Assembly: GCA_030649025.1 (NCBI GenBank)
Contig: JAUSGO010000028.1
Location: 1,074-65,073, forward strand
Direction of reading: 5' to 3'
Length of the DNA stretch: 64,000 bases
Source: a bacterium
Lineage (GTDB): Bacteria > Patescibacteriota > Minisyncoccia > JAUYLV01
Program-made: the position numbers and the translations under genes
The notes under the pieces: generated by a model
Told to the model about the DNA's origin: nothing
Seen by the model: only the letters and a program-made list of their open reading frames with translations
Databases searched by the model: none
Shown: piece after piece, positions 1 to 64,000 of the stretch
Layout: each line of letters starts with the position of its first letter
Numbering within the stretch: the stretch's first letter is position 1

Positions 1-14
1 GTAGCGTTTCCCTG

Positions 15-1205
15 GTGTCTAAAGAAAAATCGCAGTCCCGCGAACACGTTTTTGCGTTCATGAAGGCGCATCCCGTAAGAGTTGTGCCGGAAGAGCGTCA
101 TCACAGTTGGTCGGATCAAATTTTATTATTATTTTCATCGCACACACTGCTTAAACCTATGTCACTTATTCTTATTCTCACGCTGCTTTTGGGCGGAGGT
201 ACCTCATTTGCCGCAGAACGAGCGTTACCGGGAAGTCTTCTGTATCCCATAAAAGTGCATGTCAACGAGGAGGTCAGAGGTCTCGTTGCTTTTTCTGCCG
301 AGGGAGAAGCGGGCTGGGAAGTTCGCCGAGTTGAACGTCGTCTTGAAGAAGCCGAGGAGCTTGCACATAATGGGGATCTCATTGGGGAAGTTAAGTCGAA
401 TATAGAAACAAACTTCGAAAATCATGCCGACCGCGTAAATAAGCGCATTGCCGCATTCGAATCGCGCCTGGACCTTGAAGCGGCTGCCGATATAAGCTCC
501 GATTTTGAAACCTCTCTCCGGGCACACGAGCGGATACTTAAAAGACTCGCCGAAAACGAAGACGAAGAAGAGAGTAAAACCGGAATAATGGTCCTTGCAA
601 CCTCGGTCCGGGTAGAAATAGAAAATACATCAAGATCCCGAGGAAACGTTGAATTAAAGTTCTCCGAGAAAAAAGGCCCGCAAGTTGAAACTGCCGCCAA
701 CGGAGCCCTGCAAGCCGCCGTCAATAAAGTAGCCGAGGTTCGCCGGCTCATCCAGATTGTAAAGGATGCGTTGGGAGACCGGGCGACCGCACAGGCAGAA
801 GCACGCCTCCTCGTGGCAGAAAACGCTATCGCGGAAGGGAAGGTGAAACTTGTTGCAGAAGCGCATGGAGAGGCGTTCGCGCTATTCAAAAAAGCCCATC
901 GCATTGCCCAAGAAGCAAAACTGCTCATTGAGGCAAGGAGGGCTCTCCGGCTTGAAATTGAATTCAACGGAGGGGCGGGGACTGAAGACAAGGACGAGGA
1001 TGAAGACGAACAGGAAGTCAGGCACGAAGAAAAAAATGATGATGACGATAAAGCGGGCTCATCTACATCCTCTCAAAACGAACGCAAGAAAGAACAAGAG
1101 AAGACAGCCTACATTGACGCAAATGATGAAGATCTTATGGAAGCCAACGCGATATTGCTATCGGCAACTTCGGGAACAGAATTCAGCACGGAGCTTGAAT
1201 TTTAA
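15..1205 (+). CDS. hypothetical membrane-anchored protein with coiled-coil region and acidic (D/E-rich) C-terminal tail
   Basis: Complete 396-aa ORF; N-terminal hydrophobic segment (LILILTLLLGGGTSFAA), Ala/Glu-rich heptad-like middle, DEDEDE acidic tail; no recognisable catalytic motif. Confidence 0.5.
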   Translation: MSKEKSQSREHVFAFMKAHPVRVVPEERHHSWSDQILLLFSSHTLLKPMSLILILTLLLGGGTSFAAERALPGSLLYPIKVHVNEEVRGLVAFSAEGEAGWEVRRVERRLEEAEELAHNGDLIGEVKSNIETNFENHADRVNKRIAAFESRLDLEAAADISSDFETSLRAHERILKRLAENEDEEESKTGIMVLATSVRVEIENTSRSRGNVELKFSEKKGPQVETAANGALQAAVNKVAEVRRLIQIVKDALGDRATAQAEARLLVAENAIAEGKVKLVAEAHGEAFALFKKAHRIAQEAKLLIEARRALRLEIEFNGGAGTEDKDEDEDEQEVRHEEKNDDDDKAGSSTSSQNERKKEQEKTAYIDANDEDLMEANAILLSATSGTEFSTELEF

Positions 1206-1242
1206 ACTCTCATTGGTATCGCTTAATTGTTAGCGCATACAT

Positions 1243-1285
1243 GATCAAAACTCCCCCGCGTCAAGACGTGGGGGAGTTTTTTAAT
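1243..1285. terminator. bidirectional rho-independent terminator between convergent genes
   Basis: Hairpin actcccccgcg-tcaaga-cgtgggggagt followed by ttttttaatt; A-run on the other side. Confidence 0.5.
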
Positions 1286-1297
1286 TGTTTCATTCTG

Positions 1298-2449
1298 TTA
1301 TAGCACCTGAGGAATATAATCCAGGAACGCTTGTCCATTCAGCGAAGCAAGAAGGGAGAAGAAGGCCACAAGGATAAGTGCGCGGGCGATGAGGTCTTTA
1401 TGCTGAATATCTATGCGAATGAAGATATTCAGGATCGAAGCAAGAATAACAAAGGCAAGAAACGCCAGGAACGAGCTTTCAATCACGCGCTCGGAAGCCG
1501 TCATGAGGTTCACGACAAAAACAAGATGCCTCGGCGGCGCCTGTTTGATGACCTCCTGTTCGGCGGCAGTTCCTGCGACTGCACTTTCCGGCACAAAAGA
1601 AGCTGTCGGCGCTGTTTCTGCCTGAACCAGCGAAGCGGGTAACGGCGCCTCCTCCACCGCAACGGTCGCTACGTCGCTTGCTTCAGGAAATGGGGTTGCG
1701 GACGGAGTTGCTTGGGGAGTTTGCGAAGGAGAAGGCGCGGCACTCGGTAGTGGCGTTTTTATCGGAGACACCTTTGGCGAGACCACGGGAGTTGCCACGG
1801 GAACAGGAGCAGAGCTTTTGCCGAACATTTGCACAACCACAATAGAAGGTCTTTCGGGGTCTCCGGATGGAGCGGAGGCAACCGCGATGCCTATCTCCTG
1901 GTAGTTTCCGTTCAGAATATTCGCCCGGTGTAAGGGAGAAGCAAGCCAGGCTTCAACAACGGCACGACTATCCACAAAATCTTTTGCAAGATTCTCTCCG
2001 GCGTAGAGATACCGGTATCCTGCGTTTCGGAACCAGTACCAGGGACTTTTACCATCGGGGCTTTCGTGCGCGAAATAATTCTTCGCAACCATGTCCTGCG
2101 CCTTCTCTTGCGCGGCCTTTGCAAGCAGAGAATTTGTGTTGAGTTCGCCAAGCCCCTGGGCTTTGCGCGATTCGTTCGTAAGCGCCACCAGGGTTGCGCT
2201 GGTCACATCGGCAAAAAAGTACGCCCGTGGTAAAAACGTGAGAATGGAAATGACCCCGAGCTTCAATACCAAAGCAACCGCGATATAGGCTCCGAAAGAA
2301 TAACTCTCCAAGCTTCTCGGCCTGAAATGATTCTCGTCGCACGGGATGAAAAACAGCTTCAAATTATGGCTTATTTTAGACAAAAAATTCATAAAAGGAT
2401 ATCGAGTTTTATCTAACTCTATTATACATTCTAATAACTGATTTGTCAA
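1298..2449 (-). CDS. CAP/SCP (PR-1/YkwD-like) domain protein with Pro/Ala/Thr-rich linker and C-terminal membrane anchor
   Basis: Motifs typical of CAP superfamily: YFAHESPDGKSPWYW, GENLAKDF, AWLASPLHRANILNGNYQEIGIAV; long PVPVATPVVSPK...linker; hydrophobic C-terminal segments. Confidence 0.7.
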   Translation of the reverse strand: MTNQLLECIIELDKTRYPFMNFLSKISHNLKLFFIPCDENHFRPRSLESYSFGAYIAVALVLKLGVISILTFLPRAYFFADVTSATLVALTNESRKAQGLGELNTNSLLAKAAQEKAQDMVAKNYFAHESPDGKSPWYWFRNAGYRYLYAGENLAKDFVDSRAVVEAWLASPLHRANILNGNYQEIGIAVASAPSGDPERPSIVVVQMFGKSSAPVPVATPVVSPKVSPIKTPLPSAAPSPSQTPQATPSATPFPEASDVATVAVEEAPLPASLVQAETAPTASFVPESAVAGTAAEQEVIKQAPPRHLVFVVNLMTASERVIESSFLAFLAFVILASILNIFIRIDIQHKDLIARALILVAFFSLLASLNGQAFLDYIPQVL

Positions 2450-2458
2450 TATTACACA

Positions 2459-3103
2459 TCATTCTATAATCTGCTCCGCAACCACCACGAGACGCTGTTT
2501 TGTAGAGAAAAGCGGTGAGCAGGTGATGAGGGTAATGATGGATTTTTCCGATGGGGCGACGACCGAAAAATCGTTAGGTTCAATGATCTTTGTTTGGGCA
2601 ACTTTATATGTATAGACCTTCCCCTGCCAGCGAGCGGACAGCGTATCCCCCAGTTTCAACTTGTCCAAACTGTAAAACGTCGTGTTGTTCGGCGGTAGGT
2701 AGCGGAAGCGATGACCGAATACTACGGTGTTGGAACCCTTCTTTGGCGTAGACGTTCCGGGGTAGCGCCATGCGCCATACAGCAATGCGCCCGCATCTTT
2801 CCCTTCCACGATAGGCACCGACACGCCTATTTTTTCAATAAAAAGACGATTATCGTCTGCTGGCTTTGACCGCGGAGTCGGGGTCGGCGCGGGAACGGTT
2901 GAGTCAGAGCCCGTCGCGCCCGGCGCGATCTCTTCAAGGATGGCGTCTTTGGCAAGCAAGTCATCGGCATCCTCCACATATTCGGAAAGCTGTTTGGCAT
3001 CTGAAAAAAGTATCGGCACGAATGGAAAAAGCGCTCCCAAAAGAGCTATAAATATCAGGGTGCATCCTGCTCCTATAAGCGCAATGGACCGCTTTCTTAC
3101 CAT
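2459..3103 (-). CDS. sortase-family transpeptidase
   Basis: N-terminal TM anchor; conserved His (VVFGHRFRY), catalytic Cys in TLITC motif (ITLITCSP) and downstream Arg (KQRLVVVA) in sortase order. Confidence 0.75.
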   Translation of the reverse strand: MVRKRSIALIGAGCTLIFIALLGALFPFVPILFSDAKQLSEYVEDADDLLAKDAILEEIAPGATGSDSTVPAPTPTPRSKPADDNRLFIEKIGVSVPIVEGKDAGALLYGAWRYPGTSTPKKGSNTVVFGHRFRYLPPNNTTFYSLDKLKLGDTLSARWQGKVYTYKVAQTKIIEPNDFSVVAPSEKSIITLITCSPLFSTKQRLVVVAEQIIE

Positions 3104-3145
3104 GTGCGCATTATAACACGACGGGTCCGCGATTAACTATACAAA

Positions 3146-3176
3146 ACCCCGCCGGAAAGGCGGGGTTTTGATTTTG
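3146..3176. terminator. rho-independent terminator downstream of the surface-protein gene (minus strand)
   Basis: Hairpin aaaaccccgcc-ggaaa-ggcggggtttt flanked by T/A runs. Confidence 0.5.
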
Positions 3177-3193
3177 GTTTTTGCCGATGAGCG

Positions 3194-5050
3194 TTACACG
3201 CCTGTGTTGCCGAAAAATTTATTTGCAAGTTCCGGCGAGATGAAAAGCTCTTCAATGCGCGACGGCATGATGCGTGCGCCAAGCGTGATAAGCAGAAGCC
3301 CTGTTGCAGCAAGTGCTATCATGAACGAGAGATAGATGCGGTCGAACATGAGGAAGCCCGCCTGCGGAAGTTGCGTATCGGCTGCACCAAGCACCTGGCC
3401 TTCAGTAGAAGCGCCCGCAACGGTCGGCGTAGGCGTGGGAGCTGGCGTCGGGGTTGCGGTTGGTCCGCCGCCGCCTCCGTTGGTTACCGTAACATTTGCT
3501 TGCGCAAGAATGGCCGAGCTATAGAAGGAGCTGGTCACCTGGGCGTTTATGGGATAGGTCCCCGATGAGACGCCGCTGCCCACATTCATGTTGAAGTTGA
3601 ATGATTGCGAAGCGCTCGGAGCAAGAGAAGATATTGTGGGGAAGGTTTGGGAGCCGGAGCTGTCGGCCATTGCCATACGCACGAATGGCAGGACAAACGT
3701 CTTTGCGGTGCCGCCCTCCGGGAAGCTGAAGCCCGCAGGAAGCGTAACCGTAATTATCACGTTGCTGTCAGAAAGGTTTCCGGTATTGTTCACGGTCACC
3801 GTACCCTGGGACTGTCCTCCGGCATTCACCGTTGAAGGATTTGCCGAAAGCGAGAGATTGAGAATGACCGCACTACCGCCTCCTCCACCGCCGCCACAAT
3901 TCGACTGACAACCGGGAGTAGGCGTGGGTGTAGGTTCGGGGGTTGGGGTTGGCTCTGGAGTGGGTTCCGGAGTAGGTTCTGGGGTTGGCTCAGGCGTAGG
4001 AAGAGTATTTACTGAAATATCAACACCGTCGTTGTCGTTGCTGTTATTATTATCAAATTCTGTTGCATCTGCCGAAGCGGTATTGGTTATGGCTTGGCCA
4101 CCAGTTCCGCTGTTGACCGTAACGGTGATGGTTAGAGTTGCAAACACGGTGCTTGCCAGAGAACCCACCGTCCATATACCAGTAGCGCCGTTGTAGCTTC
4201 CCTGGCTGGCGCTTGAAGAAACGTACGTCACGCCGGTTGGCAAAATGTCGGTGACCACAACATTGGTGGAGTTGTCCGGACCACTGTTGGTGACTGTAAC
4301 GGTATACGTTATAGTTTGGCCCTCATCTGGCGTTGCGTCGTCAACCGTTTTGTCGGTTGCAAGATCCGAGATCGACTCATAACATTTGAGATAATCTTGG
4401 TTGTAATTGTTTGAATTTGCCGAGGTTGCGAAGAATTTTGCGGTGTTCAGTGAAATTCCTGACCCCGTAAGCTGGGCTTTGGGAATTGCCCAATCAACAA
4501 AGTATAGACCTCCACCCGCCGAAGTTGCCTGTGCGTGTGTTGAGGCCACATCGCTCCAAAGCAGAGTATCCGCCGGATCATTGAATATCGATGGGCTAAA
4601 GTCTACGGCAGTTACCGCGGGGCTATTCTGCCATATTTCAACCTTGTCATCCTTGCCGTTAAGAGCAAGGAGGTATTGGTAGGCGGGTAAAGTGGTTTGC
4701 ATCAAAACAACCCAGGAATGATTTTTCCAACCGCCTCCATTATCGATAGGATTGCCATTATCGATAGGATTGCCATTAACTCTCTCTCGGAAGTAAAAAT
4801 AACTTGCGTCTTCAGCAAAACCGACCGCAGGATTGCTGGTATCACCAATTAAATCTCTGTGGTCGGTTGGGGGCTCCGCAAGGTCAGTTGAACATTGCGC
4901 CGGCGACGTCCAAGATGTCGGCCAAATTGGAGCCGCTTGGGCCGCCAACGGCACCGACTGAAACACCATAGACATGGTGAAAACCGCCGTGTAGAACGCT
5001 ACGAACGGGCGGATAATCCTGGCCCTCTTTTTTGTCGTGAAATAGTACAT
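3194..5050 (-). CDS. cell-surface protein: signal peptide, DUF11-type conserved repeat domain, PEPT tandem linker, poly-Gly run, C-terminal LPQAG + hydrophobic segment (candidate sortase substrate)
   Basis: 618-aa ORF; TITYTVTVTNSGPDNSTNVVVTDILPTGVTYV (DUF11-like); (PEPT)n; GGGGGGG; C-terminus QLPQAGFLMF...hydrophobic...R. Confidence 0.7.
   Translation of the reverse strand: MYYFTTKKRARIIRPFVAFYTAVFTMSMVFQSVPLAAQAAPIWPTSWTSPAQCSTDLAEPPTDHRDLIGDTSNPAVGFAEDASYFYFRERVNGNPIDNGNPIDNGGGWKNHSWVVLMQTTLPAYQYLLALNGKDDKVEIWQNSPAVTAVDFSPSIFNDPADTLLWSDVASTHAQATSAGGGLYFVDWAIPKAQLTGSGISLNTAKFFATSANSNNYNQDYLKCYESISDLATDKTVDDATPDEGQTITYTVTVTNSGPDNSTNVVVTDILPTGVTYVSSSASQGSYNGATGIWTVGSLASTVFATLTITVTVNSGTGGQAITNTASADATEFDNNNSNDNDGVDISVNTLPTPEPTPEPTPEPTPEPTPTPEPTPTPTPGCQSNCGGGGGGGSAVILNLSLSANPSTVNAGGQSQGTVTVNNTGNLSDSNVIITVTLPAGFSFPEGGTAKTFVLPFVRMAMADSSGSQTFPTISSLAPSASQSFNFNMNVGSGVSSGTYPINAQVTSSFYSSAILAQANVTVTNGGGGGPTATPTPAPTPTPTVAGASTEGQVLGAADTQLPQAGFLMFDRIYLSFMIALAATGLLLITLGARIMPSRIEELFISPELANKFFGNTGV
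3903..4012. repeat. tandem 12-nt repeats encoding [10 protein letters not shown] linker
   Basis: Visible ggttc(t/c)gg(g/a)gt(t/a)gg periodicity; translation (minus) [24 protein letters not shown]. Confidence 0.7.
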
Positions 5051-5243
5051 ATATGTAAGGCTTTTTGCCTTAAATAATGATAATTTTAATTAAGGATTCA
5101 GTTTAGCATCGATATCAAATTCTGTCAAGTTCTCCAAAGGGAAAACGGTAAATACTGAATCAAGTCGTAAGCGCCTTAAAGTATATCACAGATAGCGTTT
5201 TTAACAGAAAAAGCCGTATGTGGAAAAGGAGTTGATGTCTCAT

Positions 5244-7019
5244 TTATGCCAAGCGGCCGGATTGGAAATGCCGACGGAAACGTCTTTCGCGAAATCTAAT
5301 GATGCTTACTTTCGCAAAAAGCCGGAACTCGGCACGCAAATTATACAGGCCAAGCTGTTTGGCTTTCAGCCATTCTTGAGCGCGAATGCGCATGACGGCT
5401 TTGTGGTACCGGTATTCTGCCGGTATTTCGTCAATGCGATACTTGCGGATAAAAAAGCTCGTGCGGGCCAAAAGTCTTTGCATGCGACTTCGCGCGTTGG
5501 CGACAAAAAGTCCCGCAAAAACCGCAAGCCCGGAAAACGCAACTCCCGCCGGAATTGCCGCAGCAGCAGTACCCGTGCTTATGTCAAAGACGCCAAGCAC
5601 TTGCGGAGTTGGATTGGTTTTTGGAGGATTTGGGATTGCCGCGGTTGACGCGCCAAGCACTTGCGGAGCAGGCACGCATGGAGCGGAAGAGATGCGAAGA
5701 ATGGATGTATCGGATGCGGGAGGGTAGGCATTGCCGAAAAGGAGAGACGCGGTGTTCACCAACGGAGCGGTGTCCGCGGTGAGGCCGGCGGGTATTACTA
5801 CGGAAAACGAAACCGTAAATGAAGAGCCCGGAGTAAGCAAAGGAAGCGCGAGCGAACCGTCTTCCATCGGGTCGGACGATGAGGCGCCATTCAGCATGGT
5901 TGAACCCGGAACGACAATAAGGGGAGACGGAAGAACATCTTGGAGTGTTACGCCGTTGAGGACGTTCGGATTTGCCTGGATGGCGGTGAGAAGGAATTCT
6001 ACGGTCTCGCCGGGAGAAGCCGCGACAACTTCTCCGTAATCAGCCTGATTGCAGGATATATTACGTAGAGCATTGCCAATTCTTGCCGGTGATGCAGTTC
6101 CCCCACCTCCTCCGCCTCCACCACCGCCCCCACCCCCACCTCCACCTCCTCCGCCAGGAGGCGGTGTTGGGGCTGGAGTAGATGTTGGCGTTGGAGTGGG
6201 CTCAGGAGTAGGCGTCGGTGACGGTGTCGGCGTTGGGGTCGGTGTAGGCGTCGGAGTAGGAGTCGGCGTGGGAGTAGGCTCCGGTGTAGGCGATGGAGTT
6301 GGAGACTCTGATGGAGTCGGGGTCGGAGTTGGGGATTCGCTCGGGGTTGGAGTCTGGGTTGGTGTAGGCGTGGGTGAAGGCGTGGGTGAAGGCGTCGGAG
6401 TAGGTGTCGGCTCTGGCGTTGGAGACTCGGACGGTGTTGGGGTAGGTGATGGAGTAGGTGATGGAGTAGGTGTGGGAGTAGGAGTAGGAGTAGGAGTAGG
6501 TTCGGGTGTAGGAGTCGGCGTGGGAGTAGGCTCCGGTGTAGGCGATGGAGTTGGAGACTCTGATGGAGTCGGGGTCGGAGTTGGCGAAGGCGTTGGTGTC
6601 GGGGTGATACCGCAGTTTTGTAGGTCTACTGCCTGGGGATTATGTAAAGAAAGGGTTGTCCCATCAATGGTCACGGTGCCGTCGCTTACGTCGTATATCG
6701 TTGCGCCATATGGCGGGTAATCCAGATAATGCGCAGTATCACCCGTGTGCTTGCTGAACAAAGCCGTGCGCACGGTGCCGTTTAGTCCGTAAGAAACGAA
6801 GCCGTAGTCTGATACGGAATCTGGCAGATGCACAACCACAAAGTGCACTTCAGCGGAGGTGCTTTCCCCGGTGCACTCAACGTGGCTCAAATTAAGCTGC
6901 ATTTCCCGCTCTGCCATTGCCGCAAAGAAAGAAACGAACGAAAACAGGACAACAAAGACGCCGGCCAATACGCGTCTTAAGAAGTTATTGTTTTTGTGAA
7001 AGCCTGTGAAGACATTCAT
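5244..7019 (-). CDS. cell-surface protein with very long Pro/Thr/Ser/Glu repeat linker, 19-residue poly-Gly tract, DUF11-like C-terminal domain and C-terminal hydrophobic anchor
   Basis: 591-aa ORF; signal/TM at N-terminus; [16 protein letters not shown]... repeats; G19; ...[24 protein letters not shown] hydrophobic anchor followed by an unusually long (about 80 aa) basic tail. Confidence 0.65.
6098..6600. repeat. low-complexity coding repeats (poly-Gly then PT/SP dipeptide repeats with a higher-order about 250-bp duplication)
   Basis: ccccc/cctcc runs 6098-6165; gg(a/c/t)gt(a/c/g)gg 6-nt periodicity; near-identical segment ggctccggtgtaggcgatggagttggagactctgatggagtcggggtcggagttgg at about 6279 and about 6530. 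Confidence 0.8.
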
Positions 7020-7054
7020 ATATGTAAGAAAAAAATTCTATGGGTTTTTTGGAA

Positions 7055-7972
7055 TTATTCAACGCGATCTGCCCGCACGGCTATCCTCTGCCAGTTCGTG
7101 CCCACCGGCCAGCAGGATACCAGAACAATACCCTCTCCGTCGAGACTTTGGAGAACGTCCTCCTTCGCATTTTTTGGATCTATGATAAAATGGTCACGCA
7201 CCCGGTAGTGCAGTATCTTGCCGGACATTTCTATGGCTATCGGATCTCCCGCCTTAAGTTTATCAAGCAGGGCGAAAACCGACCCATATTTTCCACGATA
7301 GGTCATTGGAGCTGAGCTGTGGCCCAAGAGGACCGATGTTCCACCGCTTCCGATCTCCGCGCTTCCCGGCCAGCGAATAACCCCCCCTCCCAGATCTTTG
7401 TTGATGGTTTTCAAATTAAAAGCAGTCTCCACAATGGGAGCGGAAACTCGTAAGCTCGGTATCCGTATACGCGGAGTTTTTGGAATTGCCGCGGCCTCAA
7501 TGAGTTTCTTTTCAACAGGAGACGTTTCGGAAGCGCCCAATGGGGCGGATGCATGGGAAGATAAGGCTGGCGGCACACTTTGAACCTCATAGTTTTCTCC
7601 TGCCGTAGCAAGACCCATCAACGATTCTTCAATATTCGCCGCAAGCGGCAGAAGTGTAGGTGTTTTTTTAATTTCAAATTCATCTCTGGACACCAGCGCG
7701 GTAAGTGCGGGCCAATTTTCGTGTAAATAATAGGAAGCGCGAGCGGCGTAAGAACGGCCCGAAGCGTAAAAGGATAGCGCCAACATCAAAAAGCCGGATG
7801 CCAAAAGGATCTTCAGAAAGTTTTTCCGGTTCATAAGCGAATGTTGATGCCGAGTCAATTCGTCGCTAATGATGCCGTCTCTAAGATAGATGCGGCGCGT
7901 TCCAAATTTAAAGACCGAGATTGCTGGGGTCATGCTATGTGGGGCTCTGATTTTATGACTATAATGGTACAA
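7055..7972 (-). CDS. second sortase-family protein (divergent)
   Basis: TM anchor (LKILLASGFLMLALSFYA), conserved His (VLLGHSSAP), Cys (VLVSCWP) and Arg (NWQRIAVRA) in sortase order; alternative start at 7834 (MNRKNFLKIL...). Confidence 0.6.
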   Translation of the reverse strand: MYHYSHKIRAPHSMTPAISVFKFGTRRIYLRDGIISDELTRHQHSLMNRKNFLKILLASGFLMLALSFYASGRSYAARASYYLHENWPALTALVSRDEFEIKKTPTLLPLAANIEESLMGLATAGENYEVQSVPPALSSHASAPLGASETSPVEKKLIEAAAIPKTPRIRIPSLRVSAPIVETAFNLKTINKDLGGGVIRWPGSAEIGSGGTSVLLGHSSAPMTYRGKYGSVFALLDKLKAGDPIAIEMSGKILHYRVRDHFIIDPKNAKEDVLQSLDGEGIVLVSCWPVGTNWQRIAVRADRVE

Positions 7973-8065
7973 GAGTCCGAAAGTACATTCTATAATAGTC
8001 TTAATTCTTTGTCAAGTTTCCTCGAGTAAACACATTATTCAACAGGATTGCAAAGTAATTAAAAC

Positions 8066-8094
8066 TTGACATTTTTTTATGAGCGTGTTAACAT
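8066..8094 (+). promoter_or_regulatory. sigma70-like promoter upstream of pilB
   Basis: TTGACA - 17 nt - TAACAT about 65 nt upstream of start codon. Confidence 0.4.
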
Positions 8095-8157
8095 GGCATT
8101 TCATCTCATTCGGTACCCAGGGGTGGCCGAAAATCTTGTAAAAACATCAAATTACAT

Positions 8158-9714
8158 ATGGAAAAGGTTCAGATAAAAATCAATAAATCCGCTTCCGTGT
8201 CCGGGAAGGATGCGGCACTCCCGAGCCTTCCTGCTAGCGCGAAGAACGTCGTTCCCAAAAAGGAAGTTTTGGAACTGATACCCGTGTCCTTGGTGAAAGA
8301 ATTCGGTGCGTTTGTTTTTGACGCGTCAGAAAAAGAAATAAAGATCGCCGCTCAAGATCCAAGCCAACCGGTCCTGCAAAAATTCGTGTTGGAACGCTTT
8401 GGAGAAAAAGCGAAATGGTTTGGCGCATCCGAAGAGGATGTCCAATTCATCATCAAGCATTATCCACGGGACTTCAAAGACGAAATTTCCCGGCTTACCG
8501 AAAATCCCAATGTTAACGGCAACATCGTGGAAATTGTCGACCGCATCATTGCTTACGCCATTGCCGAAAAAGCAAGCGATGTGCACATTGAGTCGATGCG
8601 CGGCCAGACCCTGGTGCGCTTCCGCGTGGACGGCTTGCTTCACAAAGTGCTTACCATGCCTCAAGACGTGCATCAAGCCATGATCGCGCGCTGTAAAATT
8701 CTGGCAAATTTGAAAATAGACGAATACCGCCGCCCGCAAGACGGCAGAATCGAGCTGGAAACTCCTCCCAATACTTCGCTACGCATTTCCATCGTACCTA
8801 CGCTTCATGGAGAAAAAATAGCCATGCGTATTCTGGACGACTCGAACAAAAATCTCTCGATGGAGAATCTCGGTTTCTCAAAAAGCCACCAAGAAATACT
8901 TTTACGCAACATTGAAAAGCCATTTGGCATGATGGTGACTTCAGGCCCCACGGGGTCGGGAAAAACCACAACGCTTTACGGCCTGTTGAGCCTTCTGCCG
9001 AAAGACGGCATAAACATCTCCACGCTCGAGGACCCCATTGAGTACGCTCTCGACGGCGTCAACCAGATCCAAATAAATCCCCGGGTGGACCTTACCTTCG
9101 CTTCCGGACTCAAGGCACTTCTGCGCCAAGACCCGGATATCATTATGGTAGGAGAGATCCGCGATTCGGAAACCGCGGTGATGGCGGCAAATGCCGCGCT
9201 CACGGGACATATGGTGCTTACCACGCTTCATACCAACGATGCGCCATCGGCCGTAACAAGGCTTCTAGAAATGAAGGTGGAGGATTTCGTGGTAAGTTCC
9301 ATCGTCAACCTGGTCATCGCGCAACGGCTCGTGCGGAAAATTTGCGAATCCTGCGCCGAAGAACGGAAACTCGACGAAATTCTTTTTAAAAAAATTACGG
9401 AGCGCGGAGATGTCAAAGAGGCCCTGGAAAGCATGGGGCAGAGCATGGACCAAATTCGCGAGCGTACATTCCGCGTCGGCAAGGGCTGCGATGCGTGCCT
9501 CGGAACGGGATATGTTGGACGCGCCGGAATTTTTGAATTACTGGAGCTTAATAAAACCATACACGACCTTATTCTGGAACACGCGCCATCGGAGCGCATC
9601 AAAGAGGTAGCAATAAAAGCAGGATTCAAAGACATGATTGCCGACGGCCTGGAGAAAGTTTTTTCTGGCGTGACCACGTTCGATGAAGTTCTGCGCACAA
9701 CCCGCAACGTGTAA
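8158..9714 (+). CDS. pilB: type IV pilus assembly ATPase PilB (GspE/PilB family)
   Basis: Walker A VTSGPTGSGKTTTLY, Asp box, Walker B/His box, tetracysteine motif CESC...CDAC; N-terminal GspE_N-like region. Confidence 0.9.
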   Translation: MEKVQIKINKSASVSGKDAALPSLPASAKNVVPKKEVLELIPVSLVKEFGAFVFDASEKEIKIAAQDPSQPVLQKFVLERFGEKAKWFGASEEDVQFIIKHYPRDFKDEISRLTENPNVNGNIVEIVDRIIAYAIAEKASDVHIESMRGQTLVRFRVDGLLHKVLTMPQDVHQAMIARCKILANLKIDEYRRPQDGRIELETPPNTSLRISIVPTLHGEKIAMRILDDSNKNLSMENLGFSKSHQEILLRNIEKPFGMMVTSGPTGSGKTTTLYGLLSLLPKDGINISTLEDPIEYALDGVNQIQINPRVDLTFASGLKALLRQDPDIIMVGEIRDSETAVMAANAALTGHMVLTTLHTNDAPSAVTRLLEMKVEDFVVSSIVNLVIAQRLVRKICESCAEERKLDEILFKKITERGDVKEALESMGQSMDQIRERTFRVGKGCDACLGTGYVGRAGIFELLELNKTIHDLILEHAPSERIKEVAIKAGFKDMIADGLEKVFSGVTTFDEVLRTTRNV

Positions 9715-9733
9715 TATTATTTTTTGAAACCAC

Positions 9734-10945
9734 ATGTCGTCTTTCGCATATAAAATCGTCACAAAGGAAAACAAGGTCCTTGAAGGAGAAGTGGATGCGC
9801 CGTCAAAAATAAAAGCCGAAGAAAAGTTCAGGCAGGAGGGTTCAACGGTGCTTTTCGTATCTCCGAAAAAAACATCCTTGTTCGCGAAAGAACTGTCCAT
9901 GCCCTCATTCGGTTTTCCCATCACCGAGCGCATATTTTTTTTCAGGAACCTTGCCACCATGCTCGGCGCAGGCCTTTCCTTGGCAGATGCCATGCGCGTA
10001 TTGGAAGAGCAGGCCAGAAGCAGCGGAGTCAAAAAAGCCATCGTAACGATCATCCATGACGTTGAGAACGGGAGACGGTTTTCGGACGCCATGCGGAAAT
10101 TCCCGAATTTTTTCTCGGATTTTCTTATTGAGGCGATACACGTGGGAGAACTCACGGGGCAGCTTGCCGATACGCTCGATCGCATATCCACGGACCTCGA
10201 GCACGACCACGATTTGCGTCGAAAGGTTCAGGGGGCCATGGCGTATCCATTGGTGGTGCTCACGGTTATGACGGGCGTAGTAATCACGCTTACGGGTTTT
10301 GTTCTGCCGAAGATTGCGGACCTTTTCAAGGAGCTCAATGCGCCGCTCCCAATGCCGACACGAATTCTTCTTGGGGGAAGCGGATTCATCCGCTCCAGTC
10401 CCTTTGCGGTTATAGGCGTCTTTGCGGCGCTGGCCGTAGGACTGTTCTTGCTCTGGAAAAATAAAAAGGGAAGATATTTCATCCATTATGCGTTTTTAAA
10501 AATCCCGGTCTTCGGCGACATGCTAAGGGAATTTAATTTGGCAAGATTTTTCAGGGCTCTTGAATCGCTTTTTGCAAGCGGCATTTCGCTCGTACGTTCC
10601 GTAGAAATCGCCAAAAAAATCCTTAAAAATGACGTATACCGGCAGGCTCTCGATGGCGCGCATCCCATTCTTATACACGGCGCGCCGCTTTCGGACGCGT
10701 TGAAGCTTCATCCGTTTCTTTTTCCTACGCAAACACGGCGCATTATAGAAGTCGGGGAACGCACGGGAAAGCTGGAGGAAATTTTCAGGCGTGTCACCTC
10801 GTATTACGAACGCGCCCTGCATCATAAAACCCAAATGCTCGCCTCGCTCATTGAACCGGTTCTTATTGTATTTATCGGCGTAGTCGTTGGGGGACTCGCG
10901 CTGTCTGTTTTTCTTCCCATTTACCAGGCAACGAGCGTGTTTTAA
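9734..10945 (+). CDS. pilC: type IV pilus inner-membrane platform protein PilC (GspF family)
   Basis: Two GspF-like repeats with conserved ...EVGE(R)TG(K)LEE... motifs and 3 TM blocks; immediately downstream of pilB. Confidence 0.85.
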   Translation: MSSFAYKIVTKENKVLEGEVDAPSKIKAEEKFRQEGSTVLFVSPKKTSLFAKELSMPSFGFPITERIFFFRNLATMLGAGLSLADAMRVLEEQARSSGVKKAIVTIIHDVENGRRFSDAMRKFPNFFSDFLIEAIHVGELTGQLADTLDRISTDLEHDHDLRRKVQGAMAYPLVVLTVMTGVVITLTGFVLPKIADLFKELNAPLPMPTRILLGGSGFIRSSPFAVIGVFAALAVGLFLLWKNKKGRYFIHYAFLKIPVFGDMLREFNLARFFRALESLFASGISLVRSVEIAKKILKNDVYRQALDGAHPILIHGAPLSDALKLHPFLFPTQTRRIIEVGERTGKLEEIFRRVTSYYERALHHKTQMLASLIEPVLIVFIGVVVGGLALSVFLPIYQATSVF

Positions 10946-10955
10946 GAATTTTGGC

Positions 10956-11417
10956 ATGGCCAGAACACATTTAAAAATTTTTACTCCGCAACGGGGATTC
11001 TCCCTTATTGAAACCCTCGTTGTTGTGGGCATTTTAAGCATCATCGCGGTTTTTGCGCTGGGATCGCTTCGCGGCGTGCGCTCGCGCGCGGCACTAAGCG
11101 ACGGACAAATACTCATTGTCCGGGCCCTGGAGGAAGCGCGCAACCGCGCCGTAACGGGCGCGGGAACATCGGACCATGGCGTCCACATCGAGCCGGGAAA
11201 GATAGAAACGTTCGAGGGCTCCGTATACATTCCCGGTAGCGGCGTAGAGTCATTTCTGCCTCCGGGTGTCTCGACAGACCAGGCAAATGCCATTGTGATA
11301 TTCAAAAGACTGGTTGGGCAATCAAGCGCAAACCCCACCATAATGCTTTCTAATGTTTCGGGCGCAACATCAACAGTTGCGGTAACATTGGACGGCGCGA
11401 TCATCCCTAGCTTATAG
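10956..11417 (+). CDS. prepilin-type N-terminal cleavage/methylation domain protein (pilin/pseudopilin)
   Basis: Class III signal: ...QRGFSLIETLVVVGILSIIAVFA; start chosen at ATG 10956 (ORF extends to 10887 overlapping pilC). Confidence 0.7.
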   Translation: MARTHLKIFTPQRGFSLIETLVVVGILSIIAVFALGSLRGVRSRAALSDGQILIVRALEEARNRAVTGAGTSDHGVHIEPGKIETFEGSVYIPGSGVESFLPPGVSTDQANAIVIFKRLVGQSSANPTIMLSNVSGATSTVAVTLDGAIIPSL

Positions 11418-11458
11418 CTGATAGCTTTTAGGGTTTAGACTCATCACGAAATCAATTC

Positions 11459-11983
11459 ATGAAATTTTCCAAACCTATTAGCTATAAGCTAAAAGCTAAA
11501 AGCTCCAAAGGCTTTGCGCTTGTGGAAGTTATTATCGGCATGGGTATTGCCGCATTTCTTCTCACCACATTCTCGTCAATTGCCCTGCAGAGTAAAAAGG
11601 TAAGCCGGGCAAATATGCGCAACTTTAAGGCAGCGCTGTATCTTCGCGAAGCTATAGAAGTAGCCAAAGACCTGGAACAGACGAACTGGGCAAGCTTTGC
11701 AAACCCGCTCTGCGTCTCGACGCCATATTGCCATCCGCAGGCGGCCGGAAGCACGTGGACCCTTGCCGGAGCAGAAGAGCTGCTCGACGATGGCATGTTT
11801 GCGCGGACTCTTTCCGTCTCGTCCGTATATCGAGATCCTGTAACAAACGCTATCGATCTTGCCGATCCGCCAACGGGCGCGCTTGACCCGAATACAAAAA
11901 AAGTGACGGCAGCGGTGAGGTGGGATACCGGGTATGTCGTGCGCACCGGAACGCTTGAGGCATATATATATAACATGCCATGA
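11459..11983 (+). CDS. prepilin-type pseudopilin
   Basis: KGFALVEVIIGMGIAAFLL class III signal peptide motif. Confidence 0.7.
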   Translation: MKFSKPISYKLKAKSSKGFALVEVIIGMGIAAFLLTTFSSIALQSKKVSRANMRNFKAALYLREAIEVAKDLEQTNWASFANPLCVSTPYCHPQAAGSTWTLAGAEELLDDGMFARTLSVSSVYRDPVTNAIDLADPPTGALDPNTKKVTAAVRWDTGYVVRTGTLEAYIYNMP

Positions 11984-12468
11984 CCCTACCCCTTAACACC
12001 AAACAGCAAAAAAATCCGCGCAAGCTTGGATTCCAGTCAGGGGTAACCCTGCTTGAAGTTATTCTTGTCCTGACTATCGGTGTGGCTGTTGCTACGATGG
12101 TGACGCTTGTTACGTCCGCGGGCCTTAAAAATATCCGATCTGCAAAACGCCTTGAGCGGCTTCATGCAAACGCCGTTTTCACCACAAATGCCCTCACCTA
12201 CTGGATAAAACAGGGGGATTTGCTCACCGTAACTTCCACGACCGCTTTGAGAATAATCCTTCCGGATTCTTCCATAAAATATATTGAGAAATCCAATAAT
12301 CGTGTTACACTGGACGGCAACGCCATAACCACCGATGATGCCCAAGTGACCAATCTTACCTTTGCGCGCTTTGGACGCTCGGTCCGCTTCGGACTTTCGC
12401 TCAAAGCCCGGAATGCCCCAGAGACGCTTTCCGTAACCTCTACCGTAGCTCAAAGAAATTCTTTTTAG
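11980..12468 (+). CDS. prepilin-type pseudopilin
   Basis: GVTLLEVILVLTIGVAVATMV motif after short basic leader; 4-nt overlap with upstream pilin gene. Confidence 0.65.
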   Translation: MTLPLNTKQQKNPRKLGFQSGVTLLEVILVLTIGVAVATMVTLVTSAGLKNIRSAKRLERLHANAVFTTNALTYWIKQGDLLTVTSTTALRIILPDSSIKYIEKSNNRVTLDGNAITTDDAQVTNLTFARFGRSVRFGLSLKARNAPETLSVTSTVAQRNSF

Positions 12469-12483
12469 CGCTTCATTATATAT

Positions 12484-13572
12484 ATGAGCAAGAAACTCAA
12501 ATTTTCAAACAGGAACCCCGAACGCGGAGTCATCACGCTCATGGCGGTGCTTGGCGTGGGCTTGTTTGCTCTGGGTGCCGCCCTCACCATGGCAACGGGG
12601 GTCCTTTCGGAACTTGCGACAAACCAGGACACTGTTGCGGGAGACCAGGTTTTTTATACAGGCGAATCAAATGCGGGAGAGGGAGCCTATCAATACCTCT
12701 CCACCTCGTCGTATGCAAGCGTCGCGCCGACTCTGCTCAACGACACCTCTACCGGCTCCGTTGTAATCGTTCCCTTGGCATGGCCGTATGTTCGGGCTAG
12801 GGGTCACGCCGGAAACGGCACAACGCGCCGCATCGTGTCGCGCATTATCACCGTTTTTCCCGAGGGACAGGCTTTTGACTACGCAGTATATTCTAATGAA
12901 GAAATGAATTTCGGCGGCAATGCTACCGTGAACGGCGATGTGTATGCAACCGACGAAATCGATTTTACGGGTGCGAGCGCCGAAGTGAACGGCAACGCGT
13001 TCTCACCGGGGGATGTTGAAACGGATAATGTAAACGGTTTCTCGGTTACCGGCGTTGATGTTATTGAGCCTCCACGTATTTTTATTGAGCCTTACCGAGA
13101 CATGGCCATAGCCGCAGGAACCCATTTCACAAGCACCCCTCTGGCAAGAAGCTTTCTTAATAACAATATAACGCACAATATTGCCGTAGTGGTTGAAGAT
13201 ATCCCAGAACTTAAACTCCAAAATTCTACCAGCTCCACGGGAAGCCTTGTTACGTTGCACGACCTGGAACTTACGGGCGGAACCTACACCGCCGCAGGTG
13301 GACGGCCCGCTATTATTGTCTATGGAAACCTAAAAATCGCTGGCGGCACCACCATAAACGGCATTGTGTATGTGGAGGGTTCAACTACGTTCGGTTCGGG
13401 AACAAATACCATAAATGGCTCGCTCATTTCTGTCGGGGGCGCGAGCGTGGACGTAACGGGCAATGCCGTAATAAACTTTGATCCACAGTACGTTGCGGAT
13501 TGGGACTTGCTGCCGGGACTTGATACCTCTACCACCTCAACGCCGGAAGTGATTTCATGGGGAGAAGAATAA
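12484..13572 (+). CDS. pilus-associated large minor-pilin-like / tip protein (hypothetical), membrane-anchored, G/T/N-rich beta-rich repeats
   Basis: N-terminal hydrophobic anchor after basic leader (ERGVITLMAVLGVGLFALGAAL); last gene of pilin operon; no enzymatic motifs. Confidence 0.45.
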   Translation: MSKKLKFSNRNPERGVITLMAVLGVGLFALGAALTMATGVLSELATNQDTVAGDQVFYTGESNAGEGAYQYLSTSSYASVAPTLLNDTSTGSVVIVPLAWPYVRARGHAGNGTTRRIVSRIITVFPEGQAFDYAVYSNEEMNFGGNATVNGDVYATDEIDFTGASAEVNGNAFSPGDVETDNVNGFSVTGVDVIEPPRIFIEPYRDMAIAAGTHFTSTPLARSFLNNNITHNIAVVVEDIPELKLQNSTSSTGSLVTLHDLELTGGTYTAAGGRPAIIVYGNLKIAGGTTINGIVYVEGSTTFGSGTNTINGSLISVGGASVDVTGNAVINFDPQYVADWDLLPGLDTSTTSTPEVISWGEE

Positions 13573-13593
13573 TTTTTCTTGCTTTCAAAAACG

Positions 13594-13620
13594 CCACGGC
13601 CTGCAAGGCCGTGGTTTTGT
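13594..13620 (+). terminator. rho-independent terminator of pilus operon
   Basis: ccacggcc-tgca-aggccgtgg followed by ttttg. Confidence 0.6.
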
Positions 13621-13864
13621 TTCAATAGGCAAGTGCGCAAATTACAAGAACCTATCAAAAAATTCTTGTTTTTCTGCAAGCCCACCTACTATTGTCTAAT
13701 TTACTCGCCTCGCTGAAGCTCCGGCGAAGCGGGCTCAAATTAGACAATAACAACTGAAACAAAATAAAAAGAGCCAAAGAACTGTACTGTGTTGCACGCC
13801 AAGAACAAACCATGGCATACTTTATCTGTGTTCTTTTGAAAATATACGTTGAAAGAGGAAATGA

Positions 13865-14230
13865 ATGAGCTATATATGGACTTTTTTCGGCACTGTATTT
13901 CTGCTACTCGGCATCGTCGGCGTGTTCCTTCCTCTGCTTCCCACAATACCGTTTCTTCTTCTTACGGCTTACTGCTGGGCACGAGGTTCGCCGAGACTTT
14001 ACAATTGGCTCATGCAGAATCGGTGGTTCGGCAGGTATATCCGCGAGTGGCGCGATGGCCGCGGCATCTCTGCAAGGTCTAAGGCGCTTGCAGTTGCGCT
14101 CATCGCCTTGAGCGTGGGGTATTCGGTGCTCTTGCCCAAACTGCATCTTGCAGTAAAACTGCTGCACGGAAGTTTTGTGGTGCTTGCGGGCATCTACATT
14201 CTCACCCGCCCCACCAGACACGATAAATAA
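13865..14230 (+). CDS. DUF454 (YbaN-like) inner membrane protein
   Basis: FLLLGIVGVFLPLLPTIPFLLLTAYCWARGSPRLYNWL... hallmark of YbaN/DUF454. Confidence 0.7.
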   Translation: MSYIWTFFGTVFLLLGIVGVFLPLLPTIPFLLLTAYCWARGSPRLYNWLMQNRWFGRYIREWRDGRGISARSKALAVALIALSVGYSVLLPKLHLAVKLLHGSFVVLAGIYILTRPTRHDK

Positions 14231-14324
14231 GAGCGACATCCGGTCCAAAGCACTACATCTCTTCGGCAGACTGTCCAAAGTCTGCCGCTTTTCTTTTTTG
14301 GGCCTTCTGGTATAGAATGCGCGT

Positions 14325-15278
14325 ATGCACGAAGGCAAGGCAAAAGGGTCGGAGCTCATCATTTTTGATGATGGAACGCTCTACCACATAGACATAGGAC
14401 GAAAGGACAACATTCCTCCAAATCTTTTTTTAGTGGGGGCCTCCGAGCGCGTGGACGCCATCTCGAAACATTTTGATGAGGTTTATTTTTCTCATCGCAA
14501 CAGCGCGCGGCCCGAGTTTTACGTCGTGTGCGGCATGTATAACGGCGTGCCCATGGCCGCCATGTCCATCGGCATCGGGTGCGACAATACCGAAATTGTT
14601 CTCAATGAGCTTCATGCGCTTTTCGAATACGACCATGTAAAAGACGCATGGGATATGCAAGACGCCAAAGTGAATATCATCCGAGTCGGCACCTGCGGCG
14701 CCTTTCAAGAGAAGATGCCCACCGGCTCCATTGCCATTTCCGAATACAGCTTGGGTTTAGACAATTTGGGAGCATATTACCCGACTCCACAAAAAGACAA
14801 AAAATGCGCGTCTATTGAGGAGAGTTTTTTGAGAACGCCGGTGGGCAAGGTGAGCACTCTTTCTTATTGTTCCCGGGCAACGCCGCACGTTGCCGAACTT
14901 CTCAAGAAAACAGCATATCGTCTCGGAGAACATGAAGACGCGATATATACGGGCATCACCACCTCCGCGCCTGGATTTTTCGGACCCGAGGGAAGAAGCA
15001 TCGGCAGGATTAAGACGACGCTGAACTCAAAAGAATTCCTGGATACCGTGCGGACTTTTGACAATGACGGAACGAGGATCATCAATACCGAAATGGAATC
15101 GAGCATTCTTTTCCGCATTGCTCACGAAATACTCGGCTACAATGTTGGAACGCTATGCCTGGTTGTCGATAACATTTTTACGAACGAGGTAATTTTAAGC
15201 GACGTTGCCAAAACGCGCATGGATGCATGTATTAAGATAGCGCTTGAGACAATGACCTCGCTTTCCAAAGAAGCTTAA
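14325..15278 (+). CDS. nucleoside phosphorylase family protein (PNP/UDP phosphorylase fold)
   Basis: NIIRVGTCGA (cf. IIRVGSCGA of DeoD), INTEMESSILFRIA (cf. GVEMEAA), LFLVGASERVDAISKHF (cf. LMPGDPLRA). Confidence 0.65.
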   Translation: MHEGKAKGSELIIFDDGTLYHIDIGRKDNIPPNLFLVGASERVDAISKHFDEVYFSHRNSARPEFYVVCGMYNGVPMAAMSIGIGCDNTEIVLNELHALFEYDHVKDAWDMQDAKVNIIRVGTCGAFQEKMPTGSIAISEYSLGLDNLGAYYPTPQKDKKCASIEESFLRTPVGKVSTLSYCSRATPHVAELLKKTAYRLGEHEDAIYTGITTSAPGFFGPEGRSIGRIKTTLNSKEFLDTVRTFDNDGTRIINTEMESSILFRIAHEILGYNVGTLCLVVDNIFTNEVILSDVAKTRMDACIKIALETMTSLSKEA

Positions 15279-15288
15279 AGATATTTTC

Positions 15289-16428
15289 ATGGAACCGCTC
15301 GCTTCAAAGATAAGGCCAAAAACCCTCAAAGAGTTCGTCGGTCAGGAACATCTGACGGGAAAGGGAAAGCCCCTCTACGTGGCGATACAAGAGCGCCATA
15401 TTTTTTCGTTCGTGCTGTGGGGCCCGCCCGGCGTGGGCAAGACCACGCTTGCACGCATCTACGCCAGCGCCATCAATGCGGAATTTTTCGACCTGTCCGC
15501 AGTGTCTGCGGGTAAGGACGAGATTCGCAAGATAGTGGAACGGGGAGGGCAGGAAGAGAAGCCGAGGGTGTTGTTTCTCGACGAGATACACCGTTTCAAC
15601 AAAGCCCAGCAGGATTTTCTTCTCCCATTTGTGGAGTCTGGAAAGTTGGTTCTTGTCGGCGCAACCACCGAGAATCCCAGTTTTGAGATCATCTCACCCC
15701 TTCTGTCGCGTCTGCGCGTCTTCGTGCTCAACGAACTTTCGGCATCGGAGATGTCGCGCATCATTGACCGGACAAAAATTTCGCTCAACGCCAAAGCGAA
15801 AGAATGGCTTATTGAAATGGCGAACGGGGACGCAAGAGCCGCCATCACGATGCTGGAAAATACCCAAAAACTCTACGGCAACATTACCGTAGAGACGCTG
15901 AAAGAAACTCTGCAGTCCAAATTTTTGCGGTACGATAAAAAGGGAGAGGAACATTACAACATCATCAGCGCTTACATTAAAAGCATGCGTGCCGGCAACG
16001 CCGATGCGGCATTGTACTATCTTGCGCGGATGGTGGAGGCGGGAGAAGACCCGAAATTCATTGCGCGCCGCATGGTGGTATTCGCTTCCGAAGACATCGG
16101 CCTTGCGCAGCCTACCGCCGTGGTAGTGGCAAACGAGGTGTTCCGCGCGGTTGAAACGATAGGGCTTCCGGAATGCGCCATTAATCTTGCACACGGCACC
16201 TGCTACATGGCGCTTTCCAAAAAAGACCGCGGGTCATATGACGCCTACAATGCGGCGCTCGAGGACGTGAAAAAATATGGGAACCTTCCCGTCCCCCTGA
16301 ATCTGCGGAACGCTCCCACAAAACTTATGAAGAATCTCGGCTACGGCAAGGGTTACGAGAAATATACCTCCAAGGATCTACTGCCGGAGAAACTGAAGGA
16401 GAAAAAATATCTTAAGGAAATAAAGTAG
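15289..16428 (+). CDS. rarA: replication-associated recombination protein A (RarA/MgsA AAA+ ATPase)
   Basis: Walker A LWGPPGVGKTTLARIYA, Walker B LFLDEIHRFNKAQQD, sensor motifs LVGATTENPSFEI. Confidence 0.8.
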   Translation: MEPLASKIRPKTLKEFVGQEHLTGKGKPLYVAIQERHIFSFVLWGPPGVGKTTLARIYASAINAEFFDLSAVSAGKDEIRKIVERGGQEEKPRVLFLDEIHRFNKAQQDFLLPFVESGKLVLVGATTENPSFEIISPLLSRLRVFVLNELSASEMSRIIDRTKISLNAKAKEWLIEMANGDARAAITMLENTQKLYGNITVETLKETLQSKFLRYDKKGEEHYNIISAYIKSMRAGNADAALYYLARMVEAGEDPKFIARRMVVFASEDIGLAQPTAVVVANEVFRAVETIGLPECAINLAHGTCYMALSKKDRGSYDAYNAALEDVKKYGNLPVPLNLRNAPTKLMKNLGYGKGYEKYTSKDLLPEKLKEKKYLKEIK

Positions 16429-16429
16429 T

Positions 16430-16990
16430 TTGCGGTTTGAACGATTCTTGGCTATGCTGGAGACAGTGGAACACTATCCGGACCTCAAAGCCAAATTGCG
16501 CCTAGTGAAAGATTTTCCCACTCCCGGAGTGGAGTTTTATGATATAACACCTCTTTTCGAAGACACCAAGGCCTTCCGAAAAGCCATCGACGCAATAGCG
16601 GGTTTTTATAAAGACCTAAGAGTCGACAAAGTGGTGGGAATTGACGCGCGAGGATTTTTGGTTGCAAGCCCCGTTGCCTACGTTCTTGGAGCCGGCCTTG
16701 CGCTGGTGCGGAAAAAGGGGAAACTTCCCTCTGAAATTATCCGCGAGCACCACGAGCTGGAATATGGAAAATCATCGCTCGAGATACATACGGACGCGAT
16801 AAAAAAAGGAGAGCGCGTGGTTATTGTTGATGATGTTCTGGCAACCGGCGGAACTGCGGGCGCGGCATTGCGCCTGGTGCAGAACCTCGGCGGTAATATC
16901 ATTGGACTTGATTTTCTGGTGGAGATCACGAAATTCGAGGGGAGAAAAAAATTTCCCGACCATACCATCCATTCACTAATTGTTTACTGA
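16430..16990 (+). CDS. apt: adenine phosphoribosyltransferase
   Basis: PRPP-binding motif VVIVDDVLATGGTAGAA; VVGIDARGF; typical length about 180 aa. Confidence 0.85.
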   Translation: MRFERFLAMLETVEHYPDLKAKLRLVKDFPTPGVEFYDITPLFEDTKAFRKAIDAIAGFYKDLRVDKVVGIDARGFLVASPVAYVLGAGLALVRKKGKLPSEIIREHHELEYGKSSLEIHTDAIKKGERVVIVDDVLATGGTAGAALRLVQNLGGNIIGLDFLVEITKFEGRKKFPDHTIHSLIVY

Positions 16991-16998
16991 AATTAAAA

Positions 16999-17385
16999 AT
17001 GAGCGGAAAACTCATCATTGGCATTGTGATCATGTCTACCCTGGGCATCGTGGGGCTTGCCGTTTGGCAACAGCAAAAGCGTCTTCCGGAGCTTGAGGCG
17101 CGCCGTCCCGCGCCGCCCGTGACGCCTCCGCCGGGGCTTTTGGGCAAAGACGGGAAAAATCAAAGCGGGCCGCTTGATTTTGCGGCACTTTTTGGCAACC
17201 TAAAGCCCGCAAAGCAAGAATGCTTCCGAGAAAAATTCGGCCAGGAACGACTTAACCAGATGCTCGCAAATCAGGCTTTTGTCCCGGCGCCCGAGGACAA
17301 CAGCATCATCGGCGAATGTTTGCTTGCCGGCGCTACGTTCCAGGAAAGTGCTCCGTCGACCACGACAGAATCGGCAGGACCGTAG
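16999..17385 (+). CDS. hypothetical small membrane-anchored protein
   Basis: N-terminal TM helix, Pro-rich segment; no motif. Confidence 0.4.
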   Translation: MSGKLIIGIVIMSTLGIVGLAVWQQQKRLPELEARRPAPPVTPPPGLLGKDGKNQSGPLDFAALFGNLKPAKQECFREKFGQERLNQMLANQAFVPAPEDNSIIGECLLAGATFQESAPSTTTESAGP

Positions 17386-17453
17386 GTTCTTTTTATAGTA
17401 CCCTCTTGAACCCGTGACAAGAAACTCTTTGTCTACACCTGGCGGATGAAACT

Positions 17454-17481
17454 TTGACAGAACGTCCAAAAAATATATACT
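17454..17481 (+). promoter_or_regulatory. sigma70-like promoter
   Basis: TTGACA - 16 nt - TATACT, followed by GGAGGTG RBS and TTG start. Confidence 0.4.
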
Positions 17482-17510
17482 GAATCAGGATCTTTTACAG
17501 GAGGTGTATA

Positions 17511-17855
17511 TTGAGTACCGACGTTCAAAAACAGTTCCATAAATTTCTTGGAGTCACTGGAACCATTGAAGGCGGCGACGATGTGCCTGTGCAATTAACC
17601 TCGCTTAGCTCGTCCTGGAATTGCATTACAGAACGTGCCGAGAAATTTGGCTGCAAGCCCGGAGAACAAGCTCTTCTTGTTGAATGGATACCGATGGGCA
17701 TGCAGTTTACCAAACCAGGACCGGAAGAGCTCCCGAAAGAAGCTGGTGTGGATAAAACAAAAATCCCTCCGCGAGACCAGTGGGTTGTGTTTCCACGCTC
17801 ATTTGGTGGTCTGCCGGTCTACTACCGTCGTGGACAAATGGCCTTTGCTCTTTAG
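17511..17855 (+). CDS. hypothetical protein (TTG start)
   Basis: ORF with RBS GGAGGTG 8 nt upstream, own promoter and terminator; no similarity recognised. Confidence 0.45.
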   Translation: MSTDVQKQFHKFLGVTGTIEGGDDVPVQLTSLSSSWNCITERAEKFGCKPGEQALLVEWIPMGMQFTKPGPEELPKEAGVDKTKIPPRDQWVVFPRSFGGLPVYYRRGQMAFAL

Positions 17856-17877
17856 CCTTTAGAACTGCATTTAATGA

Positions 17878-17911
17878 CTCGATGAAATCACGAGTCTTTT
17901 TCTTTTTTTAT
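17878..17911 (+). terminator. rho-independent terminator
   Basis: gactcg-atgaaatca-cgagtc followed by tttttctttttttatt. Confidence 0.6.
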
Positions 17912-17976
17912 TAAAGGCGCCAAAAGTGTAACGGTGACCTTGAACACCACGGCTCCTGTAAGGCCATGGCCTTCTT

Positions 17977-18726
17977 TTATTTCACCAACGAACTAATGAG
18001 TGCACCAATGCCATAAGAGGCTCCGGCAGCAATAAGGCCGATAACGAGCATTTCCAAGCCGCTTTTAAGCCAGCCTTGTTTGGTGAGAAGTGTCCGCAGG
18101 GAACCTACAAAAAATAAGGTCGTGGCAGTTGAAGCAACGGAGATCCAGAAATCATGGCCGCCTGCGCCAAAGAGCACAAATGGGATGAGCGGAAGAGTTC
18201 CCGCAACGATAAACGCGACAAAAGTCACAACGCCATGAGACCATGGCGTCTCTTCGTTCCCGGTTATCACGCCATGCTCTCCTATCATCATTTCGTCTAC
18301 CCAGCGCTTTTTGTTGCCCGTGATGATCTCCACCGCACGCTCAAGCTCCACGCCAGAAAACCCCTTGGCCTGATACATATTACGAACCTCTTCCCGCTCT
18401 TCCTGCGGGAAGAGTTGTATTTCCATCTCTTCGCGCGCACGCTGACGCGCCTCGAAATCACGCTGCGACTTCATGCCAAGGTAGCTCGACATCCCCATAG
18501 AGATGCCATCGGCAATGACGTTGGCAAATCCGAGAATAACCACGATCTCCCGTGAAAGCGAGGCTCCTGCAACGCCGGCAACTATCGCAAATGTCGTGAT
18601 AATGCCGTCGTTGACGCCATAAATTGCATCGCGCAAATATCCCCCGCTCGTGGAGGAGTTTTCGTGACGCATATGTTTTTGCTGGATTTCATTCACCCCG
18701 TTAGATGTGCTAGATAATTCTTGCAT
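17977..18726 (-). CDS. VIT1/CCC1-family (vacuolar iron transporter-like) membrane protein
   Basis: LRDAIYGVNDGIITTFAIVAGVAGA... N-terminal and GIS(M/L)G.SSYLG motif; two hydrophobic halves separated by an E/R-rich loop. Confidence 0.75.
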   Translation of the reverse strand: MQELSSTSNGVNEIQQKHMRHENSSTSGGYLRDAIYGVNDGIITTFAIVAGVAGASLSREIVVILGFANVIADGISMGMSSYLGMKSQRDFEARQRAREEMEIQLFPQEEREEVRNMYQAKGFSGVELERAVEIITGNKKRWVDEMMIGEHGVITGNEETPWSHGVVTFVAFIVAGTLPLIPFVLFGAGGHDFWISVASTATTLFFVGSLRTLLTKQGWLKSGLEMLVIGLIAAGASYGIGALISSLVK

Positions 18727-18796
18727 AATTGTAATTATGTACTTCCCGCCAAGATATCCCAGTTTTAGAAAAGCAGTAGAAGATATCTAACGGGGT

Positions 18797-19042
18797 TCAT
18801 GTATGTTTATCTTTACGCCGTCTCTCATCTGCCACCATCCAAAATCCCCGCATTCTGTTAGCCTTAGATCCTGAAGCGTAATTGTACTTGTCGGTATAAA
18901 TATCGATGCCAAGATTGTCATGGAAAAACTCCGCGAAAGTTCTATCAGAAAAGTTCAAGACGTAACCTGTCATCTGAAAGAGCTTTTCTAGTATTTGTTT
19001 GTCATTTGTTTTTAGGGAGGACGTAGCTCTTTTGACTGGCAA
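18797..19042 (-). CDS. hypothetical small protein (AT-rich, possible horizontally acquired)
   Basis: 81-aa ORF 13 nt downstream of 19056..19601 gene; local GC visibly lower than flanks. Confidence 0.4.
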   Translation of the reverse strand: MPVKRATSSLKTNDKQILEKLFQMTGYVLNFSDRTFAEFFHDNLGIDIYTDKYNYASGSKANRMRGFWMVADERRRKDKHT

Positions 19043-19055
19043 ATAATCTCAGGGA

Positions 19056-19601
19056 TTAGAGTTTAGTTGCCTCAGACTGCTTCATACGCACTTTCTCGGT
19101 CATTTCCCGCGGGCTTACATATCCAAGGGCATCCACATCGGGATTGTAGAGTTCAACCATATCTAGATCGGGCCGTTCGAATACCCGCGTGCCCCTTACG
19201 ATCTTTCCGTCTTGTAACGACTTTTTGAACTCTTGATACTTACCTTCTTCAAGAACGAAATCAACATCGCCGACATGAGATCGATACGGATCTGGTTTGC
19301 GGATATAAAGATGTGTATAGGTAGTTTCTGGTATATCCGTGCGAACCGGAATGACTATTGGATTGTGGAGACGAAAATATTTTTGGTTAAGATTGTCGGA
19401 TTCTTCGGTTAATTGCTTACGAATCTCGATCAAAGATTTGTACTCGTCGTCATAATGGCAGAACACCCCCATATTTCCAGCGACAGGAAGGTATTTACCA
19501 AACGATTGTTTGCACAGCTCAAAACAAGCAAAATGTATATGCTCTATAGCCTTCAATAACTCTGCTTCGTTCTGAATTGGACTAAATCGATATAGTTTCA
19601 T
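19056..19601 (-). CDS. hypothetical protein (AT-rich islet)
   Basis: 181-aa ORF; no recognised motif. Confidence 0.45.
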   Translation of the reverse strand: MKLYRFSPIQNEAELLKAIEHIHFACFELCKQSFGKYLPVAGNMGVFCHYDDEYKSLIEIRKQLTEESDNLNQKYFRLHNPIVIPVRTDIPETTYTHLYIRKPDPYRSHVGDVDFVLEEGKYQEFKKSLQDGKIVRGTRVFERPDLDMVELYNPDVDALGYVSPREMTEKVRMKQSEATKL

Positions 19602-19824
19602 AATTTGATCGCAACTTGTCGAAATAGCCTTATTCTACTTCGGTTCAAAGTTGTCAATCTGGCGGGGACAATGTCTGGAAGTTTGAACCAAAAACATGGC
19701 TCAAATTCAAGGATCTTGATAAAATCATACGCGAACTGCGGGCGATGTTCAAGCAACACCCTCAGTGGTTTGAGGTGCCTAAGCAAAAATCTGACAAAGG
19801 TAAGAATGTGGTTGAATACTCTAT

Positions 19825-21165
19825 TTAGTTAAAGCTCGGATCTTTCTTGAATGCCTTTTGGAGTATGAGTAGTGAGAACAGAACAACGGGCAAAGAGAGA
19901 ATTGCATTTTGAGGGTTGAGTTGATTTGCAAAGAACAAAACAACAATACTCAAAAATCCTAAAACCAAACTCCAAAATACTGCGCGTTGTTTCAGTTTCC
20001 AATAGAGTGATCCAAAAACTACTGGAAATAATGCAAGGTTCAAACTTGCGAGAGAAAAACCAAGAGCTAAAATGTTTTGGTAGAAAATAGCGACGAGAGC
20101 ACCAAGAAGAATGAAAACCACCATGAAAAAGCGAGTAAGCTTTTTCATGGATTCATCGGTATATTTTGCGGAGTAGTTTTTGAGGTCGCGTGTAAAAATG
20201 GAAGAGACAACGAAAGTAACAGTATCCGAAGATGAAAGAGCAACCGCGTAAAGCAAAACCATACCAAACTCCTTTAGTCCGAAAGGAAGCAAATGCGAGA
20301 AACCCGCAACTAAAGCGTCTTCGGGGACAATGTTCGGGAAAAATTGTTTTGTAGCAAGGCCCACAATACTAATTACAACCCCAAGAACTAAAAGTATAAT
20401 AACAGAATAATTTAATCCTCGTTTCAAATTCCTTTCGTCTTTAGTTGCAAAAATTCTTTGCCACAGATCTGGAGCAACCATAATTCCAAAGCCTGCAAGA
20501 ATAAGAAAGCCGATGATGTTGCCAGCTCCAAGTGTTCCGAGATAAAATTCCGAAATTGGAATATGAGTTTTCCCAAGAAAGAAAATCCCAACTGTTAAAG
20601 TCATTATGAACATGATTATCAATTGGAAAAAGTCTGTACGAATTACCGCTTTGAAACCAGCAAGTAAAAGATATGTCAAAACTATCAGTCCACCAATTAC
20701 AACAGCGAGAAAATATGGTATTGGAAAAATGGCCGCTAAAACTTTTCCACTAATTATCAAATTTACCACGAGCAATAAGAAAAACTGAAGTACCAAAAAA
20801 AACGAAAACATAAGGCCATTTTTCTTCCCTAAAATTCTGAAAAAATATTCAGGCATTGAATACACTTTCAGTTCGTCGGCTTTTTGTTTGATTCTTCCAG
20901 CATATTTTTTCAGTAGTAAAAATCCCAAAGCTAAGCCAACAAAAAGCCAAATGGCAGAAAAACCATATTGGTAAATATATGCCAGATAAATTGCCAAAAC
21001 TGAGCCGTCAAAAAAACCTGCGCTCATTGTTGCGGCGACTTGAACGCCTTGAACCTTGCGCTCGGCAATCATAAAATCGTCCTCACTTTCTTTTTTTGAA
21101 GAAACGATACCTATAATCACAACGATTGCTATGTATATAAGAAAAAATATGATCGATAGTGCCAT
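19825..21165 (-). CDS. sodium:solute symporter family (SSS) transporter
   Basis: About 12 TM segments; N-terminal ...AERKVQGVQVAATMSAGFFDGSVLAIYLAYIYQYG... resembles SSF signature; AT-rich. Confidence 0.7.
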   Translation of the reverse strand: MALSIIFFLIYIAIVVIIGIVSSKKESEDDFMIAERKVQGVQVAATMSAGFFDGSVLAIYLAYIYQYGFSAIWLFVGLALGFLLLKKYAGRIKQKADELKVYSMPEYFFRILGKKNGLMFSFFLVLQFFLLLVVNLIISGKVLAAIFPIPYFLAVVIGGLIVLTYLLLAGFKAVIRTDFFQLIIMFIMTLTVGIFFLGKTHIPISEFYLGTLGAGNIIGFLILAGFGIMVAPDLWQRIFATKDERNLKRGLNYSVIILLVLGVVISIVGLATKQFFPNIVPEDALVAGFSHLLPFGLKEFGMVLLYAVALSSSDTVTFVVSSIFTRDLKNYSAKYTDESMKKLTRFFMVVFILLGALVAIFYQNILALGFSLASLNLALFPVVFGSLYWKLKQRAVFWSLVLGFLSIVVLFFANQLNPQNAILSLPVVLFSLLILQKAFKKDPSFN

Positions 21166-21220
21166 AAGTATATTTTAGCTCAAAAAACCCTTATTTTTCT
21201 TGGGTTCTAACTCGGACTTC

Positions 21221-21330
21221 TGGCGGAGGAGGGAGGATTCGAACCTCTTGTTCCTGGGTAGCCAATTATTTTCGAGAAACAAGGAAGCTACCCGCAATAT
21301 GCTTCACTGAAGCATATTGCCCCCTTGCGA
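21221..21330 (-). other. orphan tRNA 3' portion (T-arm GAGG-TTCGAAT-CCTCC, acceptor 3' strand, encoded CCA) fused to structured element copy A; tRNA-Ser-like paralog remnant
   Basis: Reverse complement reads ...GGGTAGC[24-nt loop]GCTACCCAGGAACAAGAGGTTCGAATCCTCCCTCCTCCGCCA; no complementary 5' acceptor strand (GGAGGAG) within 150 nt; the 7-bp stem GGGTAGC/GCTACCC echoes the variable-arm stem AGGGTA/TACCCT of the neighbouring tRNA-Ser. Confidence 0.5.
21253..21330 (-). repeat. tRNA-associated two-hairpin structured element, copy A
   Basis: 12-bp perfect hairpin GCAATATGCTTC-AGT-GAAGCATATTGC plus 7-bp stem GGGTAGC/GCTACCC closing 24-nt loop containing GTTTCTCGAAAATAA; ends CCAGG. Confidence 0.6.
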
Positions 21331-21398
21331 GGACTCTGGTTTTTTCCCGATTTGTCCAAATTTGAAAAAATTTGGCAACAAATCGCAATCCCGTCTCA

Positions 21399-21489
21399 TG
21401 GCGGAGGGGGTGGGATTCGAACCCACGAGGGTATTGCTACCCTGACGGTTTTCAAGACCGTTGCCTTCGACCACTCAGCCACCCCTCCG
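21399..21489 (-). tRNA. tRNA-Ser(UGA), type II with long variable arm, CCA encoded
   Basis: GGAGGGG-TG-GCT-GAGTGGTCGAA-GGC-A-ACGGT-CTTGAAA-ACCGT-[CAGGGTAGCAATACCCTC]-GTGGG-TTCGAAT-CCCAC-CCCCTCC-G-CCA. Confidence 0.85.
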
Positions 21490-21520
21490 CCATAGTACGG
21501 GACAAGACTGACTCGCTCTT

Positions 21521-21600
21521 CCTGGGCAGCCAATCATCTTTAAGAAACAAGGAAACTTGCCCGCAAAATCTGAAGACATTCAGATTTTGCCCACTCCTCC
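21521..21600 (-). repeat. tRNA-associated two-hairpin structured element, copy A' (immediately 5' of tRNA-Ser)
   Basis: 12-bp hairpin GCAAAATCTGAA-TGTC-TTCAGATTTTGC (different sequence, perfect pairing = covariation vs copy A) plus stem GGGCA/TGCCC closing loop with GTTTCTTAAAGATGATT. Confidence 0.6.
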
Positions 21601-21808
21601 CAATGAAATATAAAGAAAGCCGAACTTGTTTTATTCTACTACTACTCGGCCATTAAAAAAAGAGTTTCCGGAACCCGCAGTCCATGTTGAGTAATTTGCT
21701 CATAATCGCATATAAGGGGCTTTGTGAGGCAATCTCATAAGACAAAGGATGTTAAGTCATAAAAAAACTCGCGGAGTGTTTCCGCGAGAAAATCCCTCTA
21801 AGCATTAT

Positions 21809-22390
21809 CTAGCCCGCTACCCAGATAAGGCCATTGATTTTCCATTGCTTGCCGACTTTTTTGAATATAAAGAAAATCGGCTCTCTAGACACGTGCCCCA
21901 AGAGTGCCATGGCAGCGTAGACGGCAGCCCCCTGATCATCCTCAGAAAGATGTATCCGGACTTCTTTAGCGGCATCTGCGAGCATCTTGGGTTGTATGCG
22001 CTCCACGATGTTTTTCGGATCCGTGGGCAGTTGAGCGTACTCTGCCGATCGAGGATCGCCGTGTCCAAGTGCATTTACCTCTCCGTGATCTTTGAAGAGC
22101 CACATGACAAGCGTTTTCCGTAGCCATTCATCGGTGTTCAGCGCTTCGCTGTCCGTGAGTTCAAACATCCTTCTTGTGCCGGATATAAACGACTCGTCTT
22201 GTTCAAAAAACCCGATGGCTTTATCGATATCCTGTTCAATGAGCCAGACGTGCAAAAATCCATTGAAAGCCTCGGCTACCTCTCGCTGTTCTTTGGCCGA
22301 CTTATCCCCGGCGGGGCTTGCGGCCGCCTGCCCAAATGGGCCCGCCGCAAAAAATAGAGCCGCTACTGCAAAAACCACAAATTGCTTCAT
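21809..22390 (-). CDS. hypothetical secreted protein
   Basis: Signal peptide MKQFVVFAVAALFFAAGPFGQAAA; no motif. Confidence 0.5.
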   Translation of the reverse strand: MKQFVVFAVAALFFAAGPFGQAAASPAGDKSAKEQREVAEAFNGFLHVWLIEQDIDKAIGFFEQDESFISGTRRMFELTDSEALNTDEWLRKTLVMWLFKDHGEVNALGHGDPRSAEYAQLPTDPKNIVERIQPKMLADAAKEVRIHLSEDDQGAAVYAAMALLGHVSREPIFFIFKKVGKQWKINGLIWVAG

Positions 22391-22482
22391 GCTTCTTCCT
22401 CCCTGTCAAAAAACATTATCTTTGTGCCATTCTAGTCAAAATTGCTATTGTCGTCAAGAGCCGAATATCTTATTGTGTAAGC

Positions 22483-23553
22483 ATGGGAGGCAAGGTTTTT
22501 TTCGGAATAGCCATTCTTATTGCGCTCATCTGCGGGGCTTCTTTCTTCGTGTTCTGGCAGACGTCTATTCCCGGCAGTTCGGGCGGCAATACCCAAAAAA
22601 GCATCACCACAACAGATGACGAGAAGACGGCTTCGAAAACCCAGGAACGCGTTAAGCTTTTTCCGCTTTTGCGTGCCGCGCTTATCGACCCCGTAACAAA
22701 AGGTTTGCCACCGAGAATCGCGGGAGAAGCCGGCCATCTGAATACACCCTTCAACCTGCTTATCGCTGGCGTTCCGGGAAAAGGAAATCCCGCACCGAAT
22801 CTTACCGACACTATCATGGTTATTCACATAGACCCCGGGCAAAAGATGGTATATTTATTTTCGCTTCCGCGCGATCTTCTCGTGCGGGCTCCGGATGCGT
22901 CATACTATACGCGGCTCAACGGGCTCTATGAGCGGGGCGGCATCACCTCGCTTTATCTGAAAGCAGAAGATGTTACGGGTCTTGAGATAAGCCGGTATAT
23001 TATTGTTGACCTGGAGGCTGTGAGCGAAATTGTTGATGCGCTCGGCGGAGTTAACGTGTATGTGGAGAAGGATATTTATGACCCGCGTTTCCCGGGCAAC
23101 GGGTTTTCCTACGAAACTTTTTCACTTAAAGCCGGGTGGCGATTTCTGGACGGCATTGCCTCAACCCGCTATATTCGCACCCGGAACGATATGGATGACG
23201 ATTTCGGAAGAATGCGCCGCCAACAGCTTTTTGGCGAGGCCCTGAAACAGAAGATCTCGGGACTATCGTTCGTGTGGGATATGCCAACATTCCTCAAGGT
23301 CTTAGATTCGGTCAGCACTCACGTAAAAACCAATTTGAACGCCGACGAACTTTTGTGGCTGTTCGATTTTGGGAAAAAGCTCCCGCAGGACAAGATCGTC
23401 ATCGCCCCGCTTGATGCCGATGCCAAGAAAAATCTTTTTACCACCGGAGATTTTTGGTTCGGAGAAGCTCGCGCGTCCATTGTGGAACCCCTTGAAGGGA
23501 TTGAACAGTACGAGGCTATTAGGGAATACGTGCAACGAGTGTTACCATACTGA
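22483..23553 (+). CDS. LytR-CpsA-Psr (LCP) family cell-envelope polymer transferase
   Basis: TM anchor then LIAGVPGKG...TDTIMVIHIDP...LFSLPRDLLV...TRLNGLY, RYI(I)VDLEAV..ALGGVNVYV, R..MDDDFGRM.RQQ motifs; start chosen at ATG 22483. Confidence 0.75.
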   Translation: MGGKVFFGIAILIALICGASFFVFWQTSIPGSSGGNTQKSITTTDDEKTASKTQERVKLFPLLRAALIDPVTKGLPPRIAGEAGHLNTPFNLLIAGVPGKGNPAPNLTDTIMVIHIDPGQKMVYLFSLPRDLLVRAPDASYYTRLNGLYERGGITSLYLKAEDVTGLEISRYIIVDLEAVSEIVDALGGVNVYVEKDIYDPRFPGNGFSYETFSLKAGWRFLDGIASTRYIRTRNDMDDDFGRMRRQQLFGEALKQKISGLSFVWDMPTFLKVLDSVSTHVKTNLNADELLWLFDFGKKLPQDKIVIAPLDADAKKNLFTTGDFWFGEARASIVEPLEGIEQYEAIREYVQRVLPY

Positions 23554-23556
23554 CAC

Positions 23557-24141
23557 ATGACGCAGAATGAAAAACACCATCTTCTTATAGTCGGCCTGGG
23601 AAATCCCGACAAAGCATATGAAGAAACGCCACATAACTTGGGACGCTTTTGTGTTTCGCGGTATGCGGAGGCTTTGGGATTCTCCGATTTTACGGCGGAG
23701 AAAAAATTTAACGCGCTTGTATCCAGCGGCCTTTTGCACGAACAGCGGATCATGGCCCAGCTTCCCGAGACATTCATGAACAACTCGGGCCAAGCTGTAT
23801 TGGCGATATCGCATTTTTACAATATTTCCCCTACGCATATATGGATCGTGCACGACGACATCGACCTGCCTCTTGGAAGCGTGCGTGTCGCATTCGGCGG
23901 AGGATCCGCCGGGCATCATGGCGTGGAATCGATTTCCCAAAAGCTCGGTGAAGCGCATTTCTGGAGATTTCGCATTGGCATCGCTCCGGAAAAAGCTCTG
24001 GAGATACCCCTCGATGCGTATGTGCTTAAGAAGGGCGTCATCGACGCCAAAGCAACGGAAAATATTATTTCAAGAACGGCTTATTTGCTCACGCTTGCTC
24101 TTGAAAAAGGAATAGAAGAAGCGCAAAAACAATCGGATTGA
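23557..24141 (+). CDS. pth: peptidyl-tRNA hydrolase
   Basis: LIVGLGNP...Y..T.HN.G motif, HNGV-like HHGVESI segment; about 190 aa. Confidence 0.85.
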   Translation: MTQNEKHHLLIVGLGNPDKAYEETPHNLGRFCVSRYAEALGFSDFTAEKKFNALVSSGLLHEQRIMAQLPETFMNNSGQAVLAISHFYNISPTHIWIVHDDIDLPLGSVRVAFGGGSAGHHGVESISQKLGEAHFWRFRIGIAPEKALEIPLDAYVLKKGVIDAKATENIISRTAYLLTLALEKGIEEAQKQSD

Positions 24142-24231
24142 TGCAAAACAGATGGCTTGACATAGCGTTTTTTATTTGGTAACATTTCCTTAAGACATAC
24201 GACACGCCGCCCGTTACCTTCGGGCGAGATT

Positions 24232-26343
24232 GTGTTATTCCTGATCAGAATGAGCGTGGAGAAGAAAAATAAGACAAAAACCGAAAAATCTCTTTTCATT
24301 ATTGGATTGCGGCCGCTCGGACACCGAGTTGGAGATCTTTCATTGGAGGAAGCCCGGGGAATGCCTCGGAAAGATTCTGTTGCTAAAATTGCCGCATCCG
24401 AAAAGATAACCGTAAACTGGCTTCGTGAACACGAAGGAGACGTTGTGCGGGCCGTGAACGCCAATCCTTTTTGGCACAAGAATCTCTGTGCCGTAGAAAC
24501 CGGCCAGGTTCTTAATTTGTCCGATTTTTTGCGCACATTGGAAAGCCTTGCATATGAAAAAGCGCAAACCATCGCGCGACCGGGCGAATACGCCCACCGG
24601 GGAGGGAACGTGGAACTCTGGCCCATAAACCGCGGCTCTCGCTATCACATAGAGTTCTATGGAAACAGCATTGAATCCATAGAATCATTGAGTGAAAAAC
24701 GATATCGGGACAAGGAGCACATGCAGCTTTTTTCTCGGCGCTTCGGTAGCGAACTCATTGATGCGCTGCGCCCCGGTGACTTCGTGGTCCATTTTGATCA
24801 TGGCATAGGAGTATTTCTTGAGAAAAAGGAGATTGCCGGACGCGAAACGGGACGCGCCCAGACCTATTATGTCTTAGAGTACGCAAAGGGCGATCGCCTC
24901 ATGGTCCCGGAGAGCAAGAAAGAGAAGCTCTCGCTTTATGTGGGTCTTAAAACTCCCGAGGTGCACAGGCTCGGAAGCAGCGCCTGGTCAAAAACGCGGC
25001 GAATGGTAAGGGCAAGCGCTCTGATATTCGCCAAGGAATTGCTGCAGCTTTACGCTCACCGGGAACTGGAAAAAGGCTATGCGTTCGGGCCGGACGACGC
25101 CCACCAAAAAGAATTTGAAGAATCCTGTTCTTTCGAAGAAACCCTGGACCAGCGCGTCGCAACAGACCAAATAAAAGCCGACATGGAGGGCGGCCGGCCC
25201 ATGGAGCGCCTGCTTGCCGGGGATGTCGGTTTTGGGAAGACCGAGGTTGCCATGCGCGCCGCTTTCAAGGCGGTAATGGCAGGAAAGCAGGTTGCCCTGC
25301 TTGCTCCGACCACCGTGCTTGCCTACCAACATTTCCGGACATTCAGCGACCGCATGAAGTCGTACCCCGTGCGCATCGCATTGCTCTCGCGTTTAAAACT
25401 CTATGAAACGGCACGCGAGACGGAGGGGGAGGTTTTGCAACATATTAAAAACGGGAGTATCGATATCATCATTGGCACGCACCGTCTTCTGTCCAAAGAC
25501 GTGCGTTTTAAGGATCTGGGACTGCTCATCATCGACGAAGAGCAAAAATTCGGGGTCAAGCAAAAAGAAAAACTCAAGACGCTCAAGACGAACCTCGACG
25601 TACTGCTTATTTCGGCAACCCCCATTCCGCGAACGCTCAATTTGGCCTTGGCCGGACTGCGGGAAATGTCTATTATTTCAACGCCTCCCCCCGGCCGCAT
25701 GCCGATCCAAACACTCGTTCTTCCGGACAGCGACGAGATGATTCGCAAGGCACTCTTGGACGAACTGCATCGGGACGGACAAGTATATGTGCTATGGAAT
25801 CGGGTGGAAACAATGGCGCTTGCGAGAAAGAAGATCGTCGAGCTTGCTCCACGAAATGCAAAAATCGAAGTGGCACACGGGAAGATGGGCGAGATCGCGC
25901 TTATTGAGATCATGGAAAAATTCCGCGACCGCAAAATAGATATTCTGGTGGCAACGACCATTATTGAAAACGGCCTTGATTTTGAAAACGTCAATACGCT
26001 TGTGGTGATGAATGCCACGCGCCTGGGCCTTGCGCAAACCTACCAATTGCGCGGCCGCATTGGGAGAGGAGACAGACAGGCCTACGCGTATTTTTTCTAT
26101 CCTTCCTCAAACTCGGGAAAGGCCGAGCTTTCCGAAAATGCGAAAATGCGCCTAGAGGCGCTTGAGGAATTCGCGGAACTTGGCAGCGGCTATCGCGTGG
26201 CCTTACGGGACCTGGAAATACGCGGCGCAGGCAACATGCTTGGCAGGGAGCAATCAGGAAACATCTACCGCGTCGGATTGAATCTGTATCTTTCCATGCT
26301 TGCTGAAGCCGTAGAAGAACTTCGAGGAAAAGAAAAAAAATAA
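24232..26343 (+). CDS. mfd: transcription-repair coupling factor Mfd-like helicase, N-terminally truncated form (no UvrB-homology domains)
   Basis: CarD/TRCF RNAP-interacting segment (HFDHGIGVF...LEYAKGDRLMVP), DEAD/SF2 motif I LLAGDVGFGKTEVAMRA, DEEQ, helicase C and TRCF C-terminal region; only 703 aa. Confidence 0.75.
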   Translation: MLFLIRMSVEKKNKTKTEKSLFIIGLRPLGHRVGDLSLEEARGMPRKDSVAKIAASEKITVNWLREHEGDVVRAVNANPFWHKNLCAVETGQVLNLSDFLRTLESLAYEKAQTIARPGEYAHRGGNVELWPINRGSRYHIEFYGNSIESIESLSEKRYRDKEHMQLFSRRFGSELIDALRPGDFVVHFDHGIGVFLEKKEIAGRETGRAQTYYVLEYAKGDRLMVPESKKEKLSLYVGLKTPEVHRLGSSAWSKTRRMVRASALIFAKELLQLYAHRELEKGYAFGPDDAHQKEFEESCSFEETLDQRVATDQIKADMEGGRPMERLLAGDVGFGKTEVAMRAAFKAVMAGKQVALLAPTTVLAYQHFRTFSDRMKSYPVRIALLSRLKLYETARETEGEVLQHIKNGSIDIIIGTHRLLSKDVRFKDLGLLIIDEEQKFGVKQKEKLKTLKTNLDVLLISATPIPRTLNLALAGLREMSIISTPPPGRMPIQTLVLPDSDEMIRKALLDELHRDGQVYVLWNRVETMALARKKIVELAPRNAKIEVAHGKMGEIALIEIMEKFRDRKIDILVATTIIENGLDFENVNTLVVMNATRLGLAQTYQLRGRIGRGDRQAYAYFFYPSSNSGKAELSENAKMRLEALEEFAELGSGYRVALRDLEIRGAGNMLGREQSGNIYRVGLNLYLSMLAEAVEELRGKEKK

Positions 26344-26407
26344 ACGAGAAAGAAAAAAGCCGGGAAGTATTTCCGGCAGTTTTTGCATGAAGGCAAAAGA
26401 AGCAACC

Positions 26408-27055
26408 TCACTTTGGGGGTGCGAGAGGCTTCTCGATACCCGTCTCGAATGACTTGTTGACCGTGGCAGTGCTAATCGGCTCAGCCATTTTTTCCAAGGC
26501 GTCCACCGCGTAGTAGTCCGTGCTGCCGACGCGGAAATGAAGATCGCGGCTTGGGTAGATGCCGCTTAAGATCCACGCCCGGACGATCCCCTCTTTGCGC
26601 CAGTAGTTGTATGCCTGTGCTTTTTCAATGCGCAGATTCTGCTTGTTCCGAATCGCTTCACGGCCGGCGCTGATAGTCGGCAAGATCTTATCGTAAATAT
26701 TGAGCGGAGTTGTATCGGGATACGCTTCGGACACGGCCTGCAGAAGCGCCGTCCCCTGGTTCGGGTTGTCGCCGTACCGCCCCTCGATGGCGTTCCGAAT
26801 AATGGCATCCATCTTCTCCGACTTCAGATTGCCAAGACCGGTTTGTTCGTAGAATGTCAGTTCATACGTCGCGCGTTCCGAAACCTCTACGCGAACGATC
26901 TTGTTCAGGTCTGTCTCCCACGCAAGCGCGGCGTTTCGAACGCTCACGGCATAGCTGTATAAGCTTATGGCCGCAACGCCCACCGTAAAAGCAATCGCCA
27001 GGATCAGAAACAAACCCTTCACCACCCCGGCTTCCGAATGAAATCTGTTCTTCAT
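26408..27055 (-). CDS. hypothetical membrane-anchored protein, weak LemA-like
   Basis: N-terminal TM then YSYAVSVRNAALAWETDL resembling LemA N..L..N....AW pattern; weak. Confidence 0.35.
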   Translation of the reverse strand: MKNRFHSEAGVVKGLFLILAIAFTVGVAAISLYSYAVSVRNAALAWETDLNKIVRVEVSERATYELTFYEQTGLGNLKSEKMDAIIRNAIEGRYGDNPNQGTALLQAVSEAYPDTTPLNIYDKILPTISAGREAIRNKQNLRIEKAQAYNYWRKEGIVRAWILSGIYPSRDLHFRVGSTDYYAVDALEKMAEPISTATVNKSFETGIEKPLAPPK

Positions 27056-27122
27056 GAATTTTCCCCCTTCTTTTTTTGTTGATTGGTTGAGTTTCCTGGC
27101 GGATCTATCTTCGCCGCCAGCG

Positions 27123-28523
27123 TTACGTCCTCTCGGACGGATCATGGTGCGTAGCCGCCCACAGCCAGGCCCCGCAGCATATAAATAGTGTAAAGATGAA
27201 AATTGTCCACATCTGGCCGGTACTTGGCCGGATTTCGTTCTTCAAGTAAAGAAACCCACCCTGTCCGTCGTCACCCGACATGCTTACCCGCTTGAACTTC
27301 GTTGCCGGATTATCCGCTCCCCAAAGCACGCGCTGGATTGGGCCATATGCGCCGTCGGGTGGATAGTGAATGCCCTTGGCGTCTTTGCGGCTTGCTGGCG
27401 GACCTAAAAGCGTCGCGGCAGTAAGCGGCAGACCTTTAAGGCCATCACGCATCATCACAATAAACTTCTCATTTCCCAGCGGCATCCCGGTAAACGCCCT
27501 GCTCCAGGATACCGTCGCGCCATCAGCGGTGCCGACAAGAACGACAATGCCGTTTTTGGACAATGCGTCACTGCCATAAATACTTTTGTCCTGCCAGTGG
27601 GCTTTGAGCGCGAACACGTAGCGATCCGGATTTCTGGAGACCGCCTCGTCTTTAACGACAACCAGGTGCAGGTCTCCTTGCATTTGACTTCCGAGGTTCG
27701 CGTTCAGATATTCCAGCGCTTCCTGCCACGCGCGGCCGTCTTGCGGAAGCCAGCCAACGAAATAAACTTTGTCGGCGCGATAGAACGACTGAACGGTTCT
27801 GAACAGCATCGGTAAAAGCTTGCGCGACTGATAATCAAGGATATCGCCGGAAGATTCTTTCATCAGCGTATGCTCCGATGCCAAGATGTAGTTGACGTAG
27901 CTTCTCCGCGCAGTGACCGGACCGGGTCTATTTGCTTCGCAGCGGGCGCGCACCGCAACCCAGAACGGGGGCTCTCCCGTTCCGGCGCTCGAAATAACGT
28001 TCTGGGGAATAGGGGTTCCTGCGCGCCATTGGTGCGCTTGCGGGTTTTCTGGAAAAACATTCGTCGCAATAGTATAGCGCCCCAGCGTCGTATCCGCGTA
28101 AAAGTTATATTCGCGGTCCACATAGGGGCAGGAATGATAGCGGGTTTCCGGGCGGTAACAGGTGCTGCATGACGTATATCCGTTTTTGTCTGTCGTGCAC
28201 ATGCAATCATATGCCACCATCACGATATACGGATCGCAGTCGTACTCGTACCGGCATGGGCCGTCGCGAGTGCACTCTACATACTCCTTGACCGCGGCAA
28301 CTTCCCAGCCGTTCCAGTACTCCATAAACTTCAACTTGCTGTCTCTGGCCATCGTCCATCCCACCCAAGCAACCAATACGGCGGCTATGGGCGAGACAGC
28401 CATGCCGATGGCGTATTCGCGCCACGTAATGCGTGCCTCACGGTTTTGAGCTTCCAAAATCCATTTGATAAGAAGGCCCGCCAAGGCGGTAATCATGATC
28501 GTTGCCAAAATCAATGTCACCAT
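27123..28523 (-). CDS. hypothetical membrane protein with Cys-rich extracytoplasmic domain (TM at both ends)
   Basis: 466-aa ORF; N- and C-terminal hydrophobic helices; 12+ Cys clustered in first 150 aa (CTRDGPCRYEYDCDPY...CMCTTDKNGYTSCSTCY). Confidence 0.5.
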   Translation of the reverse strand: MVTLILATIMITALAGLLIKWILEAQNREARITWREYAIGMAVSPIAAVLVAWVGWTMARDSKLKFMEYWNGWEVAAVKEYVECTRDGPCRYEYDCDPYIVMVAYDCMCTTDKNGYTSCSTCYRPETRYHSCPYVDREYNFYADTTLGRYTIATNVFPENPQAHQWRAGTPIPQNVISSAGTGEPPFWVAVRARCEANRPGPVTARRSYVNYILASEHTLMKESSGDILDYQSRKLLPMLFRTVQSFYRADKVYFVGWLPQDGRAWQEALEYLNANLGSQMQGDLHLVVVKDEAVSRNPDRYVFALKAHWQDKSIYGSDALSKNGIVVLVGTADGATVSWSRAFTGMPLGNEKFIVMMRDGLKGLPLTAATLLGPPASRKDAKGIHYPPDGAYGPIQRVLWGADNPATKFKRVSMSGDDGQGGFLYLKNEIRPSTGQMWTIFIFTLFICCGAWLWAATHHDPSERT

Positions 28524-28891
28524 CTTTATGTGCTCCTTTTGGGGTTTTCAAAGAAACTTGCCACAGAAAGGTAAATGTAGCACAAACGAAAATCTATGTC
28601 AAACACAATATGCCACACATTTCTAAAATTTCAACCTCGAAAAAAAATATTTTCTTGGCATATATAGGCCAATATTTGGATTCTGAGGGACAAGATTTTT
28701 CAAAACCCTCCCACTGAAAAAACAAAGCGATATACCACACTAATCCCTTAAAAATAAAGGTCATTAAATCCTTTGTTTCCTGTATTCGCTCGGAAATGCA
28801 AAAGCAAACTTTTGTATTTCACTCGACCCGCTTGGAAAGAAGCTTATAGTGCGGGATACTGGATGTATATCCTTAGGCTTCAAGGAGATAT

Positions 28892-30085
28892 GTGCTCCTC
28901 GACCGGATCCGTCGGTTAGCGGACGCGTGGGAGGTTTTTCTTATGTTAAGGCCATATCAGCACACTATCGGTATTGACGCCCGAATGCTTGGAGCGGAAC
29001 AGACGGGCATCGGAAAATATATTGCACGGCTTTGCGAATATCTACCGCCGCTCATGAGCGACACACGGTTCGTTCTCTTTTTGCGCGAACCGGAGTATTC
29101 GAATTTTAAGAGCGCCCATCCTAACGTGGTAAAACGAAGGGCGGAGGCGCATTGGTACGGCTACAAAGAACAACTCATCCTGCCCATTGGATTCCTTCTG
29201 GCGCGCCCGGACCTTATGCATTTTCCCCATTTCAACGTTCCGATGCTCTATCCGGGAAAGTTTATCGTAACAATCCACGACCTCACGCCCCATACGTTTT
29301 CGGGTCCTGCGGCGCATTCATGGTGGAGAAAGTCGATGTTTCGACTTGTTTTCTCCGGCGCCCTCGAACGATCAGAGCGCATCATTGCCGTATCGCAATA
29401 TACCAAAAAAGATATTATTGAACGCTTTAGGACGGTGCCTGAAAAAATAGGAGTAATATACGAAGGCGTGGACGAGCGATTCAAAAAAAAAGTACCGAGA
29501 ATGCAGAGTCTGGAATTTCTGAAAAAAACGTACGGCATCGCAAAACCTTTCTTGCTCTATGTCGGCGTATGGCGTGAGCATAAAAATTTGGCAGGACTTA
29601 TTGAGGCATATGCCCTGATGCTGAAAAAATACCATGCAGATTTTGATCTGGTGCTTTGCGGAAAGGAACACTCCTCGTATCCCGATGCGCGCCGAGCTTG
29701 GGAGCGCCTCGGCCTTGAGGACCGCGTAAAGCGTCCGGGCTTCATTCCAGAAAAGGAGCTTGAGCATTTTTATCGGGCGGCTTCGCTCACCGTGGTTCCT
29801 TCATTCGCCGAAGGATTCGGATTCACGGGACTTGAGTCGCTTGCGTGCCAAACACCGGTTGCCGCTTCTCAAACAACATCCTTGCCGGAAATTCTCAAAG
29901 ATGCTGCGGTATATTTTGACCCCCATAACTCCGAAAACATGGCGGAGGTCATGCATCGCATACTTGTAAACAAAGAAGAACAAAAAATATGCCTTGAAAA
30001 AGTTCCCGATCTTATGGAGCAATATCGATGGGAGACCATGGCCGAAAAAACCGCTAAGTATTACCGGAGCATTCTCGAACACTGA
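28892..30085 (+). CDS. glycosyltransferase family 4 (GT-B, RfaG-like)
   Basis: GIDARMLG N-terminus, C-terminal EGFGFTGLESLACQTPVAAS (E-x7-E motif region); alternative start at 28943. Confidence 0.75.
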   Translation: MLLDRIRRLADAWEVFLMLRPYQHTIGIDARMLGAEQTGIGKYIARLCEYLPPLMSDTRFVLFLREPEYSNFKSAHPNVVKRRAEAHWYGYKEQLILPIGFLLARPDLMHFPHFNVPMLYPGKFIVTIHDLTPHTFSGPAAHSWWRKSMFRLVFSGALERSERIIAVSQYTKKDIIERFRTVPEKIGVIYEGVDERFKKKVPRMQSLEFLKKTYGIAKPFLLYVGVWREHKNLAGLIEAYALMLKKYHADFDLVLCGKEHSSYPDARRAWERLGLEDRVKRPGFIPEKELEHFYRAASLTVVPSFAEGFGFTGLESLACQTPVAASQTTSLPEILKDAAVYFDPHNSENMAEVMHRILVNKEEQKICLEKVPDLMEQYRWETMAEKTAKYYRSILEH

Positions 30086-30396
30086 TAGCGTTGCGCTCCG
30101 TGCCCTCCGCTTGTCTTTCGATATGAAACGCCTCGGGACGTCCTCCACTGCATTATGGGTGCTGCACAATCCCTGAAGTCCATAGAACACAAGGAGGGAT
30201 TGCTTGCCGCAGGTCGCCGTTACCAGTTCGATAGAACACATGGAGCTTGCCCCTGCGGGAATACGCAGGGACTGCGGTGCCGTTACTAATTTTATAGAAC
30301 ATATGGAGCGGCGCCTTGTTGCAATTTGCGTAAAATTGGCGTACGGTGGTTTTAACGATTTCTTTCTTTGAAACTCAAATACTCAGGAGGCCTGTC

Positions 30397-32349
30397 ATGA
30401 AACGAACGAAAAGTACGTTTTTGCTTTTTTTTGCTTTATTGCTTGGTTTTTTGGCGTTTCTGCCATCGGATGGATTTGCAAAAAGACCCCAGATTCTGGC
30501 ACTTGCCGATCTTAAGCCCGGCGCCAATGCCATCGGATTCTCCGTATTCAAGGAAAATAAGATAGAACCATTTAATGTCTTGCTCGGCAATACATTTAAC
30601 AATGTGGGCATGACATATATTTACGCCAGGATATCCGGCGGACCCATGGAAACGCAACTTGAGCAAATGGGGGCCATTGCGGGCATGAGCGGAAGTCCCG
30701 TGTTCATAGATTGCACAACCTATGAAGAGTGCGTGGACCACGGCGTGCTTGTCGGCGCGATAAGTCTCGGAATAAGCAAAATTCCGCTCGGCGGCATGAA
30801 TTCGGGAATAACGCCGGCAGAAAAAATGCTAGGCTCTTCATCCGGGGGTTTTGATGCCGTCAACAGCCTCTTTGCATCTACCAATCTACCTCAAGGCATG
30901 TCCTACCCCATTCTCACGACCGCACCTCCGGGTCTATCAGAAAATCTGCAAACAAAAGGCATTACCGCGGCTTCTCCCAGCAGTGAAAAAACATCTGAAT
31001 TTGAAACTGACGCGCAAGCCAAGCTCAAGCCCGGCTCCATGATTTCCGTGTATCTTGCAAGCGGAGACATACCCATTGCCGTATCGGGAACTGTCACATG
31101 GGTTGATGAAAATCGCATCTATGCCTTCGGACATCATCTTTTCGGCAAAGGCATTGCCCGTTATCCCTTTGCTCAGATCAGCGTAAGCGCCACGATCCAA
31201 AATCCCCTCGAGCCGTATAAATCTCCGGGAAGGATTCTGGGCAACCGGGGCGTCATCACGCTTGACGGAGCAACAGAAATTTCCGGTATCATTGGCGAGA
31301 ATATGCAGGGCATTCCGTTTCGAGCGACATTGCAAATAAACGCCAAAAATTTTGCGCTGGACGAGAATGTAACACCGAATACCCCCTACACCGATACGTT
31401 TCTGACGCAACTACCGGCGTTCTGGATAAGCCGGATAGCCGGTGACGCAAAAAATCTTTCGCTTAAGTATCAGGTACGGCTCGTCCTCCAAGGACAACCG
31501 GAAATACTTATCAGGAACACCGTCGGAGCGGCATTCAAACAAAATCCGGTTGAAAAGCTAACTGCCGCGCTCGCTGGAGTAATCGGACAGCTGACTGCAA
31601 GCGGGTTTCCTTTCGCTCTCGAATCTTTGAAGCTTGACACGGAATTGCTCACGGATTCGACGCTTTGGCAGAAAGAGAGGGTTTTTCTTTCCAAAGCCGA
31701 GGCGCTTCCCGGCGAAACCGTAATACTATCCATTGTTCTGCGAAAATTCCAGGACGATGGCGTGTTCCGCAAAATTGATGTTCCAATTGCCATTCCGGCG
31801 GACATTCTTTCCCGAAAACTCCTCACGCCCTTTGCGTCGATCGGAATTCTAGTTCAGAGCAAATCGCAATTCACGAAAAAGATCCCGAATTATAGACCTC
31901 CGCGGGAGCTTACAGAAGTGATCGCGCAAATCAATGAAAACGGATTATATCGGCCCGATGCGGCGTATGTGCAAATAATCCTCCCTCCCAGGATCGAGGG
32001 CGTTCCCGTGCCGCAAAACTATGAAGCGCTTGAGAAAAGGGGGACGCGTGCATCCGATGGCCAAAAAGAGAAACGAAAAAAAGCTTCCCAGGCACAAAAG
32101 AAAGAACAGCCACCGCCCCAATCCTCCGAACCTCAAAAAACAGTACAGGGATGGCAGGTAATCGATTCCTCCGTAATTCCGCAGGAGGCCGGCTTGAACG
32201 GAAAACCGGAAGTCATTCTGTATATTCTCCCGCCGCTTTACGGCGTTCTGGATCTTTCGGAGGAACTGGAGCTTGTGGTGAAGACTCCGCCTCCTCCAGT
32301 GACAGAACAGGAACCCCCGAAAAAAAAGAAGCGCTTTTGGCTCTTCTGA
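30397..32349 (+). CDS. secreted peptidase S55 (SpoIVB-like serine peptidase) domain protein with long C-terminal extension
   Basis: Signal peptide; GMSGSPVF...GVLVGAISLG and GTVTWVDENRIYAFGHHL resemble SpoIVB catalytic Ser/His regions; start at ATG 30397 with AGGAGG RBS. Confidence 0.6.
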   Translation: MKRTKSTFLLFFALLLGFLAFLPSDGFAKRPQILALADLKPGANAIGFSVFKENKIEPFNVLLGNTFNNVGMTYIYARISGGPMETQLEQMGAIAGMSGSPVFIDCTTYEECVDHGVLVGAISLGISKIPLGGMNSGITPAEKMLGSSSGGFDAVNSLFASTNLPQGMSYPILTTAPPGLSENLQTKGITAASPSSEKTSEFETDAQAKLKPGSMISVYLASGDIPIAVSGTVTWVDENRIYAFGHHLFGKGIARYPFAQISVSATIQNPLEPYKSPGRILGNRGVITLDGATEISGIIGENMQGIPFRATLQINAKNFALDENVTPNTPYTDTFLTQLPAFWISRIAGDAKNLSLKYQVRLVLQGQPEILIRNTVGAAFKQNPVEKLTAALAGVIGQLTASGFPFALESLKLDTELLTDSTLWQKERVFLSKAEALPGETVILSIVLRKFQDDGVFRKIDVPIAIPADILSRKLLTPFASIGILVQSKSQFTKKIPNYRPPRELTEVIAQINENGLYRPDAAYVQIILPPRIEGVPVPQNYEALEKRGTRASDGQKEKRKKASQAQKKEQPPPQSSEPQKTVQGWQVIDSSVIPQEAGLNGKPEVILYILPPLYGVLDLSEELELVVKTPPPPVTEQEPPKKKKRFWLF

Positions 32350-32355
32350 AATACT

Positions 32356-32383
32356 GCGCCGCAAACCCTGCGGCGCTTTTTTA
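32356..32383 (+). terminator. rho-independent terminator
   Basis: gcgccgc-aaaccct-gcggcgc followed by ttttttaatt. Confidence 0.65.
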
Positions 32384-32400
32384 ATTGTCCGTATTATTGA

Positions 32401-32485
32401 CCCCGCTAGAAGTCGCGGACGCGTTTAACGCGTAAGAAACAAAATTTTTTTCATGAAGCGAGTCCGCGTCCTACTTCTAACGGGG
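32401..32485. promoter_or_regulatory. about 22-bp imperfect inverted repeat (CCCCGCTAGAAGTCGCGGACGCG / CGCGTCCTACTTCTAACGGGG) abutting a -35-like TTGACG upstream of comEC
   Basis: Arms at 32401-32423 and 32459-32485; TTGACG 32486-32491; TATAGT 32511-32516 (19-nt spacer, weak). Confidence 0.35.
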
Positions 32486-32540
32486 TTGACGCAGAAGTCC
32501 CAAATCATGTTATAGTGCCACATTACCCCCATAATCTGCT

Positions 32541-34067
32541 ATGCATCCATCGCGTATATTCTTTTATAGCTGTTCTGCGTTCGGCGTGGGCATATGCGTC
32601 TCGGCTATCTTTCGCATTCCGGAGAGCATGACCCTGGGCATGCTGGGCATTGCGACGGCATCACTGGCCGTGGCCGTTCTGACAAAAGTGCGTATTAAAT
32701 ATCTTGTGCCGGCGCTTGGCATTATAGCTTTTGCTCTCGGTATTATTCGGTTAGGAGACGTCGAGCAGCGGTGGGAACATGAGCGCAATGAATTTCTTCT
32801 TGCCGCACAAAACCTGTCCCGAGTATTCCCGAGGGAGGCGCCGTCAGGCATAACTGCAACCGTCGCGTCGCGCGAGAGGCTCGAGAATTCTACTCGATAC
32901 GAACTCGAACGCATTTCTCTGGAAGATCGCTCCCGGACTCGTTGGCTTCTTACGTATACAGGATATGAAATATTCGACCCCGGAGACCGCATCCTTCTGC
33001 AACGGCCGCACTTCGATACCTCAACGACGAGCGAAGCTTTTTTGAAGCGCGACGGCATTGCCGGCGCCGTGAGGTTCCCTGAAAAAATCGTTCCGCTCGG
33101 AAGTTCCTGTCCTACGTTTTTGGCGAATGCCTCATGCGCCCGCTATAGAGCTTCCGAGCAACTCTCCCATCTGAAAGAATCTTTTGAAAAAAATCTCCGT
33201 CTTGCGCTTCCCGTACCGCATGCCGCGCTCGCGGCCGGACTTTTGCTGGGCACGCGCAGCGCTCTGTCGCAGGAAATGAAGGACGATTTCAGGCGCACGG
33301 GAATGAGCCACATTGTCGCAGTTTCCGGCTACAACATCACTATTCTTATCCTTGCCATTGCCACCCTGATGGGATTTTTTATGTTGCCCAGATCCTTAAC
33401 ATTCTGGGCCGTCACACTGTTCATTATACTTTTTACGCTTCTCACCGGAGCCGGAGCGTCGGTGGTGCGCGCAGCCCTCATGGGATTCTTGCTTATTCTT
33501 GCGCAAAAAGAATCACGCATGTATTCGGCAAGGATTGCCCTTTCTTCCGCCGGGGCTCTCATGCTTTTTCAAAACCCGATGCTTTTGCGATACGATCTGG
33601 GCTTCGTGCTTTCGTTCCTGGCAACCGCAGGACTTTTGGTGCTTTATCCGCTTCTTGAAGAGCGAGCGCGCGAAAATAAGAAACTCTCCGGCATTAAGGA
33701 TGTCGCACTGCAATCCGTCTCCGCACAGTTATTTGTCTTACCTGTCATCATCATTACATTCGGTTCTATTTCTTTCGTATTTCTCATCTCTAACGTTGCC
33801 GTTCTCCCATTCATTCCCCCCACGATGTTTTTCAGCTTCCTTGCCGGTATCGCGGGGTTTTTCGGCGAGCATATCGGAAACATCGTTGCGTTTCCCGCAT
33901 ACATTCTGCTTGATTACGAGATTATCATCGTTGCCACGTTTTCAAAAATTCCTCACGCATCTCTTGCTCTGGCGTCCGCTTCTTTGCGGTATGCCGCAGG
34001 ACTTGCCTCCACCATAGGAGCTGCCTTGCTTGTATGGAAACTGAAAAAACTTCGTGAAACTTTTTAA
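32541..34067 (+). CDS. comEC: ComEC/Rec2 DNA-uptake channel (DUF4131 + competence domain), without C-terminal MBL domain
   Basis: Multi-TM; competence motif RRTGMSHIVAVSGYNITILI; about 10 predicted TM helices. Confidence 0.75.
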   Translation: MHPSRIFFYSCSAFGVGICVSAIFRIPESMTLGMLGIATASLAVAVLTKVRIKYLVPALGIIAFALGIIRLGDVEQRWEHERNEFLLAAQNLSRVFPREAPSGITATVASRERLENSTRYELERISLEDRSRTRWLLTYTGYEIFDPGDRILLQRPHFDTSTTSEAFLKRDGIAGAVRFPEKIVPLGSSCPTFLANASCARYRASEQLSHLKESFEKNLRLALPVPHAALAAGLLLGTRSALSQEMKDDFRRTGMSHIVAVSGYNITILILAIATLMGFFMLPRSLTFWAVTLFIILFTLLTGAGASVVRAALMGFLLILAQKESRMYSARIALSSAGALMLFQNPMLLRYDLGFVLSFLATAGLLVLYPLLEERARENKKLSGIKDVALQSVSAQLFVLPVIIITFGSISFVFLISNVAVLPFIPPTMFFSFLAGIAGFFGEHIGNIVAFPAYILLDYEIIIVATFSKIPHASLALASASLRYAAGLASTIGAALLVWKLKKLRETF

Positions 34068-35001
34068 TGTTCGTGCAATATTTATGTATCGCCTCTTCAG
34101 AAAACATCGCTTTCTTCTTGTATTCATCCTTTTTCTTGGGGTTGTGCTTTTGTGGAAGACGGACGCTCTCGTCGGTTCTCCAGGCCTTCGTGTCCACTTC
34201 TTTGATGTTGGCCAGGGAGACGCGGAATTTTTTGAAACCCCGGGGGGCAAGCAGGTGCTTATCGACGGCGGGCCGCGGCAAGACGTGATACGGCGTCTTG
34301 CCCAGACCATGCCGTTCTGGGACCATTCAATAGATCTTGTCATCCTCACCCATCCTCAGCTTGACCATCTTTCCGGCCTTGTTCCCGTTCTGGAGCGTTA
34401 CCACGTGGGAAGCATCATGCTCAATGCCGCTTCGTACAAGCTTGATGCATATGCGGCGCTTTTGAACGTTGTTGGGCAAAAAAACATTCCCGTTGTTTTG
34501 GCACGCGCGGGTGAAAAAATAACGTTCGATAGCGGCATCACCGCCAAAATTCTTTCTCCGAAAGAAATCGTTGCGGAGGAGTTGTTCAAGGAAATAAACG
34601 AATCATCCATCATCGTGCGCCTTGATTACGGAAAGACGTCTTTTTTATTCACCGGGGACGCTGGATTTCCCACGGAAGAAGATCTTGTTTCCCGAGATGC
34701 CTTTCTTGATGTGGATGTGCTGAAAGTGGGACACCATGGCTCAAAATACGCCTCAGGAGAGACGTTCTTGCGGGCGGTATCGCCACGCGTTGCCGTCATT
34801 GAAGTTGGCGCAAAAAATACCTACGGCCACCCAACTCCGGAAACACTCTCGCGCCTTGCCGCAATCGGCGCTACAATATTTCGAACCGATAAAGACGCCA
34901 CCGTAACGCTTGAAACGGACGGAAAAACGGTATCACGGCTCTTTGCGAAAGACTACGGCATCTTCCGTTCCGTAAAGTCGCAAACGCTTTTTGAGGAATA
35001 G
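34054..35001 (+). CDS. membrane-anchored metallo-beta-lactamase-fold hydrolase (ComEC C-terminal-type nuclease domain) encoded as a separate ORF
   Basis: N-terminal TM; FFDVGQGDAEF, LILTHPQLDHLSGL (HxHxDH), VGHHGSK motifs; overlaps comEC stop by 14 nt. Confidence 0.7.
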   Translation: MKLFNVRAIFMYRLFRKHRFLLVFILFLGVVLLWKTDALVGSPGLRVHFFDVGQGDAEFFETPGGKQVLIDGGPRQDVIRRLAQTMPFWDHSIDLVILTHPQLDHLSGLVPVLERYHVGSIMLNAASYKLDAYAALLNVVGQKNIPVVLARAGEKITFDSGITAKILSPKEIVAEELFKEINESSIIVRLDYGKTSFLFTGDAGFPTEEDLVSRDAFLDVDVLKVGHHGSKYASGETFLRAVSPRVAVIEVGAKNTYGHPTPETLSRLAAIGATIFRTDKDATVTLETDGKTVSRLFAKDYGIFRSVKSQTLFEE

Positions 35002-35013
35002 GAGCAAGGCAGT

Positions 35014-37227
35014 CTATTCTCCGTGCACGCGCCCCCCGGATCTCTTAAGTCTTTCCCTAATAGCGGGATGGCGTGCAAGATCTGGATCTTCTGCACAAAC
35101 CTTCCTGGCATCTTCCCGGACTCTTTCAATGAGCACCGGATCTTGCAGGGCCTCCATGGCGATATCGGGCATGCCGGACTGCGCCTCGCCCATGAATTCT
35201 CCCGGTCCGCGCAATTCAAGATCGATCTGTGCAAGCTCAAATCCGTTTTTTGCGCCAACAAGCGCCCGGAGGCGGCTTTGGGTCTCTGCCCCTGAAGAAT
35301 CCGAAAAAAGCAGACAATATGATTTATGTTCGCCCCTTCCTACTCTTCCGCGAAACTGATGGAGGGTCGCAAGCCCAAACCGGTCAGCTCCTTCAATTGC
35401 CATAACGGTCGCATTAGGAACATCTATGCCAACCTCGATAACGGAAGTAGAGACCAGGATATCGGTCTGGCCTTCGGTAAATTTCTTCATGACGCTTTCT
35501 TTTTCTTTCGATTTAAGCTTTCCGTGCAGCATGGCTACGCTGAGGTCTGGAAATACGATTTTTGACAGTTTTTCGTATTCTTCTTTCACCGCCTTCACGT
35601 CGTTCCATACCAATTTCCTCCTATCTTTTTCCGCGCTTATCTGCGCTGGGCCCATCCCGCGCTGATCCGCATTATTCGAAAGCTCTATTCGAGGACAAAT
35701 AACAAATGCTTGCCGCCCCTCTTTGATCTCCGAACGGATGAACGCGTATGCTTCATTGCGATGCGCGGGAGCTACGAGGCGCGTCTCGATGGGCTTGCGA
35801 TCGGAAGGCATTTCGGTGATGCGCGAGATGTCCAAATCCCCGTATACCGCAAGAGCCAGTGTTCGAGGTATCGGCGTTGCGGACATGGAAAGAAAATGCG
35901 GCGCTTGTGCATCGCCAGACTTTTTGAGGATATTCGAACGCTGGTCAACGCCGAAGCGATGTTGCTCATCCACGATGGCAAGGGCCACGTCTTTGCAAAG
36001 CATCTCCGGCGAAAGAAGCGCATGAGTTCCAATTGCAACGTGCACGCCTCCTTCTTTGAGCAGTGCCCGAAACGTCTTTTTTGCGATCTTCTTCTCGGAC
36101 GCATGCGATGCAATAAGCGCATAAGGAGAAGAGGTGACGAATCCTATGGTAATACCGTGCGGCCCAAGAATTTTTTTTGCGCTTGCAAAATGCTGGCGCG
36201 CAAGAACCTCGGTCGGTGCCATAATAATGGCCTGATGTCCGGCTTTTATCACCTCCAGCACCGCAAGGAATGCGACGATGGTTTTGCCGCTTCCTACGTC
36301 ACCCTCAAGAAGTCTTTGCATGGGATAGGGATGCGCAATGTCTTGCAAAATCTGCCAGGCAGCCCTGCGCTGGCCATCCGTGAGATTGAAAGGAAGCTTG
36401 TCTACGAATGTTTTAATGAGAGATTGGTCAAAGGGGATCGCGTGAGCCCGTATGCGCTCTCGCCCTTTTTGTTCCATGATAAATCGCGTCTGGAGCAAAA
36501 AAAGTTCTTCGAATTGAAAACGCCTACGCGCTTCTTTGGCATCTTTTGATGTTTCAGGGAAATGGATAGAGCGCACTGCCCGTTCGGGGGGTAAAAATTT
36601 TTCACGTAAAAGAACTTCGTGCGGAAATATTTCACGAAGACTCGAGGCGGTATCGAGATACCGGTGCACAAGCATGCGGATCCATCGGGAAGTCAGCCCC
36701 TTTGTTTCCCGATATACCGGCACAAGCCGCCGGGTATGCAAAGAGCTCTCCTGGCCGGTACCGATTATTTCGTATGCGGGATTTGCAAAGTAGATACCGC
36801 GCTTTCCATCATACACTTTTCCGGCAAGCGCAATTTTTGTTCCTTTTTTGAACATCCGCGCAAGATAGAGCTGGTTGAACCATACCACGCGGACCGACCC
36901 GGAAGCATCGTCTACGACGGCTTCCAAAAGCTGCGTTCCGCGATTCCATGCTCTGATGATTTTTACATCTTTTACATACCCCTCCACAGCAACAACCTCG
37001 CCCGCGCGCAAGTCTCGTGTGGCCAAGACCCGCGAGAAATCGTCATATCGATATGGGAAGTAATGCAAAAGATCCTCGACGCTGTGCAGGCCGAGGACGT
37101 TCAATTTCCTGGTTAGCGCCTGATTTTTTACAAAGGCCGCCACAGTTTGGTATGATATGATTAGAACAACGGTAGGATAAGCGCTGCCACCATCGAGATA
37201 GATACGACAACAACCGCTGCACCCCAA
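35014..37227 (-). CDS. recG: ATP-dependent DNA helicase RecG
   Basis: Wedge/OB N-terminus, motif I RLLEGDVGSGKTIVAFLA, DEQHRFGV, helicase C motifs and TRG-like region. Confidence 0.85.
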   Translation of the reverse strand: MGCSGCCRIYLDGGSAYPTVVLIISYQTVAAFVKNQALTRKLNVLGLHSVEDLLHYFPYRYDDFSRVLATRDLRAGEVVAVEGYVKDVKIIRAWNRGTQLLEAVVDDASGSVRVVWFNQLYLARMFKKGTKIALAGKVYDGKRGIYFANPAYEIIGTGQESSLHTRRLVPVYRETKGLTSRWIRMLVHRYLDTASSLREIFPHEVLLREKFLPPERAVRSIHFPETSKDAKEARRRFQFEELFLLQTRFIMEQKGRERIRAHAIPFDQSLIKTFVDKLPFNLTDGQRRAAWQILQDIAHPYPMQRLLEGDVGSGKTIVAFLAVLEVIKAGHQAIIMAPTEVLARQHFASAKKILGPHGITIGFVTSSPYALIASHASEKKIAKKTFRALLKEGGVHVAIGTHALLSPEMLCKDVALAIVDEQHRFGVDQRSNILKKSGDAQAPHFLSMSATPIPRTLALAVYGDLDISRITEMPSDRKPIETRLVAPAHRNEAYAFIRSEIKEGRQAFVICPRIELSNNADQRGMGPAQISAEKDRRKLVWNDVKAVKEEYEKLSKIVFPDLSVAMLHGKLKSKEKESVMKKFTEGQTDILVSTSVIEVGIDVPNATVMAIEGADRFGLATLHQFRGRVGRGEHKSYCLLFSDSSGAETQSRLRALVGAKNGFELAQIDLELRGPGEFMGEAQSGMPDIAMEALQDPVLIERVREDARKVCAEDPDLARHPAIRERLKRSGGRVHGE

Positions 37228-37423
37228 ATGAATTTGATGATTTGTTTTTTTCGTCTCATATCATAATTAGTATAGTGGAAAGGCCCTCTGAACACAATAT
37301 GCCCGGTGCGATAATTTCGACCGCCCTCCGGACATACTTTTAAAGAAAATCTTAGCCATGGCTAAGGCGTTTGATTTTTAATTGCATCGCGAGCTTTAAG
37401 GCGTTGAAATTGTAGCGCCATGT

Positions 37424-37816
37424 ATGGCCATCCTCCGTTCAAAAATAACCATCGTAGTTGCATCGGGTTTCACCATTATGTTTGGCGCTCTTGGCGCAAG
37501 GGCATTCATGCAGGAGCGCGCATTACGGCGGGACATTGCCAAGCTTGAGTCGGGCATCGCGAAGGCCGAAGAAAAAAACAAAGAACTTGTACATTTGGTT
37601 GAATATTTTTCCAAACCCGAACAACTTGAAAAAGAAGCGAAGGTCCGGCTTAACCTTAAAAGGCCCGACGAAGAAGTGCTGGCGCTCTCATCCGAACCCC
37701 CATATATTCCAAGCGCTTCCGGCAATCCGAGCATGAGCGTGCAAACCACGACATTCCCCTTCTCGCAAATTGTAGATTTTTTTAAATCCTTTTTCACCTA
37801 TTCGCTTAAGGAATAA
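37424..37816 (+). CDS. septum formation initiator family protein (FtsB/DivIC-like)
   Basis: Single N-terminal TM followed by coiled coil (LRRDIAKLESGIAKAEEKNKEL) as in FtsB/DivIC. Confidence 0.55.
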   Translation: MAILRSKITIVVASGFTIMFGALGARAFMQERALRRDIAKLESGIAKAEEKNKELVHLVEYFSKPEQLEKEAKVRLNLKRPDEEVLALSSEPPYIPSASGNPSMSVQTTTFPFSQIVDFFKSFFTYSLKE

Positions 37817-37820
37817 TTTT

Positions 37821-37891
37821 GCGGGCGTAGTATAGTGGTAGTACGTGACCTTCCCAAGGTCAAAGTGTGGGTTCGATTCCCATCGCCCGCT
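37821..37891 (+). tRNA. tRNA-Gly(CCC), CCA not encoded
   Basis: GCGGGCG-TA-GTAT-AGTGGTA-GTAC-G-TGACC-TTCCCAA-GGTCA-AAGT-GTGGG-TTCGATT-CCCAT-CGCCCGC-T. Confidence 0.85.
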
Positions 37892-37912
37892 CATGCGAGG
37901 TTAGTGGAGTGG

Positions 37913-38032
37913 GCTGAATGCTCCAGTGGAGCATTCAGCGGGAGACTGCGGTGTTTCGGAAAAATAAAAGTCTCCCAGGAAGTACGATTGCTTCCCAAGC
38001 AATAAGCACGAGTCCGATTCTCGTATCCCGCT
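37913..38032 (+). other. chimeric tRNA-Gly(CCC)-like paralog: structured element copy D replaces the 5' third; anticodon arm, T-arm and acceptor 3' strand retained with compensatory substitutions
   Basis: GGCTGAATGCTCC-AGTG-GAGCATTCAGC / GGGAGAC[23-nt loop with GTTTCGGAAAAATAA]GTCTCCC / AGGAA / GTAC-G-ATTGC-TTCCCAA-GCAAT-AAGC-ACGAG-TCCGATT-CTCGT-ATCCCGC-T; stems differ from true tRNA-Gly but remain paired. Confidence 0.5.
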
Positions 38033-38045
38033 CACGTTGAGAAGA

Positions 38046-38068
38046 CCGCACTGTTGTGCGGTTTTCTT
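38046..38068 (+). terminator. rho-independent terminator
   Basis: ccgcac-tgtt-gtgcgg followed by ttttctt. Confidence 0.55.
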
Positions 38069-38143
38069 GTTGAGGAGCGCGGAGAAGTAAATCGTTCCCG
38101 ATGGATATTTGCATAATGACGAAAATTATGGTATGCTTTAAAC

Positions 38144-40291
38144 ATGGAAATAAACGATCAGGCAAGCGTATACTTCGCCCGCACTAACTTTCGCGGGGAA
38201 GACAGGATTTTCGGCATTAAGACCAAAGACCGCAGACAGCACATGTACGTGGTCGGCAAGACCGGCTGCGGCAAGTCGGTCATGCTTAAAAACATCGCCG
38301 TGCAGGATATTCAGAACGGCTCGGGTATTGCCGTGGTAGACCCGCATGGGGAACTCGTAGAAGAAATCCTTGCCTCCATACCCCCGCATCGTATCAACGA
38401 TGTGATTTATTTTAACCCAGCCGATGCCGAATTCCCCATTGGCTTTAACGTGCTGGAGGTTCCGGACCCGAAATACAAACATGTGGTCGCTTCGGATCTC
38501 ATGGGGATCTTCACGAAAATTTGGGCAAACGTCTGGTCGGCGCGCATGGAGTACATCATGCAAAACTGCATAATGGCCTTACTCGATACGCCCGGAACCA
38601 CCCTGCTTGGCATTCCGCGGCTTTTGGTTGACCGGGAATACCGCACGAAGATCATTGCAAACATCAAGGATCCTGTAGTGAGGGCATTCTGGACGCAGGA
38701 GTATGAGAATTATACCGACCGTTTGCGCTCGGAAGCCATCGTGCCCATCCAGAACAAAGTAGGCCAGTTCCTGAACACCTCCATGGTGCGCAATATCATG
38801 GGCCAGCCCAAAAGCGGTTTTAATGTGCAGGATGTTATGAATTCTGGAAAGATTCTCTTGGTGAACGTCTCAAAGGGACGGATTGGCGAAGATAATTCGG
38901 CATTGCTTGGCGCCATGATGATCACAAAATTACAGCTTGGCGCCATGGAAAGAGTCCGCGTTGCCGAGAAGGATCGCAAGGATTTTTATCTCTATGTTGA
39001 CGAGTTCCAGAACTTCGCGACGGATTCATTCGCTTCGGTGCTTTCGGAAGCCAGAAAATACCGACTCAATCTTGTCATTGCGCATCAATACATCGGACAG
39101 CTGGTTACCGAGCAGTCCACCAAGGTGCGGGATGCCGTATTCGGCAACGCCGGGACCATCATTACATTCCGGGTAGGAGCGGTTGATGCAGAATTTCTGG
39201 AAACAGAGTTTACTCCGGAATTCCTGCCGGAAGACCTGGTGAATCTCCCCAATTATCATATTTACACGAAACTCATGGTTGACGGCGTCACTTCTAGGCC
39301 ATTCTCCGCAACAACGCTCCCCCCCATACCGGTGGAAGAATCTGATCAAACGGTAGAAAAGATCATTAAAATATCGCGCGAGCGTTATTCTCTGCCCCGC
39401 AAAGAGGTTGAGGAGCGCATTATGCGGTGGAGCGGCATGGATTTTTCGGAAACCGAAAGCACTCCGGAAGATGAGTTTGTTTTCGGACCGAAAACTGCCG
39501 CTTCCGGACAAAGGGGAGCGTCTGACGCTCGGCAATCTGGATCTTTTTTAAACAGAAAAAACGATAAGGCTCCGAGCGTTCCTTTGCAGCTTTTCAACGC
39601 CGTATGTGCGCGATGTAAAAAACAGACCGAAGTGAATTTTCAGCCCGATGGCAGACGGCCGGTGTATTGCAAGCTATGCCTGCCCATAATCCGCTCGGAG
39701 GAGGTGAAAAAACTAAAATCCGAAACATTCGCAAGTTCCGTAGCAGAAAAACCGGCATCTCAACGAAATGTTGTCGGGGCATATGGCACGCCCCGGCCCA
39801 CCCCGCCAAATCTCCAGCAAAGCGAGCCGGCTCCCCTGCCCGCAAGGCGTCGCCCCGGCCCTGGCGCGGATTTTCCAACCGTTCGGCCAACCTCTTTTAA
39901 GGTTGCGCCCGCCGTCCCAACTAACATCGTGGATCTTTCAATCCCAAATAAAATTCAACAAGAGAAGTCAGGAATTCTCAAAGAAGTCGGGACCGGGCCG
40001 AAGGTCGGGATAAAAGCTATTTCCCTCAAGGATGCCCTTCAAATGGACGGACTGACATTTTCCGGTAAAAGACTGAAGCGAAAAGAAGTGGATCTTACGG
40101 CTTTGCGCGAAGCGCTGGGTGCATCGTTAGAATCGCGCGAGCTTCCCGATGCGCCAACTTCACCAGAACCTTACCTCGCCCCGCAGCAAGGCAGACGGGG
40201 CGAGCCGAAACATGAAACGGGCTCCGTGCCACAACACAAAGGCGCCCCACTCCGTCCGGGCCAGATTGTGACGCTTAGAGCAGAGGAGTAG
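38144..40291 (+). CDS. VirD4/TraG/TraD-like (DUF87/AAA-like) P-loop ATPase with C-terminal CxxC-x17-CxxC zinc ribbon and Pro-rich disordered tail
   Basis: Walker A VVGKTGCGKSV, VVDPHGEL, Walker B FYLYVDEFQNF, LVIAHQYIGQL (TraD/TrwB-like AHQ motif); zinc ribbon CARCKKQ...CKLC; low-complexity tail. Confidence 0.55.
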   Translation: MEINDQASVYFARTNFRGEDRIFGIKTKDRRQHMYVVGKTGCGKSVMLKNIAVQDIQNGSGIAVVDPHGELVEEILASIPPHRINDVIYFNPADAEFPIGFNVLEVPDPKYKHVVASDLMGIFTKIWANVWSARMEYIMQNCIMALLDTPGTTLLGIPRLLVDREYRTKIIANIKDPVVRAFWTQEYENYTDRLRSEAIVPIQNKVGQFLNTSMVRNIMGQPKSGFNVQDVMNSGKILLVNVSKGRIGEDNSALLGAMMITKLQLGAMERVRVAEKDRKDFYLYVDEFQNFATDSFASVLSEARKYRLNLVIAHQYIGQLVTEQSTKVRDAVFGNAGTIITFRVGAVDAEFLETEFTPEFLPEDLVNLPNYHIYTKLMVDGVTSRPFSATTLPPIPVEESDQTVEKIIKISRERYSLPRKEVEERIMRWSGMDFSETESTPEDEFVFGPKTAASGQRGASDARQSGSFLNRKNDKAPSVPLQLFNAVCARCKKQTEVNFQPDGRRPVYCKLCLPIIRSEEVKKLKSETFASSVAEKPASQRNVVGAYGTPRPTPPNLQQSEPAPLPARRRPGPGADFPTVRPTSFKVAPAVPTNIVDLSIPNKIQQEKSGILKEVGTGPKVGIKAISLKDALQMDGLTFSGKRLKRKEVDLTALREALGASLESRELPDAPTSPEPYLAPQQGRRGEPKHETGSVPQHKGAPLRPGQIVTLRAEE

Positions 40292-40416
40292 CACGTACGC
40301 CCCATAGCTAGACATCCGAAGACATTCGGATGTTTTGTTTTTTTGACTTTTTCTAGATAGCCGGCTATGATACGCCGTTGGTTCATTGAAATTATTCTTG
40401 ATAGAAGGGGGTAGTA

Positions 40417-41772
40417 ATGGTGACAAAAAGACCAATCCTCGAGATTCCCGGTCCAAAAGCCCGGGAAGTCATTGAACGACAGAAAAAGTACACGGCAACA
40501 ACAACGGTGGATTCTCCTTTGGTAGCGAAGCGTGGAAATGGAGTTTGGCTTACAACTGTCGACGATCAATTGGTGCTGGACGGAACAAGTGGCGTTGGCG
40601 TCTCCGGTCTTGGTTACGGAAATGTCGGACTGATACGCGCGGTCATTGATGAGCTCATGAATCGCATTCCACAGTTTATCGCGAATGATTTTCCTGGGGA
40701 GACGCCTTCACTGCTTGCCGAGAAGCTCTCAACGTTCGTTCATGTGATAAAACCGTCCGGAGGCGTTGCAAAAACCTGTTTCGCGAATGATGGCACCGGC
40801 GCAAATGAAACGGCAGTGAAACTCCTCTTACATACCCAGCCGGGTAAAAATGTCTTTCTCGCATTCGTCGGCGCATTCCATGGACGCACCGGCTTCTCGC
40901 TTCCGCTCATGGGAAGCAAATCTATTCATACGCGGGATTTTCCGAAAGCCTATACGGTGCTCCATGTGCCATTCCCCGAACAGGGAAAGAGTTCCTGGTA
41001 TGGAAACCGGGCTATTGAATGGGAGCGCTGCATTGATGCGTTCATAGAGCGGGAATACTTCGGCAGCGTGGTTGACCCAAAGAAAATCGCCGGCATATTC
41101 CTCGAGATAGTGCAGGGCGAGGGAGGAATCCGCCCCATATCGCCCGAAGGTTTGTGGCGCATAATAAAGCTCTCCAGAAAATATGACATTCCCATCGTGG
41201 TTGACGAGGTCCAGACGGGCTTCGGGAGAACGGGGAAGCTTTTCGCCTTCGAGCGTTATGATTTTGAGCCACATGTGGTCACCATGGCAAAGAGCTTCAC
41301 CCAACTGGTCCCGGGGGGCGCTACGGTATTCGGAGAGCAGTATGATTTCAAGGAAGAGGGGGTTCATTCGGGAACATTCCAGGGAAATGCCATGGCGTGC
41401 CGGGCGGCACTGCAAGTCATCGCGGCGTTTGAAGACGGAAGCCTTCTTGCGCATGTAAACGAAATGTCGGGAGTTTTGAAAGATCTTGCGGACCGTTTTG
41501 CTTCATACGCCGAAAGAAAACTGCATGGCGCCGTCCGCGACGTGCGAGGACTCGGGCTTATGTATGGAATCGAGTTCGGTGATGCGAAATTTCGTGACGA
41601 AGTTTTGCATCGCTCTCTTATTCGCGGCCTCAACCTTATCGGTGCCGGCCACAAAGAGAAGAACCCGACGATCCGTCTTTTGCCGCCGCTTATCATTCGG
41701 AAGGCGGAACTAAAGGAAATGTTCGAAATCCTTCACGAAGCTTTCGATGCCACGGTAGATCTTATAAGATGA
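40417..41772 (+). CDS. class III pyridoxal-phosphate-dependent aminotransferase (acetylornithine/GABA aminotransferase family)
   Basis: VVDEVQTGFGRTGKLFAFE, PLP-lysine context MAKSFTQLVPGGA. Confidence 0.75.
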   Translation: MVTKRPILEIPGPKAREVIERQKKYTATTTVDSPLVAKRGNGVWLTTVDDQLVLDGTSGVGVSGLGYGNVGLIRAVIDELMNRIPQFIANDFPGETPSLLAEKLSTFVHVIKPSGGVAKTCFANDGTGANETAVKLLLHTQPGKNVFLAFVGAFHGRTGFSLPLMGSKSIHTRDFPKAYTVLHVPFPEQGKSSWYGNRAIEWERCIDAFIEREYFGSVVDPKKIAGIFLEIVQGEGGIRPISPEGLWRIIKLSRKYDIPIVVDEVQTGFGRTGKLFAFERYDFEPHVVTMAKSFTQLVPGGATVFGEQYDFKEEGVHSGTFQGNAMACRAALQVIAAFEDGSLLAHVNEMSGVLKDLADRFASYAERKLHGAVRDVRGLGLMYGIEFGDAKFRDEVLHRSLIRGLNLIGAGHKEKNPTIRLLPPLIIRKAELKEMFEILHEAFDATVDLIR

Positions 41773-41834
41773 TTGTTTTTACGAAAAACGCCGCAGAGAA
41801 TGCGGCGCTTCTTTTTTGCAAGTTTTACTATTAT

Positions 41835-42404
41835 TTATGCTTTTTCAACCCGTTCCACATATTCTTTTAAGGCGGTGTTCACACGAATAATGTCACCCTC
41901 TTCAATAAAGAGCGGCGCCTGTACAGTAAATCCTGTTTCCAATTTCACTGCTTTGGTCCCGCCTTGCGCGGTATTCCCCCGAATGGAGGGCGGAGCCTCT
42001 ATGACCCTGAGGTCCATTTTAGGAGGAAGTTCGATATTCAAAATTTCTTCCCCGAAACGGATAGCATCTGCCTCACCGTTCGGTCTAAGGAACGAGGTTG
42101 TGTCGCCGAGTTGCTCTTGGCTGAAGGTGATGCGATTTTTTGGATTCCCCTTCTCATGGAATGTAAATTGTCCCCGGTGGCCGAACAGAAATACCACCTT
42201 CATGCGGTTGATATCGGCCTCCTCAAAAACTTCGCCTTGCTGGAAATTCTGTTCAAAAACCTGTCCTGTTTTGAGGTTCCGGATCTTTGTCTGCATAACA
42301 GGCCTTCTCTGTTGCATTTTTAGGTGATTTGACCAAAGCACCACATGCGGGTCCCCGCCGTAGACGAATAATGCCCCCGATTTGAGATCGTTTGTTCCGA
42401 GCAT
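41835..42404 (-). CDS. efp: elongation factor P
   Basis: About 189 aa; KSGALFVYGGDPHVV...KMQQRRPVMQTKIRNLKTG (EF-P KOW domain), OB domains. Confidence 0.85.
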   Translation of the reverse strand: MLGTNDLKSGALFVYGGDPHVVLWSNHLKMQQRRPVMQTKIRNLKTGQVFEQNFQQGEVFEEADINRMKVVFLFGHRGQFTFHEKGNPKNRITFSQEQLGDTTSFLRPNGEADAIRFGEEILNIELPPKMDLRVIEAPPSIRGNTAQGGTKAVKLETGFTVQAPLFIEEGDIIRVNTALKEYVERVEKA

Positions 42405-42616
42405 AGAAGAAAATTACACCCCACCTATTGTATCCGAACTTCCGTTTTTGGCAATACCGTTGGGCAGACAACCGAAGCGTCCATCGTCGCACGGCCAAGA
42501 TTTTCTGTCTTCGCTGATGGCTAGGCATATTGCGAGCTGGGGATAGTAATGCCTATCCAAAAAGCTCGCGGCGTGCTATACTATAAACATGGTTCGTTAT
42601 CATTAAGAATACGTTT

Positions 42617-42730
42617 ATGGATGTCCAACAACAGGAATTCAACGCAACTCCTGTACTTATCAACCTAGGACTCTTTTTGATTATGGCAACCTATATGGCT
42701 GCCGCCCTAGGTTTCGTGCTTGCGCGCTAG
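42617..42730 (+). CDS. small hydrophobic peptide (37 aa) with own promoter-like and terminator signals; not in ORF track
   Basis: MDVQQQEFNATPVLINLGLFLIMATYMAAALGFVLAR; upstream TATACT; downstream hairpin gccgctc-ccatga-gagcggc + T-run. Confidence 0.3.
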   Translation: MDVQQQEFNATPVLINLGLFLIMATYMAAALGFVLAR

Positions 42731-42755
42731 GCGCCGAGCACTAAAAAAATCGAGC

Positions 42756-42790
42756 GCCGCTCCCATGAGAGCGGCCTCTTTTTTATTTCA
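42756..42790 (+). terminator. rho-independent terminator after small peptide ORF
   Basis: gccgctc-ccatga-gagcggc followed by ctcttttttattt. Confidence 0.5.
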
Positions 42791-42829
42791 TCTCTAGGCT
42801 TGCTCAATAAGACTCACTACGGCCAGTCA

Positions 42830-43246
42830 TCAATTTTTCAATACTTCTTCAATTCTTAATTTAATTGCCCCTACTACCTCTGCCGGAGCAGAAAAGCCAT
42901 GGTCAGTTTTGTAGTTATGGCCGTACAGCCCGTCCTCGAAAAAGATTCCTTCAAACTCTTTCGGTTTGGCATAACGCGGAATGAAGTGTCCATGTAAATG
43001 CCTTGTCTCGTTACCAAGGAAGGCATAGTTCAGCCAATCCGGCTGAAATGCTTTTTGAATTGCGCCCCCGAGTTCTCTTAGAACAACGAACAGCTCTCGC
43101 TGTTCTTCTGGAGTTGCGTCGGCCAAATCCAAAGCATCCTCTCGGTTACACCAGACGACACAACGCCCAAGATAGCTTTGATTCTGATGAAGGAAAATTG
43201 ACCAGTATGTATAGTCCTTAATTTTATATTTTGAAAAATCTTCCAT
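42830..43246 (-). CDS. HIT (histidine triad) family hydrolase
   Basis: HLHGHFIPR histidine-triad motif near C-terminus; about 138 aa. Confidence 0.7.
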   Translation of the reverse strand: MEDFSKYKIKDYTYWSIFLHQNQSYLGRCVVWCNREDALDLADATPEEQRELFVVLRELGGAIQKAFQPDWLNYAFLGNETRHLHGHFIPRYAKPKEFEGIFFEDGLYGHNYKTDHGFSAPAEVVGAIKLRIEEVLKN

Positions 43247-43444
43247 AGATTATGGTAAATATGCGTAGTTTGTTATGGATTGGTGCGGCGGGAGAGAGCG
43301 CTTGTCCTGAGCTCGTCGAAGAGATGTTTGAACGATGCTCGCTCCAGTCATTTTCTCTGACGGAGCAGCTCCCCATTCACTCGTAATGGTTTAATGGCTT
43401 GGAATCGCCCGAACCAGAGAAGCGCTATGTAAAACAAAAACGAA

Positions 43445-43930
43445 CTATTTAGCGCCCGCCTGACGATTCCTATTCCAGCCCCAGTCGTCCCAGTATTTTG
43501 AAATTAAAGACCTCCCCTCTTTACTATCCAAAATAAAATAAACAGCGGCGTCATCTTGTTTTTCGCCTTGCGAAAATGCGCGGAATTCCAAACTCCTCGG
43601 GCTTTCTTTCGATACGTGTGTAATGCCTAGCTGTTTCGCACGCTTAACGGTTTTATCCACGAGCTTGTCAACCACAAAATAAGGAAGCACCCCGACAGGC
43701 GGAAGCTCTAACTTTCTTGATTCTATCCATAAACCCATGACTTCTTTTAGTTTTTCCGGTGTTTCTGCATTATGTCGATCAACCGCCTCCTGCAGGGTTT
43801 GCGGCATTTTGTCCGACCGCTTCTTTTTGCCAGAAGACTCGTCTGGCAACCCGGCCCCAGCCGTTCTTTCCAATTCTTCCCTTAATTCTTCGGGGAGGTG
43901 CTTCGCCCAAGGTGAGAATTCTTCTTTCAT
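43445..43930 (-). CDS. hypothetical protein
   Basis: 161-aa ORF, charged, no motif. Confidence 0.4.
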   Translation of the reverse strand: MKEEFSPWAKHLPEELREELERTAGAGLPDESSGKKKRSDKMPQTLQEAVDRHNAETPEKLKEVMGLWIESRKLELPPVGVLPYFVVDKLVDKTVKRAKQLGITHVSKESPRSLEFRAFSQGEKQDDAAVYFILDSKEGRSLISKYWDDWGWNRNRQAGAK

Positions 43931-44132
43931 GTTTATTGATAGTTATGTTCTTGTACGCACGCTAAAAATCAGACTATAACTACTAGATTGCCTCACTAAA
44001 ATCAATTGTTGGTGCAGTATTCTTGAATTAGTCCGAACGCATTTTTCCGAAAAAATCCCCTCGAGAAAATTCGGAACGGTGGCGGAGCTGCGCCGCTGAC
44101 AATTTCAAGTTTTTCTTTGGCGGCAAATTATT

Positions 44133-44573
44133 TTAAAGGATGAAAAAAACTAAAAGCAAAAAGCTTGTAAAAATAAGTTCCTGTATCGAAAAATACTTTA
44201 TTATGGGCTTCCGCAGATTAATTTTGTTGATTGGAAAAAGTGGAAAAAGATCTGCATTATTGAGAGCATCTAAAACTAAATGGGCTAGATACGCAAAGCC
44301 AAATATTAAACCAATCCCTTTATCTAATATGAGAACTAGTATGGAAATAGCCGCCCATGAGAATACGTTGTGTAAAAAACGATGGTCACCCCTGGGATCG
44401 CGTCGCTCCATCATGGCAACTGCCAGTTTTTTGGGTTTGAATAAAATTCCATGTTTGAAATATGATATTACATGGTCCAAATCAATTGCCATTGAACCAA
44501 TTAGTGAAGCTGGATAATTACCCGTTAGCTTACCTATAATTAGACCCGCAATGAAGTGTGTTGGTAATAGCAT
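44133..44573 (-). CDS. DUF457/YdjM-like membrane-bound metal-dependent hydrolase family protein (AT-rich gene)
   Basis: MLLPTHFIAGLIIGKL...AIDLDHV...LHNVFSWAA pattern of YdjM family; GC clearly lower than neighbours. Confidence 0.55.
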   Translation of the reverse strand: MLLPTHFIAGLIIGKLTGNYPASLIGSMAIDLDHVISYFKHGILFKPKKLAVAMMERRDPRGDHRFLHNVFSWAAISILVLILDKGIGLIFGFAYLAHLVLDALNNADLFPLFPINKINLRKPIIKYFSIQELIFTSFLLLVFFIL

Positions 44574-44753
44574 ACGTGTTAATTATCTCAAAAATAAAAT
44601 GATTAAAAAATTTTCTTCCCCCAAATCGGGAAACCGTGAATTCGTTTTTACCCCCAAAATTGAATACAAATTAGTCGCCAAGCAAGGCGAACCTTTCAAA
44701 CTTACAATTTCCTTTTTGGTGCCGCGGGAGAGAGTCGAACTCTCATGAGGTTA

Positions 44754-44831
44754 TCCTGGGCGGATTATTATTTTTCAGAAACATCGTAGCCGCCCGCGAC
44801 ATCTGAAATCGTTCAGATGTCGCCCCTCGCA
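44754..44831 (-). repeat. tRNA-associated two-hairpin structured element, copy B
   Basis: 12-bp hairpin GCGACATCTGAA-CGAT-TTCAGATGTCGC; stem GGGCGG/CCGCCC closing 26-nt loop with GTTTCTGAAAAATAATAAT. Confidence 0.6.
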
Positions 44832-44862
44832 GCATTTTGAGTGCTGTGCGTCTGCCATTTTC

Positions 44863-44929
44863 TCCTGGGCGACCGACCATTTTCAAGAAGCATTGTAGTC
44901 GCCCGCGAAATGGTCTCCCAGACCATTTC
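44863..44929 (-). repeat. tRNA-associated two-hairpin structured element, copy C
   Basis: 10-bp hairpin GAAATGGTCT-GGG-AGACCATTTC; stem GGGCGAC/GTCGCCC closing 24-nt loop with GCTTCTTGAAAATGG. Confidence 0.55.
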
Positions 44930-44950
44930 TCCCACCTTGGCGCACCCAAT

Positions 44951-45031
44951 GTGCCCGGGAGAGGAGTCGAACCTCCATGCCTTGCGGCACACGATTTTGA
45001 GTCGTGCGTGTCTGCCATTCCACCACCCGGG
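44951..45031 (-). tRNA. tRNA-Leu(CAA), type II, CCA not encoded
   Basis: GCCCGGG-TG-GTG-GAATGGCAGA-CAC-G-CACGA-CTCAAAA-TCGTG-[TGCCGCAAGGCAT]-GGAGG-TTCGACT-CCTCT-CCCGGGC-A. Confidence 0.8.
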
Positions 45032-45111
45032 CGCTCAAACAGATACGTTTATTCTACTGAATTTTTTCGTATTGTCAAAGCGTGGTTTTCTTGTTACACT
45101 GGGTGAGTCGT

Positions 45112-45969
45112 ATGCCAAAAATCATATCAATGGTAAATCAAAAAGGGGGCGTCGGGAAAACGACGTCCTGCGTGAATCTTTCGGCATACCTTGCGGCGCT
45201 TGGCAAGCGAGTTCTTATTGTTGATATTGATCCGCAGGCGAACGCTTCAAGCGGCATCGGCATACGCCACGAATCGCTTGAAGCGCATATGTACCACGTA
45301 CTCATCGGCGAAGCGCATCCGGAAGGCGTCATACGGCACACGTCGCTTTTTTCTTGCGACCTCCTGCCATCGGCTCCGGATCTTGCCGGAGCGGCCATCG
45401 AGTTGGTTTCGATGCCCAATCGCGAATTCAAGTTACATGAAGCCCTCAAAAATATCGTTACCCCCTATGATTACATTCTCATTGATTCCCCCCCCTCGCT
45501 CGGTCTTCTTACGGTAAACGGCCTTGTCGCCGCAGACGAGATCATCATTCCGGTACAATGCGAATACTATGCCCTGGAAGGACTTGGACAACTGCTTAAA
45601 ACCGTTGAGCTTGTGCGCGAACACCTTGAAAAAGATATTAAAGTCATGGGTGTTCTGCTCACCATGTATGATCGCAGAAATCGCCTTGCGCGTCTCGTAG
45701 AAAAAGAGGTTCGGCGCAATTTCCCGGGGTATGTTTTCGATACGGTCATTCCGCGCAACGTGGAGCTGGCGGAGGCGCCGAGTTTCGGTAAAACCATCTT
45801 GCAGTATGAGCCCGCAAGCCGCGGCGCGCGCTCGTATCGCCAGCTGGCGGAGGAATTTTTGAGAATTGATGTTGCGCCATCCCCTTCGCCCGAAACGGTG
45901 AAAGTCTCCGAAATCCCCGTTGAAGCTGGGCGCGAAATACAACCTCCGGCTACTCATCTAATGATTTAA
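45112..45969 (+). CDS. parA: chromosome partitioning ATPase ParA/Soj
   Basis: Deviant Walker A NQKGGVGKTTSCVNLSAYLA, DIDPQANAS; start at ATG 45112 (ORF begins at GTG 45082). Confidence 0.85.
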   Translation: MPKIISMVNQKGGVGKTTSCVNLSAYLAALGKRVLIVDIDPQANASSGIGIRHESLEAHMYHVLIGEAHPEGVIRHTSLFSCDLLPSAPDLAGAAIELVSMPNREFKLHEALKNIVTPYDYILIDSPPSLGLLTVNGLVAADEIIIPVQCEYYALEGLGQLLKTVELVREHLEKDIKVMGVLLTMYDRRNRLARLVEKEVRRNFPGYVFDTVIPRNVELAEAPSFGKTILQYEPASRGARSYRQLAEEFLRIDVAPSPSPETVKVSEIPVEAGREIQPPATHLMI

Positions 45970-45978
45970 TGCACATCG

Positions 45979-47004
45979 ATGAATAAATCAATTCTTGGAA
46001 GGGGGCTTTCGTCCCTCATTCCACAAAAAAATACGGGTGCCGCTTCTCCAAACAAGGAAAACGAGAAAACGGAACAACCAAAAAATGAGGCTCCGGGCGT
46101 TCCAAAAGCCGACGGACGAATTGCGGAAAAAGCTCTTTCGGCGTCCTTTGGACGCTCCGGTACAATAGATTCAAAAATAAAAACAGCCGATGAAAGCGTA
46201 TTTTATATAGAAGTGGAGAAAATACACCCGAACTCCCAACAACCCAGGCGCGATTTTGACGAAGAATCGCTTAAGGACCTTGCCGAATCCATCCGAAGAC
46301 ACGGCATCATACAGCCGCTCATAGTTACCAAACACGAACACCAGACGCCGCGAGGGCAGGAAGTATTTTATGAACTTGTCGCAGGAGAACGAAGGCTTCG
46401 CGCGTCCAAACTCTCCGGCCTCAGACATGTACCGGTCATCATTCGCGGGGTTACCGAGGAACAGCAAAAGCTCGAGGTAGCCCTTGTGGAGAATCTGCAA
46501 CGGCACGACCTGGGAGCGCTGGAAGAAGCACGCGCCTTTCGAAAACTTATGGACACGTTCGGTCTCACGCAACAGGAGGTGTCGCTGCGCGTGGGTAAAT
46601 CGCGACCCTCCGTTGCCAACGCAATGCGGCTTTTGGACCTTCCTCAAGAGATGCAGAAAGGTCTTTCGGAAGGAAAAATAACCGAAGGGCACGCACGGGC
46701 ATTATTGGGGCTGAAAGATGTAATGCATCAACTATCATTATATAAAGATGTTGTGGAGAAGAACTTGAGCGTGCGAGAGGTTGAGGACGTGGTGCGCGAG
46801 GAGGCGGTAAAAGTCGGGACTCGAAAAGCAAAAGAACCGCGCGTACCAGACCCGGAAGTGCGCGAATTCCAAACAAAGCTTGCCGATGCCTTAGGCACGC
46901 GAGTACACGTGAAAGGGAAAGTGAGCCGCGGAAAGATTGTGGTGGAATTCTATAGCCGCGAGGAACTGCAAAATATCATCGGGAAGATAGCCGGAGAAAA
47001 ATAA
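45979..47004 (+). CDS. parB: ParB/Spo0J chromosome partitioning protein
   Basis: ParB box GIIQPLIV...GERRLRA, HTH region LTQQEVSLRVGKSRPSVANAMRLLDLP. Confidence 0.85.
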   Translation: MNKSILGRGLSSLIPQKNTGAASPNKENEKTEQPKNEAPGVPKADGRIAEKALSASFGRSGTIDSKIKTADESVFYIEVEKIHPNSQQPRRDFDEESLKDLAESIRRHGIIQPLIVTKHEHQTPRGQEVFYELVAGERRLRASKLSGLRHVPVIIRGVTEEQQKLEVALVENLQRHDLGALEEARAFRKLMDTFGLTQQEVSLRVGKSRPSVANAMRLLDLPQEMQKGLSEGKITEGHARALLGLKDVMHQLSLYKDVVEKNLSVREVEDVVREEAVKVGTRKAKEPRVPDPEVREFQTKLADALGTRVHVKGKVSRGKIVVEFYSREELQNIIGKIAGEK

Positions 47005-47130
47005 GCTTTTTTCTACCTCATAGCTGTCGGTGCCAATAATACGCTATAGCGCATTATTGGCACCGTACGCTTCGCGCGCAATAAAACTTCAGAAAAAGAA
47101 AATGCCTTCTTACAAAGAAGGCATTTGCGG

Positions 47131-47337
47131 TCATCCGGACAATACAACGTCCGTTATGTCATTTTCGGAAACATTCTCGTACCCCGCAGGTAATTCGACG
47201 ATCTCGCCATCAAATATCGTAACGCGCCTCATCGCACGGCCATCCTGCAGGCTGATGTCAACGATCTGATACCCCATGCCGGATTCCGGCATCCTCACAA
47301 GCTTATCTCTCCACTTCCCTTTTAATATGAGCTCCAA
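47131..47337 (-). CDS. hypothetical small protein
   Basis: 68-aa ORF between parB and rel; no motif. Confidence 0.3.
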   Translation of the reverse strand: MELILKGKWRDKLVRMPESGMGYQIVDISLQDGRAMRRVTIFDGEIVELPAGYENVSENDITDVVLSG

Positions 47338-47403
47338 TTTCGACCTCCTTTCCGAATTTCATTCTAAAGTCTGGCACATTTTCTGATGCGTCTCAACAAT
47401 ATA

Positions 47404-49482
47404 TTAAACGCGCTCAACGGAAAACACGTTCTTGACCGACCTAATATCGCCGATAAGTTCCGTCAACTCATCCATGCTCCGCACCTCCACCGTCACAATC
47501 TGCACCCCCTCGCCGTCAGGCGTATCGTAGGCGGTAAGAGACAAAATATTGAAGCCGGATTTCGAAATAGTTTCGCTTACGTCTCTTAACAGGCCAACGC
47601 GGGTTTGTCCACGCACCTTGATGGTCGCCGGATGCAGAGCAAGCGCATCTTTCTGCCAGGAGACGGGTATATGCCGTGGGGCTTTCGCTTTTTTTAGATT
47701 CGCGCAGGCCGCCTTGTGAATGGTGATGCCGCCCTGCACCGTCGTGTATCCTTCGATCGCTTCGCCGGGCAATGGAGAACAGCATTTGGCAAGACGCGTC
47801 AGAACCCCATGCATTCCTTTTACAACAACTCCTATGCCATCTGGAGAAGAAGTCGGCTTTTTCTCCTTTGACTGCGCCGCCATCTCTTCGGGCATCAATT
47901 CAATCTTTTCAGCACGTTCCTCTTCTTGATCTATTACATCGCGTCTCTTGATCCACGCGGTAATTTTCTTTCTTGCTTCGGATGTTTTTATGAAAAACAG
48001 CCAGTCGCGGCTTGGCTGGGGGTCTTTGCGCGTCATAATTTCCACAAGCATGCCGCTCTCCAGCGCCTGAGAAAGGGGAATGATGCGCCCATCCGCTTTG
48101 GCTCCTGCGCAGCGGTGTCCGATCTCCGAATGTATAGCATATGCAAAATCAACAGCGGTCGCGCCGACCGGCAGGTCAATGATATCGCCTCTCGGGGTGA
48201 ATACGAAAATCCGCCTTTTAAGGAACTCAAGCTTCAGCGCATCCACGAATTCTTTAGACCCCTTGGCGGCTTTCTGCCATTCTTGAAGCTGATCGATCCA
48301 TTTAAGTTTGCTTCCGAGTCCTGCGTTGAGAACTTTTTTGGATGTCCTTTTTTCTCCCTGGCGTTTTTTATAATGCCAATGGGCGGCAATGCCGTATTCG
48401 GCCTCCTCGTGCATTGCGGGCGTACGGATCTGAAACTCGGTAATGCGCCCGTCCACACAGAATACCGTGGTATGCAAACTTTGGTATCCGCTGCCTTTGG
48501 GAAGCGCAATGTAATCCTTGATGCGTCCCGGGAGCGGCGTGAAATGTTTATGCAATACTCCCAGCGCCCGATAGCATTCTTCGACGCTTTTTACAATAAT
48601 ACGAAGCGCCACCAAATCGTGAACCTTTCCCAGGTCCATATCGTGTGCAAGCAGTTTTTGGTAGAGAGACCAGTAATGCTTCGGGCGCGCGTGCAGTTCC
48701 AGGGGCACAAGATCGTCGGCGGCAAGATGTTCTTTTATAATAGGAACTACTTTTTCTGCATACGCCTCGCGCTCCGCATAAACCTTATCTATCCTCTGTA
48801 GGAGCCATTCATATTCCTTCGGATGCAGATGCGGGAAGGCGAGGTCCTCCAGTTGCCCCTTCCATTCACCCATGCCCAGACGACTCGCGAGCGGCGCATA
48901 AATATCCATGGTCTCCTGCGCGACTCTTTGGCATTTTTCGGTCGTACACGTGCGCAGCGTTTGCATGTTATGAAGCCTGTCGGCAAGCTTGATGAGCGCT
49001 ACACGGATGTCCTGGGCAGTTGCAAGAAACATTTTCCGCAAAGTTTCGGTGCGCGCCGCACTACCCCCGGTGGGAATTTTTTCGAGCTTGGTGACGCCTT
49101 CCACAAAAAAAGCGACTTCTTCTCCGAAGATTTCTCGGATCTCATCAATCGTGACGGGAGTGTCTTCCGCAACATCATGCAAAAGTCCCGCTACAACCGT
49201 CGAGGTATCCATGCCCACATCGGCAAGCAATGAGGCAACCGCCGTCGGATGCGTAATGTAAGGCTCGCCGCTATCGCGCTTCTGGCTTTGGTGGGCTCTT
49301 GCGGCAACGTCATACGCGCGCTCAATCGTTTCCGCGTCAAGATGCGGATTTTTTTTTATAACAACAATGAGTTGATCCTTGGTCATACCAAATACTAGAG
49401 CCCAATGCAAGAACGCATGCCCCCACCGGGCTTCAATGATGAGAAGCGAAGCGACGAAACCCCGTGCTACGCCGCAGGGCAT
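47404..49482 (-). CDS. rel: bifunctional (p)ppGpp synthetase/hydrolase RelA/SpoT homologue
   Basis: HD hydrolase domain (HDVAEDT), synthetase domain, TGS and ACT domains in canonical order. Confidence 0.85.
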   Translation of the reverse strand: MPCGVARGFVASLLIIEARWGHAFLHWALVFGMTKDQLIVVIKKNPHLDAETIERAYDVAARAHQSQKRDSGEPYITHPTAVASLLADVGMDTSTVVAGLLHDVAEDTPVTIDEIREIFGEEVAFFVEGVTKLEKIPTGGSAARTETLRKMFLATAQDIRVALIKLADRLHNMQTLRTCTTEKCQRVAQETMDIYAPLASRLGMGEWKGQLEDLAFPHLHPKEYEWLLQRIDKVYAEREAYAEKVVPIIKEHLAADDLVPLELHARPKHYWSLYQKLLAHDMDLGKVHDLVALRIIVKSVEECYRALGVLHKHFTPLPGRIKDYIALPKGSGYQSLHTTVFCVDGRITEFQIRTPAMHEEAEYGIAAHWHYKKRQGEKRTSKKVLNAGLGSKLKWIDQLQEWQKAAKGSKEFVDALKLEFLKRRIFVFTPRGDIIDLPVGATAVDFAYAIHSEIGHRCAGAKADGRIIPLSQALESGMLVEIMTRKDPQPSRDWLFFIKTSEARKKITAWIKRRDVIDQEEERAEKIELMPEEMAAQSKEKKPTSSPDGIGVVVKGMHGVLTRLAKCCSPLPGEAIEGYTTVQGGITIHKAACANLKKAKAPRHIPVSWQKDALALHPATIKVRGQTRVGLLRDVSETISKSGFNILSLTAYDTPDGEGVQIVTVEVRSMDELTELIGDIRSVKNVFSVERV

Positions 49483-49588
49483 GGCGCAAAGTTCTGGTGC
49501 CGAACACGCCTTTCTCTTCTACTGTATCCCCGATGGGGACACGTTGACAAGTATGGCGTTTATCATATAATGAGCGCTCGGATGTTTT

Positions 49589-50053
49589 TTGAAAATCTTA
49601 TTATCGTCTTGTCATCGGAACGGAGGGACAATGCTCTACATTATTTTTGCGGCAATCGCGCTTGGAGCGGCGTCCCGGTTTTTATGGCTGCAATATCACA
49701 GAAAGCCCGGAGACGCATTCCACGCCAAACGCGGAATTACCATAACCCTACTTGCCACCGCCGCGCTCTTCTCTATTGAATACGCGCTGTGGAACAACAT
49801 TGTGATACTTTTCAAGTATCTGCCGCTTCTTGTGCTGCATTTGTTTTTTGCCATTCCAACGCTCATCGCACTTGGCGTCATTACGGCAACCGGTATTGCA
49901 ACCTATCGCACAACGTTCCGTACAAAACGCGAAGAACATGACCGGCCCCTGCCCGCGCGCACGCATCGGTTTCTTGCAAAATACTTTTGGTATGCGTGGA
50001 TTGCAACAATCACCACCGGCCTTATGTTTTTCGTCGCCTCTATCCGCTCATAG
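49589..50053 (+). CDS. hypothetical polytopic membrane protein (DUF420-like)
   Basis: 4 predicted TM helices; probable start at MLYIIF (about 49631). Confidence 0.45.
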   Translation: MKILLSSCHRNGGTMLYIIFAAIALGAASRFLWLQYHRKPGDAFHAKRGITITLLATAALFSIEYALWNNIVILFKYLPLLVLHLFFAIPTLIALGVITATGIATYRTTFRTKREEHDRPLPARTHRFLAKYFWYAWIATITTGLMFFVASIRS

Positions 50054-50116
50054 CTCCTTTTTCCGGGGGCTTTTTGTATTTCGTCACTACGCTTGCGTTT
50101 TTCCTAAAAATGCGCC

Positions 50117-51082
50117 ATGATAATTCTTCCGTTGTTTGACAATTTTGCAGGCAAACAGGGGCAAAAGAAGGGAGACGAGATGATGCGTGCCCTATTGATA
50201 GAACTTTCGAGAAATAAATGGATAGCCCGCCGGGTCACGAAAAATGGATGGGCTTGCCGTATGGCGCGCAGATTCGTTGCGGGCGAGACCCTCGAGGATG
50301 CTATTGGGACGGCAAGACGTCTCAATTCCGAAGGACTTGCCGTGAGCCTCGACTACCTCGGGGAGCACGCGCAAGGTCGCGAGGCCGCCCATTGCGCTGG
50401 ACTTACCTATCTCCGGATTCTTGAGCGCATCGCAAATGAGGGGCTTGACGCGAACATTTCCGTAAAACTCACCCAGCTTGGACTCGAGGTGAACGACGAT
50501 CTGTGCGAAGAGCTTATCACCTCGCTCTGTGTCCATCTGCGTGATTCTTCCCAAATAGTGCGCGTCGACATGGAGGGTTCCGCTTACACCCAGCGAACGA
50601 TTAATGTCGTAAAAAATGTTCTACAGAGAATGCCATCAATCGGTATCGTCATCCAGGCGTATCTGTACCGCAGCGAGCACGACATTGAAGAACTTTTAAA
50701 GCGCGGCTGCCGGATACGGCTTTGTAAGGGCGCGTACCGGGAGAAGCCGAATATCGCGTTTCCCAAAAAACGAGATGTGGATGCAAATTTTTTGAAACTT
50801 ATGAAAACGCTTCTTGCAAGCGGCGTCTATCATGGCATCGCCACGCACGATGAAAACATGATCGAGGCGACAAAAGACTTTGTTGAGACACGCGGAATCA
50901 AAAAAGATGCATTCGAGTTCCAGATGCTCTACGGTATTCGAGGAGATATTCAAAAAAAACTAGTGCACGACGGCTATCGCGTACGCGCATACGTTCCCTA
51001 CGGAACGGAGTGGTTTCCGTACTTCATGCGGCGGCTGGCCGAACGCCCCGCGAATCTTTTCTTTCTTCTCCGCAATCTCTAA
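50117..51082 (+). CDS. proline dehydrogenase (PutA-type PRODH domain only)
   Basis: PRODH beta8-alpha8 barrel motifs: VSLDYLGEH, ISVKLTQLG, VRVDMEGSAYTQ, IVIQAYLYRSEHDI, RIRLCKGAY; probable true start about 50180. Confidence 0.6.
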   Translation: MIILPLFDNFAGKQGQKKGDEMMRALLIELSRNKWIARRVTKNGWACRMARRFVAGETLEDAIGTARRLNSEGLAVSLDYLGEHAQGREAAHCAGLTYLRILERIANEGLDANISVKLTQLGLEVNDDLCEELITSLCVHLRDSSQIVRVDMEGSAYTQRTINVVKNVLQRMPSIGIVIQAYLYRSEHDIEELLKRGCRIRLCKGAYREKPNIAFPKKRDVDANFLKLMKTLLASGVYHGIATHDENMIEATKDFVETRGIKKDAFEFQMLYGIRGDIQKKLVHDGYRVRAYVPYGTEWFPYFMRRLAERPANLFFLLRNL

Positions 51083-51308
51083 ATAACTGACGGGCCATAA
51101 ACCCTCATCTCGGCGTACCCATGCGCCGATTTTTATTTATTCCGCAAAAAACCGATACTATGGGCATCGGTGCCCGCCCCACCCTTGACGAACAATCCCC
51201 AACGGGGCTTGAACATCCCTGGGCTTTACTTGTTATGCAGGATTATGCTAGAGTGCAGATGTTATTTTCCAAGTGAATACTCAGAAAAAATCGTAAAGGA
51301 GGGTCTCC

Positions 51309-53387
51309 ATGAAAAACGAAATCCCGAACGACATTAACGGACTTTTGGAACATGACCGAAGCGAACAGGGAAAGAAGGTCTTTCGCGGAACTTGCCGCGA
51401 ATACCTGGATATTGTGCGGGCTAATCCTGGGATCGTGCGACTTGCCCACGCTACCGTCTACGATCACGTTATCATGGCGGCCGGCGTAACCACCGTCGAC
51501 GTTGAAAAGGACCCGCGCCTGCGTCGGCTTTACAGCGCGGAAACCTTGCGGGAACTTAATTTTTTCAAAGATAAATTTTTCGGAATTCGCGATACGGTGG
51601 ATGCTATCGGACGCTACTTCCAGGGAGCCAAAAATCGTGGCGAGGAGTCTCGACAGATCCTCTACTTCGTGGGGCCCGTCGGATCTGGAAAAACTTCTTT
51701 GGTTGAAGAATTAAAGAAGGGTATGGAGAGTGCGCCGCCCGTCTATGCCGTCAAGGATTGTCCGCAGCAAGACGCCCCGCTCCTTCTTATCCCCAAGCAC
51801 CTGAGAAAAAAGATGGAGGGGCTGCTCGGCGTGAGAATTGAGGGAGATATTTGTCCCGTCTGCCGCTATCGCCTCACCGAAACCGACAAGATCGAACGGC
51901 TAACCAAGGATTGTTTCGCGAACGAGAAGTGTCTCATCGACAACGACAAGAAAAAAGGAGTCGACTGGCCGGCGTTCTGGAAAATGTATCATCAAGAGTT
52001 CGATTATCGTGACGAGGCGGGGAATGTGCTTTGGGAAAAGTATCCCGTGGAAATGGTTTCCTTCTCCATCCGTGCTCGGCGCGGTATCGCTTCGGTCCCG
52101 CCGACCGACCCGAATAATCAGGATACCAGCGTCATTTTCGGCGATATCGATATTTCCAAGATCGACCGATATCCGGAAGATCATCCGCTGGTATTGCGTC
52201 TGAACGGCGCCTGTAACCGCGGAAACCGTGGCATTGTGGAATTCATCGAGATCTTTAAGAACCCGCCGGAGTTTTTACATCCGGTCATTACCGCTACGCA
52301 GGAGAAGGCCATTCCTTCGCCGGGCAAAACCGCAATGATCTATTTTGACGGCGTTATCATCGCCCACTCCAACGAACCCGACTATAACAAGTTCATTTCC
52401 GACAATTCCAACGTCGCCATCCAAAATCGCGTCTACCCCATCCGCGTTCCTTATGCGATCGAAATTTCCGAGGAGACCGCGATATACGAGAAGTATCTGA
52501 AAAGCACCGATTTCAAAGGAAGCGTCGCGCCACACACTCTGGAGGTCGCGGCGATGTTTTCGGTGCTGACGCGTTTGAAGCCGTCGCAGAAGTGCGATCT
52601 CTTGACAAAGTTGTATCTGTATGACGGCCGCGCAGTCATCGAGAAGGGACAGGCCAAGCGCATTGATATTTCGGAATTGAAAGAGGAAGCAACGAACGAG
52701 GGCATGTCTGGCATTTCCACGCGCACCATCTTCAAAGCCATCGATTATGCCATCTCCATGAGCGATCATGATTGCATCAATCCGCTTACTATCCGCGAGG
52801 CTATCATGGAAATGCTCAAAAAAGAGCACCTTGCCGATGATATGCGTATGCGATACGTGGAAGAAATTCTGCGCGGGATCGTACACAAGGAATATCTGAA
52901 GATCCTGGAAAAAGAAATCACTCGCGCCTACGTGCATGCATACGAGGATCGTGCCGAAACATTCTTCCAGAATTACTGGGATAACGTAGCGGCCTGGTGC
53001 CTTCACAAAAAGGTCAAGGACCGCGCTACCAAGGAAGAGCGCGATCCGGATATCGCCAGCATGTCGGCAGTCGAGGGGCAGCTTGGCCTTTCCGGAGGAG
53101 CTACCGAAGGATTCCGGCACGATTTCATTGCCTACGCGCAGGAAGTACTTCGCGGAGGAGGAAAGCTTTCATACAAGAGCTATGAGCCGCTTAAGGAAGC
53201 CATTGAGGGCGTGCTTACCGCATCTCTCCGCAAGGAAGCCCGTATTATTACCGGGGCAACCGCGCGCGACGATGAACAGGGTAAGCGGTACGACGCCATG
53301 ATCGAACGTATGCGAACAATCGGATACCATCCGCACTGCTCGGAAGTGATTCTCCGATATGCGTACAATAACGTCTGGAAAGACTAA
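51309..53387 (+). CDS. prkA: PrkA-family serine protein kinase (YeaG-like, AAA+ N-domain)
   Basis: ILYFVGPVGSGKTSLVEELKKGME...YAVKDCP...ICPVCRYRL typical of PrkA/YeaG. Confidence 0.8.
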   Translation: MKNEIPNDINGLLEHDRSEQGKKVFRGTCREYLDIVRANPGIVRLAHATVYDHVIMAAGVTTVDVEKDPRLRRLYSAETLRELNFFKDKFFGIRDTVDAIGRYFQGAKNRGEESRQILYFVGPVGSGKTSLVEELKKGMESAPPVYAVKDCPQQDAPLLLIPKHLRKKMEGLLGVRIEGDICPVCRYRLTETDKIERLTKDCFANEKCLIDNDKKKGVDWPAFWKMYHQEFDYRDEAGNVLWEKYPVEMVSFSIRARRGIASVPPTDPNNQDTSVIFGDIDISKIDRYPEDHPLVLRLNGACNRGNRGIVEFIEIFKNPPEFLHPVITATQEKAIPSPGKTAMIYFDGVIIAHSNEPDYNKFISDNSNVAIQNRVYPIRVPYAIEISEETAIYEKYLKSTDFKGSVAPHTLEVAAMFSVLTRLKPSQKCDLLTKLYLYDGRAVIEKGQAKRIDISELKEEATNEGMSGISTRTIFKAIDYAISMSDHDCINPLTIREAIMEMLKKEHLADDMRMRYVEEILRGIVHKEYLKILEKEITRAYVHAYEDRAETFFQNYWDNVAAWCLHKKVKDRATKEERDPDIASMSAVEGQLGLSGGATEGFRHDFIAYAQEVLRGGGKLSYKSYEPLKEAIEGVLTASLRKEARIITGATARDDEQGKRYDAMIERMRTIGYHPHCSEVILRYAYNNVWKD

Positions 53388-53592
53388 TCTTTCCTGAAGT
53401 TCGGAGCCAAGACCGCTTGGCTCTTTTTTATTTCCAAGCGATCGGGCAGCGCATAATAATCTCCGTTTTGACGTCTAGAGAGCGCAGGAGCCCGAGAGCT
53501 TAATTTCCTTTATTTTTCCGTCCGCCGTTGACGGCGGGCAGGAAATCCCCTACCCTTAATAGGATATTGTTCATTGCCAATTTAAGACAAGT

Positions 53593-54816
53593 TTGACAGG
53601 AGGCCATATGGCTATATTCCGAGATTCTTCCAGAGAAAGCGACCGGGGCGCAGAAGACCGCGCCAGGCACCGAGAGCTCGTACGAGAATCGGTTCAGGAA
53701 AACATCGGGGATATCATCGGGGAAGAAGATATCATCGGCGTATCCGGAAATAAGAAAATCAGAGTTCCCATCCGTGGTATCAAGGAGTACCGTTTCGTTT
53801 ACGGAGAAAACGGTGGGGGCGTTGGCGAGGGCAAAGAAGGCATGGAGCCCGGTGACACCTTCTCTAAGCAAGGAGGGAAGGGCCGTATGCCGGGACCCGG
53901 CGGAGACGATCCCGGCGAGGAAATATATGAGACCGAGATCTTTCTCGACGAGCTTCTTGATATTGCCTTCGAGGACCTCATGTTGCCGGAAGAAGCGAAA
54001 AAGAGGCTTCGGGAGATCGAAGTAGAACAGCATGCCAAACGCTATGGCTACCGAAAGGCCGGACCCCCGCCGCGCCGATCAAAAAAGCGCACAGCGAGAG
54101 AACGGCTGAAGCGCAAGAAGGCAACCGAACGCGCAACGCTGGAACGGGCAGAAGACCAAGCCTTGTCTCCCGCCACACCCCTGGACGGCCAGGAAGAACA
54201 TTTTCCCTTCCACAATCAGGACCTTCGGTATCACTACGTAAAGAAAACGAAGCGCCGTGAATCGAACGCCGTGGTGTTTTGCGTCATGGATGTTTCCGGT
54301 TCCATGGATATTACCAAAAAATATCTTGCGCGCATGTTCTACTTCCTGCTCTATCGATTCCTAAAAACGAAATACGCGCGAGTAGAAGTGGTGTTCATCG
54401 TACACCACACCGTGGCCCGGGAAGCCACCGAACAGGAATTCTTCCACCACGTGGAATCCGGCGGCACCCATATTTCCAGCGGCGCCATAAAGGCGCTTGA
54501 GATCGTCGATGAGCGCTTTGACCCCACGGTATGGAATATTCACTACTTCCACTGCTCCGATGGCGAAAATTTCGAGCATGATAACCCGGCAGCGATCAAA
54601 GCGTTTCGCCAGCTGACCGATATTGCCAATCTCGTTGGCTATGGAGAGATCAAGCCGGAAACGGGATTTGACTGGGGAAGCATCACGCCAATCCTTGAAA
54701 AAGAAATTCGCGCGGATAACTTTGCCGTAGTAAAAATCCGAGATCGGAAAGATCTCTGGAAGGCATTCAAAGAACTTCTCTCCAAGGAGCAGCTGGATCG
54801 GAGGAAAACATCATGA
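53593..54816 (+). CDS. YeaH/DUF444 (UPF0229) family protein with vWA-like domain
   Basis: N-terminal R..L...V.ENIGDIIGEEDIIG...KIRVPIRGIKEYRFVYGENGGGVGEG; vWA-like MDVSGSM; conserved partner of PrkA. Confidence 0.75.
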   Translation: MTGGHMAIFRDSSRESDRGAEDRARHRELVRESVQENIGDIIGEEDIIGVSGNKKIRVPIRGIKEYRFVYGENGGGVGEGKEGMEPGDTFSKQGGKGRMPGPGGDDPGEEIYETEIFLDELLDIAFEDLMLPEEAKKRLREIEVEQHAKRYGYRKAGPPPRRSKKRTARERLKRKKATERATLERAEDQALSPATPLDGQEEHFPFHNQDLRYHYVKKTKRRESNAVVFCVMDVSGSMDITKKYLARMFYFLLYRFLKTKYARVEVVFIVHHTVAREATEQEFFHHVESGGTHISSGAIKALEIVDERFDPTVWNIHYFHCSDGENFEHDNPAAIKAFRQLTDIANLVGYGEIKPETGFDWGSITPILEKEIRADNFAVVKIRDRKDLWKAFKELLSKEQLDRRKTS

Positions 54817-56318
54817 CCGACTGGACCATAAAAGACTTGGAACGTTATGAAGAGGCCATTTCCAAGATCGCCAAAGAAGAGGGGCTGAACTGCTTTGAAC
54901 AGGAGTACGAGATATGCGACCATGCGGAGATGATCGGCTATATGGCCTACAACGGTATGCCCGCCCACTACCCGCACTGGTCTTTTGGGAAATCATTCGA
55001 GCGCAGTGAGACTCTGTACCGCTACGGCGTGCAGGGCCTGCCCTACGAGATGGTGATCAACGCCGACCCATCTCTTGCCTACCTCATGCGCTCCAATTCT
55101 CTTGCATTGCACATTGTGACCATAGCGCATGCGGGATGTGGTCATAATGATTTCTTCAAGAATAATCGATGCTTCAGGCACACCCGACCCGAGTATACGA
55201 TGCAGCGCTTCAAGACACATGCGGACCGGGTGCGCGAATACACCAAAGACCCAAGCATCGGACGCCGACGCGTAGAGCAGGTGCTGACCGCGGCGCACGC
55301 CTTATCGCTGCATCGGAGGCGAAACATTGAAGCGCCGCGCCTGAATCAAGCCGAACAGCGCAAACGACTATTTGAATCTGCTCAGCCGCGAAAAGACGAG
55401 TGGACCGACATCCACTCTCGGCCCGACTATAAGACCCCGGATCTATCACGTGTCCCGCTTGAGCCGGAGGAGGACATCCTGCTTTTTATCAGGGACTTTA
55501 ATCCGTCCCTTGAATCTTGGGAAAAAGACTTGCTTACTATCGTTGCCGAGGAATCCGATTACTTCTGGCCGCAGATAGAAACCAAGATCATGAACGAAGG
55601 GTGGGCAACCTACTGGCACTATAAGATTCTGAACAGCCTGAAACTTCCTCCAGAATTGCACCTGGAATTCCTTAAACTGCACAATCAGGTTATCGCGCCG
55701 CACATCGGCTCAATCAATCCCTATCGTCTGGGATTTGAGCTTTTCAAGGATATTTACCGGCGGTGGGAGAATCCCACGCCGGAAGAGAAGGAGAAATATG
55801 GTCTGTCCGGCGGCGAGGGAAAATCGAAAATATTTTCCGTGCGCGCAGCCGAGCGCGATATTTCCTTTCTGCATCAGTATCTGACGGAGGAGTTCCTACG
55901 CCGCTTCTTTTTCGTCGAGTACGCCGAAGATGAAGAAGAAATTATGATCACCGACACGGTGGATGAGCATAACTGGCAAGATTTTCGCGGCCAGATCGTG
56001 CAAAACACTGGATCAAACTCCATTCCCGATATTCGGGTATACGACAGTAACTTCAAAAACGCCCAAACGCTACTTGCCCTGCACTGCTTTGACGGGCGCG
56101 AGCTCCACCCCGAATACGCCGCCCATACGCTGCGTCACTTTCAGACGCTTTGGCGCAGGCGGGTACATCTTTTAACCTGGAATCTCCGGGAAAAAGCATG
56201 CTGGCTCTACACCACGGATCCGTCCGATAAGATAACCCAGCATAAACATTGCGAATCTCCCGATTGCCCATTGCGAAAATGGCTGAAAGAGCGTGGGCAG
56301 GAGCACTTGATATTGTAG
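54813..56318 (+). CDS. SpoVR family protein (YcgB-like)
   Basis: AHYPHWSFGKSFERSETLYRYG...YEMVINADP...HAGCGHNDFFKNN; 4-nt overlap with upstream gene. Confidence 0.8.
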   Translation: MTDWTIKDLERYEEAISKIAKEEGLNCFEQEYEICDHAEMIGYMAYNGMPAHYPHWSFGKSFERSETLYRYGVQGLPYEMVINADPSLAYLMRSNSLALHIVTIAHAGCGHNDFFKNNRCFRHTRPEYTMQRFKTHADRVREYTKDPSIGRRRVEQVLTAAHALSLHRRRNIEAPRLNQAEQRKRLFESAQPRKDEWTDIHSRPDYKTPDLSRVPLEPEEDILLFIRDFNPSLESWEKDLLTIVAEESDYFWPQIETKIMNEGWATYWHYKILNSLKLPPELHLEFLKLHNQVIAPHIGSINPYRLGFELFKDIYRRWENPTPEEKEKYGLSGGEGKSKIFSVRAAERDISFLHQYLTEEFLRRFFFVEYAEDEEEIMITDTVDEHNWQDFRGQIVQNTGSNSIPDIRVYDSNFKNAQTLLALHCFDGRELHPEYAAHTLRHFQTLWRRRVHLLTWNLREKACWLYTTDPSDKITQHKHCESPDCPLRKWLKERGQEHLIL

Positions 56319-56332
56319 TGCGCTTGCTTCGA

Positions 56333-56357
56333 GCCCGGAATCGTCCGGGCTTTTTTA
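56333..56357 (+). terminator. rho-independent terminator of prkA-yeaH-spoVR operon
   Basis: gcccgga-atcg-tccgggc followed by ttttttatt. Confidence 0.6.
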
Positions 56358-56659
56358 TTGCTTCGTCTCCGACGGTGTCGTCGGAGCAACGAACAATAAA
56401 CCCCGCACCAATTCTTTGCAATGACTTTTGCACAACAAGAAGAGAATAGCAGACGATACCGAGGAATCTGGTTATAGCCGCTACGCGCGTATATGTCGGA
56501 ATTTGGCGTGGGGTCTTTTCCAAAATGACATCCTCCCCGGACTCCGCTTCGCTGCGTCCGGGGTTTCCTGGTAAAGAAAAAACGGGCGTCTCGGCGCCCG
56601 TATAGTGTTCGTCCCGTTAGAAGTAGTCCCGCTAAACGGGACGCGACTTTTAGCGGGGT

Positions 56660-57268
56660 TCATAAATCCGTGATGATGATTTTTTTGAGATCTTCCGCAA
56701 TCTCCGGAAGAAGCATGATGCTGTGTTCCTCAAACCACTGGCGGCTTTGTTCATTGTCACGCGCAAGATGTTTCCGGCACATCCGAAGAACCTCGTCAAT
56801 GTTGGCTCTCCAAAGATAACTCGCACGGATCTCGGCAAGCACCGAAACGTACGGCGCAAGATCCGAACCAAATACTCGAAAGACGGAATAATTCATGTCG
56901 CTCATCGGCACTCGTTCGGCCAAAAGTGCGTATGCTCGCTCTCCAACATCAACATAAAATTTCACGCCAAGTTGCGAATGCCGCACAAGATACGGTCCGA
57001 GAAATCCCGCGGCAAGAAGCGATGCATCTGCAATACCGCGAATGTTCTCGGTCTCTGCAAGAGGTTTTCTCCGAAAGACATATTCTCTTAGCTTGATGAG
57101 TAGTCCCTCCTTGGCAATCTTTGTTTGATGGTCCGGAGAAAATTGCTCAAGAAGCTCGGCAAGATACCGTTCGATTTTCGGATCTTCCTTGAGGCCCAAT
57201 TGGTGCCACGTCCGGTCAACCGCCTCCAAAAAGAACCTAAAAGACCTTGTAGCTCCCTCAATGTGCAT
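56660..57268 (-). CDS. hypothetical protein
   Basis: 202-aa ORF, convergent with spoVR; no motif. Confidence 0.45.
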   Translation of the reverse strand: MHIEGATRSFRFFLEAVDRTWHQLGLKEDPKIERYLAELLEQFSPDHQTKIAKEGLLIKLREYVFRRKPLAETENIRGIADASLLAAGFLGPYLVRHSQLGVKFYVDVGERAYALLAERVPMSDMNYSVFRVFGSDLAPYVSVLAEIRASYLWRANIDEVLRMCRKHLARDNEQSRQWFEEHSIMLLPEIAEDLKKIIITDL

Positions 57269-57410
57269 CTTCGGTCTCCTTTTGTGTCAATGTACGCACT
57301 CAACTATTTTACCATACCGCTTACCGGAAAACTTTGCAATTTTGACAGTTGTTCCGGTGCTTGGTATGTTTCGTCTGTTACCTTGAAAATCCGTATAAGA
57401 GGAGTTCTCG

Positions 57411-58673
57411 ATGCAAACAAGAGATCCATTGAAGTTCAGGAAAGCTTCACTCTCCAATGGTATTACGGCATACCTCAACCTTGCATTGCCAATCAATGGC
57501 GTATTGCTGGGCATGGTATTTCCGGCGGGAAGCCGAGACGACGAGATGGGCAAAGAAGGTTGCGCGCACTTTACGGAGCATATGCTATTCAAGGGCACGA
57601 GGCGCTTCCATGACAAGGTTGCAATTGCCGCACCCATCGAGCGCTGCGGAGGCCACGTGGAAGCCTGCACCATGGCTGAGAAAATGATATTTGGGGCAAG
57701 GGTGCTATCTGAAGATATTGAAACCGCGGCAATCGCCCTTAACGACCTTACGGTCCACGCGCTCAACCGTCAAAAAGACTTTGTAAAAGAGCGGGGAGTC
57801 ATCTCCAAAGAATGGAAGGAGTACTTCTCTGACGCGGATGCCTATGCCGTAAAGCTGCTTCACGGCCACCTCTTTAAAAATCATCCGCTTGCCCACTCGA
57901 TCATCGGAGAAAAAAAGACCATCAGGGCGCTCACGGTTGCCGACATCCGTAATTTTTATGACCGCTTCATCCGCACAGGACCCTTTACGCTTTTTGCTAT
58001 CGGCGGGGCAAACACTTCACAAGTTATGCGCACTCTTGAAAAAGTTTTCGGCAAGCGGCGAGTTGCGCCTACTCTCCGAAAACCGTCTGCGCTATCTGCG
58101 GTGGCTCCTGCGCGCATCAAAGTCAACGATATGCCCTATCCACAGACTTTCGTCTTGCTTGGAACTCGCATGTTCCCCGCAAGAGACCGGAAGCGCAGTG
58201 TGGCCATGGATGTCCTTACCATTATGCTACAGGATGGCATATCTTCCCCCTTATTCATGGCCCTGCGTGAACCAAAAAGGGGAGCGGGACTTGCGTACAG
58301 CTTTAATTTCTCCTGTTGCGGTCATACGGAGGCAAGCCTTGCCGCCTTCGGCGTGATGACAAGCTATAAAGATGTCAATCGCGTCACACGGGTATTCCAC
58401 GAAACCCTCGCAAAGGTCGTAACAGATGCCTCCAGATTCAAGGAGGTTAAAACTGCCATTGTAAAGAGCGGACAGCTCGAAGAATGGGAAGCGGGCGAAA
58501 TACTTGATGCCGCATCATATGCCGTTGTCGAATGCGGTGAAGACCCCCGCCCCACAAGCGCATACTTCGATGATGTATCGCGGGTTACCATGGAAGATGT
58601 AGCGTTTTTAGCGAATGAGTATTTGATGCCGGAACATTTTACCACCGTTGTGGTAAGGGGGTCGGTCACATGA
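57411..58673 (+). CDS. M16 family zinc peptidase (pitrilysin/insulinase-like)
   Basis: Inverted zinc motif HFTEHMLFKGT...; two M16 half-domains. Confidence 0.75.
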   Translation: MQTRDPLKFRKASLSNGITAYLNLALPINGVLLGMVFPAGSRDDEMGKEGCAHFTEHMLFKGTRRFHDKVAIAAPIERCGGHVEACTMAEKMIFGARVLSEDIETAAIALNDLTVHALNRQKDFVKERGVISKEWKEYFSDADAYAVKLLHGHLFKNHPLAHSIIGEKKTIRALTVADIRNFYDRFIRTGPFTLFAIGGANTSQVMRTLEKVFGKRRVAPTLRKPSALSAVAPARIKVNDMPYPQTFVLLGTRMFPARDRKRSVAMDVLTIMLQDGISSPLFMALREPKRGAGLAYSFNFSCCGHTEASLAAFGVMTSYKDVNRVTRVFHETLAKVVTDASRFKEVKTAIVKSGQLEEWEAGEILDAASYAVVECGEDPRPTSAYFDDVSRVTMEDVAFLANEYLMPEHFTTVVVRGSVT

Positions 58674-58700
58674 GCGAATTTCCGGAGAAAGGAGGAGTGT

Positions 58701-59132
58701 ATGCATCGCGACACGATTGAAGAGGAAAAAATTTCCCACGCACTTGATTTCGCAAGTTGGTACTTTACGCTTTTTGTCGATATCCTGAGTGCCGATGTTT
58801 ACACGATACAATATCGGAATCTGAAAAAGTCTCGGGTGGTCGCTGACAGAGTATGCGTGGGACAAACCGTTTTCGACACCCATGCCATTCTCATAGACCG
58901 CAGAAGGGGCGACGCAACCAGAACCCTCGTCCATGAACTCTGCCATGTGGTGCTAGAGCCTCTCGTTGAAGATTTTCATGAACTTATTACAGAGAATCGC
59001 GTGACCTACCTTGAAACCCTCTTATGGGAAGCATTTAGCGACCGGCAAAAAAGAGTTTTGCGCGCCTTTCTTCCCCTCGGACGCAGAAAATCAGAGATCA
59101 AAATAAGAAAGAAAAAGTCCAAGCGAGCCTAG
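58701..59132 (+). CDS. small HExxH-motif protein (putative zincin-like metallopeptidase, SprT/DUF45-like)
   Basis: TLVHELCHVVLEP; 143 aa; immediately downstream of M16 peptidase. Confidence 0.4.
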   Translation: MHRDTIEEEKISHALDFASWYFTLFVDILSADVYTIQYRNLKKSRVVADRVCVGQTVFDTHAILIDRRRGDATRTLVHELCHVVLEPLVEDFHELITENRVTYLETLLWEAFSDRQKRVLRAFLPLGRRKSEIKIRKKKSKRA

Positions 59133-59178
59133 ATCACCTGCTCGCTTTTTTGTTTGAAAATGCGTATAATGATGACTG

Positions 59179-60753
59179 ATGCATATTGAGATAAAAGATC
59201 GGCTGTATCTTCGCATCGGCAAAGCATCAGACGTTCAAAACCCGCGCGAGCGGGTGTTTTACCGAATTTTAGAGATGCTTCCCGGCGTGCTTGCGTGGGG
59301 AACTCTTTTGGGGGCCGTTCTTGCCTCTTGGTTTTGGCCGATGGGTGCGGCGATCTTTATTATTCTCTTCGACGTTTACTGGCTTTTAAAAACAATATTT
59401 TTTTCTCTACATCTCGTTTCCGCTTATCGAAGAATGAAAGAGAATCTTGCGACGGACTGGATGCAAAAACTCCACGTTCTGCGGCTTCCTTCATCGCGCC
59501 TACCAAGCCTTGGGGCATGGCGCGACGTATACCATCTTGTTATCCTCCCCTTTTATGATGAACCGGCGGAGCTTATCCGCTCATCCCTGGAGGCCCTGAG
59601 AACCTCCCGCTATCCTCTTGAAAGACTCATTGTGGTGCTTGCATCCGAGAATCGCGCGGGAGAGCTCGGCAAAAACATTGCCGTCCTTATGGAGCAGGAA
59701 TTTGGAAAATCATTTTTTAAGTTTCTCATCACCGTGCATCCGGCAAACATCGCGGGAGAAATCGCCGGCAAGGGCTCAAATGAGGCCTGGGCGGGCAGAG
59801 AAGCACAAAAACTCATTGATGCACTACGCATTCCCCACGAACACGTGCTCGTCTCGGTGTTTGATAGCGACACGAGAGCGCATCCGGGATACTTTGGCTG
59901 TCTTACCTGGAACTTTCTTACGGCCCAAAATCCCCTGCGTTCAAGTTATCAGCCGGTGCCGGTATTCACGAACAACATCTGGGAGGCGCCTTTTTTCTCG
60001 CGCGTGGTTGCTTCCAGCTCAACATTCTGGCACATGATGAAACAGGAGAACGAAGAACGCCTAACGACATTTTCTTCTCATGCCATGAGCTTTGCGGCTA
60101 TTGTGAAGATGGATTTTTGGCAAACGAATATTGTTTCGGAGGATTCGCGCGTGTTTTGGCAGGCACTGCTTGCTTTTGACGGTGATTATAGAGTCGTTCC
60201 GCTGCATTATCCGGTTGCAATGGACGCATGTCTTGCGCACACGCTTTGGCAGACCGCGCGCAACCAATACAAACAGCAACGGCGCTGGGGATGGGGCATA
60301 GAAAATGTACCGTACACGCTATTCGGGTTTTGGAAGAATCCTGCAATTGCCCTGCGGAAAAAAATCCGCTACGCGTTTATGCAGATCGAGGGATTTTGGT
60401 CGTGGAGCACGAACGCGATACTCCTTTTTGTTCTCGGCTGGCTTCCTCTGGCGCTCGGCGGCGAAGTATTCAATCGCACCGTGCTTTCCTATAACTTGCC
60501 ACTCATTGCCCGCACGCTCATGTCGCTCGCGCTTGTGGGCATGTTCGTGTCTACCGCAATAAGCTTGCTGCTTCTGCCCAGACGCCCCGAGCGCTACGGA
60601 AAGAAAAAAACCGCTGCAATGGTCTTGCAATGGCTCTTCCTTCCGATCTCTGTTATGGTTCTGGGTGCCTTTCCGGGACTTGAAGCGCAAACACGCCTCA
60701 TGCTTGGCCGTTATATGGGATTTTGGGTAACAGAGAAGGCGCGCAAGGCCTAG
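59179..60753 (+). CDS. processive family-2 glycosyltransferase (cellulose/chitin/hyaluronan-synthase-like) membrane protein
   Basis: DSD (VFDSDTRAHPGYF) and QQRRW (QxxRW) motifs; TM helices at N-terminus and C-terminal half. Confidence 0.7.
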   Translation: MHIEIKDRLYLRIGKASDVQNPRERVFYRILEMLPGVLAWGTLLGAVLASWFWPMGAAIFIILFDVYWLLKTIFFSLHLVSAYRRMKENLATDWMQKLHVLRLPSSRLPSLGAWRDVYHLVILPFYDEPAELIRSSLEALRTSRYPLERLIVVLASENRAGELGKNIAVLMEQEFGKSFFKFLITVHPANIAGEIAGKGSNEAWAGREAQKLIDALRIPHEHVLVSVFDSDTRAHPGYFGCLTWNFLTAQNPLRSSYQPVPVFTNNIWEAPFFSRVVASSSTFWHMMKQENEERLTTFSSHAMSFAAIVKMDFWQTNIVSEDSRVFWQALLAFDGDYRVVPLHYPVAMDACLAHTLWQTARNQYKQQRRWGWGIENVPYTLFGFWKNPAIALRKKIRYAFMQIEGFWSWSTNAILLFVLGWLPLALGGEVFNRTVLSYNLPLIARTLMSLALVGMFVSTAISLLLLPRRPERYGKKKTAAMVLQWLFLPISVMVLGAFPGLEAQTRLMLGRYMGFWVTEKARKA

Positions 60754-60760
60754 AATCATT

Positions 60761-61414
60761 TTATTCACCGTTGAGGGTAAGCGTGGATAAAATTTGATTA
60801 TAGCGATCAACTGCCGACTGAAAAAGCTTTTCTCCCTCCACGTTGAGTCCGACCTCGTAGACGCCGCTCGTTATTTTTAGATAGCGATGCAGTCCCATAT
60901 AGTTGATCTGACGGTTGTCCTCGCGCGCCTCCCAAAAAATTCTATCGTTCACCTGAACATACCGCATGCCCGAAACGACGCCGCTGTTTGCCGTGATATT
61001 TTCCTGCTCGTCCTTCCAGAACTCTTCCATAGAGGCATAGGGCTCTCTGCCCAGAGGTATTTTTTTTCTTGTGAGCGTAATAAGGGATTGCTTCCCTTCG
61101 GTCTCGTCGCGTGAGAGCGTCAGTATCGCAAAATCAGATTCCGCCTGTCCGCGAAGCGACACGCTCTCCGGATATTTCACAGAGAATCCTAGCTTTTCAT
61201 TTAGGTATTCCTTCCACCCATCGGTGTTTACTTTCACTAAAATGCGTTCCTGCGGCGCATCCGACCCCGGGGACGCTGAAGGACCGGGGAAAGATCCTCC
61301 CGTTCTTTTGAAATACTGCTGGAGCAAAACTCCAAAAATAAGTATGGCTATCGCCGCAAGCCATGCCTTTTTCGCATTTGAAAATAAGTTGAGTCCGGAT
61401 TGGATTTCTGACAT
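60761..61414 (-). CDS. hypothetical membrane-anchored secreted protein
   Basis: N-terminal TM (AWLAAIAILIFGVLL) then soluble domain. Confidence 0.45.
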   Translation of the reverse strand: MSEIQSGLNLFSNAKKAWLAAIAILIFGVLLQQYFKRTGGSFPGPSASPGSDAPQERILVKVNTDGWKEYLNEKLGFSVKYPESVSLRGQAESDFAILTLSRDETEGKQSLITLTRKKIPLGREPYASMEEFWKDEQENITANSGVVSGMRYVQVNDRIFWEAREDNRQINYMGLHRYLKITSGVYEVGLNVEGEKLFQSAVDRYNQILSTLTLNGE

Positions 61415-61596
61415 GGGTTGATTGTGCTGGCCGTATGCCGCCTCTAAAGACTCTGCCCATTTGCAGCCCCGGCAGAAGATGGGAATTGATTGCGCCCGGT
61501 CTTTTTGGGTGCGCTCGGCCGATAAGTTGCGTCGGCATTTTATTCTTAAAAGATTCTAATGCGGCAGCCCATTCTTGTCCAGCCCCCATACAAATC

Positions 61597-62133
61597 TTAT
61601 AGATCACGGATCTCCCACATATGAGTAACGATGTTCTTGACAAAAGTGATGTTCTGCGCGCGATAAACATATAATACCTCATCCGAGCTTATATTTTTCT
61701 TTTCCCACAAAGACGGGATTTTCGAGAGCTCCTCGTGCATGGCCGCAAGTCCTCCGCCAGCCTTGATCTGCCGAAGACTTTCCTCCCAACCTTGCCGGCG
61801 CGGAATCACGAAATACCTGCTCGCAAGCTCTGTATCGCCGCTCTTAAGCGCCTCAAGAAACATCACAAATGTTTCTTCGGGGGTAGGGCCGCCCTGCGCA
61901 CCGTTTTCCGCAAGCTCCGCGCCGCTTGCCCCCGCTCCGACGGAAATAGATTTTTCGTTTTCTCCCCCCGCGGGCTGCTGCTCAACGCGATACTCTCTTT
62001 TCACCACAAGCACGATAAGCACAAGTATCCCCAGAGAACCGAATACAAGAATATGGAATGTGTTATGCCAGCGAGTGAGCATGTTTCTTATTATACGATA
62101 AGATGGGATGCTCTGCGATATTATATTAAACAA
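61597..62133 (-). CDS. hypothetical membrane-anchored protein
   Basis: N-terminal TM (FHILVFGSLGILVLIVLVV); no motif. Confidence 0.45.
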   Translation of the reverse strand: MFNIISQSIPSYRIIRNMLTRWHNTFHILVFGSLGILVLIVLVVKREYRVEQQPAGGENEKSISVGAGASGAELAENGAQGGPTPEETFVMFLEALKSGDTELASRYFVIPRRQGWEESLRQIKAGGGLAAMHEELSKIPSLWEKKNISSDEVLYVYRAQNITFVKNIVTHMWEIRDL

Positions 62134-62182
62134 AATGACGAGTGTTAATTTTTTAGCTTACTTTAGCCATTTTTCTTGCTAT

Positions 62183-62211
62183 TGACAAAAGGTTGTTTAA
62201 CATGGTAGAAT
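62183..62211 (+). promoter_or_regulatory. sigma70-like promoter
   Basis: TTGACA - 17 nt - TAGAAT, about 45 nt upstream of GGAGG RBS and start of 62258 gene. Confidence 0.45.
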
Positions 62212-62257
62212 TTAAACACTGGTTCTTCACAAAAATGTCTAGACAAGGAGGAATGGC

Positions 62258-62902
62258 ATGCCGAAATCAACGTCGGTTGAACTGGCAGACACCCGCGGTT
62301 TCGGTCCACAGGTGTGGGCCAAGCTCGGGGGTGTGAACGTCCCCGACTCACACGGATGCAGGGGTGGGGCTTTCGCTTCTTACATCGGATGCGAGGATGC
62401 TCGCGAAGACGAGGAAGTCGCGCGTGGCCTTGACCCTCTCCGACCGGGCTTTGTGCCCATGGAGGAGTTCGGGGAACACGAGAGCCTGTATTTTGAGAGT
62501 GCGGAGGAAAAGTGGAAGAAGGAGGATTGTTCCACAATCCGCATTCAGGGGGCTGCAAGCGCGGCAATCGCAAACGCCGCCCTGAAGTATCCCGAACTTC
62601 TGCCCACTATTTATGAACAGGCGGCGGAATTCGGGGGCAACGGGCAACGGCAAAACGAGATCCTCGCCCTCCTGGTCGAGGTAACGCGGAAAATCGTCGT
62701 TCAGAAAGGGGCGAGGGCTGTTATCCGAATCCTCTCCACCACATCCTTCGGCGAGCGGGAAATGTGCTATACCGCCCTCGAGCGGTTTGCCGGGCAGGAA
62801 CTCGCCCGGCAGAGACATCCCCGTAACGGAAAGTTGGAGCGGGGGTTTGCCTGCGGTATCATGTCGGCGCTCGGCGTCGACATGCGCCACATACTACGCT
62901 AA
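62258..62902 (+). CDS. hypothetical protein
   Basis: 214-aa ORF with RBS caaggagg; no motif. Confidence 0.45.
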   Translation: MPKSTSVELADTRGFGPQVWAKLGGVNVPDSHGCRGGAFASYIGCEDAREDEEVARGLDPLRPGFVPMEEFGEHESLYFESAEEKWKKEDCSTIRIQGAASAAIANAALKYPELLPTIYEQAAEFGGNGQRQNEILALLVEVTRKIVVQKGARAVIRILSTTSFGEREMCYTALERFAGQELARQRHPRNGKLERGFACGIMSALGVDMRHILR

Positions 62903-63009
62903 AACCAAGGGAATCAACTCAACGGAGGCTCGCAACGCGAGCCTCCGTGAACTTTTTATAGCATGGTTTTTGTCCCGATTCCTTCTGGTTTTTCGCGGTT
63001 TATGATAAA

Positions 63010-64000
63010 ATGGAAAGAATGGCGGATAAGCAGCATATCGAAAAATCGTATACGGAAGAAGGCCGGGATACCGGGTCGTTTTTCGTGCGTACCATGAAAA
63101 AAGACATTGAACGCCTGAGGCAGGGATTGCCGATTCACGAAAATACCGTGACCGGCAAAGTTCTGCCGCCGCAGCGATACGATACGCCGCAAAAACTTGC
63201 CACAACCGTGCAGGCGCATAGTCCCGTTGAACAGCCACCGAAAGAATCCGCCACGACCATCCCGGGAGTTGAGGCGGCAAGACCCCAAATAAACCCTGCC
63301 CCACAAGAAGAAGTGCGTGCCGCATCGCGCCAAATTCCGCCCATATCTCAAAGACCATTTCCATTGCAGGCGCCACCGTGGCAAGAGCGTCCGATAGAAA
63401 CCATACAGCCCCAAGCGCGCCCCGCACAGCCCCAAGTTCCCCGAACGGGAAAGATGGAGATAGAAAAAACCCAAGCGATAGAACCGGCCCTTACGCTATT
63501 CCAACGCATATTCCCTACACGAAAACGCCTCGCCGTAGTTCTTTGTGTCACGCTGGCGCTGTTGACGCTGGGGATATATGCTCTTTTTGCCTATTTTGGA
63601 AAGCCCCTTCCGGGAACACGCTTTGTATTCTCCGACCCGACGCCCACGCCATTCTCCGTAAAAACGCCTTCTCCATCCCCGACAACTCCAGAGGTTGTAA
63701 TAACGCCCACCTCAATATCAACGCCGACTCCTTCTCCATCTCCAGGGCCCCTGGCGCGCACTCCACATCTCCCTATAAGCCGCCTTGCGCTGGTCGATCT
63801 TCCGGAAAGTGCGACAAAGCTAGACCTTGCAGAACAGCTCACCGGCTTTGCAAATATCAGCCAAAATCCGGGAGACTTCACGCAAGTCATTGTCCGCCAC
63901 GAATCAACCGAGACGCCCTTCGGAGCAAGTGAGTTGTTTCAATTCTTTGGCATCTCTGCGCCCGAAGGGTTTTTCGGCGAGCTTTCCCAAGACATTACGC
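63010..64000 (+). CDS. hypothetical membrane-anchored protein with Pro-rich N-terminus, single TM and PT/SP-rich linker; 3' partial (runs off window); not in ORF track
   Basis: ATG 63010, open frame to window end (330 aa); TM LAVVLCVTLALLTLGIYALFAYF then TPTPFSVKTPSPSPTTPEVVITPTSISTPTPSPSPGP, matching the linker style of other surface proteins here. Confidence 0.5.
   Translation, partial: MERMADKQHIEKSYTEEGRDTGSFFVRTMKKDIERLRQGLPIHENTVTGKVLPPQRYDTPQKLATTVQAHSPVEQPPKESATTIPGVEAARPQINPAPQEEVRAASRQIPPISQRPFPLQAPPWQERPIETIQPQARPAQPQVPRTGKMEIEKTQAIEPALTLFQRIFPTRKRLAVVLCVTLALLTLGIYALFAYFGKPLPGTRFVFSDPTPTPFSVKTPSPSPTTPEVVITPTSISTPTPSPSPGPLARTPHLPISRLALVDLPESATKLDLAEQLTGFANISQNPGDFTQVIVRHESTETPFGASELFQFFGISAPEGFFGELSQDIT

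Follow-up and report, generated by a model that had tools for sequence, protein, structure and literature searches.

The 715-amino-acid ATPase encoded at positions 38144-40291 of the window (the whole 64-kb stretch of DNA that was analysed; the gene and its product are called T here) is best read as the zinc-finger-bearing ATPase subunit of a system that is encoded on the chromosome, inherited vertically, spread across the Patescibacteria and related to type IV coupling proteins (T4CPs), in which T would be the motor that recruits substrate for a membrane-tethered translocation of the T4CP/VirB4 type; the probability of this reading is put at about 0.55. A substantial part of bacterial diversity belongs to the Patescibacteria, which live on other cells and whose genomes are tiny. 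As stated in the available part of Quinonero-Coronel et al. 2025 (PMC12102498), nearly all of them keep about two coupling-protein-like ATPases that are unattached to any secretion system, and the role of these homologues is acknowledged there as an open point. The present analysis replaces the annotation "T4SS DNA-binding domain-containing protein" by a defined module of two paralogous soluble ATPases, a putative DUF8128 membrane anchor, a shared zinc finger and candidate cargo arrays.

The open reading frame and its Walker A/B, DPHGE, AHQ and CxxC...CxxC motifs, all named in a preliminary description of this DNA, were read in the translation. The gene is organised as follows.

38144..40291, + strand: gene T, 715-aa ATPase, open reading frame with ATG start (Pfam, NCBIfam, AF2, Foldseek)
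38156..39442, + strand: ATPase core, aa 5-433, RecA-like nucleotide-binding domain with a helical insertion
38255..38278, + strand: Walker A motif GKTGCGKS, aa 38-45, read in the translation
38468..38842, + strand: predicted all-alpha insertion, aa ~109-233 (AF2 helices 109-233), counterpart of the TrwB all-alpha domain
38987..39004, + strand: Walker B motif YLYVDE, aa 282-287, with D286 and E287 invariant in 58 homologues
39080..39088, + strand: AHQ motif, aa 313-315, with H314 and Q315 invariant in 58 homologues
39443..39583, + strand: variable disordered linker, aa 434-480 (AF2 pLDDT <50, alignment occupancy 0.26-0.68)
39584..39730, + strand: zinc-finger module, aa 481-529, in which a helix comes after CxxC-x17-CxxC (aa 488-512) (zf_Tbcl_2, TIGR04272)
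39731..40288, + strand: Pro/Ala-rich disordered tail, aa 530-715 (186 aa)

The DPHGE motif lies at aa 66-70. The core was modelled by AF2 with a pLDDT of 80-96 (~82-96 in the predicted all-alpha insertion), and its conservation in 58 homologues, taken as the share of the most common residue per alignment column and averaged over 25-aa windows, was 0.76-0.95.

The assignment of T to the TrwB/VirD4-type ATPases with a zinc finger and a disordered tail, already made in the preliminary description, was borne out by profile and fold searches. In Pfam, TrwB_AAD_bind was matched over aa 27-344 (7.9e-14, 51.8 bits against a cut-off of 20.5), weaker matches were obtained for DUF87 (1.4e-6) and TraG-D_C (3.3e-6), FtsK_SpoIIIE reached only 12.6 bits (cut-off 24) over 30 residues around the P-loop, and AAA_10 stayed under its cut-off with 15.9 bits. 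None of the curated T4CP models of NCBIfam was passed, with scores of at most about 46 bits against cut-offs of 250-650 (TIGR03743, 46.4 bits, cut-off 366; conju_CD1115, 36.8 bits, cut-off 250). A Foldseek search of the PDB with the AF2 model returned TrwB at all of ranks 1-34 (E 2e-13; TM 0.59-0.66, TrwB-normalised), and the alignments of 408-450 columns nearly covered the ~420-residue TrwB-deltaN70 chains at a sequence identity of just 14-16%. DotL, HerA and Cag-beta followed, with HerA chains from rank 35, and FtsK and VirB4 were absent among the top 50 matches. By hhalign, F TraD (E 1e-4) and F TraC (E 4e-3) were aligned in the P-loop region only, and these comparisons with single-sequence templates are too weak for placement. 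In the predicted structure T has a TrwB-type fold with a RecA-like core, an all-alpha domain and intact Walker A/B motifs, elements also present in TrwB (R388), VirD4 and TraD, which gave the best structural and Pfam match.

A HerA/FtsK housekeeping translocase was rejected as a candidate by family, since T4CPs came first in Pfam and NCBIfam as well as in the fold search. T and HerA/FtsK have the ATPase superfamily in common, as the DUF87 match indicates, but T has no HAS-barrel, only ~30 residues (two beta-strands) before the P-loop and no FtsK gamma domain, and HerA chains rank under all TrwB chains. The HerA partners NurA, Sir2 and DUF4297 were not found as neighbours of T in the window or in related loci, and a regex search for FtsK-like P-loops returned none in the related loci, a result that speaks for these loci and not for whole genomes. 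Conserved synteny unrelated to tRNA together with a best match to HerA/FtsK had been named beforehand as evidence against a coupling-type ATPase at a tRNA locus; the synteny is indeed conserved and unrelated to tRNA, whereas the best match is the T4CP family.

Most T4CPs possess an N-terminal transmembrane domain that anchors the hexamer, whereas T has none. Walker A begins at aa 38, near the N-terminus, so that there is no room for a preceding transmembrane domain; no membrane segment was detected in T (highest 19-aa hydropathy 1.13), and a TM-like segment was found in 0/76 orthologues. As judged from its sequence, T is a soluble ATPase without a membrane anchor of its own. The C-terminal part differs from TrwB, VirD4 and TraD by the zinc-finger tail. 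The finger was matched by zf_Tbcl_2 (Pfam, 5.7e-12) and TIGR04272 (CxxC-x17-CxxC, 7.5e-12) with a pLDDT of ~90, and in the homologue alignment C488, C491, P501, R505 and P506 are invariant and C509 and C512 nearly so. It is of the same type as the small CxxC-x17-CxxC zinc proteins of Methanosarcina, and two small M. mazei proteins with this domain have been shown by experiment to bind zinc (PMC12704099). There the domain forms a free-standing small protein, whereas here it is a tail module of a 715-aa ATPase and also occurs in the protein c1 described below. The Pro/Ala-rich tail had been noted before with a length of 150 aa; its composition (13% Pro and 10% Ala versus 4.6% and 6.2% in the core) and disorder were confirmed, and its length was corrected to 186 aa. 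AF2 predicted disorder apart from one short helix (aa 651-663), which overlaps the second of three conserved short motifs, ISLKDAL (626-632), KEVDLTALREAL (648-659) and the C-terminal PGQIVTL (705-711).

In most relatives T lies in an operon with a paralogous ATPase (A, ~44% identical to T), joined in some of them by a DUF8128 protein. Among the well-flanked loci, defined by a flank of 8 kb or more (n=38), A was found within 10 kb of T in 31/38, and A, c1 or DUF8128 was present in 35/38. The pair is kept in two unrelated contexts and in either gene order, and intergenic gaps in one such operon (L004) measure 2-33 nt. Further partners are c1, a ~570-aa Cys-rich protein that occurs in arrays and has the zinc finger in common with T (hhalign E 7.9e-5), and c6, a sigma-region-4/HARE-HTH protein. 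T of the window fits the orthology of this module with an identity of 55-73%, the GIFTKIWANVWS signature and CxxC-x17-CxxC. In the 64-kb window, tblastn and HMM searches for A, c1, DUF8128 and c6 returned T alone; T is likewise solitary in its nearest two relatives, which are 72% and 63% identical, and a dependence on A or DUF8128 in this organism is therefore hypothetical, a point against the module reading.

DUF8128 is a single-pass membrane protein, with an N-terminal TM segment in 21/24 sequences. Its AF2 model has a mean pLDDT of 85, and in a Foldseek search of the PDB the top 14 matches were all TrwK/VirB4 (E 4e-6, probability 1.0), with a TM score of only about 0.38 for one predicted model and the matched VirB4 domain not specified. 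A profile search of PDB sequences gave no link between DUF8128 and VirB4, and hhalign against F-plasmid TraC gave an E of 0.19. From the Foldseek result, the cytoplasmic domain of DUF8128 is predicted to resemble VirB4. Fusions are seen in other lineages: among the best 150 cluster representatives, 63 carry an N-terminal DUF8128 fused to the ATPase and three have two ATPase domains in one chain; one locus (L090) holds tandem fusion genes. The fused relatives (800-1100 aa) have a TM segment, DUF8128 and the ATPase in this order, a layout that resembles VirB4/TrwK/TraC; however, the ATPase domain of T is nearer to TrwB, and VirB3, VirB6 and VirB8 are not adjacent. No functional study of DUF8128, PF26449 or zf_Tbcl_2 was found in the literature.

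By analogy to TrwB/VirD4, T would form a ring, probably together with A, which DUF8128 might keep at the membrane and which could spend ATP on threading a polymer, either unfolded protein or DNA. The C-terminal extension of TraD binds TraM and that of DotL binds adaptors. The zinc finger and tail of T could recruit cargo or adaptors in a similar manner, with the Cys-rich c1, which carries the same type of finger, as candidate cargo or adaptor. Partners of T in this genome, if retained, would be encoded beyond the 64-kb window. Compared with TrwB, VirD4 and TraD, T differs by the pairing with a paralogue and a separate VirB4-like membrane protein in relatives, and by its slow, vertical evolution as a chromosomal core gene; linkage to a relaxase or to mating-pair-formation genes, as known for T4CPs, was seen for T neither among the 30 window ORFs compared with Pfam nor in 83 related loci.

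More speculatively, and with considerably lower confidence than the main reading, T, A and DUF8128 might represent a third, undescribed branch of the VirB4/VirD4 superfamily: an autonomous, membrane-tethered two-ATPase machine, near-universal as a housekeeping system of Patescibacteria and independent of a classical T4SS, which could move for example zinc-finger-tagged Cys-rich proteins or nucleic acid between epibiont and host, with the zinc-finger tail as a new cargo code. If such an autonomous translocation machine exists, it would bear on macromolecule exchange with hosts and on the divergence of VirB4 and VirD4.

T belongs to the ordinary core genes of Patescibacteria and is inherited vertically. 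Across ATPase and zinc finger it shares 55-73% identity with more than 8000 proteins from Patescibacteria, orthologues are spread over many named lineages, at least 591 GTDB species have a match, and the family comprises 6654 clusters of 50% identity at E<=1e-30. Its composition is native (GC 0.521, GC3 0.575, within 0.4 SD of the window genes), and its conserved neighbours in relatives are housekeeping genes. In the available part of PMC12102498, T4CP homologues to VirD4 are counted in 2918/3035 Patescibacteria genomes at about two per genome, and a possible exaptation is noted; as far as that part goes, the gene set counted there is almost certainly that of T. The soluble architecture, the zinc finger and tail motifs, the T/A pairing, DUF8128 with its fusions, the Cys-rich arrays and the dnaK operon context go beyond what this part of the paper describes.

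Among the alternatives, the one that fares best is that T is the true coupling protein of the Patescibacteria T4SS, with the VirB4/VirB6/VirB2 cluster elsewhere on the chromosome and with protein effectors delivered in place of relaxase-bound DNA. This is a possible reading, although clearly a less probable one than the main reading. It would fit the T4CP fold of T, and a VirB4-like DUF8128 would suit docking on a VirB4 platform; moreover, T4CP genes often lie away from virB4, and a Patescibacteria T4SS cluster without a recognisable coupling protein has been described (PMC10633639; PMC12102498, available part). However, T4CP homologues occur in more genomes than VirB4 (2417/3035), and only 148/5713 of them lie near virB4, according to the same portion of PMC12102498. 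The same source also reports on a single Saccharibacterium Tn-seq study, in which the T4SS genes were essential and the t4cp homologue was not; that gene, T orthologue or not, was counted against the main reading as well. A relaxase or a further VirB4-like ATPase was found in 0/83 related loci. The absence of relaxase, VirB4 and other T4SS genes near T, stated earlier for this DNA, was confirmed for the window, in which 30 ORFs (most ORFs >300 aa) were compared with Pfam. The T4SS coupling protein and the main reading overlap, and the extra element of the former is a specific dependence on the T4SS.

A DNA-uptake or pumping motor for natural transformation, working with ComEC and the type IV pilus, the alternative raised in the preliminary description, is considered unlikely. 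The window is a piece of housekeeping chromosome with type IV pilus genes, Mfd, MgsA, split ComEC, RecG, EF-P, ParAB and RelA/SpoT, and the vicinity of ComEC (3 kb upstream of T) and of the pilus cluster (8158-13572) would be in line with such a role, as would ComEC within about 5 kb of T in 10/74 related loci and weak matches of T to CedD and CedB, ATPases of DNA import in archaea; these matches are confined to the region around Walker A. However, an oppositely oriented EF-P gene or RecG always lies between ComEC and T, which were never found in one operon in related loci or in the window, the linkage is limited to one synteny type, and the partners kept across lineages are A, DUF8128 and c1.

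Slightly less credible still is that T and A, in the cytoplasm or at the membrane, unfold or export proteins or serve in their quality control, together with DnaK/DnaJ/GrpE or SecDF and without any nucleic acid being moved. A tight dnaK-T-A-dnaJ operon was found in 17/38 well-flanked loci, with gaps of 61, 5 and 15 nt in one of them (L066), SecDF adjoins in three different arrangements, and in the closest relative ClpB is encoded two genes upstream. However, none of these linkages reaches beyond a single gene order that is specific to a lineage, the pair between dnaK and dnaJ being seen in one lineage, and they therefore represent few independent events. Unrelated genes are mixed in operons of Patescibacteria, and T has no chaperone-related domain.

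Regarding the flanking DNA, the tRNA-Gly that had been noted next to T was confirmed as tRNA-Gly(CCC) at 37821-37892, which is 251 nt upstream. Three further features were recorded around the gene.

37981..38024, + strand: truncated tRNA-Gly(CCC)-like fragment with anticodon arm and T arm and without D arm (Rfam tRNA model)
38045..38068, + strand: hairpin ACCGCAC-TGTT-GTGCGGT with U-tract, read in the sequence, aligning to the terminator hairpin of an Rfam leader model
40310..40345, + strand: intrinsic-terminator-like hairpin of 11 pairs with T-run, 19 nt past the T stop codon (terminator scan)

The tRNA-like fragment covers positions 9-63 of the Rfam model with a sub-threshold score (21.6 bits, E 0.055; gathering score 29), and no tRNA was called there by ARAGORN. 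The hairpin at 38045..38068 is likely the terminator of the DivIC/tRNA-Gly unit and was not listed by a consensus terminator scan; as a terminator, it would cut off the ATPase gene from upstream transcription. T looks like a monocistronic gene here, between tRNA-Gly and an aminotransferase.

The earlier proposal that T is a remnant of a conjugative or mobilisable element integrated at tRNA-Gly, and the further possibility that it is part of a mobile anti-phage defence, are highly improbable and already largely refuted, as the adjoining tRNA-Gly with its truncated copy and a PADLOC match to mad8 (methylation-associated defence system, 1.1e-15) stand against native composition, housekeeping neighbours, tRNA-Gly within 10 kb of T in 0/60 related loci, just 8 exact bases common to the fragment and the 3' end of the real tRNA-Gly, the lack of an integrase, relaxase or repeat pair, and a conservation across lineages with near-universal presence that is the opposite of patchy mobile or defence genes. 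As a defence system, T was also set aside because PADLOC gave only mad8 and HerA, at P-loop level, and because the distribution is universal; A likewise gave mad8/HerA matches at P-loop level, and DUF8128 and c1 gave none in PADLOC. T in the window is a native, phylum-typical gene and is no evidence of a mobile element at this tRNA-Gly.

Two related loci, L081 and L083, are labelled as Bdellovibrionales or Gammaproteobacteria. L081 (2.6 kb) holds DUF8128 followed by the ATPase and nothing more, and L083 has the order c6, DUF8128, ATPase. Both are probably mislabelled bins; the gene order in L083 is of the Patescibacteria type.

The ATPase at 38144-40291 (T) is a native, vertically inherited, soluble TrwB-fold protein with a zinc-finger tail, and within the window it represents an ordinary member of a Patescibacteria family. 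All motifs named in the preliminary description were found in its translation. The tail was Pro/Ala-rich as described there (Pro 13%, Ala 10%), with a length of 186 residues and not 150.

Open reading frame of T and motifs read in its translation
38144-40291, forward strand: T, real open reading frame, 715 amino acids
residues 38-45: Walker A, GKTGCGKS
residues 66-70: DPHGE motif
residues 282-287: Walker B, YLYVDE
residues 313-315: AHQ motif
residues 488-512: CxxC-x17-CxxC

HMM comparison agreed with the VirD4/TraG-like assignment made earlier: TrwB_AAD_bind was the best Pfam match (7.9e-14), followed by zf_Tbcl_2 (5.7e-12), DUF87 (1.4e-6) and TraG-D_C (3.3e-6), with FtsK_SpoIIIE and the VirB4-type AAA_10 under the cut-off. 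Among NCBIfam models, all those for TraD/VirD4 were sub-threshold and the TIGR04272 zinc-finger domain exceeded the cut-off. In PADLOC, the best match of both T and its paralogue A was mad8 of the methylation-associated defence system (1.1e-15 and 9e-10), spanning most of the ATPase core (T at 38144-40288), which suggests that soluble TrwB-like ATPases may also be present in defence systems.

An AlphaFold2 model of T, built with 58 homologues, gave a confident ATPase core (residues 5-433, pLDDT 80-96) that includes a helical insertion around residues 109-233, a disordered linker, a confident module of zinc finger and helix (residues 481-529), and a tail disordered save for one short helix (residues 651-663). 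In Foldseek searches of the PDB, the best 34 matches were all TrwB-deltaN70 chains (E down to 2e-13; alignments of 408-450 columns on a target of ~420 residues; TM 0.59-0.66 normalised to TrwB). DotL, HerA and Cag-beta ranked next, and neither FtsK nor VirB4 was among the top 50. No hydrophobic segment was found in T (maximal 19-residue hydropathy 1.13) or in 76 orthologues. Because of the predicted TrwB fold and the missing hydrophobic segment, T is, according to its model, a soluble ATPase of the coupling-protein fold. It is a variation on the coupling-protein theme and differs from type IV coupling proteins (T4CPs) in two of their defining features, having neither a transmembrane domain nor linkage to a type IV secretion system (T4SS) or relaxase.

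A word-indexed search returned at least 8000 homologues of T, the best 120 of which were all Patescibacteria or unnamed MAG proteins with 52-73% identity and the same Pfam architecture, and an exhaustive search of 50%-identity representatives gave 23,728 clusters at the E<=1e-3 threshold, 6,654 of which also passed E<=1e-30. At least 591 T loci were confirmed in GTDB species representatives, the matches listed including Sung-, Staskawicz-, Nomura-, Jorgensen-, Wolfe-, Giovannoni-, Kaiser-, Morani-, Lipton- and Niyogibacteria and unnamed Paceibacteria. Two GTDB records were titled Bdellovibrionales (L081) and Gammaproteobacteria (L083). The latter lies on a 717-kb contig and has its sigma-region-4/HARE-HTH protein, DUF8128 and zinc-finger ATPase in the Patescibacteria-type order, and the former (2.6 kb) holds DUF8128 then ATPase and nothing more; both automated bins probably bear the wrong taxonomic label. 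The ATPase core was strongly conserved in an alignment of 58 homologues (most-common-residue share per alignment column 0.76-0.95, as means over 25-residue windows). The linker was variable, as was most of the tail, in which short motifs recurred (LGIEF, I/VSLxxAL, KEVDLxxLRExL and a C-terminal PGExIKF/L).

Gene surroundings were compared in 84 related loci, in which ORFs were called and clustered by BLASTP, and two conserved arrangements were found. Arrangement I has the order SecD, SecF, a sigma-70-region-4 and HARE-HTH protein, the single-pass membrane protein DUF8128, in some loci a small TM protein, A and T, with EF-P convergent; gaps of 2-33 nt in L004 point to an operon. A has ~450-520 amino acids, no zinc finger and 44% identity to T. 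Arrangement II (Nomurabacteria/Paceibacteria type) comprises ribosomal-protein/rpoA genes, GrpE, an oppositely oriented PaaX-like gene, DnaK, T, A and DnaJ (gaps of 61, 5 and 15 nt in L066), often interleaved with one to several copies of the Cys-rich protein c1. Both ATPases lie inside the chaperone operon in L066, L054, L020, L053, L057, L042 and others, with gaps of 5-60 nt. In the 38 loci where T has 8 kb or more of flanking sequence on each side, A was within 10 kb in 31, c1 was present in 24 and DUF8128 in 12, and 35 had at least one of the three. In the window, tblastn and HMM searches for A, c1, DUF8128 and the sigma-region-4 protein matched T alone, and of arrangement I only the proximity of EF-P and ComEC is kept. 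T likewise stands without partners in the two closest relatives, in differing housekeeping contexts (P0002, 72% identity, preceded by ClpB and acyl-CoA dehydrogenase; P0005, 63%, near YebC and RuvC), and T has therefore parted from its usual partners in this sub-lineage.

At the family level, gene order and protein fusions link T-type ATPases to a paralogous ATPase and to membrane-anchored DUF8128. In 63 of the 150 best cluster representatives, an N-terminal extension of ~400 residues was recognised as DUF8128 (E 1e-23 to 1e-99) by an HMM made from the stand-alone proteins, in agreement with precomputed Pfam matches; three of the 150 carry two ATPase domains in one chain. Fusions of DUF8128 and ATPase have 800-1100 amino acids (fused or two-domain examples: P0148, P0172, P0191, P0209, P0220), and the sigma-region-4 gene also lies upstream of fused forms. 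One lineage has two tandem fusion genes, the stop codon of the first overlapping the start codon of the second, with SecDF adjoining (L090:7581-12985; L091:732-6136). The existence of fusions argues that ATPase, paralogue and DUF8128 act as one complex.

DUF8128 has one N-terminal hydrophobic helix in 21 of 24 proteins and no P-loop. Its globular domain is presumably cytoplasmic, since in the fusions it is N-terminal to a cytoplasmic ATPase. For an AlphaFold2 model (L004:6710-7978, P0271; mean pLDDT 85), each of the best 14 PDB matches was to TrwK/VirB4 from plasmid R388 (E 4e-6 to 2e-3, probability 0.99-1.0, TM about 0.38 on the query), with no detectable sequence similarity between the two. 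This resemblance, presumably to the VirB4 N-terminal domain, is a lead taken from a single structural model.

The c1 family (118 copies in 45 loci, in arrays of up to five) is often found in tandem beside the ATPases (L003:12157-20783, L069:6101-7813, L058). These cytoplasmic proteins of ~570 amino acids have about 33 Cys and a zinc ribbon at either end, lack a TM segment, and matched nothing in Pfam, NCBIfam or PADLOC. Their C-terminal zinc finger aligned with that of T by hhalign (E 7.9e-5, probability 61%); its alignment with LIM domains was weak. Judged from the alignment with T, the fingers of c1 and T are homologous. Small Methanosarcina proteins bind zinc through a domain of this CxxC-x17-CxxC type (PMC12704099).

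If TraD with TraM and DotL with its adaptors are a guide, T would form a ring, tethered at the membrane by DUF8128, that would thread protein or DNA in an ATP-driven manner, and the zinc finger and tail motifs would recruit cargo or adaptors. Whether such a role depends on a T4SS was weighed against a published census (PMC12102498), which the distribution found here matches. The census counts 5,713 VirD4-like T4CP homologues, spread over 2,918 of 3,035 Patescibacteria genomes, and places just 148 near virB4; according to the census authors, the gene may have been exapted and was non-essential in the one Tn-seq study. Since T4CP homologues occur in more genomes than VirB4 (96% versus 80%) and are almost never adjacent to it, at least partial independence appears favoured. 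A further VirB4-like ATPase was found in none of the 38 well-flanked loci, and, as noted before, conjugation genes are absent nearby: in 30 other window ORFs scanned with Pfam, neither a relaxase nor VirB4 nor any further T4SS component was detected. The T4SS cluster of Southlakia has no recognisable coupling protein (PMC10633639). Orphan T4CP homologues in Patescibacteria are already published (PMC12102498). The T subfamily architecture, the pairing of T and A, the DUF8128 partner and fusions, the zinc finger common to T and Cys-rich arrays, and the dnaK-operon embedding were not met in the literature searched.

Features around T in the window
8158-13572: type IV pilus cluster (PilB, PilC, pseudopilins)
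32541-35001: split ComEC, overlapping ORFs 32541-34067 (membrane/competence part) and 34054-35001 (metallo-beta-lactamase part)
37821-37892: tRNA-Gly(CCC)
37981-38024: truncated tRNA-Gly(CCC)-like fragment (Rfam tRNA model 21.6 bits, under the gathering score)
38045-38068: terminator-like hairpin and U-tract, 3' of the fragment
40310-40345: terminator-like hairpin, 3' of T

A translocase working with the pilus/ComEC system had also been proposed. ComEC is a near neighbour of T in 6 of the 38 well-flanked loci and 10 of the 74 T-bearing loci, always with an opposite-strand EF-P gene in between, and a ComEC-linked motor is weakly supported at best. The ComEC split recurs in 8-11 related loci and is therefore a conserved gene structure, not a frameshift error. 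The reading of T as an integration remnant at the neighbouring tRNA-Gly is rejected, as T has native composition (GC 0.521, GC3 0.575, at most 0.4 SD from other window genes) and tRNA-Gly was within 10 kb of T in none of 60 related loci. The fragment ~90 nt past the real tRNA has an anticodon arm and T arm, no D arm and only 8 exact bases in common with the tRNA 3' end. It seems to be a decayed tandem tRNA copy rather than an att site.

In the window T looks monocistronic, because a terminator-like hairpin follows the gene. A candidate promoter seen by eye at 38109-38143 (TTGCAT, 17 nt, TATGCT; absent from the consensus scan listing) ends 6 nt before the ATG, and the lack of a Shine-Dalgarno sequence visible by eye suggests that the mRNA may be leaderless or near-leaderless. 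By Pfam scans of those 30 other ORFs, the window is an ordinary Patescibacteria-type chromosome, which also encodes sortase and surface proteins, MgsA, Mfd, RecG, DivIC, aminotransferase, EF-P, HIT, YdjM, ParA/ParB, RelA/SpoT and PrkA-DUF444-SpoVR. Proline dehydrogenase and then a PrkA - DUF444 (YeaH) - SpoVR operon occupy 50117-56318, and acyl-CoA dehydrogenase is also found at the T locus of the nearest relative. A metabolic and stress set of this type is richer than expected for a Patescibacteria genome.

Follow-up and report, generated by a model that had tools for sequence, protein, structure and literature searches.

Short two-hairpin elements in second copies of tRNA genes of a Parcubacteria-type bacterium

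The locus presented here raises the question of why a second tRNA-Leu(CAA) gene lies in pieces directly beside an intact one, and what the two structured segments between its pieces are. The original prediction for this part of the 64-kb window (the whole stretch of DNA analysed) listed an intact tRNA-Leu(CAA), an element C, a D-loop, a CAA anticodon arm, an element B, a T-arm, the strand CCGCGGC, an A and an encoded CCA. Each of these parts was found on the minus strand where it had been placed. Two explanations had been offered, a structure-targeting mobile element and a composite RNA.

Layout of the tRNA-Leu(CAA) locus

The host is a Parcubacteria-type (CPR) bacterium with a tiny genome. 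Judged from sequence, positions 44717-45078 (minus strand, as all features of this locus) form a single tRNA transcription unit, or operon, composed of a promoter, the intact tRNA-Leu(CAA) and an interrupted second tRNA-Leu(CAA). The sigma-70-like promoter TTGACA-16-TAGAAT (45051-45078, 11/12 matches) stands 18 nt upstream of the intact tRNA-Leu, and the spacing is equal in L008, L009, L010 and L030. The intact gene (44951-45032) was called by ARAGORN and by Rfam RF00005 with 54.8 bits, has the acceptor strands GCCCGGG/CCCGGGC, and is without an encoded CCA. Two terminator-like hairpins (44616-44690) close the unit. The adjoining YdjM/DUF457 gene is AT-rich as had been noted, with a GC content of 0.37-0.39 versus about 0.50 in the surroundings.

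The second copy is full-length, starts 9 nt downstream of the intact gene and consists of three pieces with two copies of an element, hereafter E, between them. Piece 1 (44932-44941) comprises the 5' acceptor strand GCCAAGG followed by TGG, that is U8 and G9-G10. Directly after G10 comes element C (44863-44931), with a P1 hairpin GAAATGGTC/GACCATTTC, a P2 stem GGGCGAC/GTCGCCC and the tail AGGA. It scored 56.4 bits with model R1 and 79.7 bits with model R2, is also matched by the strict pattern, and shows both hairpins in its MFE fold. C had been thought to lie 5' of the paralog; it is present, but within the gene, the acceptor strand at 44932-44941 having been overlooked. The same GCCAAGGTGG stands before the element in L009. 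Piece 2 (44824-44862) contains the D-loop AATGGCAGA, the 3' strand of the D-stem (CGC), the anticodon arm and the 5' half of the variable arm (CGAGGG); D-loop and anticodon arm CAGCA-CTCAAAA-TGCTG span 44830-44862, with the CAA anticodon at 44837-44839. The anticodon stem, CAGCA/TGCTG versus CACGA/TCGTG in the intact gene, carries the compensatory change that had been described, and relative to the L009 paralog (CTGGA/TCCAG) there are two double changes with pairing preserved. Element B (44753-44823, 71 nt; P1 GACATCTGAA/TTCAGATGTC, P2 GGGCGG/CCGCCC, tail AGGA(T)) scored 90 bits with model R1 and 79.3 bits with model R2. Its location at the variable arm held, and could be narrowed to the loop of a variable-arm stem which is kept (GAGG...CCTC). 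Piece 3 (44717-44752) is made up of the 3' half of the variable arm AACCTCAT, the T-arm GAGAG-TTCGACT-CTCTC, the 3' acceptor strand CCGCGGC, A73 and the encoded CCA; between CCTCATGAGAG and CCCGCG, both included, it matches L009 fully and L008 at all but one T-loop base.

A family of elements at tRNA loci

E is a discrete, non-coding unit of about 70 nt. It starts with GC, the beginning of a GC-closed hairpin P1 of 10-12 bp in which the sequence is free and the pairing kept, continues with P2, a GGGNNNN/NNNNCCC stem enclosing a conserved A/U-rich loop (YTNCNNTGTTTC..AAAAT), and ends in AGGA. The conserved motifs are GCGGG, TGTTTC, AAAAT and CCCAGGA. Covariance models found exactly five copies in the window, all at three tRNA loci (Leu, Gly and Ser; 55-90 bits), and no other convincing match in the 64 kb even with filters off, and the strict pattern gave five matches versus 0.00 expected from 100 shuffles. 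The Ser and Gly elements were indeed members of one family with B and C. Conservation also extends beyond the source genome: eight more copies were found in other contigs, six of them beside tRNA genes in relatives, and the total is 13 copies in eight contigs. Helix cells were 96% paired, compared with 33-45% in slid controls, and double changes occurred at 16 of 19 pairs; an independently made MAFFT alignment, folded with RNAalifold, gave P1 and P2 again.

When the GTDB genomes and the JGI metagenomes were scanned with strict sequence patterns, which miss diverged copies such as those of L009, real matches came only from L005/L006 and L007. The matches in L001 and L002 (genome set) and in L003 and L004 (metagenome set) were due to chance and had no hairpins. 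Viral contigs scanned for E gave zero or chance matches only, BLAST of the Leu locus gave no match in phage records, and in Rfam 15 at E<=10 only tRNA reached the threshold and E had no match. No description of E was found in the literature.

There were several immediate observations on the placement of the copies. Firstly, all 12 copies in CPR contigs lie within about 150 nt of a tRNA gene, and a further 200 kb or so of DNA contained no copy; the copy in L006 is not at a tRNA. Secondly, the copies at tRNA genes are all in tRNA orientation, and insertion is right after GG: G(G)G precedes E in the L019 copy and in each of the 13 copies aligned for the model. Thirdly, copies within one genome are about 65-75% identical and every hairpin is perfect. 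There is also mosaicism among copies, as P1 of C resembles L009_3 and P2 of B resembles L009_2.

At the Gly locus (plus strand), an intact tRNA-Gly (37821-37892) is followed downstream by an interrupted tRNA-Gly(CCC) copy (37895-38032), in which the covariance models place E in the D-loop after G18-G19 (37913-37980). Removal of E gives a 72-nt tRNA-Gly(ccc) cloverleaf with the T-loop TCCGATT. At the Ser locus (minus strand), the models found one copy, A1, upstream (21520-21590) and another, A2, downstream (21252-21320) of tRNA-Ser(TGA). A1 is preceded by GGAGGAG-T-GG (21591-21600), resembling a tRNA 5' acceptor strand. A2 comes after a variable-arm-like hairpin and is followed on its 3' side by a T-arm AGAGG-TTCGAAT-CCTCC and then CTCCTCC-G-CCA (21221-21251), where CTCCTCC is complementary to the GGAGGAG upstream of A1. 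An intact tRNA nested in this way, between outer acceptor strands complementary to each other, is also seen for Leu in L008.

A number of further readings of the E sequence were considered and discarded. Open reading frames from the ATG of AAAATG encode M-x-G-x-P-G in four copies, yet three window copies lack this ATG, which makes the peptide a by-product of the conserved RNA/DNA sequence. AGGA as a Shine-Dalgarno sequence with an anti-SD TCCT inside P2 failed, as TCCT is found in only 4 of 13 copies. A third helix within P2 (TGTTT/AAATA or TTCAA/TTGAA) is not kept across copies. Long-range pairing of P2 strands from two elements that enclose a tRNA is possible in L008 but not at the window Ser locus, and the P2 3' strand (GCCCAGG) doubling as a tRNA 5' acceptor strand fits Leu loci only.

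Filled and empty sites and the fate of interrupted copies

Empty sites, which the original prediction had proposed to look for, were found. In the window the B site reads CGAGGG-[B, 71 nt]-AACCTCAT, versus CGAGGG-C-AACCTCAT in the orthologous paralog of L009 (GCA_030699565.1, a related MAG), where an ordinary variable arm is present. Two further filled/empty pairs came from the L019 tRNA-Thr D-loop and the L006 repeat. The boundaries are alike in all three pairs (GG/GC...AGGA(N)/, slashes marking the junctions), and none of the three has a target-site duplication at E, 1-4 nt being replaced. Relatives at 70-82% ParA identity have a plain tRNA-Leu(CAA) upstream of parA without E, and in relatives with the synteny tRNA-Leu(CAA)-parA-parB-relA there is a single tRNA and no E. 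The E-free tRNA-Leu–parA arrangement of more distant relatives thus appears to be the ancestral state, and E at Leu a lineage-specific gain. The Gly locus was sought in relatives through the synteny of its TraG-like neighbour, and no tRNA-Gly was found there in L018, L019 and L021. Taken against the two explanations offered originally, insertion is supported, whereas the targeting of structure is not, the only constant being the preceding GG.

We tentatively favour a reading of E as a non-autonomous, selfish or near-neutral insertion element that colonises redundant tRNA gene copies. E would land in GG-containing stretches of tRNA genes, namely after G18-G19 of the D-loop (Gly, Thr), after G9-G10 (Leu) and in the variable-arm region (Leu, Ser). 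Insertion would disable the tRNA copy, a loss that the cell would survive thanks to the intact twin right next to it within one and the same unit. Decay or recombination of interrupted copies may then leave truncated 5' or 3' halves, and mosaics of different E copies, the hairpins being kept presumably because a trans-acting, hairpin-recognising DNA enzyme or recombination process needs both for propagation. On this view the interrupted Leu copy would share a transcript with the real tRNA but probably contribute no decoding tRNA. For this reading, the three filled/empty pairs indicate discrete insertion, and the synteny of E-free relatives indicates lineage-specific gain. The covarying family, the cloverleaf after removal, the adjacent intact twins, the defective copies, the mosaicism and the restriction to tRNA loci support it as well, as does the absence of coding capacity in E. 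Among about 50 ORFs of the window there is no transposase, RT, integrase, EndA or RtcB. Moreover, E pairing is almost purely Watson-Crick without G.U excess (G.U versus A.C, 5 versus 4), which fits a hairpin constraint at the DNA level better than a typical functional RNA.

Other observations speak against a selfish element. No mobilising enzyme or mechanism was found. The GG motif is too short to account for the confinement of E to tRNA loci, and a free P1 sequence is unusual for a protein-recognised transposon end. The divergence of within-genome copies with perfect hairpins is easier to explain by in-place selection, i.e., function, than by a recent selfish burst, and E is intact where the flanking pseudo-tRNA has decayed (A1, L010, L008_1, L011). 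Such persistence also favours a composite RNA, which we regard as possible but rather doubtful. E would then be a host-useful module, e.g., protein-binding or regulatory, on a tRNA-like scaffold or processed from it, with RNase P, RNase Z and the CCA enzyme drawn in by T-arm, acceptor strand and CCA, so that a stable small RNA of tRNA-like form would be expressed together with the real tRNA. The retention of P1 and P2 in each diverged copy, the co-oriented position of every copy inside tRNA transcription units and the nested layout shared by Ser and Leu are in line with this, and in trailer-type copies the T-arm and the 3' acceptor strand are always perfect, and a CCA is often encoded. The 3' part of the Leu paralog, with its T-arm and acceptor strand, is near-identical in three genomes (window, L008, L009) whose real tRNA-Leu genes differ widely, and together with the compensatory anticodon-stem changes between genomes this hints at constraint at the RNA level, a further point against a selfish element. 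However, E is dispensable, being absent from the same locus in close relatives, its position and its partner tRNA parts are different in every genome, and the identity of the host tRNA varies (Leu, Gly, Ser, Thr). Neither G.U enrichment nor a conserved third helix or pseudoknot was found in E, nor did it match Rfam.

As encoded, the second Leu copy was reported by neither ARAGORN nor Rfam, and only 44951-45032 was called. Deletion of C and B in silico answers the earlier question whether a cloverleaf can form after excision: ARAGORN called an 87-nt tRNA-Leu(caa) with all four arms, taking GCCAAGG as the 5' acceptor strand, for 28 of the 60 boundary combinations tested. The restored acceptor stem has 5/7 pairs, with A4.C69 and A5.G68 mismatched. 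The interrupted Gly copy has C55, the L019 Thr copy is without the 5' acceptor strand, and truncated tRNA halves are found in L010, in L008 and at the window Ser locus. An intact twin is adjacent to the interrupted copy at the window Leu and Gly loci, L009 Leu and L019 Thr. Three interrupted copies encode a CCA that their intact twins do not.

The restored cloverleaves are a point in favour of a new class of bacterial tRNA intervening sequence, an explanation we hold to be unlikely. E would be transcribed within the tRNA and removed, cut out without religation, or tolerated, and the interrupted Leu copy would give a working tRNA; spread would be RNA-mediated, with E entering exposed GG-containing loops of the folded tRNA and E-bearing tRNAs copied back to DNA beside the parent gene. 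Insertion points do correspond to exposed loops (D-loop position 20, variable loop), the anticodon stem is kept through compensatory change, and Patescibacteria are known as intron-rich (PMC13011429). The CCA in three interrupted copies but not in their twins and the several 5'-truncated copies are both typical of retro-copies, but the CCA signal is weak and was discarded as proof of retro-copying, as about 30% of the intact tRNA genes in these contigs encode CCA. A well-spliced intron would not need the intact twin that lies beside every complete interrupted gene, and the restored tRNAs are defective, with two acceptor mismatches, C55 or a missing 5' strand. Insertion after G10 leaves no proper D-stem at Leu, a bulge-helix-bulge motif could not be drawn at the junctions, and the window has no splicing endonuclease, ligase or RT.

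In L007, E lies between tRNA-Ser(GGA) and the tyrosine integrase gene of an island. The tRNA pieces and E in general could be scars of integrase-mediated integration and excision at tRNA genes, E being the conserved attachment-region arm of an integrative-element family, left behind when the rest was deleted. The tRNA 3' fragments downstream of tRNA genes are a classical att signature, an AT-rich gene adjoins the Leu locus, and a KARI-domain (ilvC-type) gene is present or absent beside the same tRNA among relatives. Nevertheless, we find such an origin highly improbable, since in Gly, Thr and Leu the two sides of E are contiguous halves of one tRNA gene and not foreign DNA, the fragments differ from the neighbouring tRNA rather than repeating it exactly, the window has no integrase, and the L006 copy is away from tRNA.

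Significance and comparison with known systems

To our knowledge, bacterial tRNA genes are interrupted only by group I introns, very rarely group II, and almost always in the anticodon loop; neither the D-arm nor the variable loop of these genes is known to carry insertions of this kind in bacteria. E is a previously undescribed element, confined to tRNA loci in CPR contigs, where it repeatedly occupies D-arm, D-loop and variable loop of copies that have an intact twin next to them. If selfish, it would be a new type of element, of unusually narrow niche, and would account for part of the tRNA-fragment debris that surrounds tRNA genes in these reduced genomes. If removed or used as RNA, it would point either to a pathway of RNA processing new to bacteria or to an RNA with a natural tRNA scaffold. 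Under either reading, the covariance model and the clear filled/empty alleles allow direct tests of mobility and processing. Standard tRNA finders silently overlook copies interrupted by E.

Small non-autonomous repeats of bacteria include MITEs, Rickettsia palindromic elements, REP/REPIN and IS200/IS605-derived palindrome-associated elements. Like these, E is multi-copy, non-coding, hairpin-forming and sporadically present, and as at IS200/IS605 ends its insertion is strand-specific, 3' of a short motif and without target duplication. Hairpins are present in E, but its P1 sequence is not conserved and begins right at the junction, and a Y1 (HUH) transposase is absent from the 64-kb window. 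Unlike MITEs, E has no terminal inverted repeats: its ends, GC... and ...CCCAGGA, are not inverted repeats, and its two hairpins are internal and mutually unrelated. No transposase was found, E is confined to tRNA loci in CPR contigs, and its copies are old and diverged rather than near-identical.

With att-site remnants E shares the tRNA fragments beside tRNA genes and the integrase gene adjoining the L007 copy. Remnants of this kind are recognised by a direct repeat that is identical to the 3' part of the adjoining tRNA, with an integrase or island in between. In contrast, E lies inside otherwise contiguous tRNA copies, its pieces differ from the intact gene, the fragments being diverged with compensatory changes, only L007 has an integrase by E, and there is no island in the window.

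Non-canonical, bulge-helix-bulge (BHB) tRNA introns occur in Archaea and in Cyanidioschyzon merolae, and their transposition between tRNA genes has been proposed (PMC4033280, PMC3728597, PMC3978253). E resembles them in being short and non-coding, in its location in the D-loop or variable region, in the restoration of a cloverleaf upon removal, and in that related copies occur at different positions of different tRNAs, more than one per gene being possible. Unlike theirs, the host of E is bacterial, and the interrupted copies, which are degenerate, always have an intact twin next to them. A BHB (3-4-3) was not found by eye at the B junctions, where GGCG after the variable-arm stem cannot pair with AGGA/CAGG before the 3' junction, and neither EndA nor RtcB is among the about 50 ORFs of the 64-kb window.

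Patescibacteria frequently have group I introns in their tRNA genes (PMC13011429). These resemble E in interrupting tRNA genes, within one and the same phylum, and in carrying no homing endonuclease gene. They are about 200 nt or more with a catalytic core and reside in the anticodon loop, whereas E measures about 70 nt, has two simple helices and occupies the D-arm or variable loop; the Leu inserts lie after G10 and in the variable loop. RF00028 (group I intron, P3-P8 core) had no match at E<=10 in 44600-45100.

Intervening sequences of bacterial 23S and 16S rRNA genes are excised by RNase III without religation. E is similar to these as a non-coding extended hairpin in place of a structural-RNA loop, with B in the variable-arm loop and the Gly and L019 Thr copies in the D-loop, without target duplication and sporadic among gene copies and strains. 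It differs in residing in a tRNA copy and in being composed of two hairpins and conserved single-stranded motifs.

A second tRNA-Leu(CAA) gene, interrupted twice

On the minus strand, a sigma-70-like promoter (TTGACA-16-TAGAAT, 45078-45051) precedes an intact tRNA-Leu(CAA) (45032-44951; ARAGORN; Rfam, 54.8 bits), and a spacer of 9 nt separates this gene from a second copy. The second copy begins with GCCAAGG-T-GG (44941-44932), is broken by element C (44931-44863), resumes with GAAAATGGCAGACGCA, CAGCA-CTCAAAA-TGCTG and CGAGGG (44862-44824), is broken again by element B (44823-44753) and ends with AACCTCAT, GAGAG-TTCGACT-CTCTC and CCGCGGC-A-CCA (44752-44717). Two terminator-like hairpins follow (44690-44616). 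Everything that the original prediction had listed at this locus, a paralog split by two structured elements, was found in the minus-strand sequence. Its description of the paralog pieces was correct but overlooked a 5' acceptor strand with U8-G9-G10, which precede C; with these included, the second gene is whole and contains C. The locus thus holds two co-oriented tRNA-Leu(CAA) genes, very probably transcribed together: the intact one and a complete second copy, interrupted at two points by a non-coding insertion element of conserved structure. The pieces do give a cloverleaf after excision, as had been considered: in silico deletion of C and B left an 87-nt tRNA-Leu(caa) recognized by ARAGORN, with acceptor, D, anticodon, variable and T arms, and 28 of the 60 boundary combinations were accepted. 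The neighbouring YdjM/DUF457 membrane-protein gene (44133-44573, minus strand) is AT-rich, as predicted (GC 0.37-0.39 vs about 0.50 around it), which is compatible with recent acquisition.

The element family and its insertion sites

B and C belong, as proposed, to one family, here called E, together with A1 and A2, which flank a tRNA-Ser, and a fifth copy in a tRNA-Gly copy; all five were recovered by two covariance models, R1, built from five copies, and R2, built from 13. A strict pattern derived from the window copies matched five times in the window, against 0.00 expected from 100 shuffles. R1 found the five at 55-90 bits and no others in the window, with further copies in other contigs, and R2, run with filters off over the 64 kb, returned the same five only, the next match scoring 16.7 bits. 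That weak match is a long hairpin, GATTTGTTGCCAAATTT/AAATTTGGACAAATC, in the spacer between tRNA-Ser and A2 (21343-21427, minus strand), which may be a decayed E copy. All five window copies stand at the window's three tRNA loci, in the orientation of the tRNA.

Each E consists of a first helix (P1), a hairpin of 10-12 bp closed by GC/GC with freely variable sequence, and a second (P2), GGGNNNN...NNNNCCC, enclosing about 24 nt with the conserved motifs YTNCNNTGTTTC and AAAAT; the 3' end is AGGA. In a 13-sequence alignment, which was fitted to the model itself, standard pairs made up 96.2% of helix cells and 16 of 19 pairs had double-sided changes. The observed pairing values were reached in none of 500 shuffles, slid registers paired at 33-45%, and RNAalifold gave the same two helices when the five window copies were aligned independently with MAFFT. 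The pairs are almost purely Watson-Crick (222, with 5 G.U and 4 A.C), so that both RNA and single-stranded DNA are possible as the level of constraint.

Relatives supplied an empty site for B, of the kind named earlier as proof of mobility: in the related MAG GCA_030699565.1 (contig L009) the variable arm of the paralog reads CGAGGG-C-AACCTCAT, against CGAGGG-(GCGACATC...CCCAGGAT)-AACCTCAT in the window. In contig L019, a tRNA-Thr(CGT) is followed after 3 nt by a second copy beginning at position 8, TAGCTCAGTTGG-(GC...AGGA, 66 nt)-AGAGCAGCG..., in which E takes the place of D-loop T20 only and the next 55 nt are identical to the intact gene. The third pair comes from two copies of a repeat in contig L006, ...AAAGGAGGGGGC-GT-GGGGGAGGTTGTAAC without E and ...AAAGGAGGGG-(GC...CCCAGGAAC)-GGGGGAGGTTGTAAC with it. 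All three pairs have the same boundaries, namely insertion after GG, a start in GC, an end in AGGA(N) and no target duplication. As judged from these three independent comparisons, E is a discrete insertion. In the window Gly copy (AGTGG|GC...AGGA|AGTAC), E occupies the D-loop position that it also has in the Thr copy. That E represents scars of integrase att sites is very improbable, since contiguous halves of one tRNA gene flank it on both sides.

Decay, possible recombination and the locus in relatives

Removal of E from the Gly copy likewise restores a 72-nt tRNA-Gly(ccc), with a T-loop TCCGATT in which position 55, universally conserved, is a C. The restored tRNA-Leu has acceptor mismatches at A4.C69 and A5.G68 and one in the D-stem; GCCGCGG, a perfect acceptor partner for this paralog, is still present in contig L008. 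The L019 Thr copy is without the 5' acceptor strand. Remnants are truncated at the 3' side (L010, the 5' piece of L008, window A1, the Thr leader of L011) or at the 5' side (window A2, the 3' piece of L008). Upstream of the L019 tRNA-Thr promoter (20120-20260, plus strand) lies tRNA debris, a 5' fragment GCCAGCGTAGCA at -143 and a D-arm-like GCTCAGTTGGTTGAA.

A functional composite RNA containing E is a possible but rather unlikely alternative, and an intervening sequence acting at the RNA level is clearly less probable again. Both gain from the age of the E copies, which are 65-75% identical, yet have perfect hairpins throughout, from the persistence of E while its flanks decayed, and from the well-kept neighbouring T-arm, 3' acceptor strand and, often, CCA. 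CCA is encoded in three interrupted or partial copies (window 44717-44719; L019:20471-20473; L011:2686-2688) and not in their intact neighbours; this looks like a retro-copy signature, yet CCA is encoded by about 30% of the intact tRNA genes of these contigs as well. After tRNA-Tyr(GTA) in L011 (2553-2700, plus strand), a second copy of T-arm and acceptor (GGAGGG-ATTCGAA ... CGAAT-CCCTCC-CTGCCCA-CCA) holds a different structured insert of about 62 nt in its T-loop and, unlike the intact gene, ends in CCA. Elements of more than one kind may interrupt tRNAs in these genomes.

Other features point to constraint or recombination. Relative to L009 (CTGGA/TCCAG), the anticodon stem of the window paralog (CAGCA/TGCTG) carries two double changes, both of which preserve pairing. 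A 44-nt stretch running from variable arm to discriminator is identical in these two genomes and largely alike in L008; in their real tRNA-Leu(CAA) genes, the three genomes differ widely. E copies are also mosaic: window C matches L009_3 in P1, window B matches L009_2 in the 5' half of P2, and copies of one locus have P2 features in common (C/B, A1/A2, L008_1/L008_2). A nested layout occurs in both the window (21221-21600, minus strand) and L008 (9610-9935, minus strand), in the order 5' acceptor strand with E, complete tRNA, and E with T-arm and complementary 3' acceptor strand; the outer strands are GGAGGAG/CTCCTCC (window Ser) and GCCGCGG/CCGCGAA (L008 Leu). It may reflect recombination between E copies, or a function.

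The best matches of the ParA encoded beside the Leu locus are in Parcubacteria/Portnoybacteria-like MAGs. At 70% ParA identity, Portnoybacteria-like relatives retain tRNA-Leu(CAA)-parA-parB-relA synteny with a single tRNA and no E, as do L011 and L015 (82%); L016 and L017 have no tRNA at this position. L010 (87%) has the promoter, GCCCGGG-T-GG, E, a decayed D-loop and a complete tRNA-Leu; L008 (77%) has GCCGCGG-T-GG, E, a complete tRNA-Leu, E, and ACCTCAT with T-arm and CCGCGAA; L009 (78%) has an intact tRNA-Leu, GCCAAGG-T-GG, E and the remaining tRNA-Leu(CAA), the variable arm of which is normal, followed by a third unit with E that is truncated at the contig end. As distant relatives are without E and closer ones vary in layout, the paralog and its elements are a lineage-specific, fluid addition to an old tRNA-Leu-parA locus, the ancestral state of which was without E. 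In L030 (8172-9671) and several sister contigs (e.g., L033, L034), the syntenic tRNA-Leu(CAA) is immediately followed by a gene that has ketol-acid reductoisomerase domains (KARI, ilvC-type) and is absent in L031, L032 and L039, which suggests that genes are gained and lost at the tRNA-Leu locus.

Distribution and likeness to known systems

In about 250 kb of CPR DNA, all 12 E copies lay within about 150 nt of a tRNA gene and none was found elsewhere, for example in the 22 kb of L018, which has no tRNA; in this clade the family is specific to tRNA loci. Several tRNAs are without E (L008 Pro, L011 Leu and Tyr, L016 Gly). Beyond the CPR contigs, E occurred in two contexts. In L007 (5751-5880, minus strand) it lies between tRNA-Ser(GGA) and the tyrosine-integrase gene of an island also encoding a PD-(D/E)XK nuclease and a DnaD-like protein; its P1 is extended by 48 structured nt, and its AGGA is followed, at a distance of 6 nt, by an in-frame GTG, a possible start codon of the integrase. 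The L006 copy is not at a tRNA, but inside a repeated GC-rich, low-complexity region (4030-4580, minus strand), with the E-less repeat copy 450 nt off. Viral contigs and phage records yielded no E. The Pfam matches of about 50 window ORFs included no transposase, reverse transcriptase, integrase, splicing endonuclease or RNA ligase. The window has a PrkA - DUF444 (YeaH-like) - SpoVR trio (51309-56318, plus strand), and its remaining genes are a typical reduced CPR set (type IV pilus genes, sortases, a ComEC-type competence protein).

We tentatively favour, at somewhat below even confidence, a non-autonomous insertion element for which redundant copies of tRNA genes are the viable niche. This reading is preferred because an intact twin adjoins every complete interrupted gene, which an efficiently removed intron would not need, because interrupted copies are defective and decaying, because close relatives do without E, and because of the Watson-Crick character of the helices. 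E is best placed among small insertion elements in stable-RNA genes, with a minority chance that it is categorically new; Rfam has no family for it. By eye, no bulge-helix-bulge of the archaeal tRNA-intron type could be drawn at the B junctions, and E has neither a group I core, nor the identical repeats of integrase att sites, nor the terminal inverted repeats and target duplication of small non-autonomous repeats. It resembles the latter in genomic behaviour; in its way of working it comes closest to rRNA intervening sequences, being a sporadic hairpin that replaces a loop, and to archaeal non-canonical tRNA introns, in position, multiplicity and the presence of related copies in different tRNAs.
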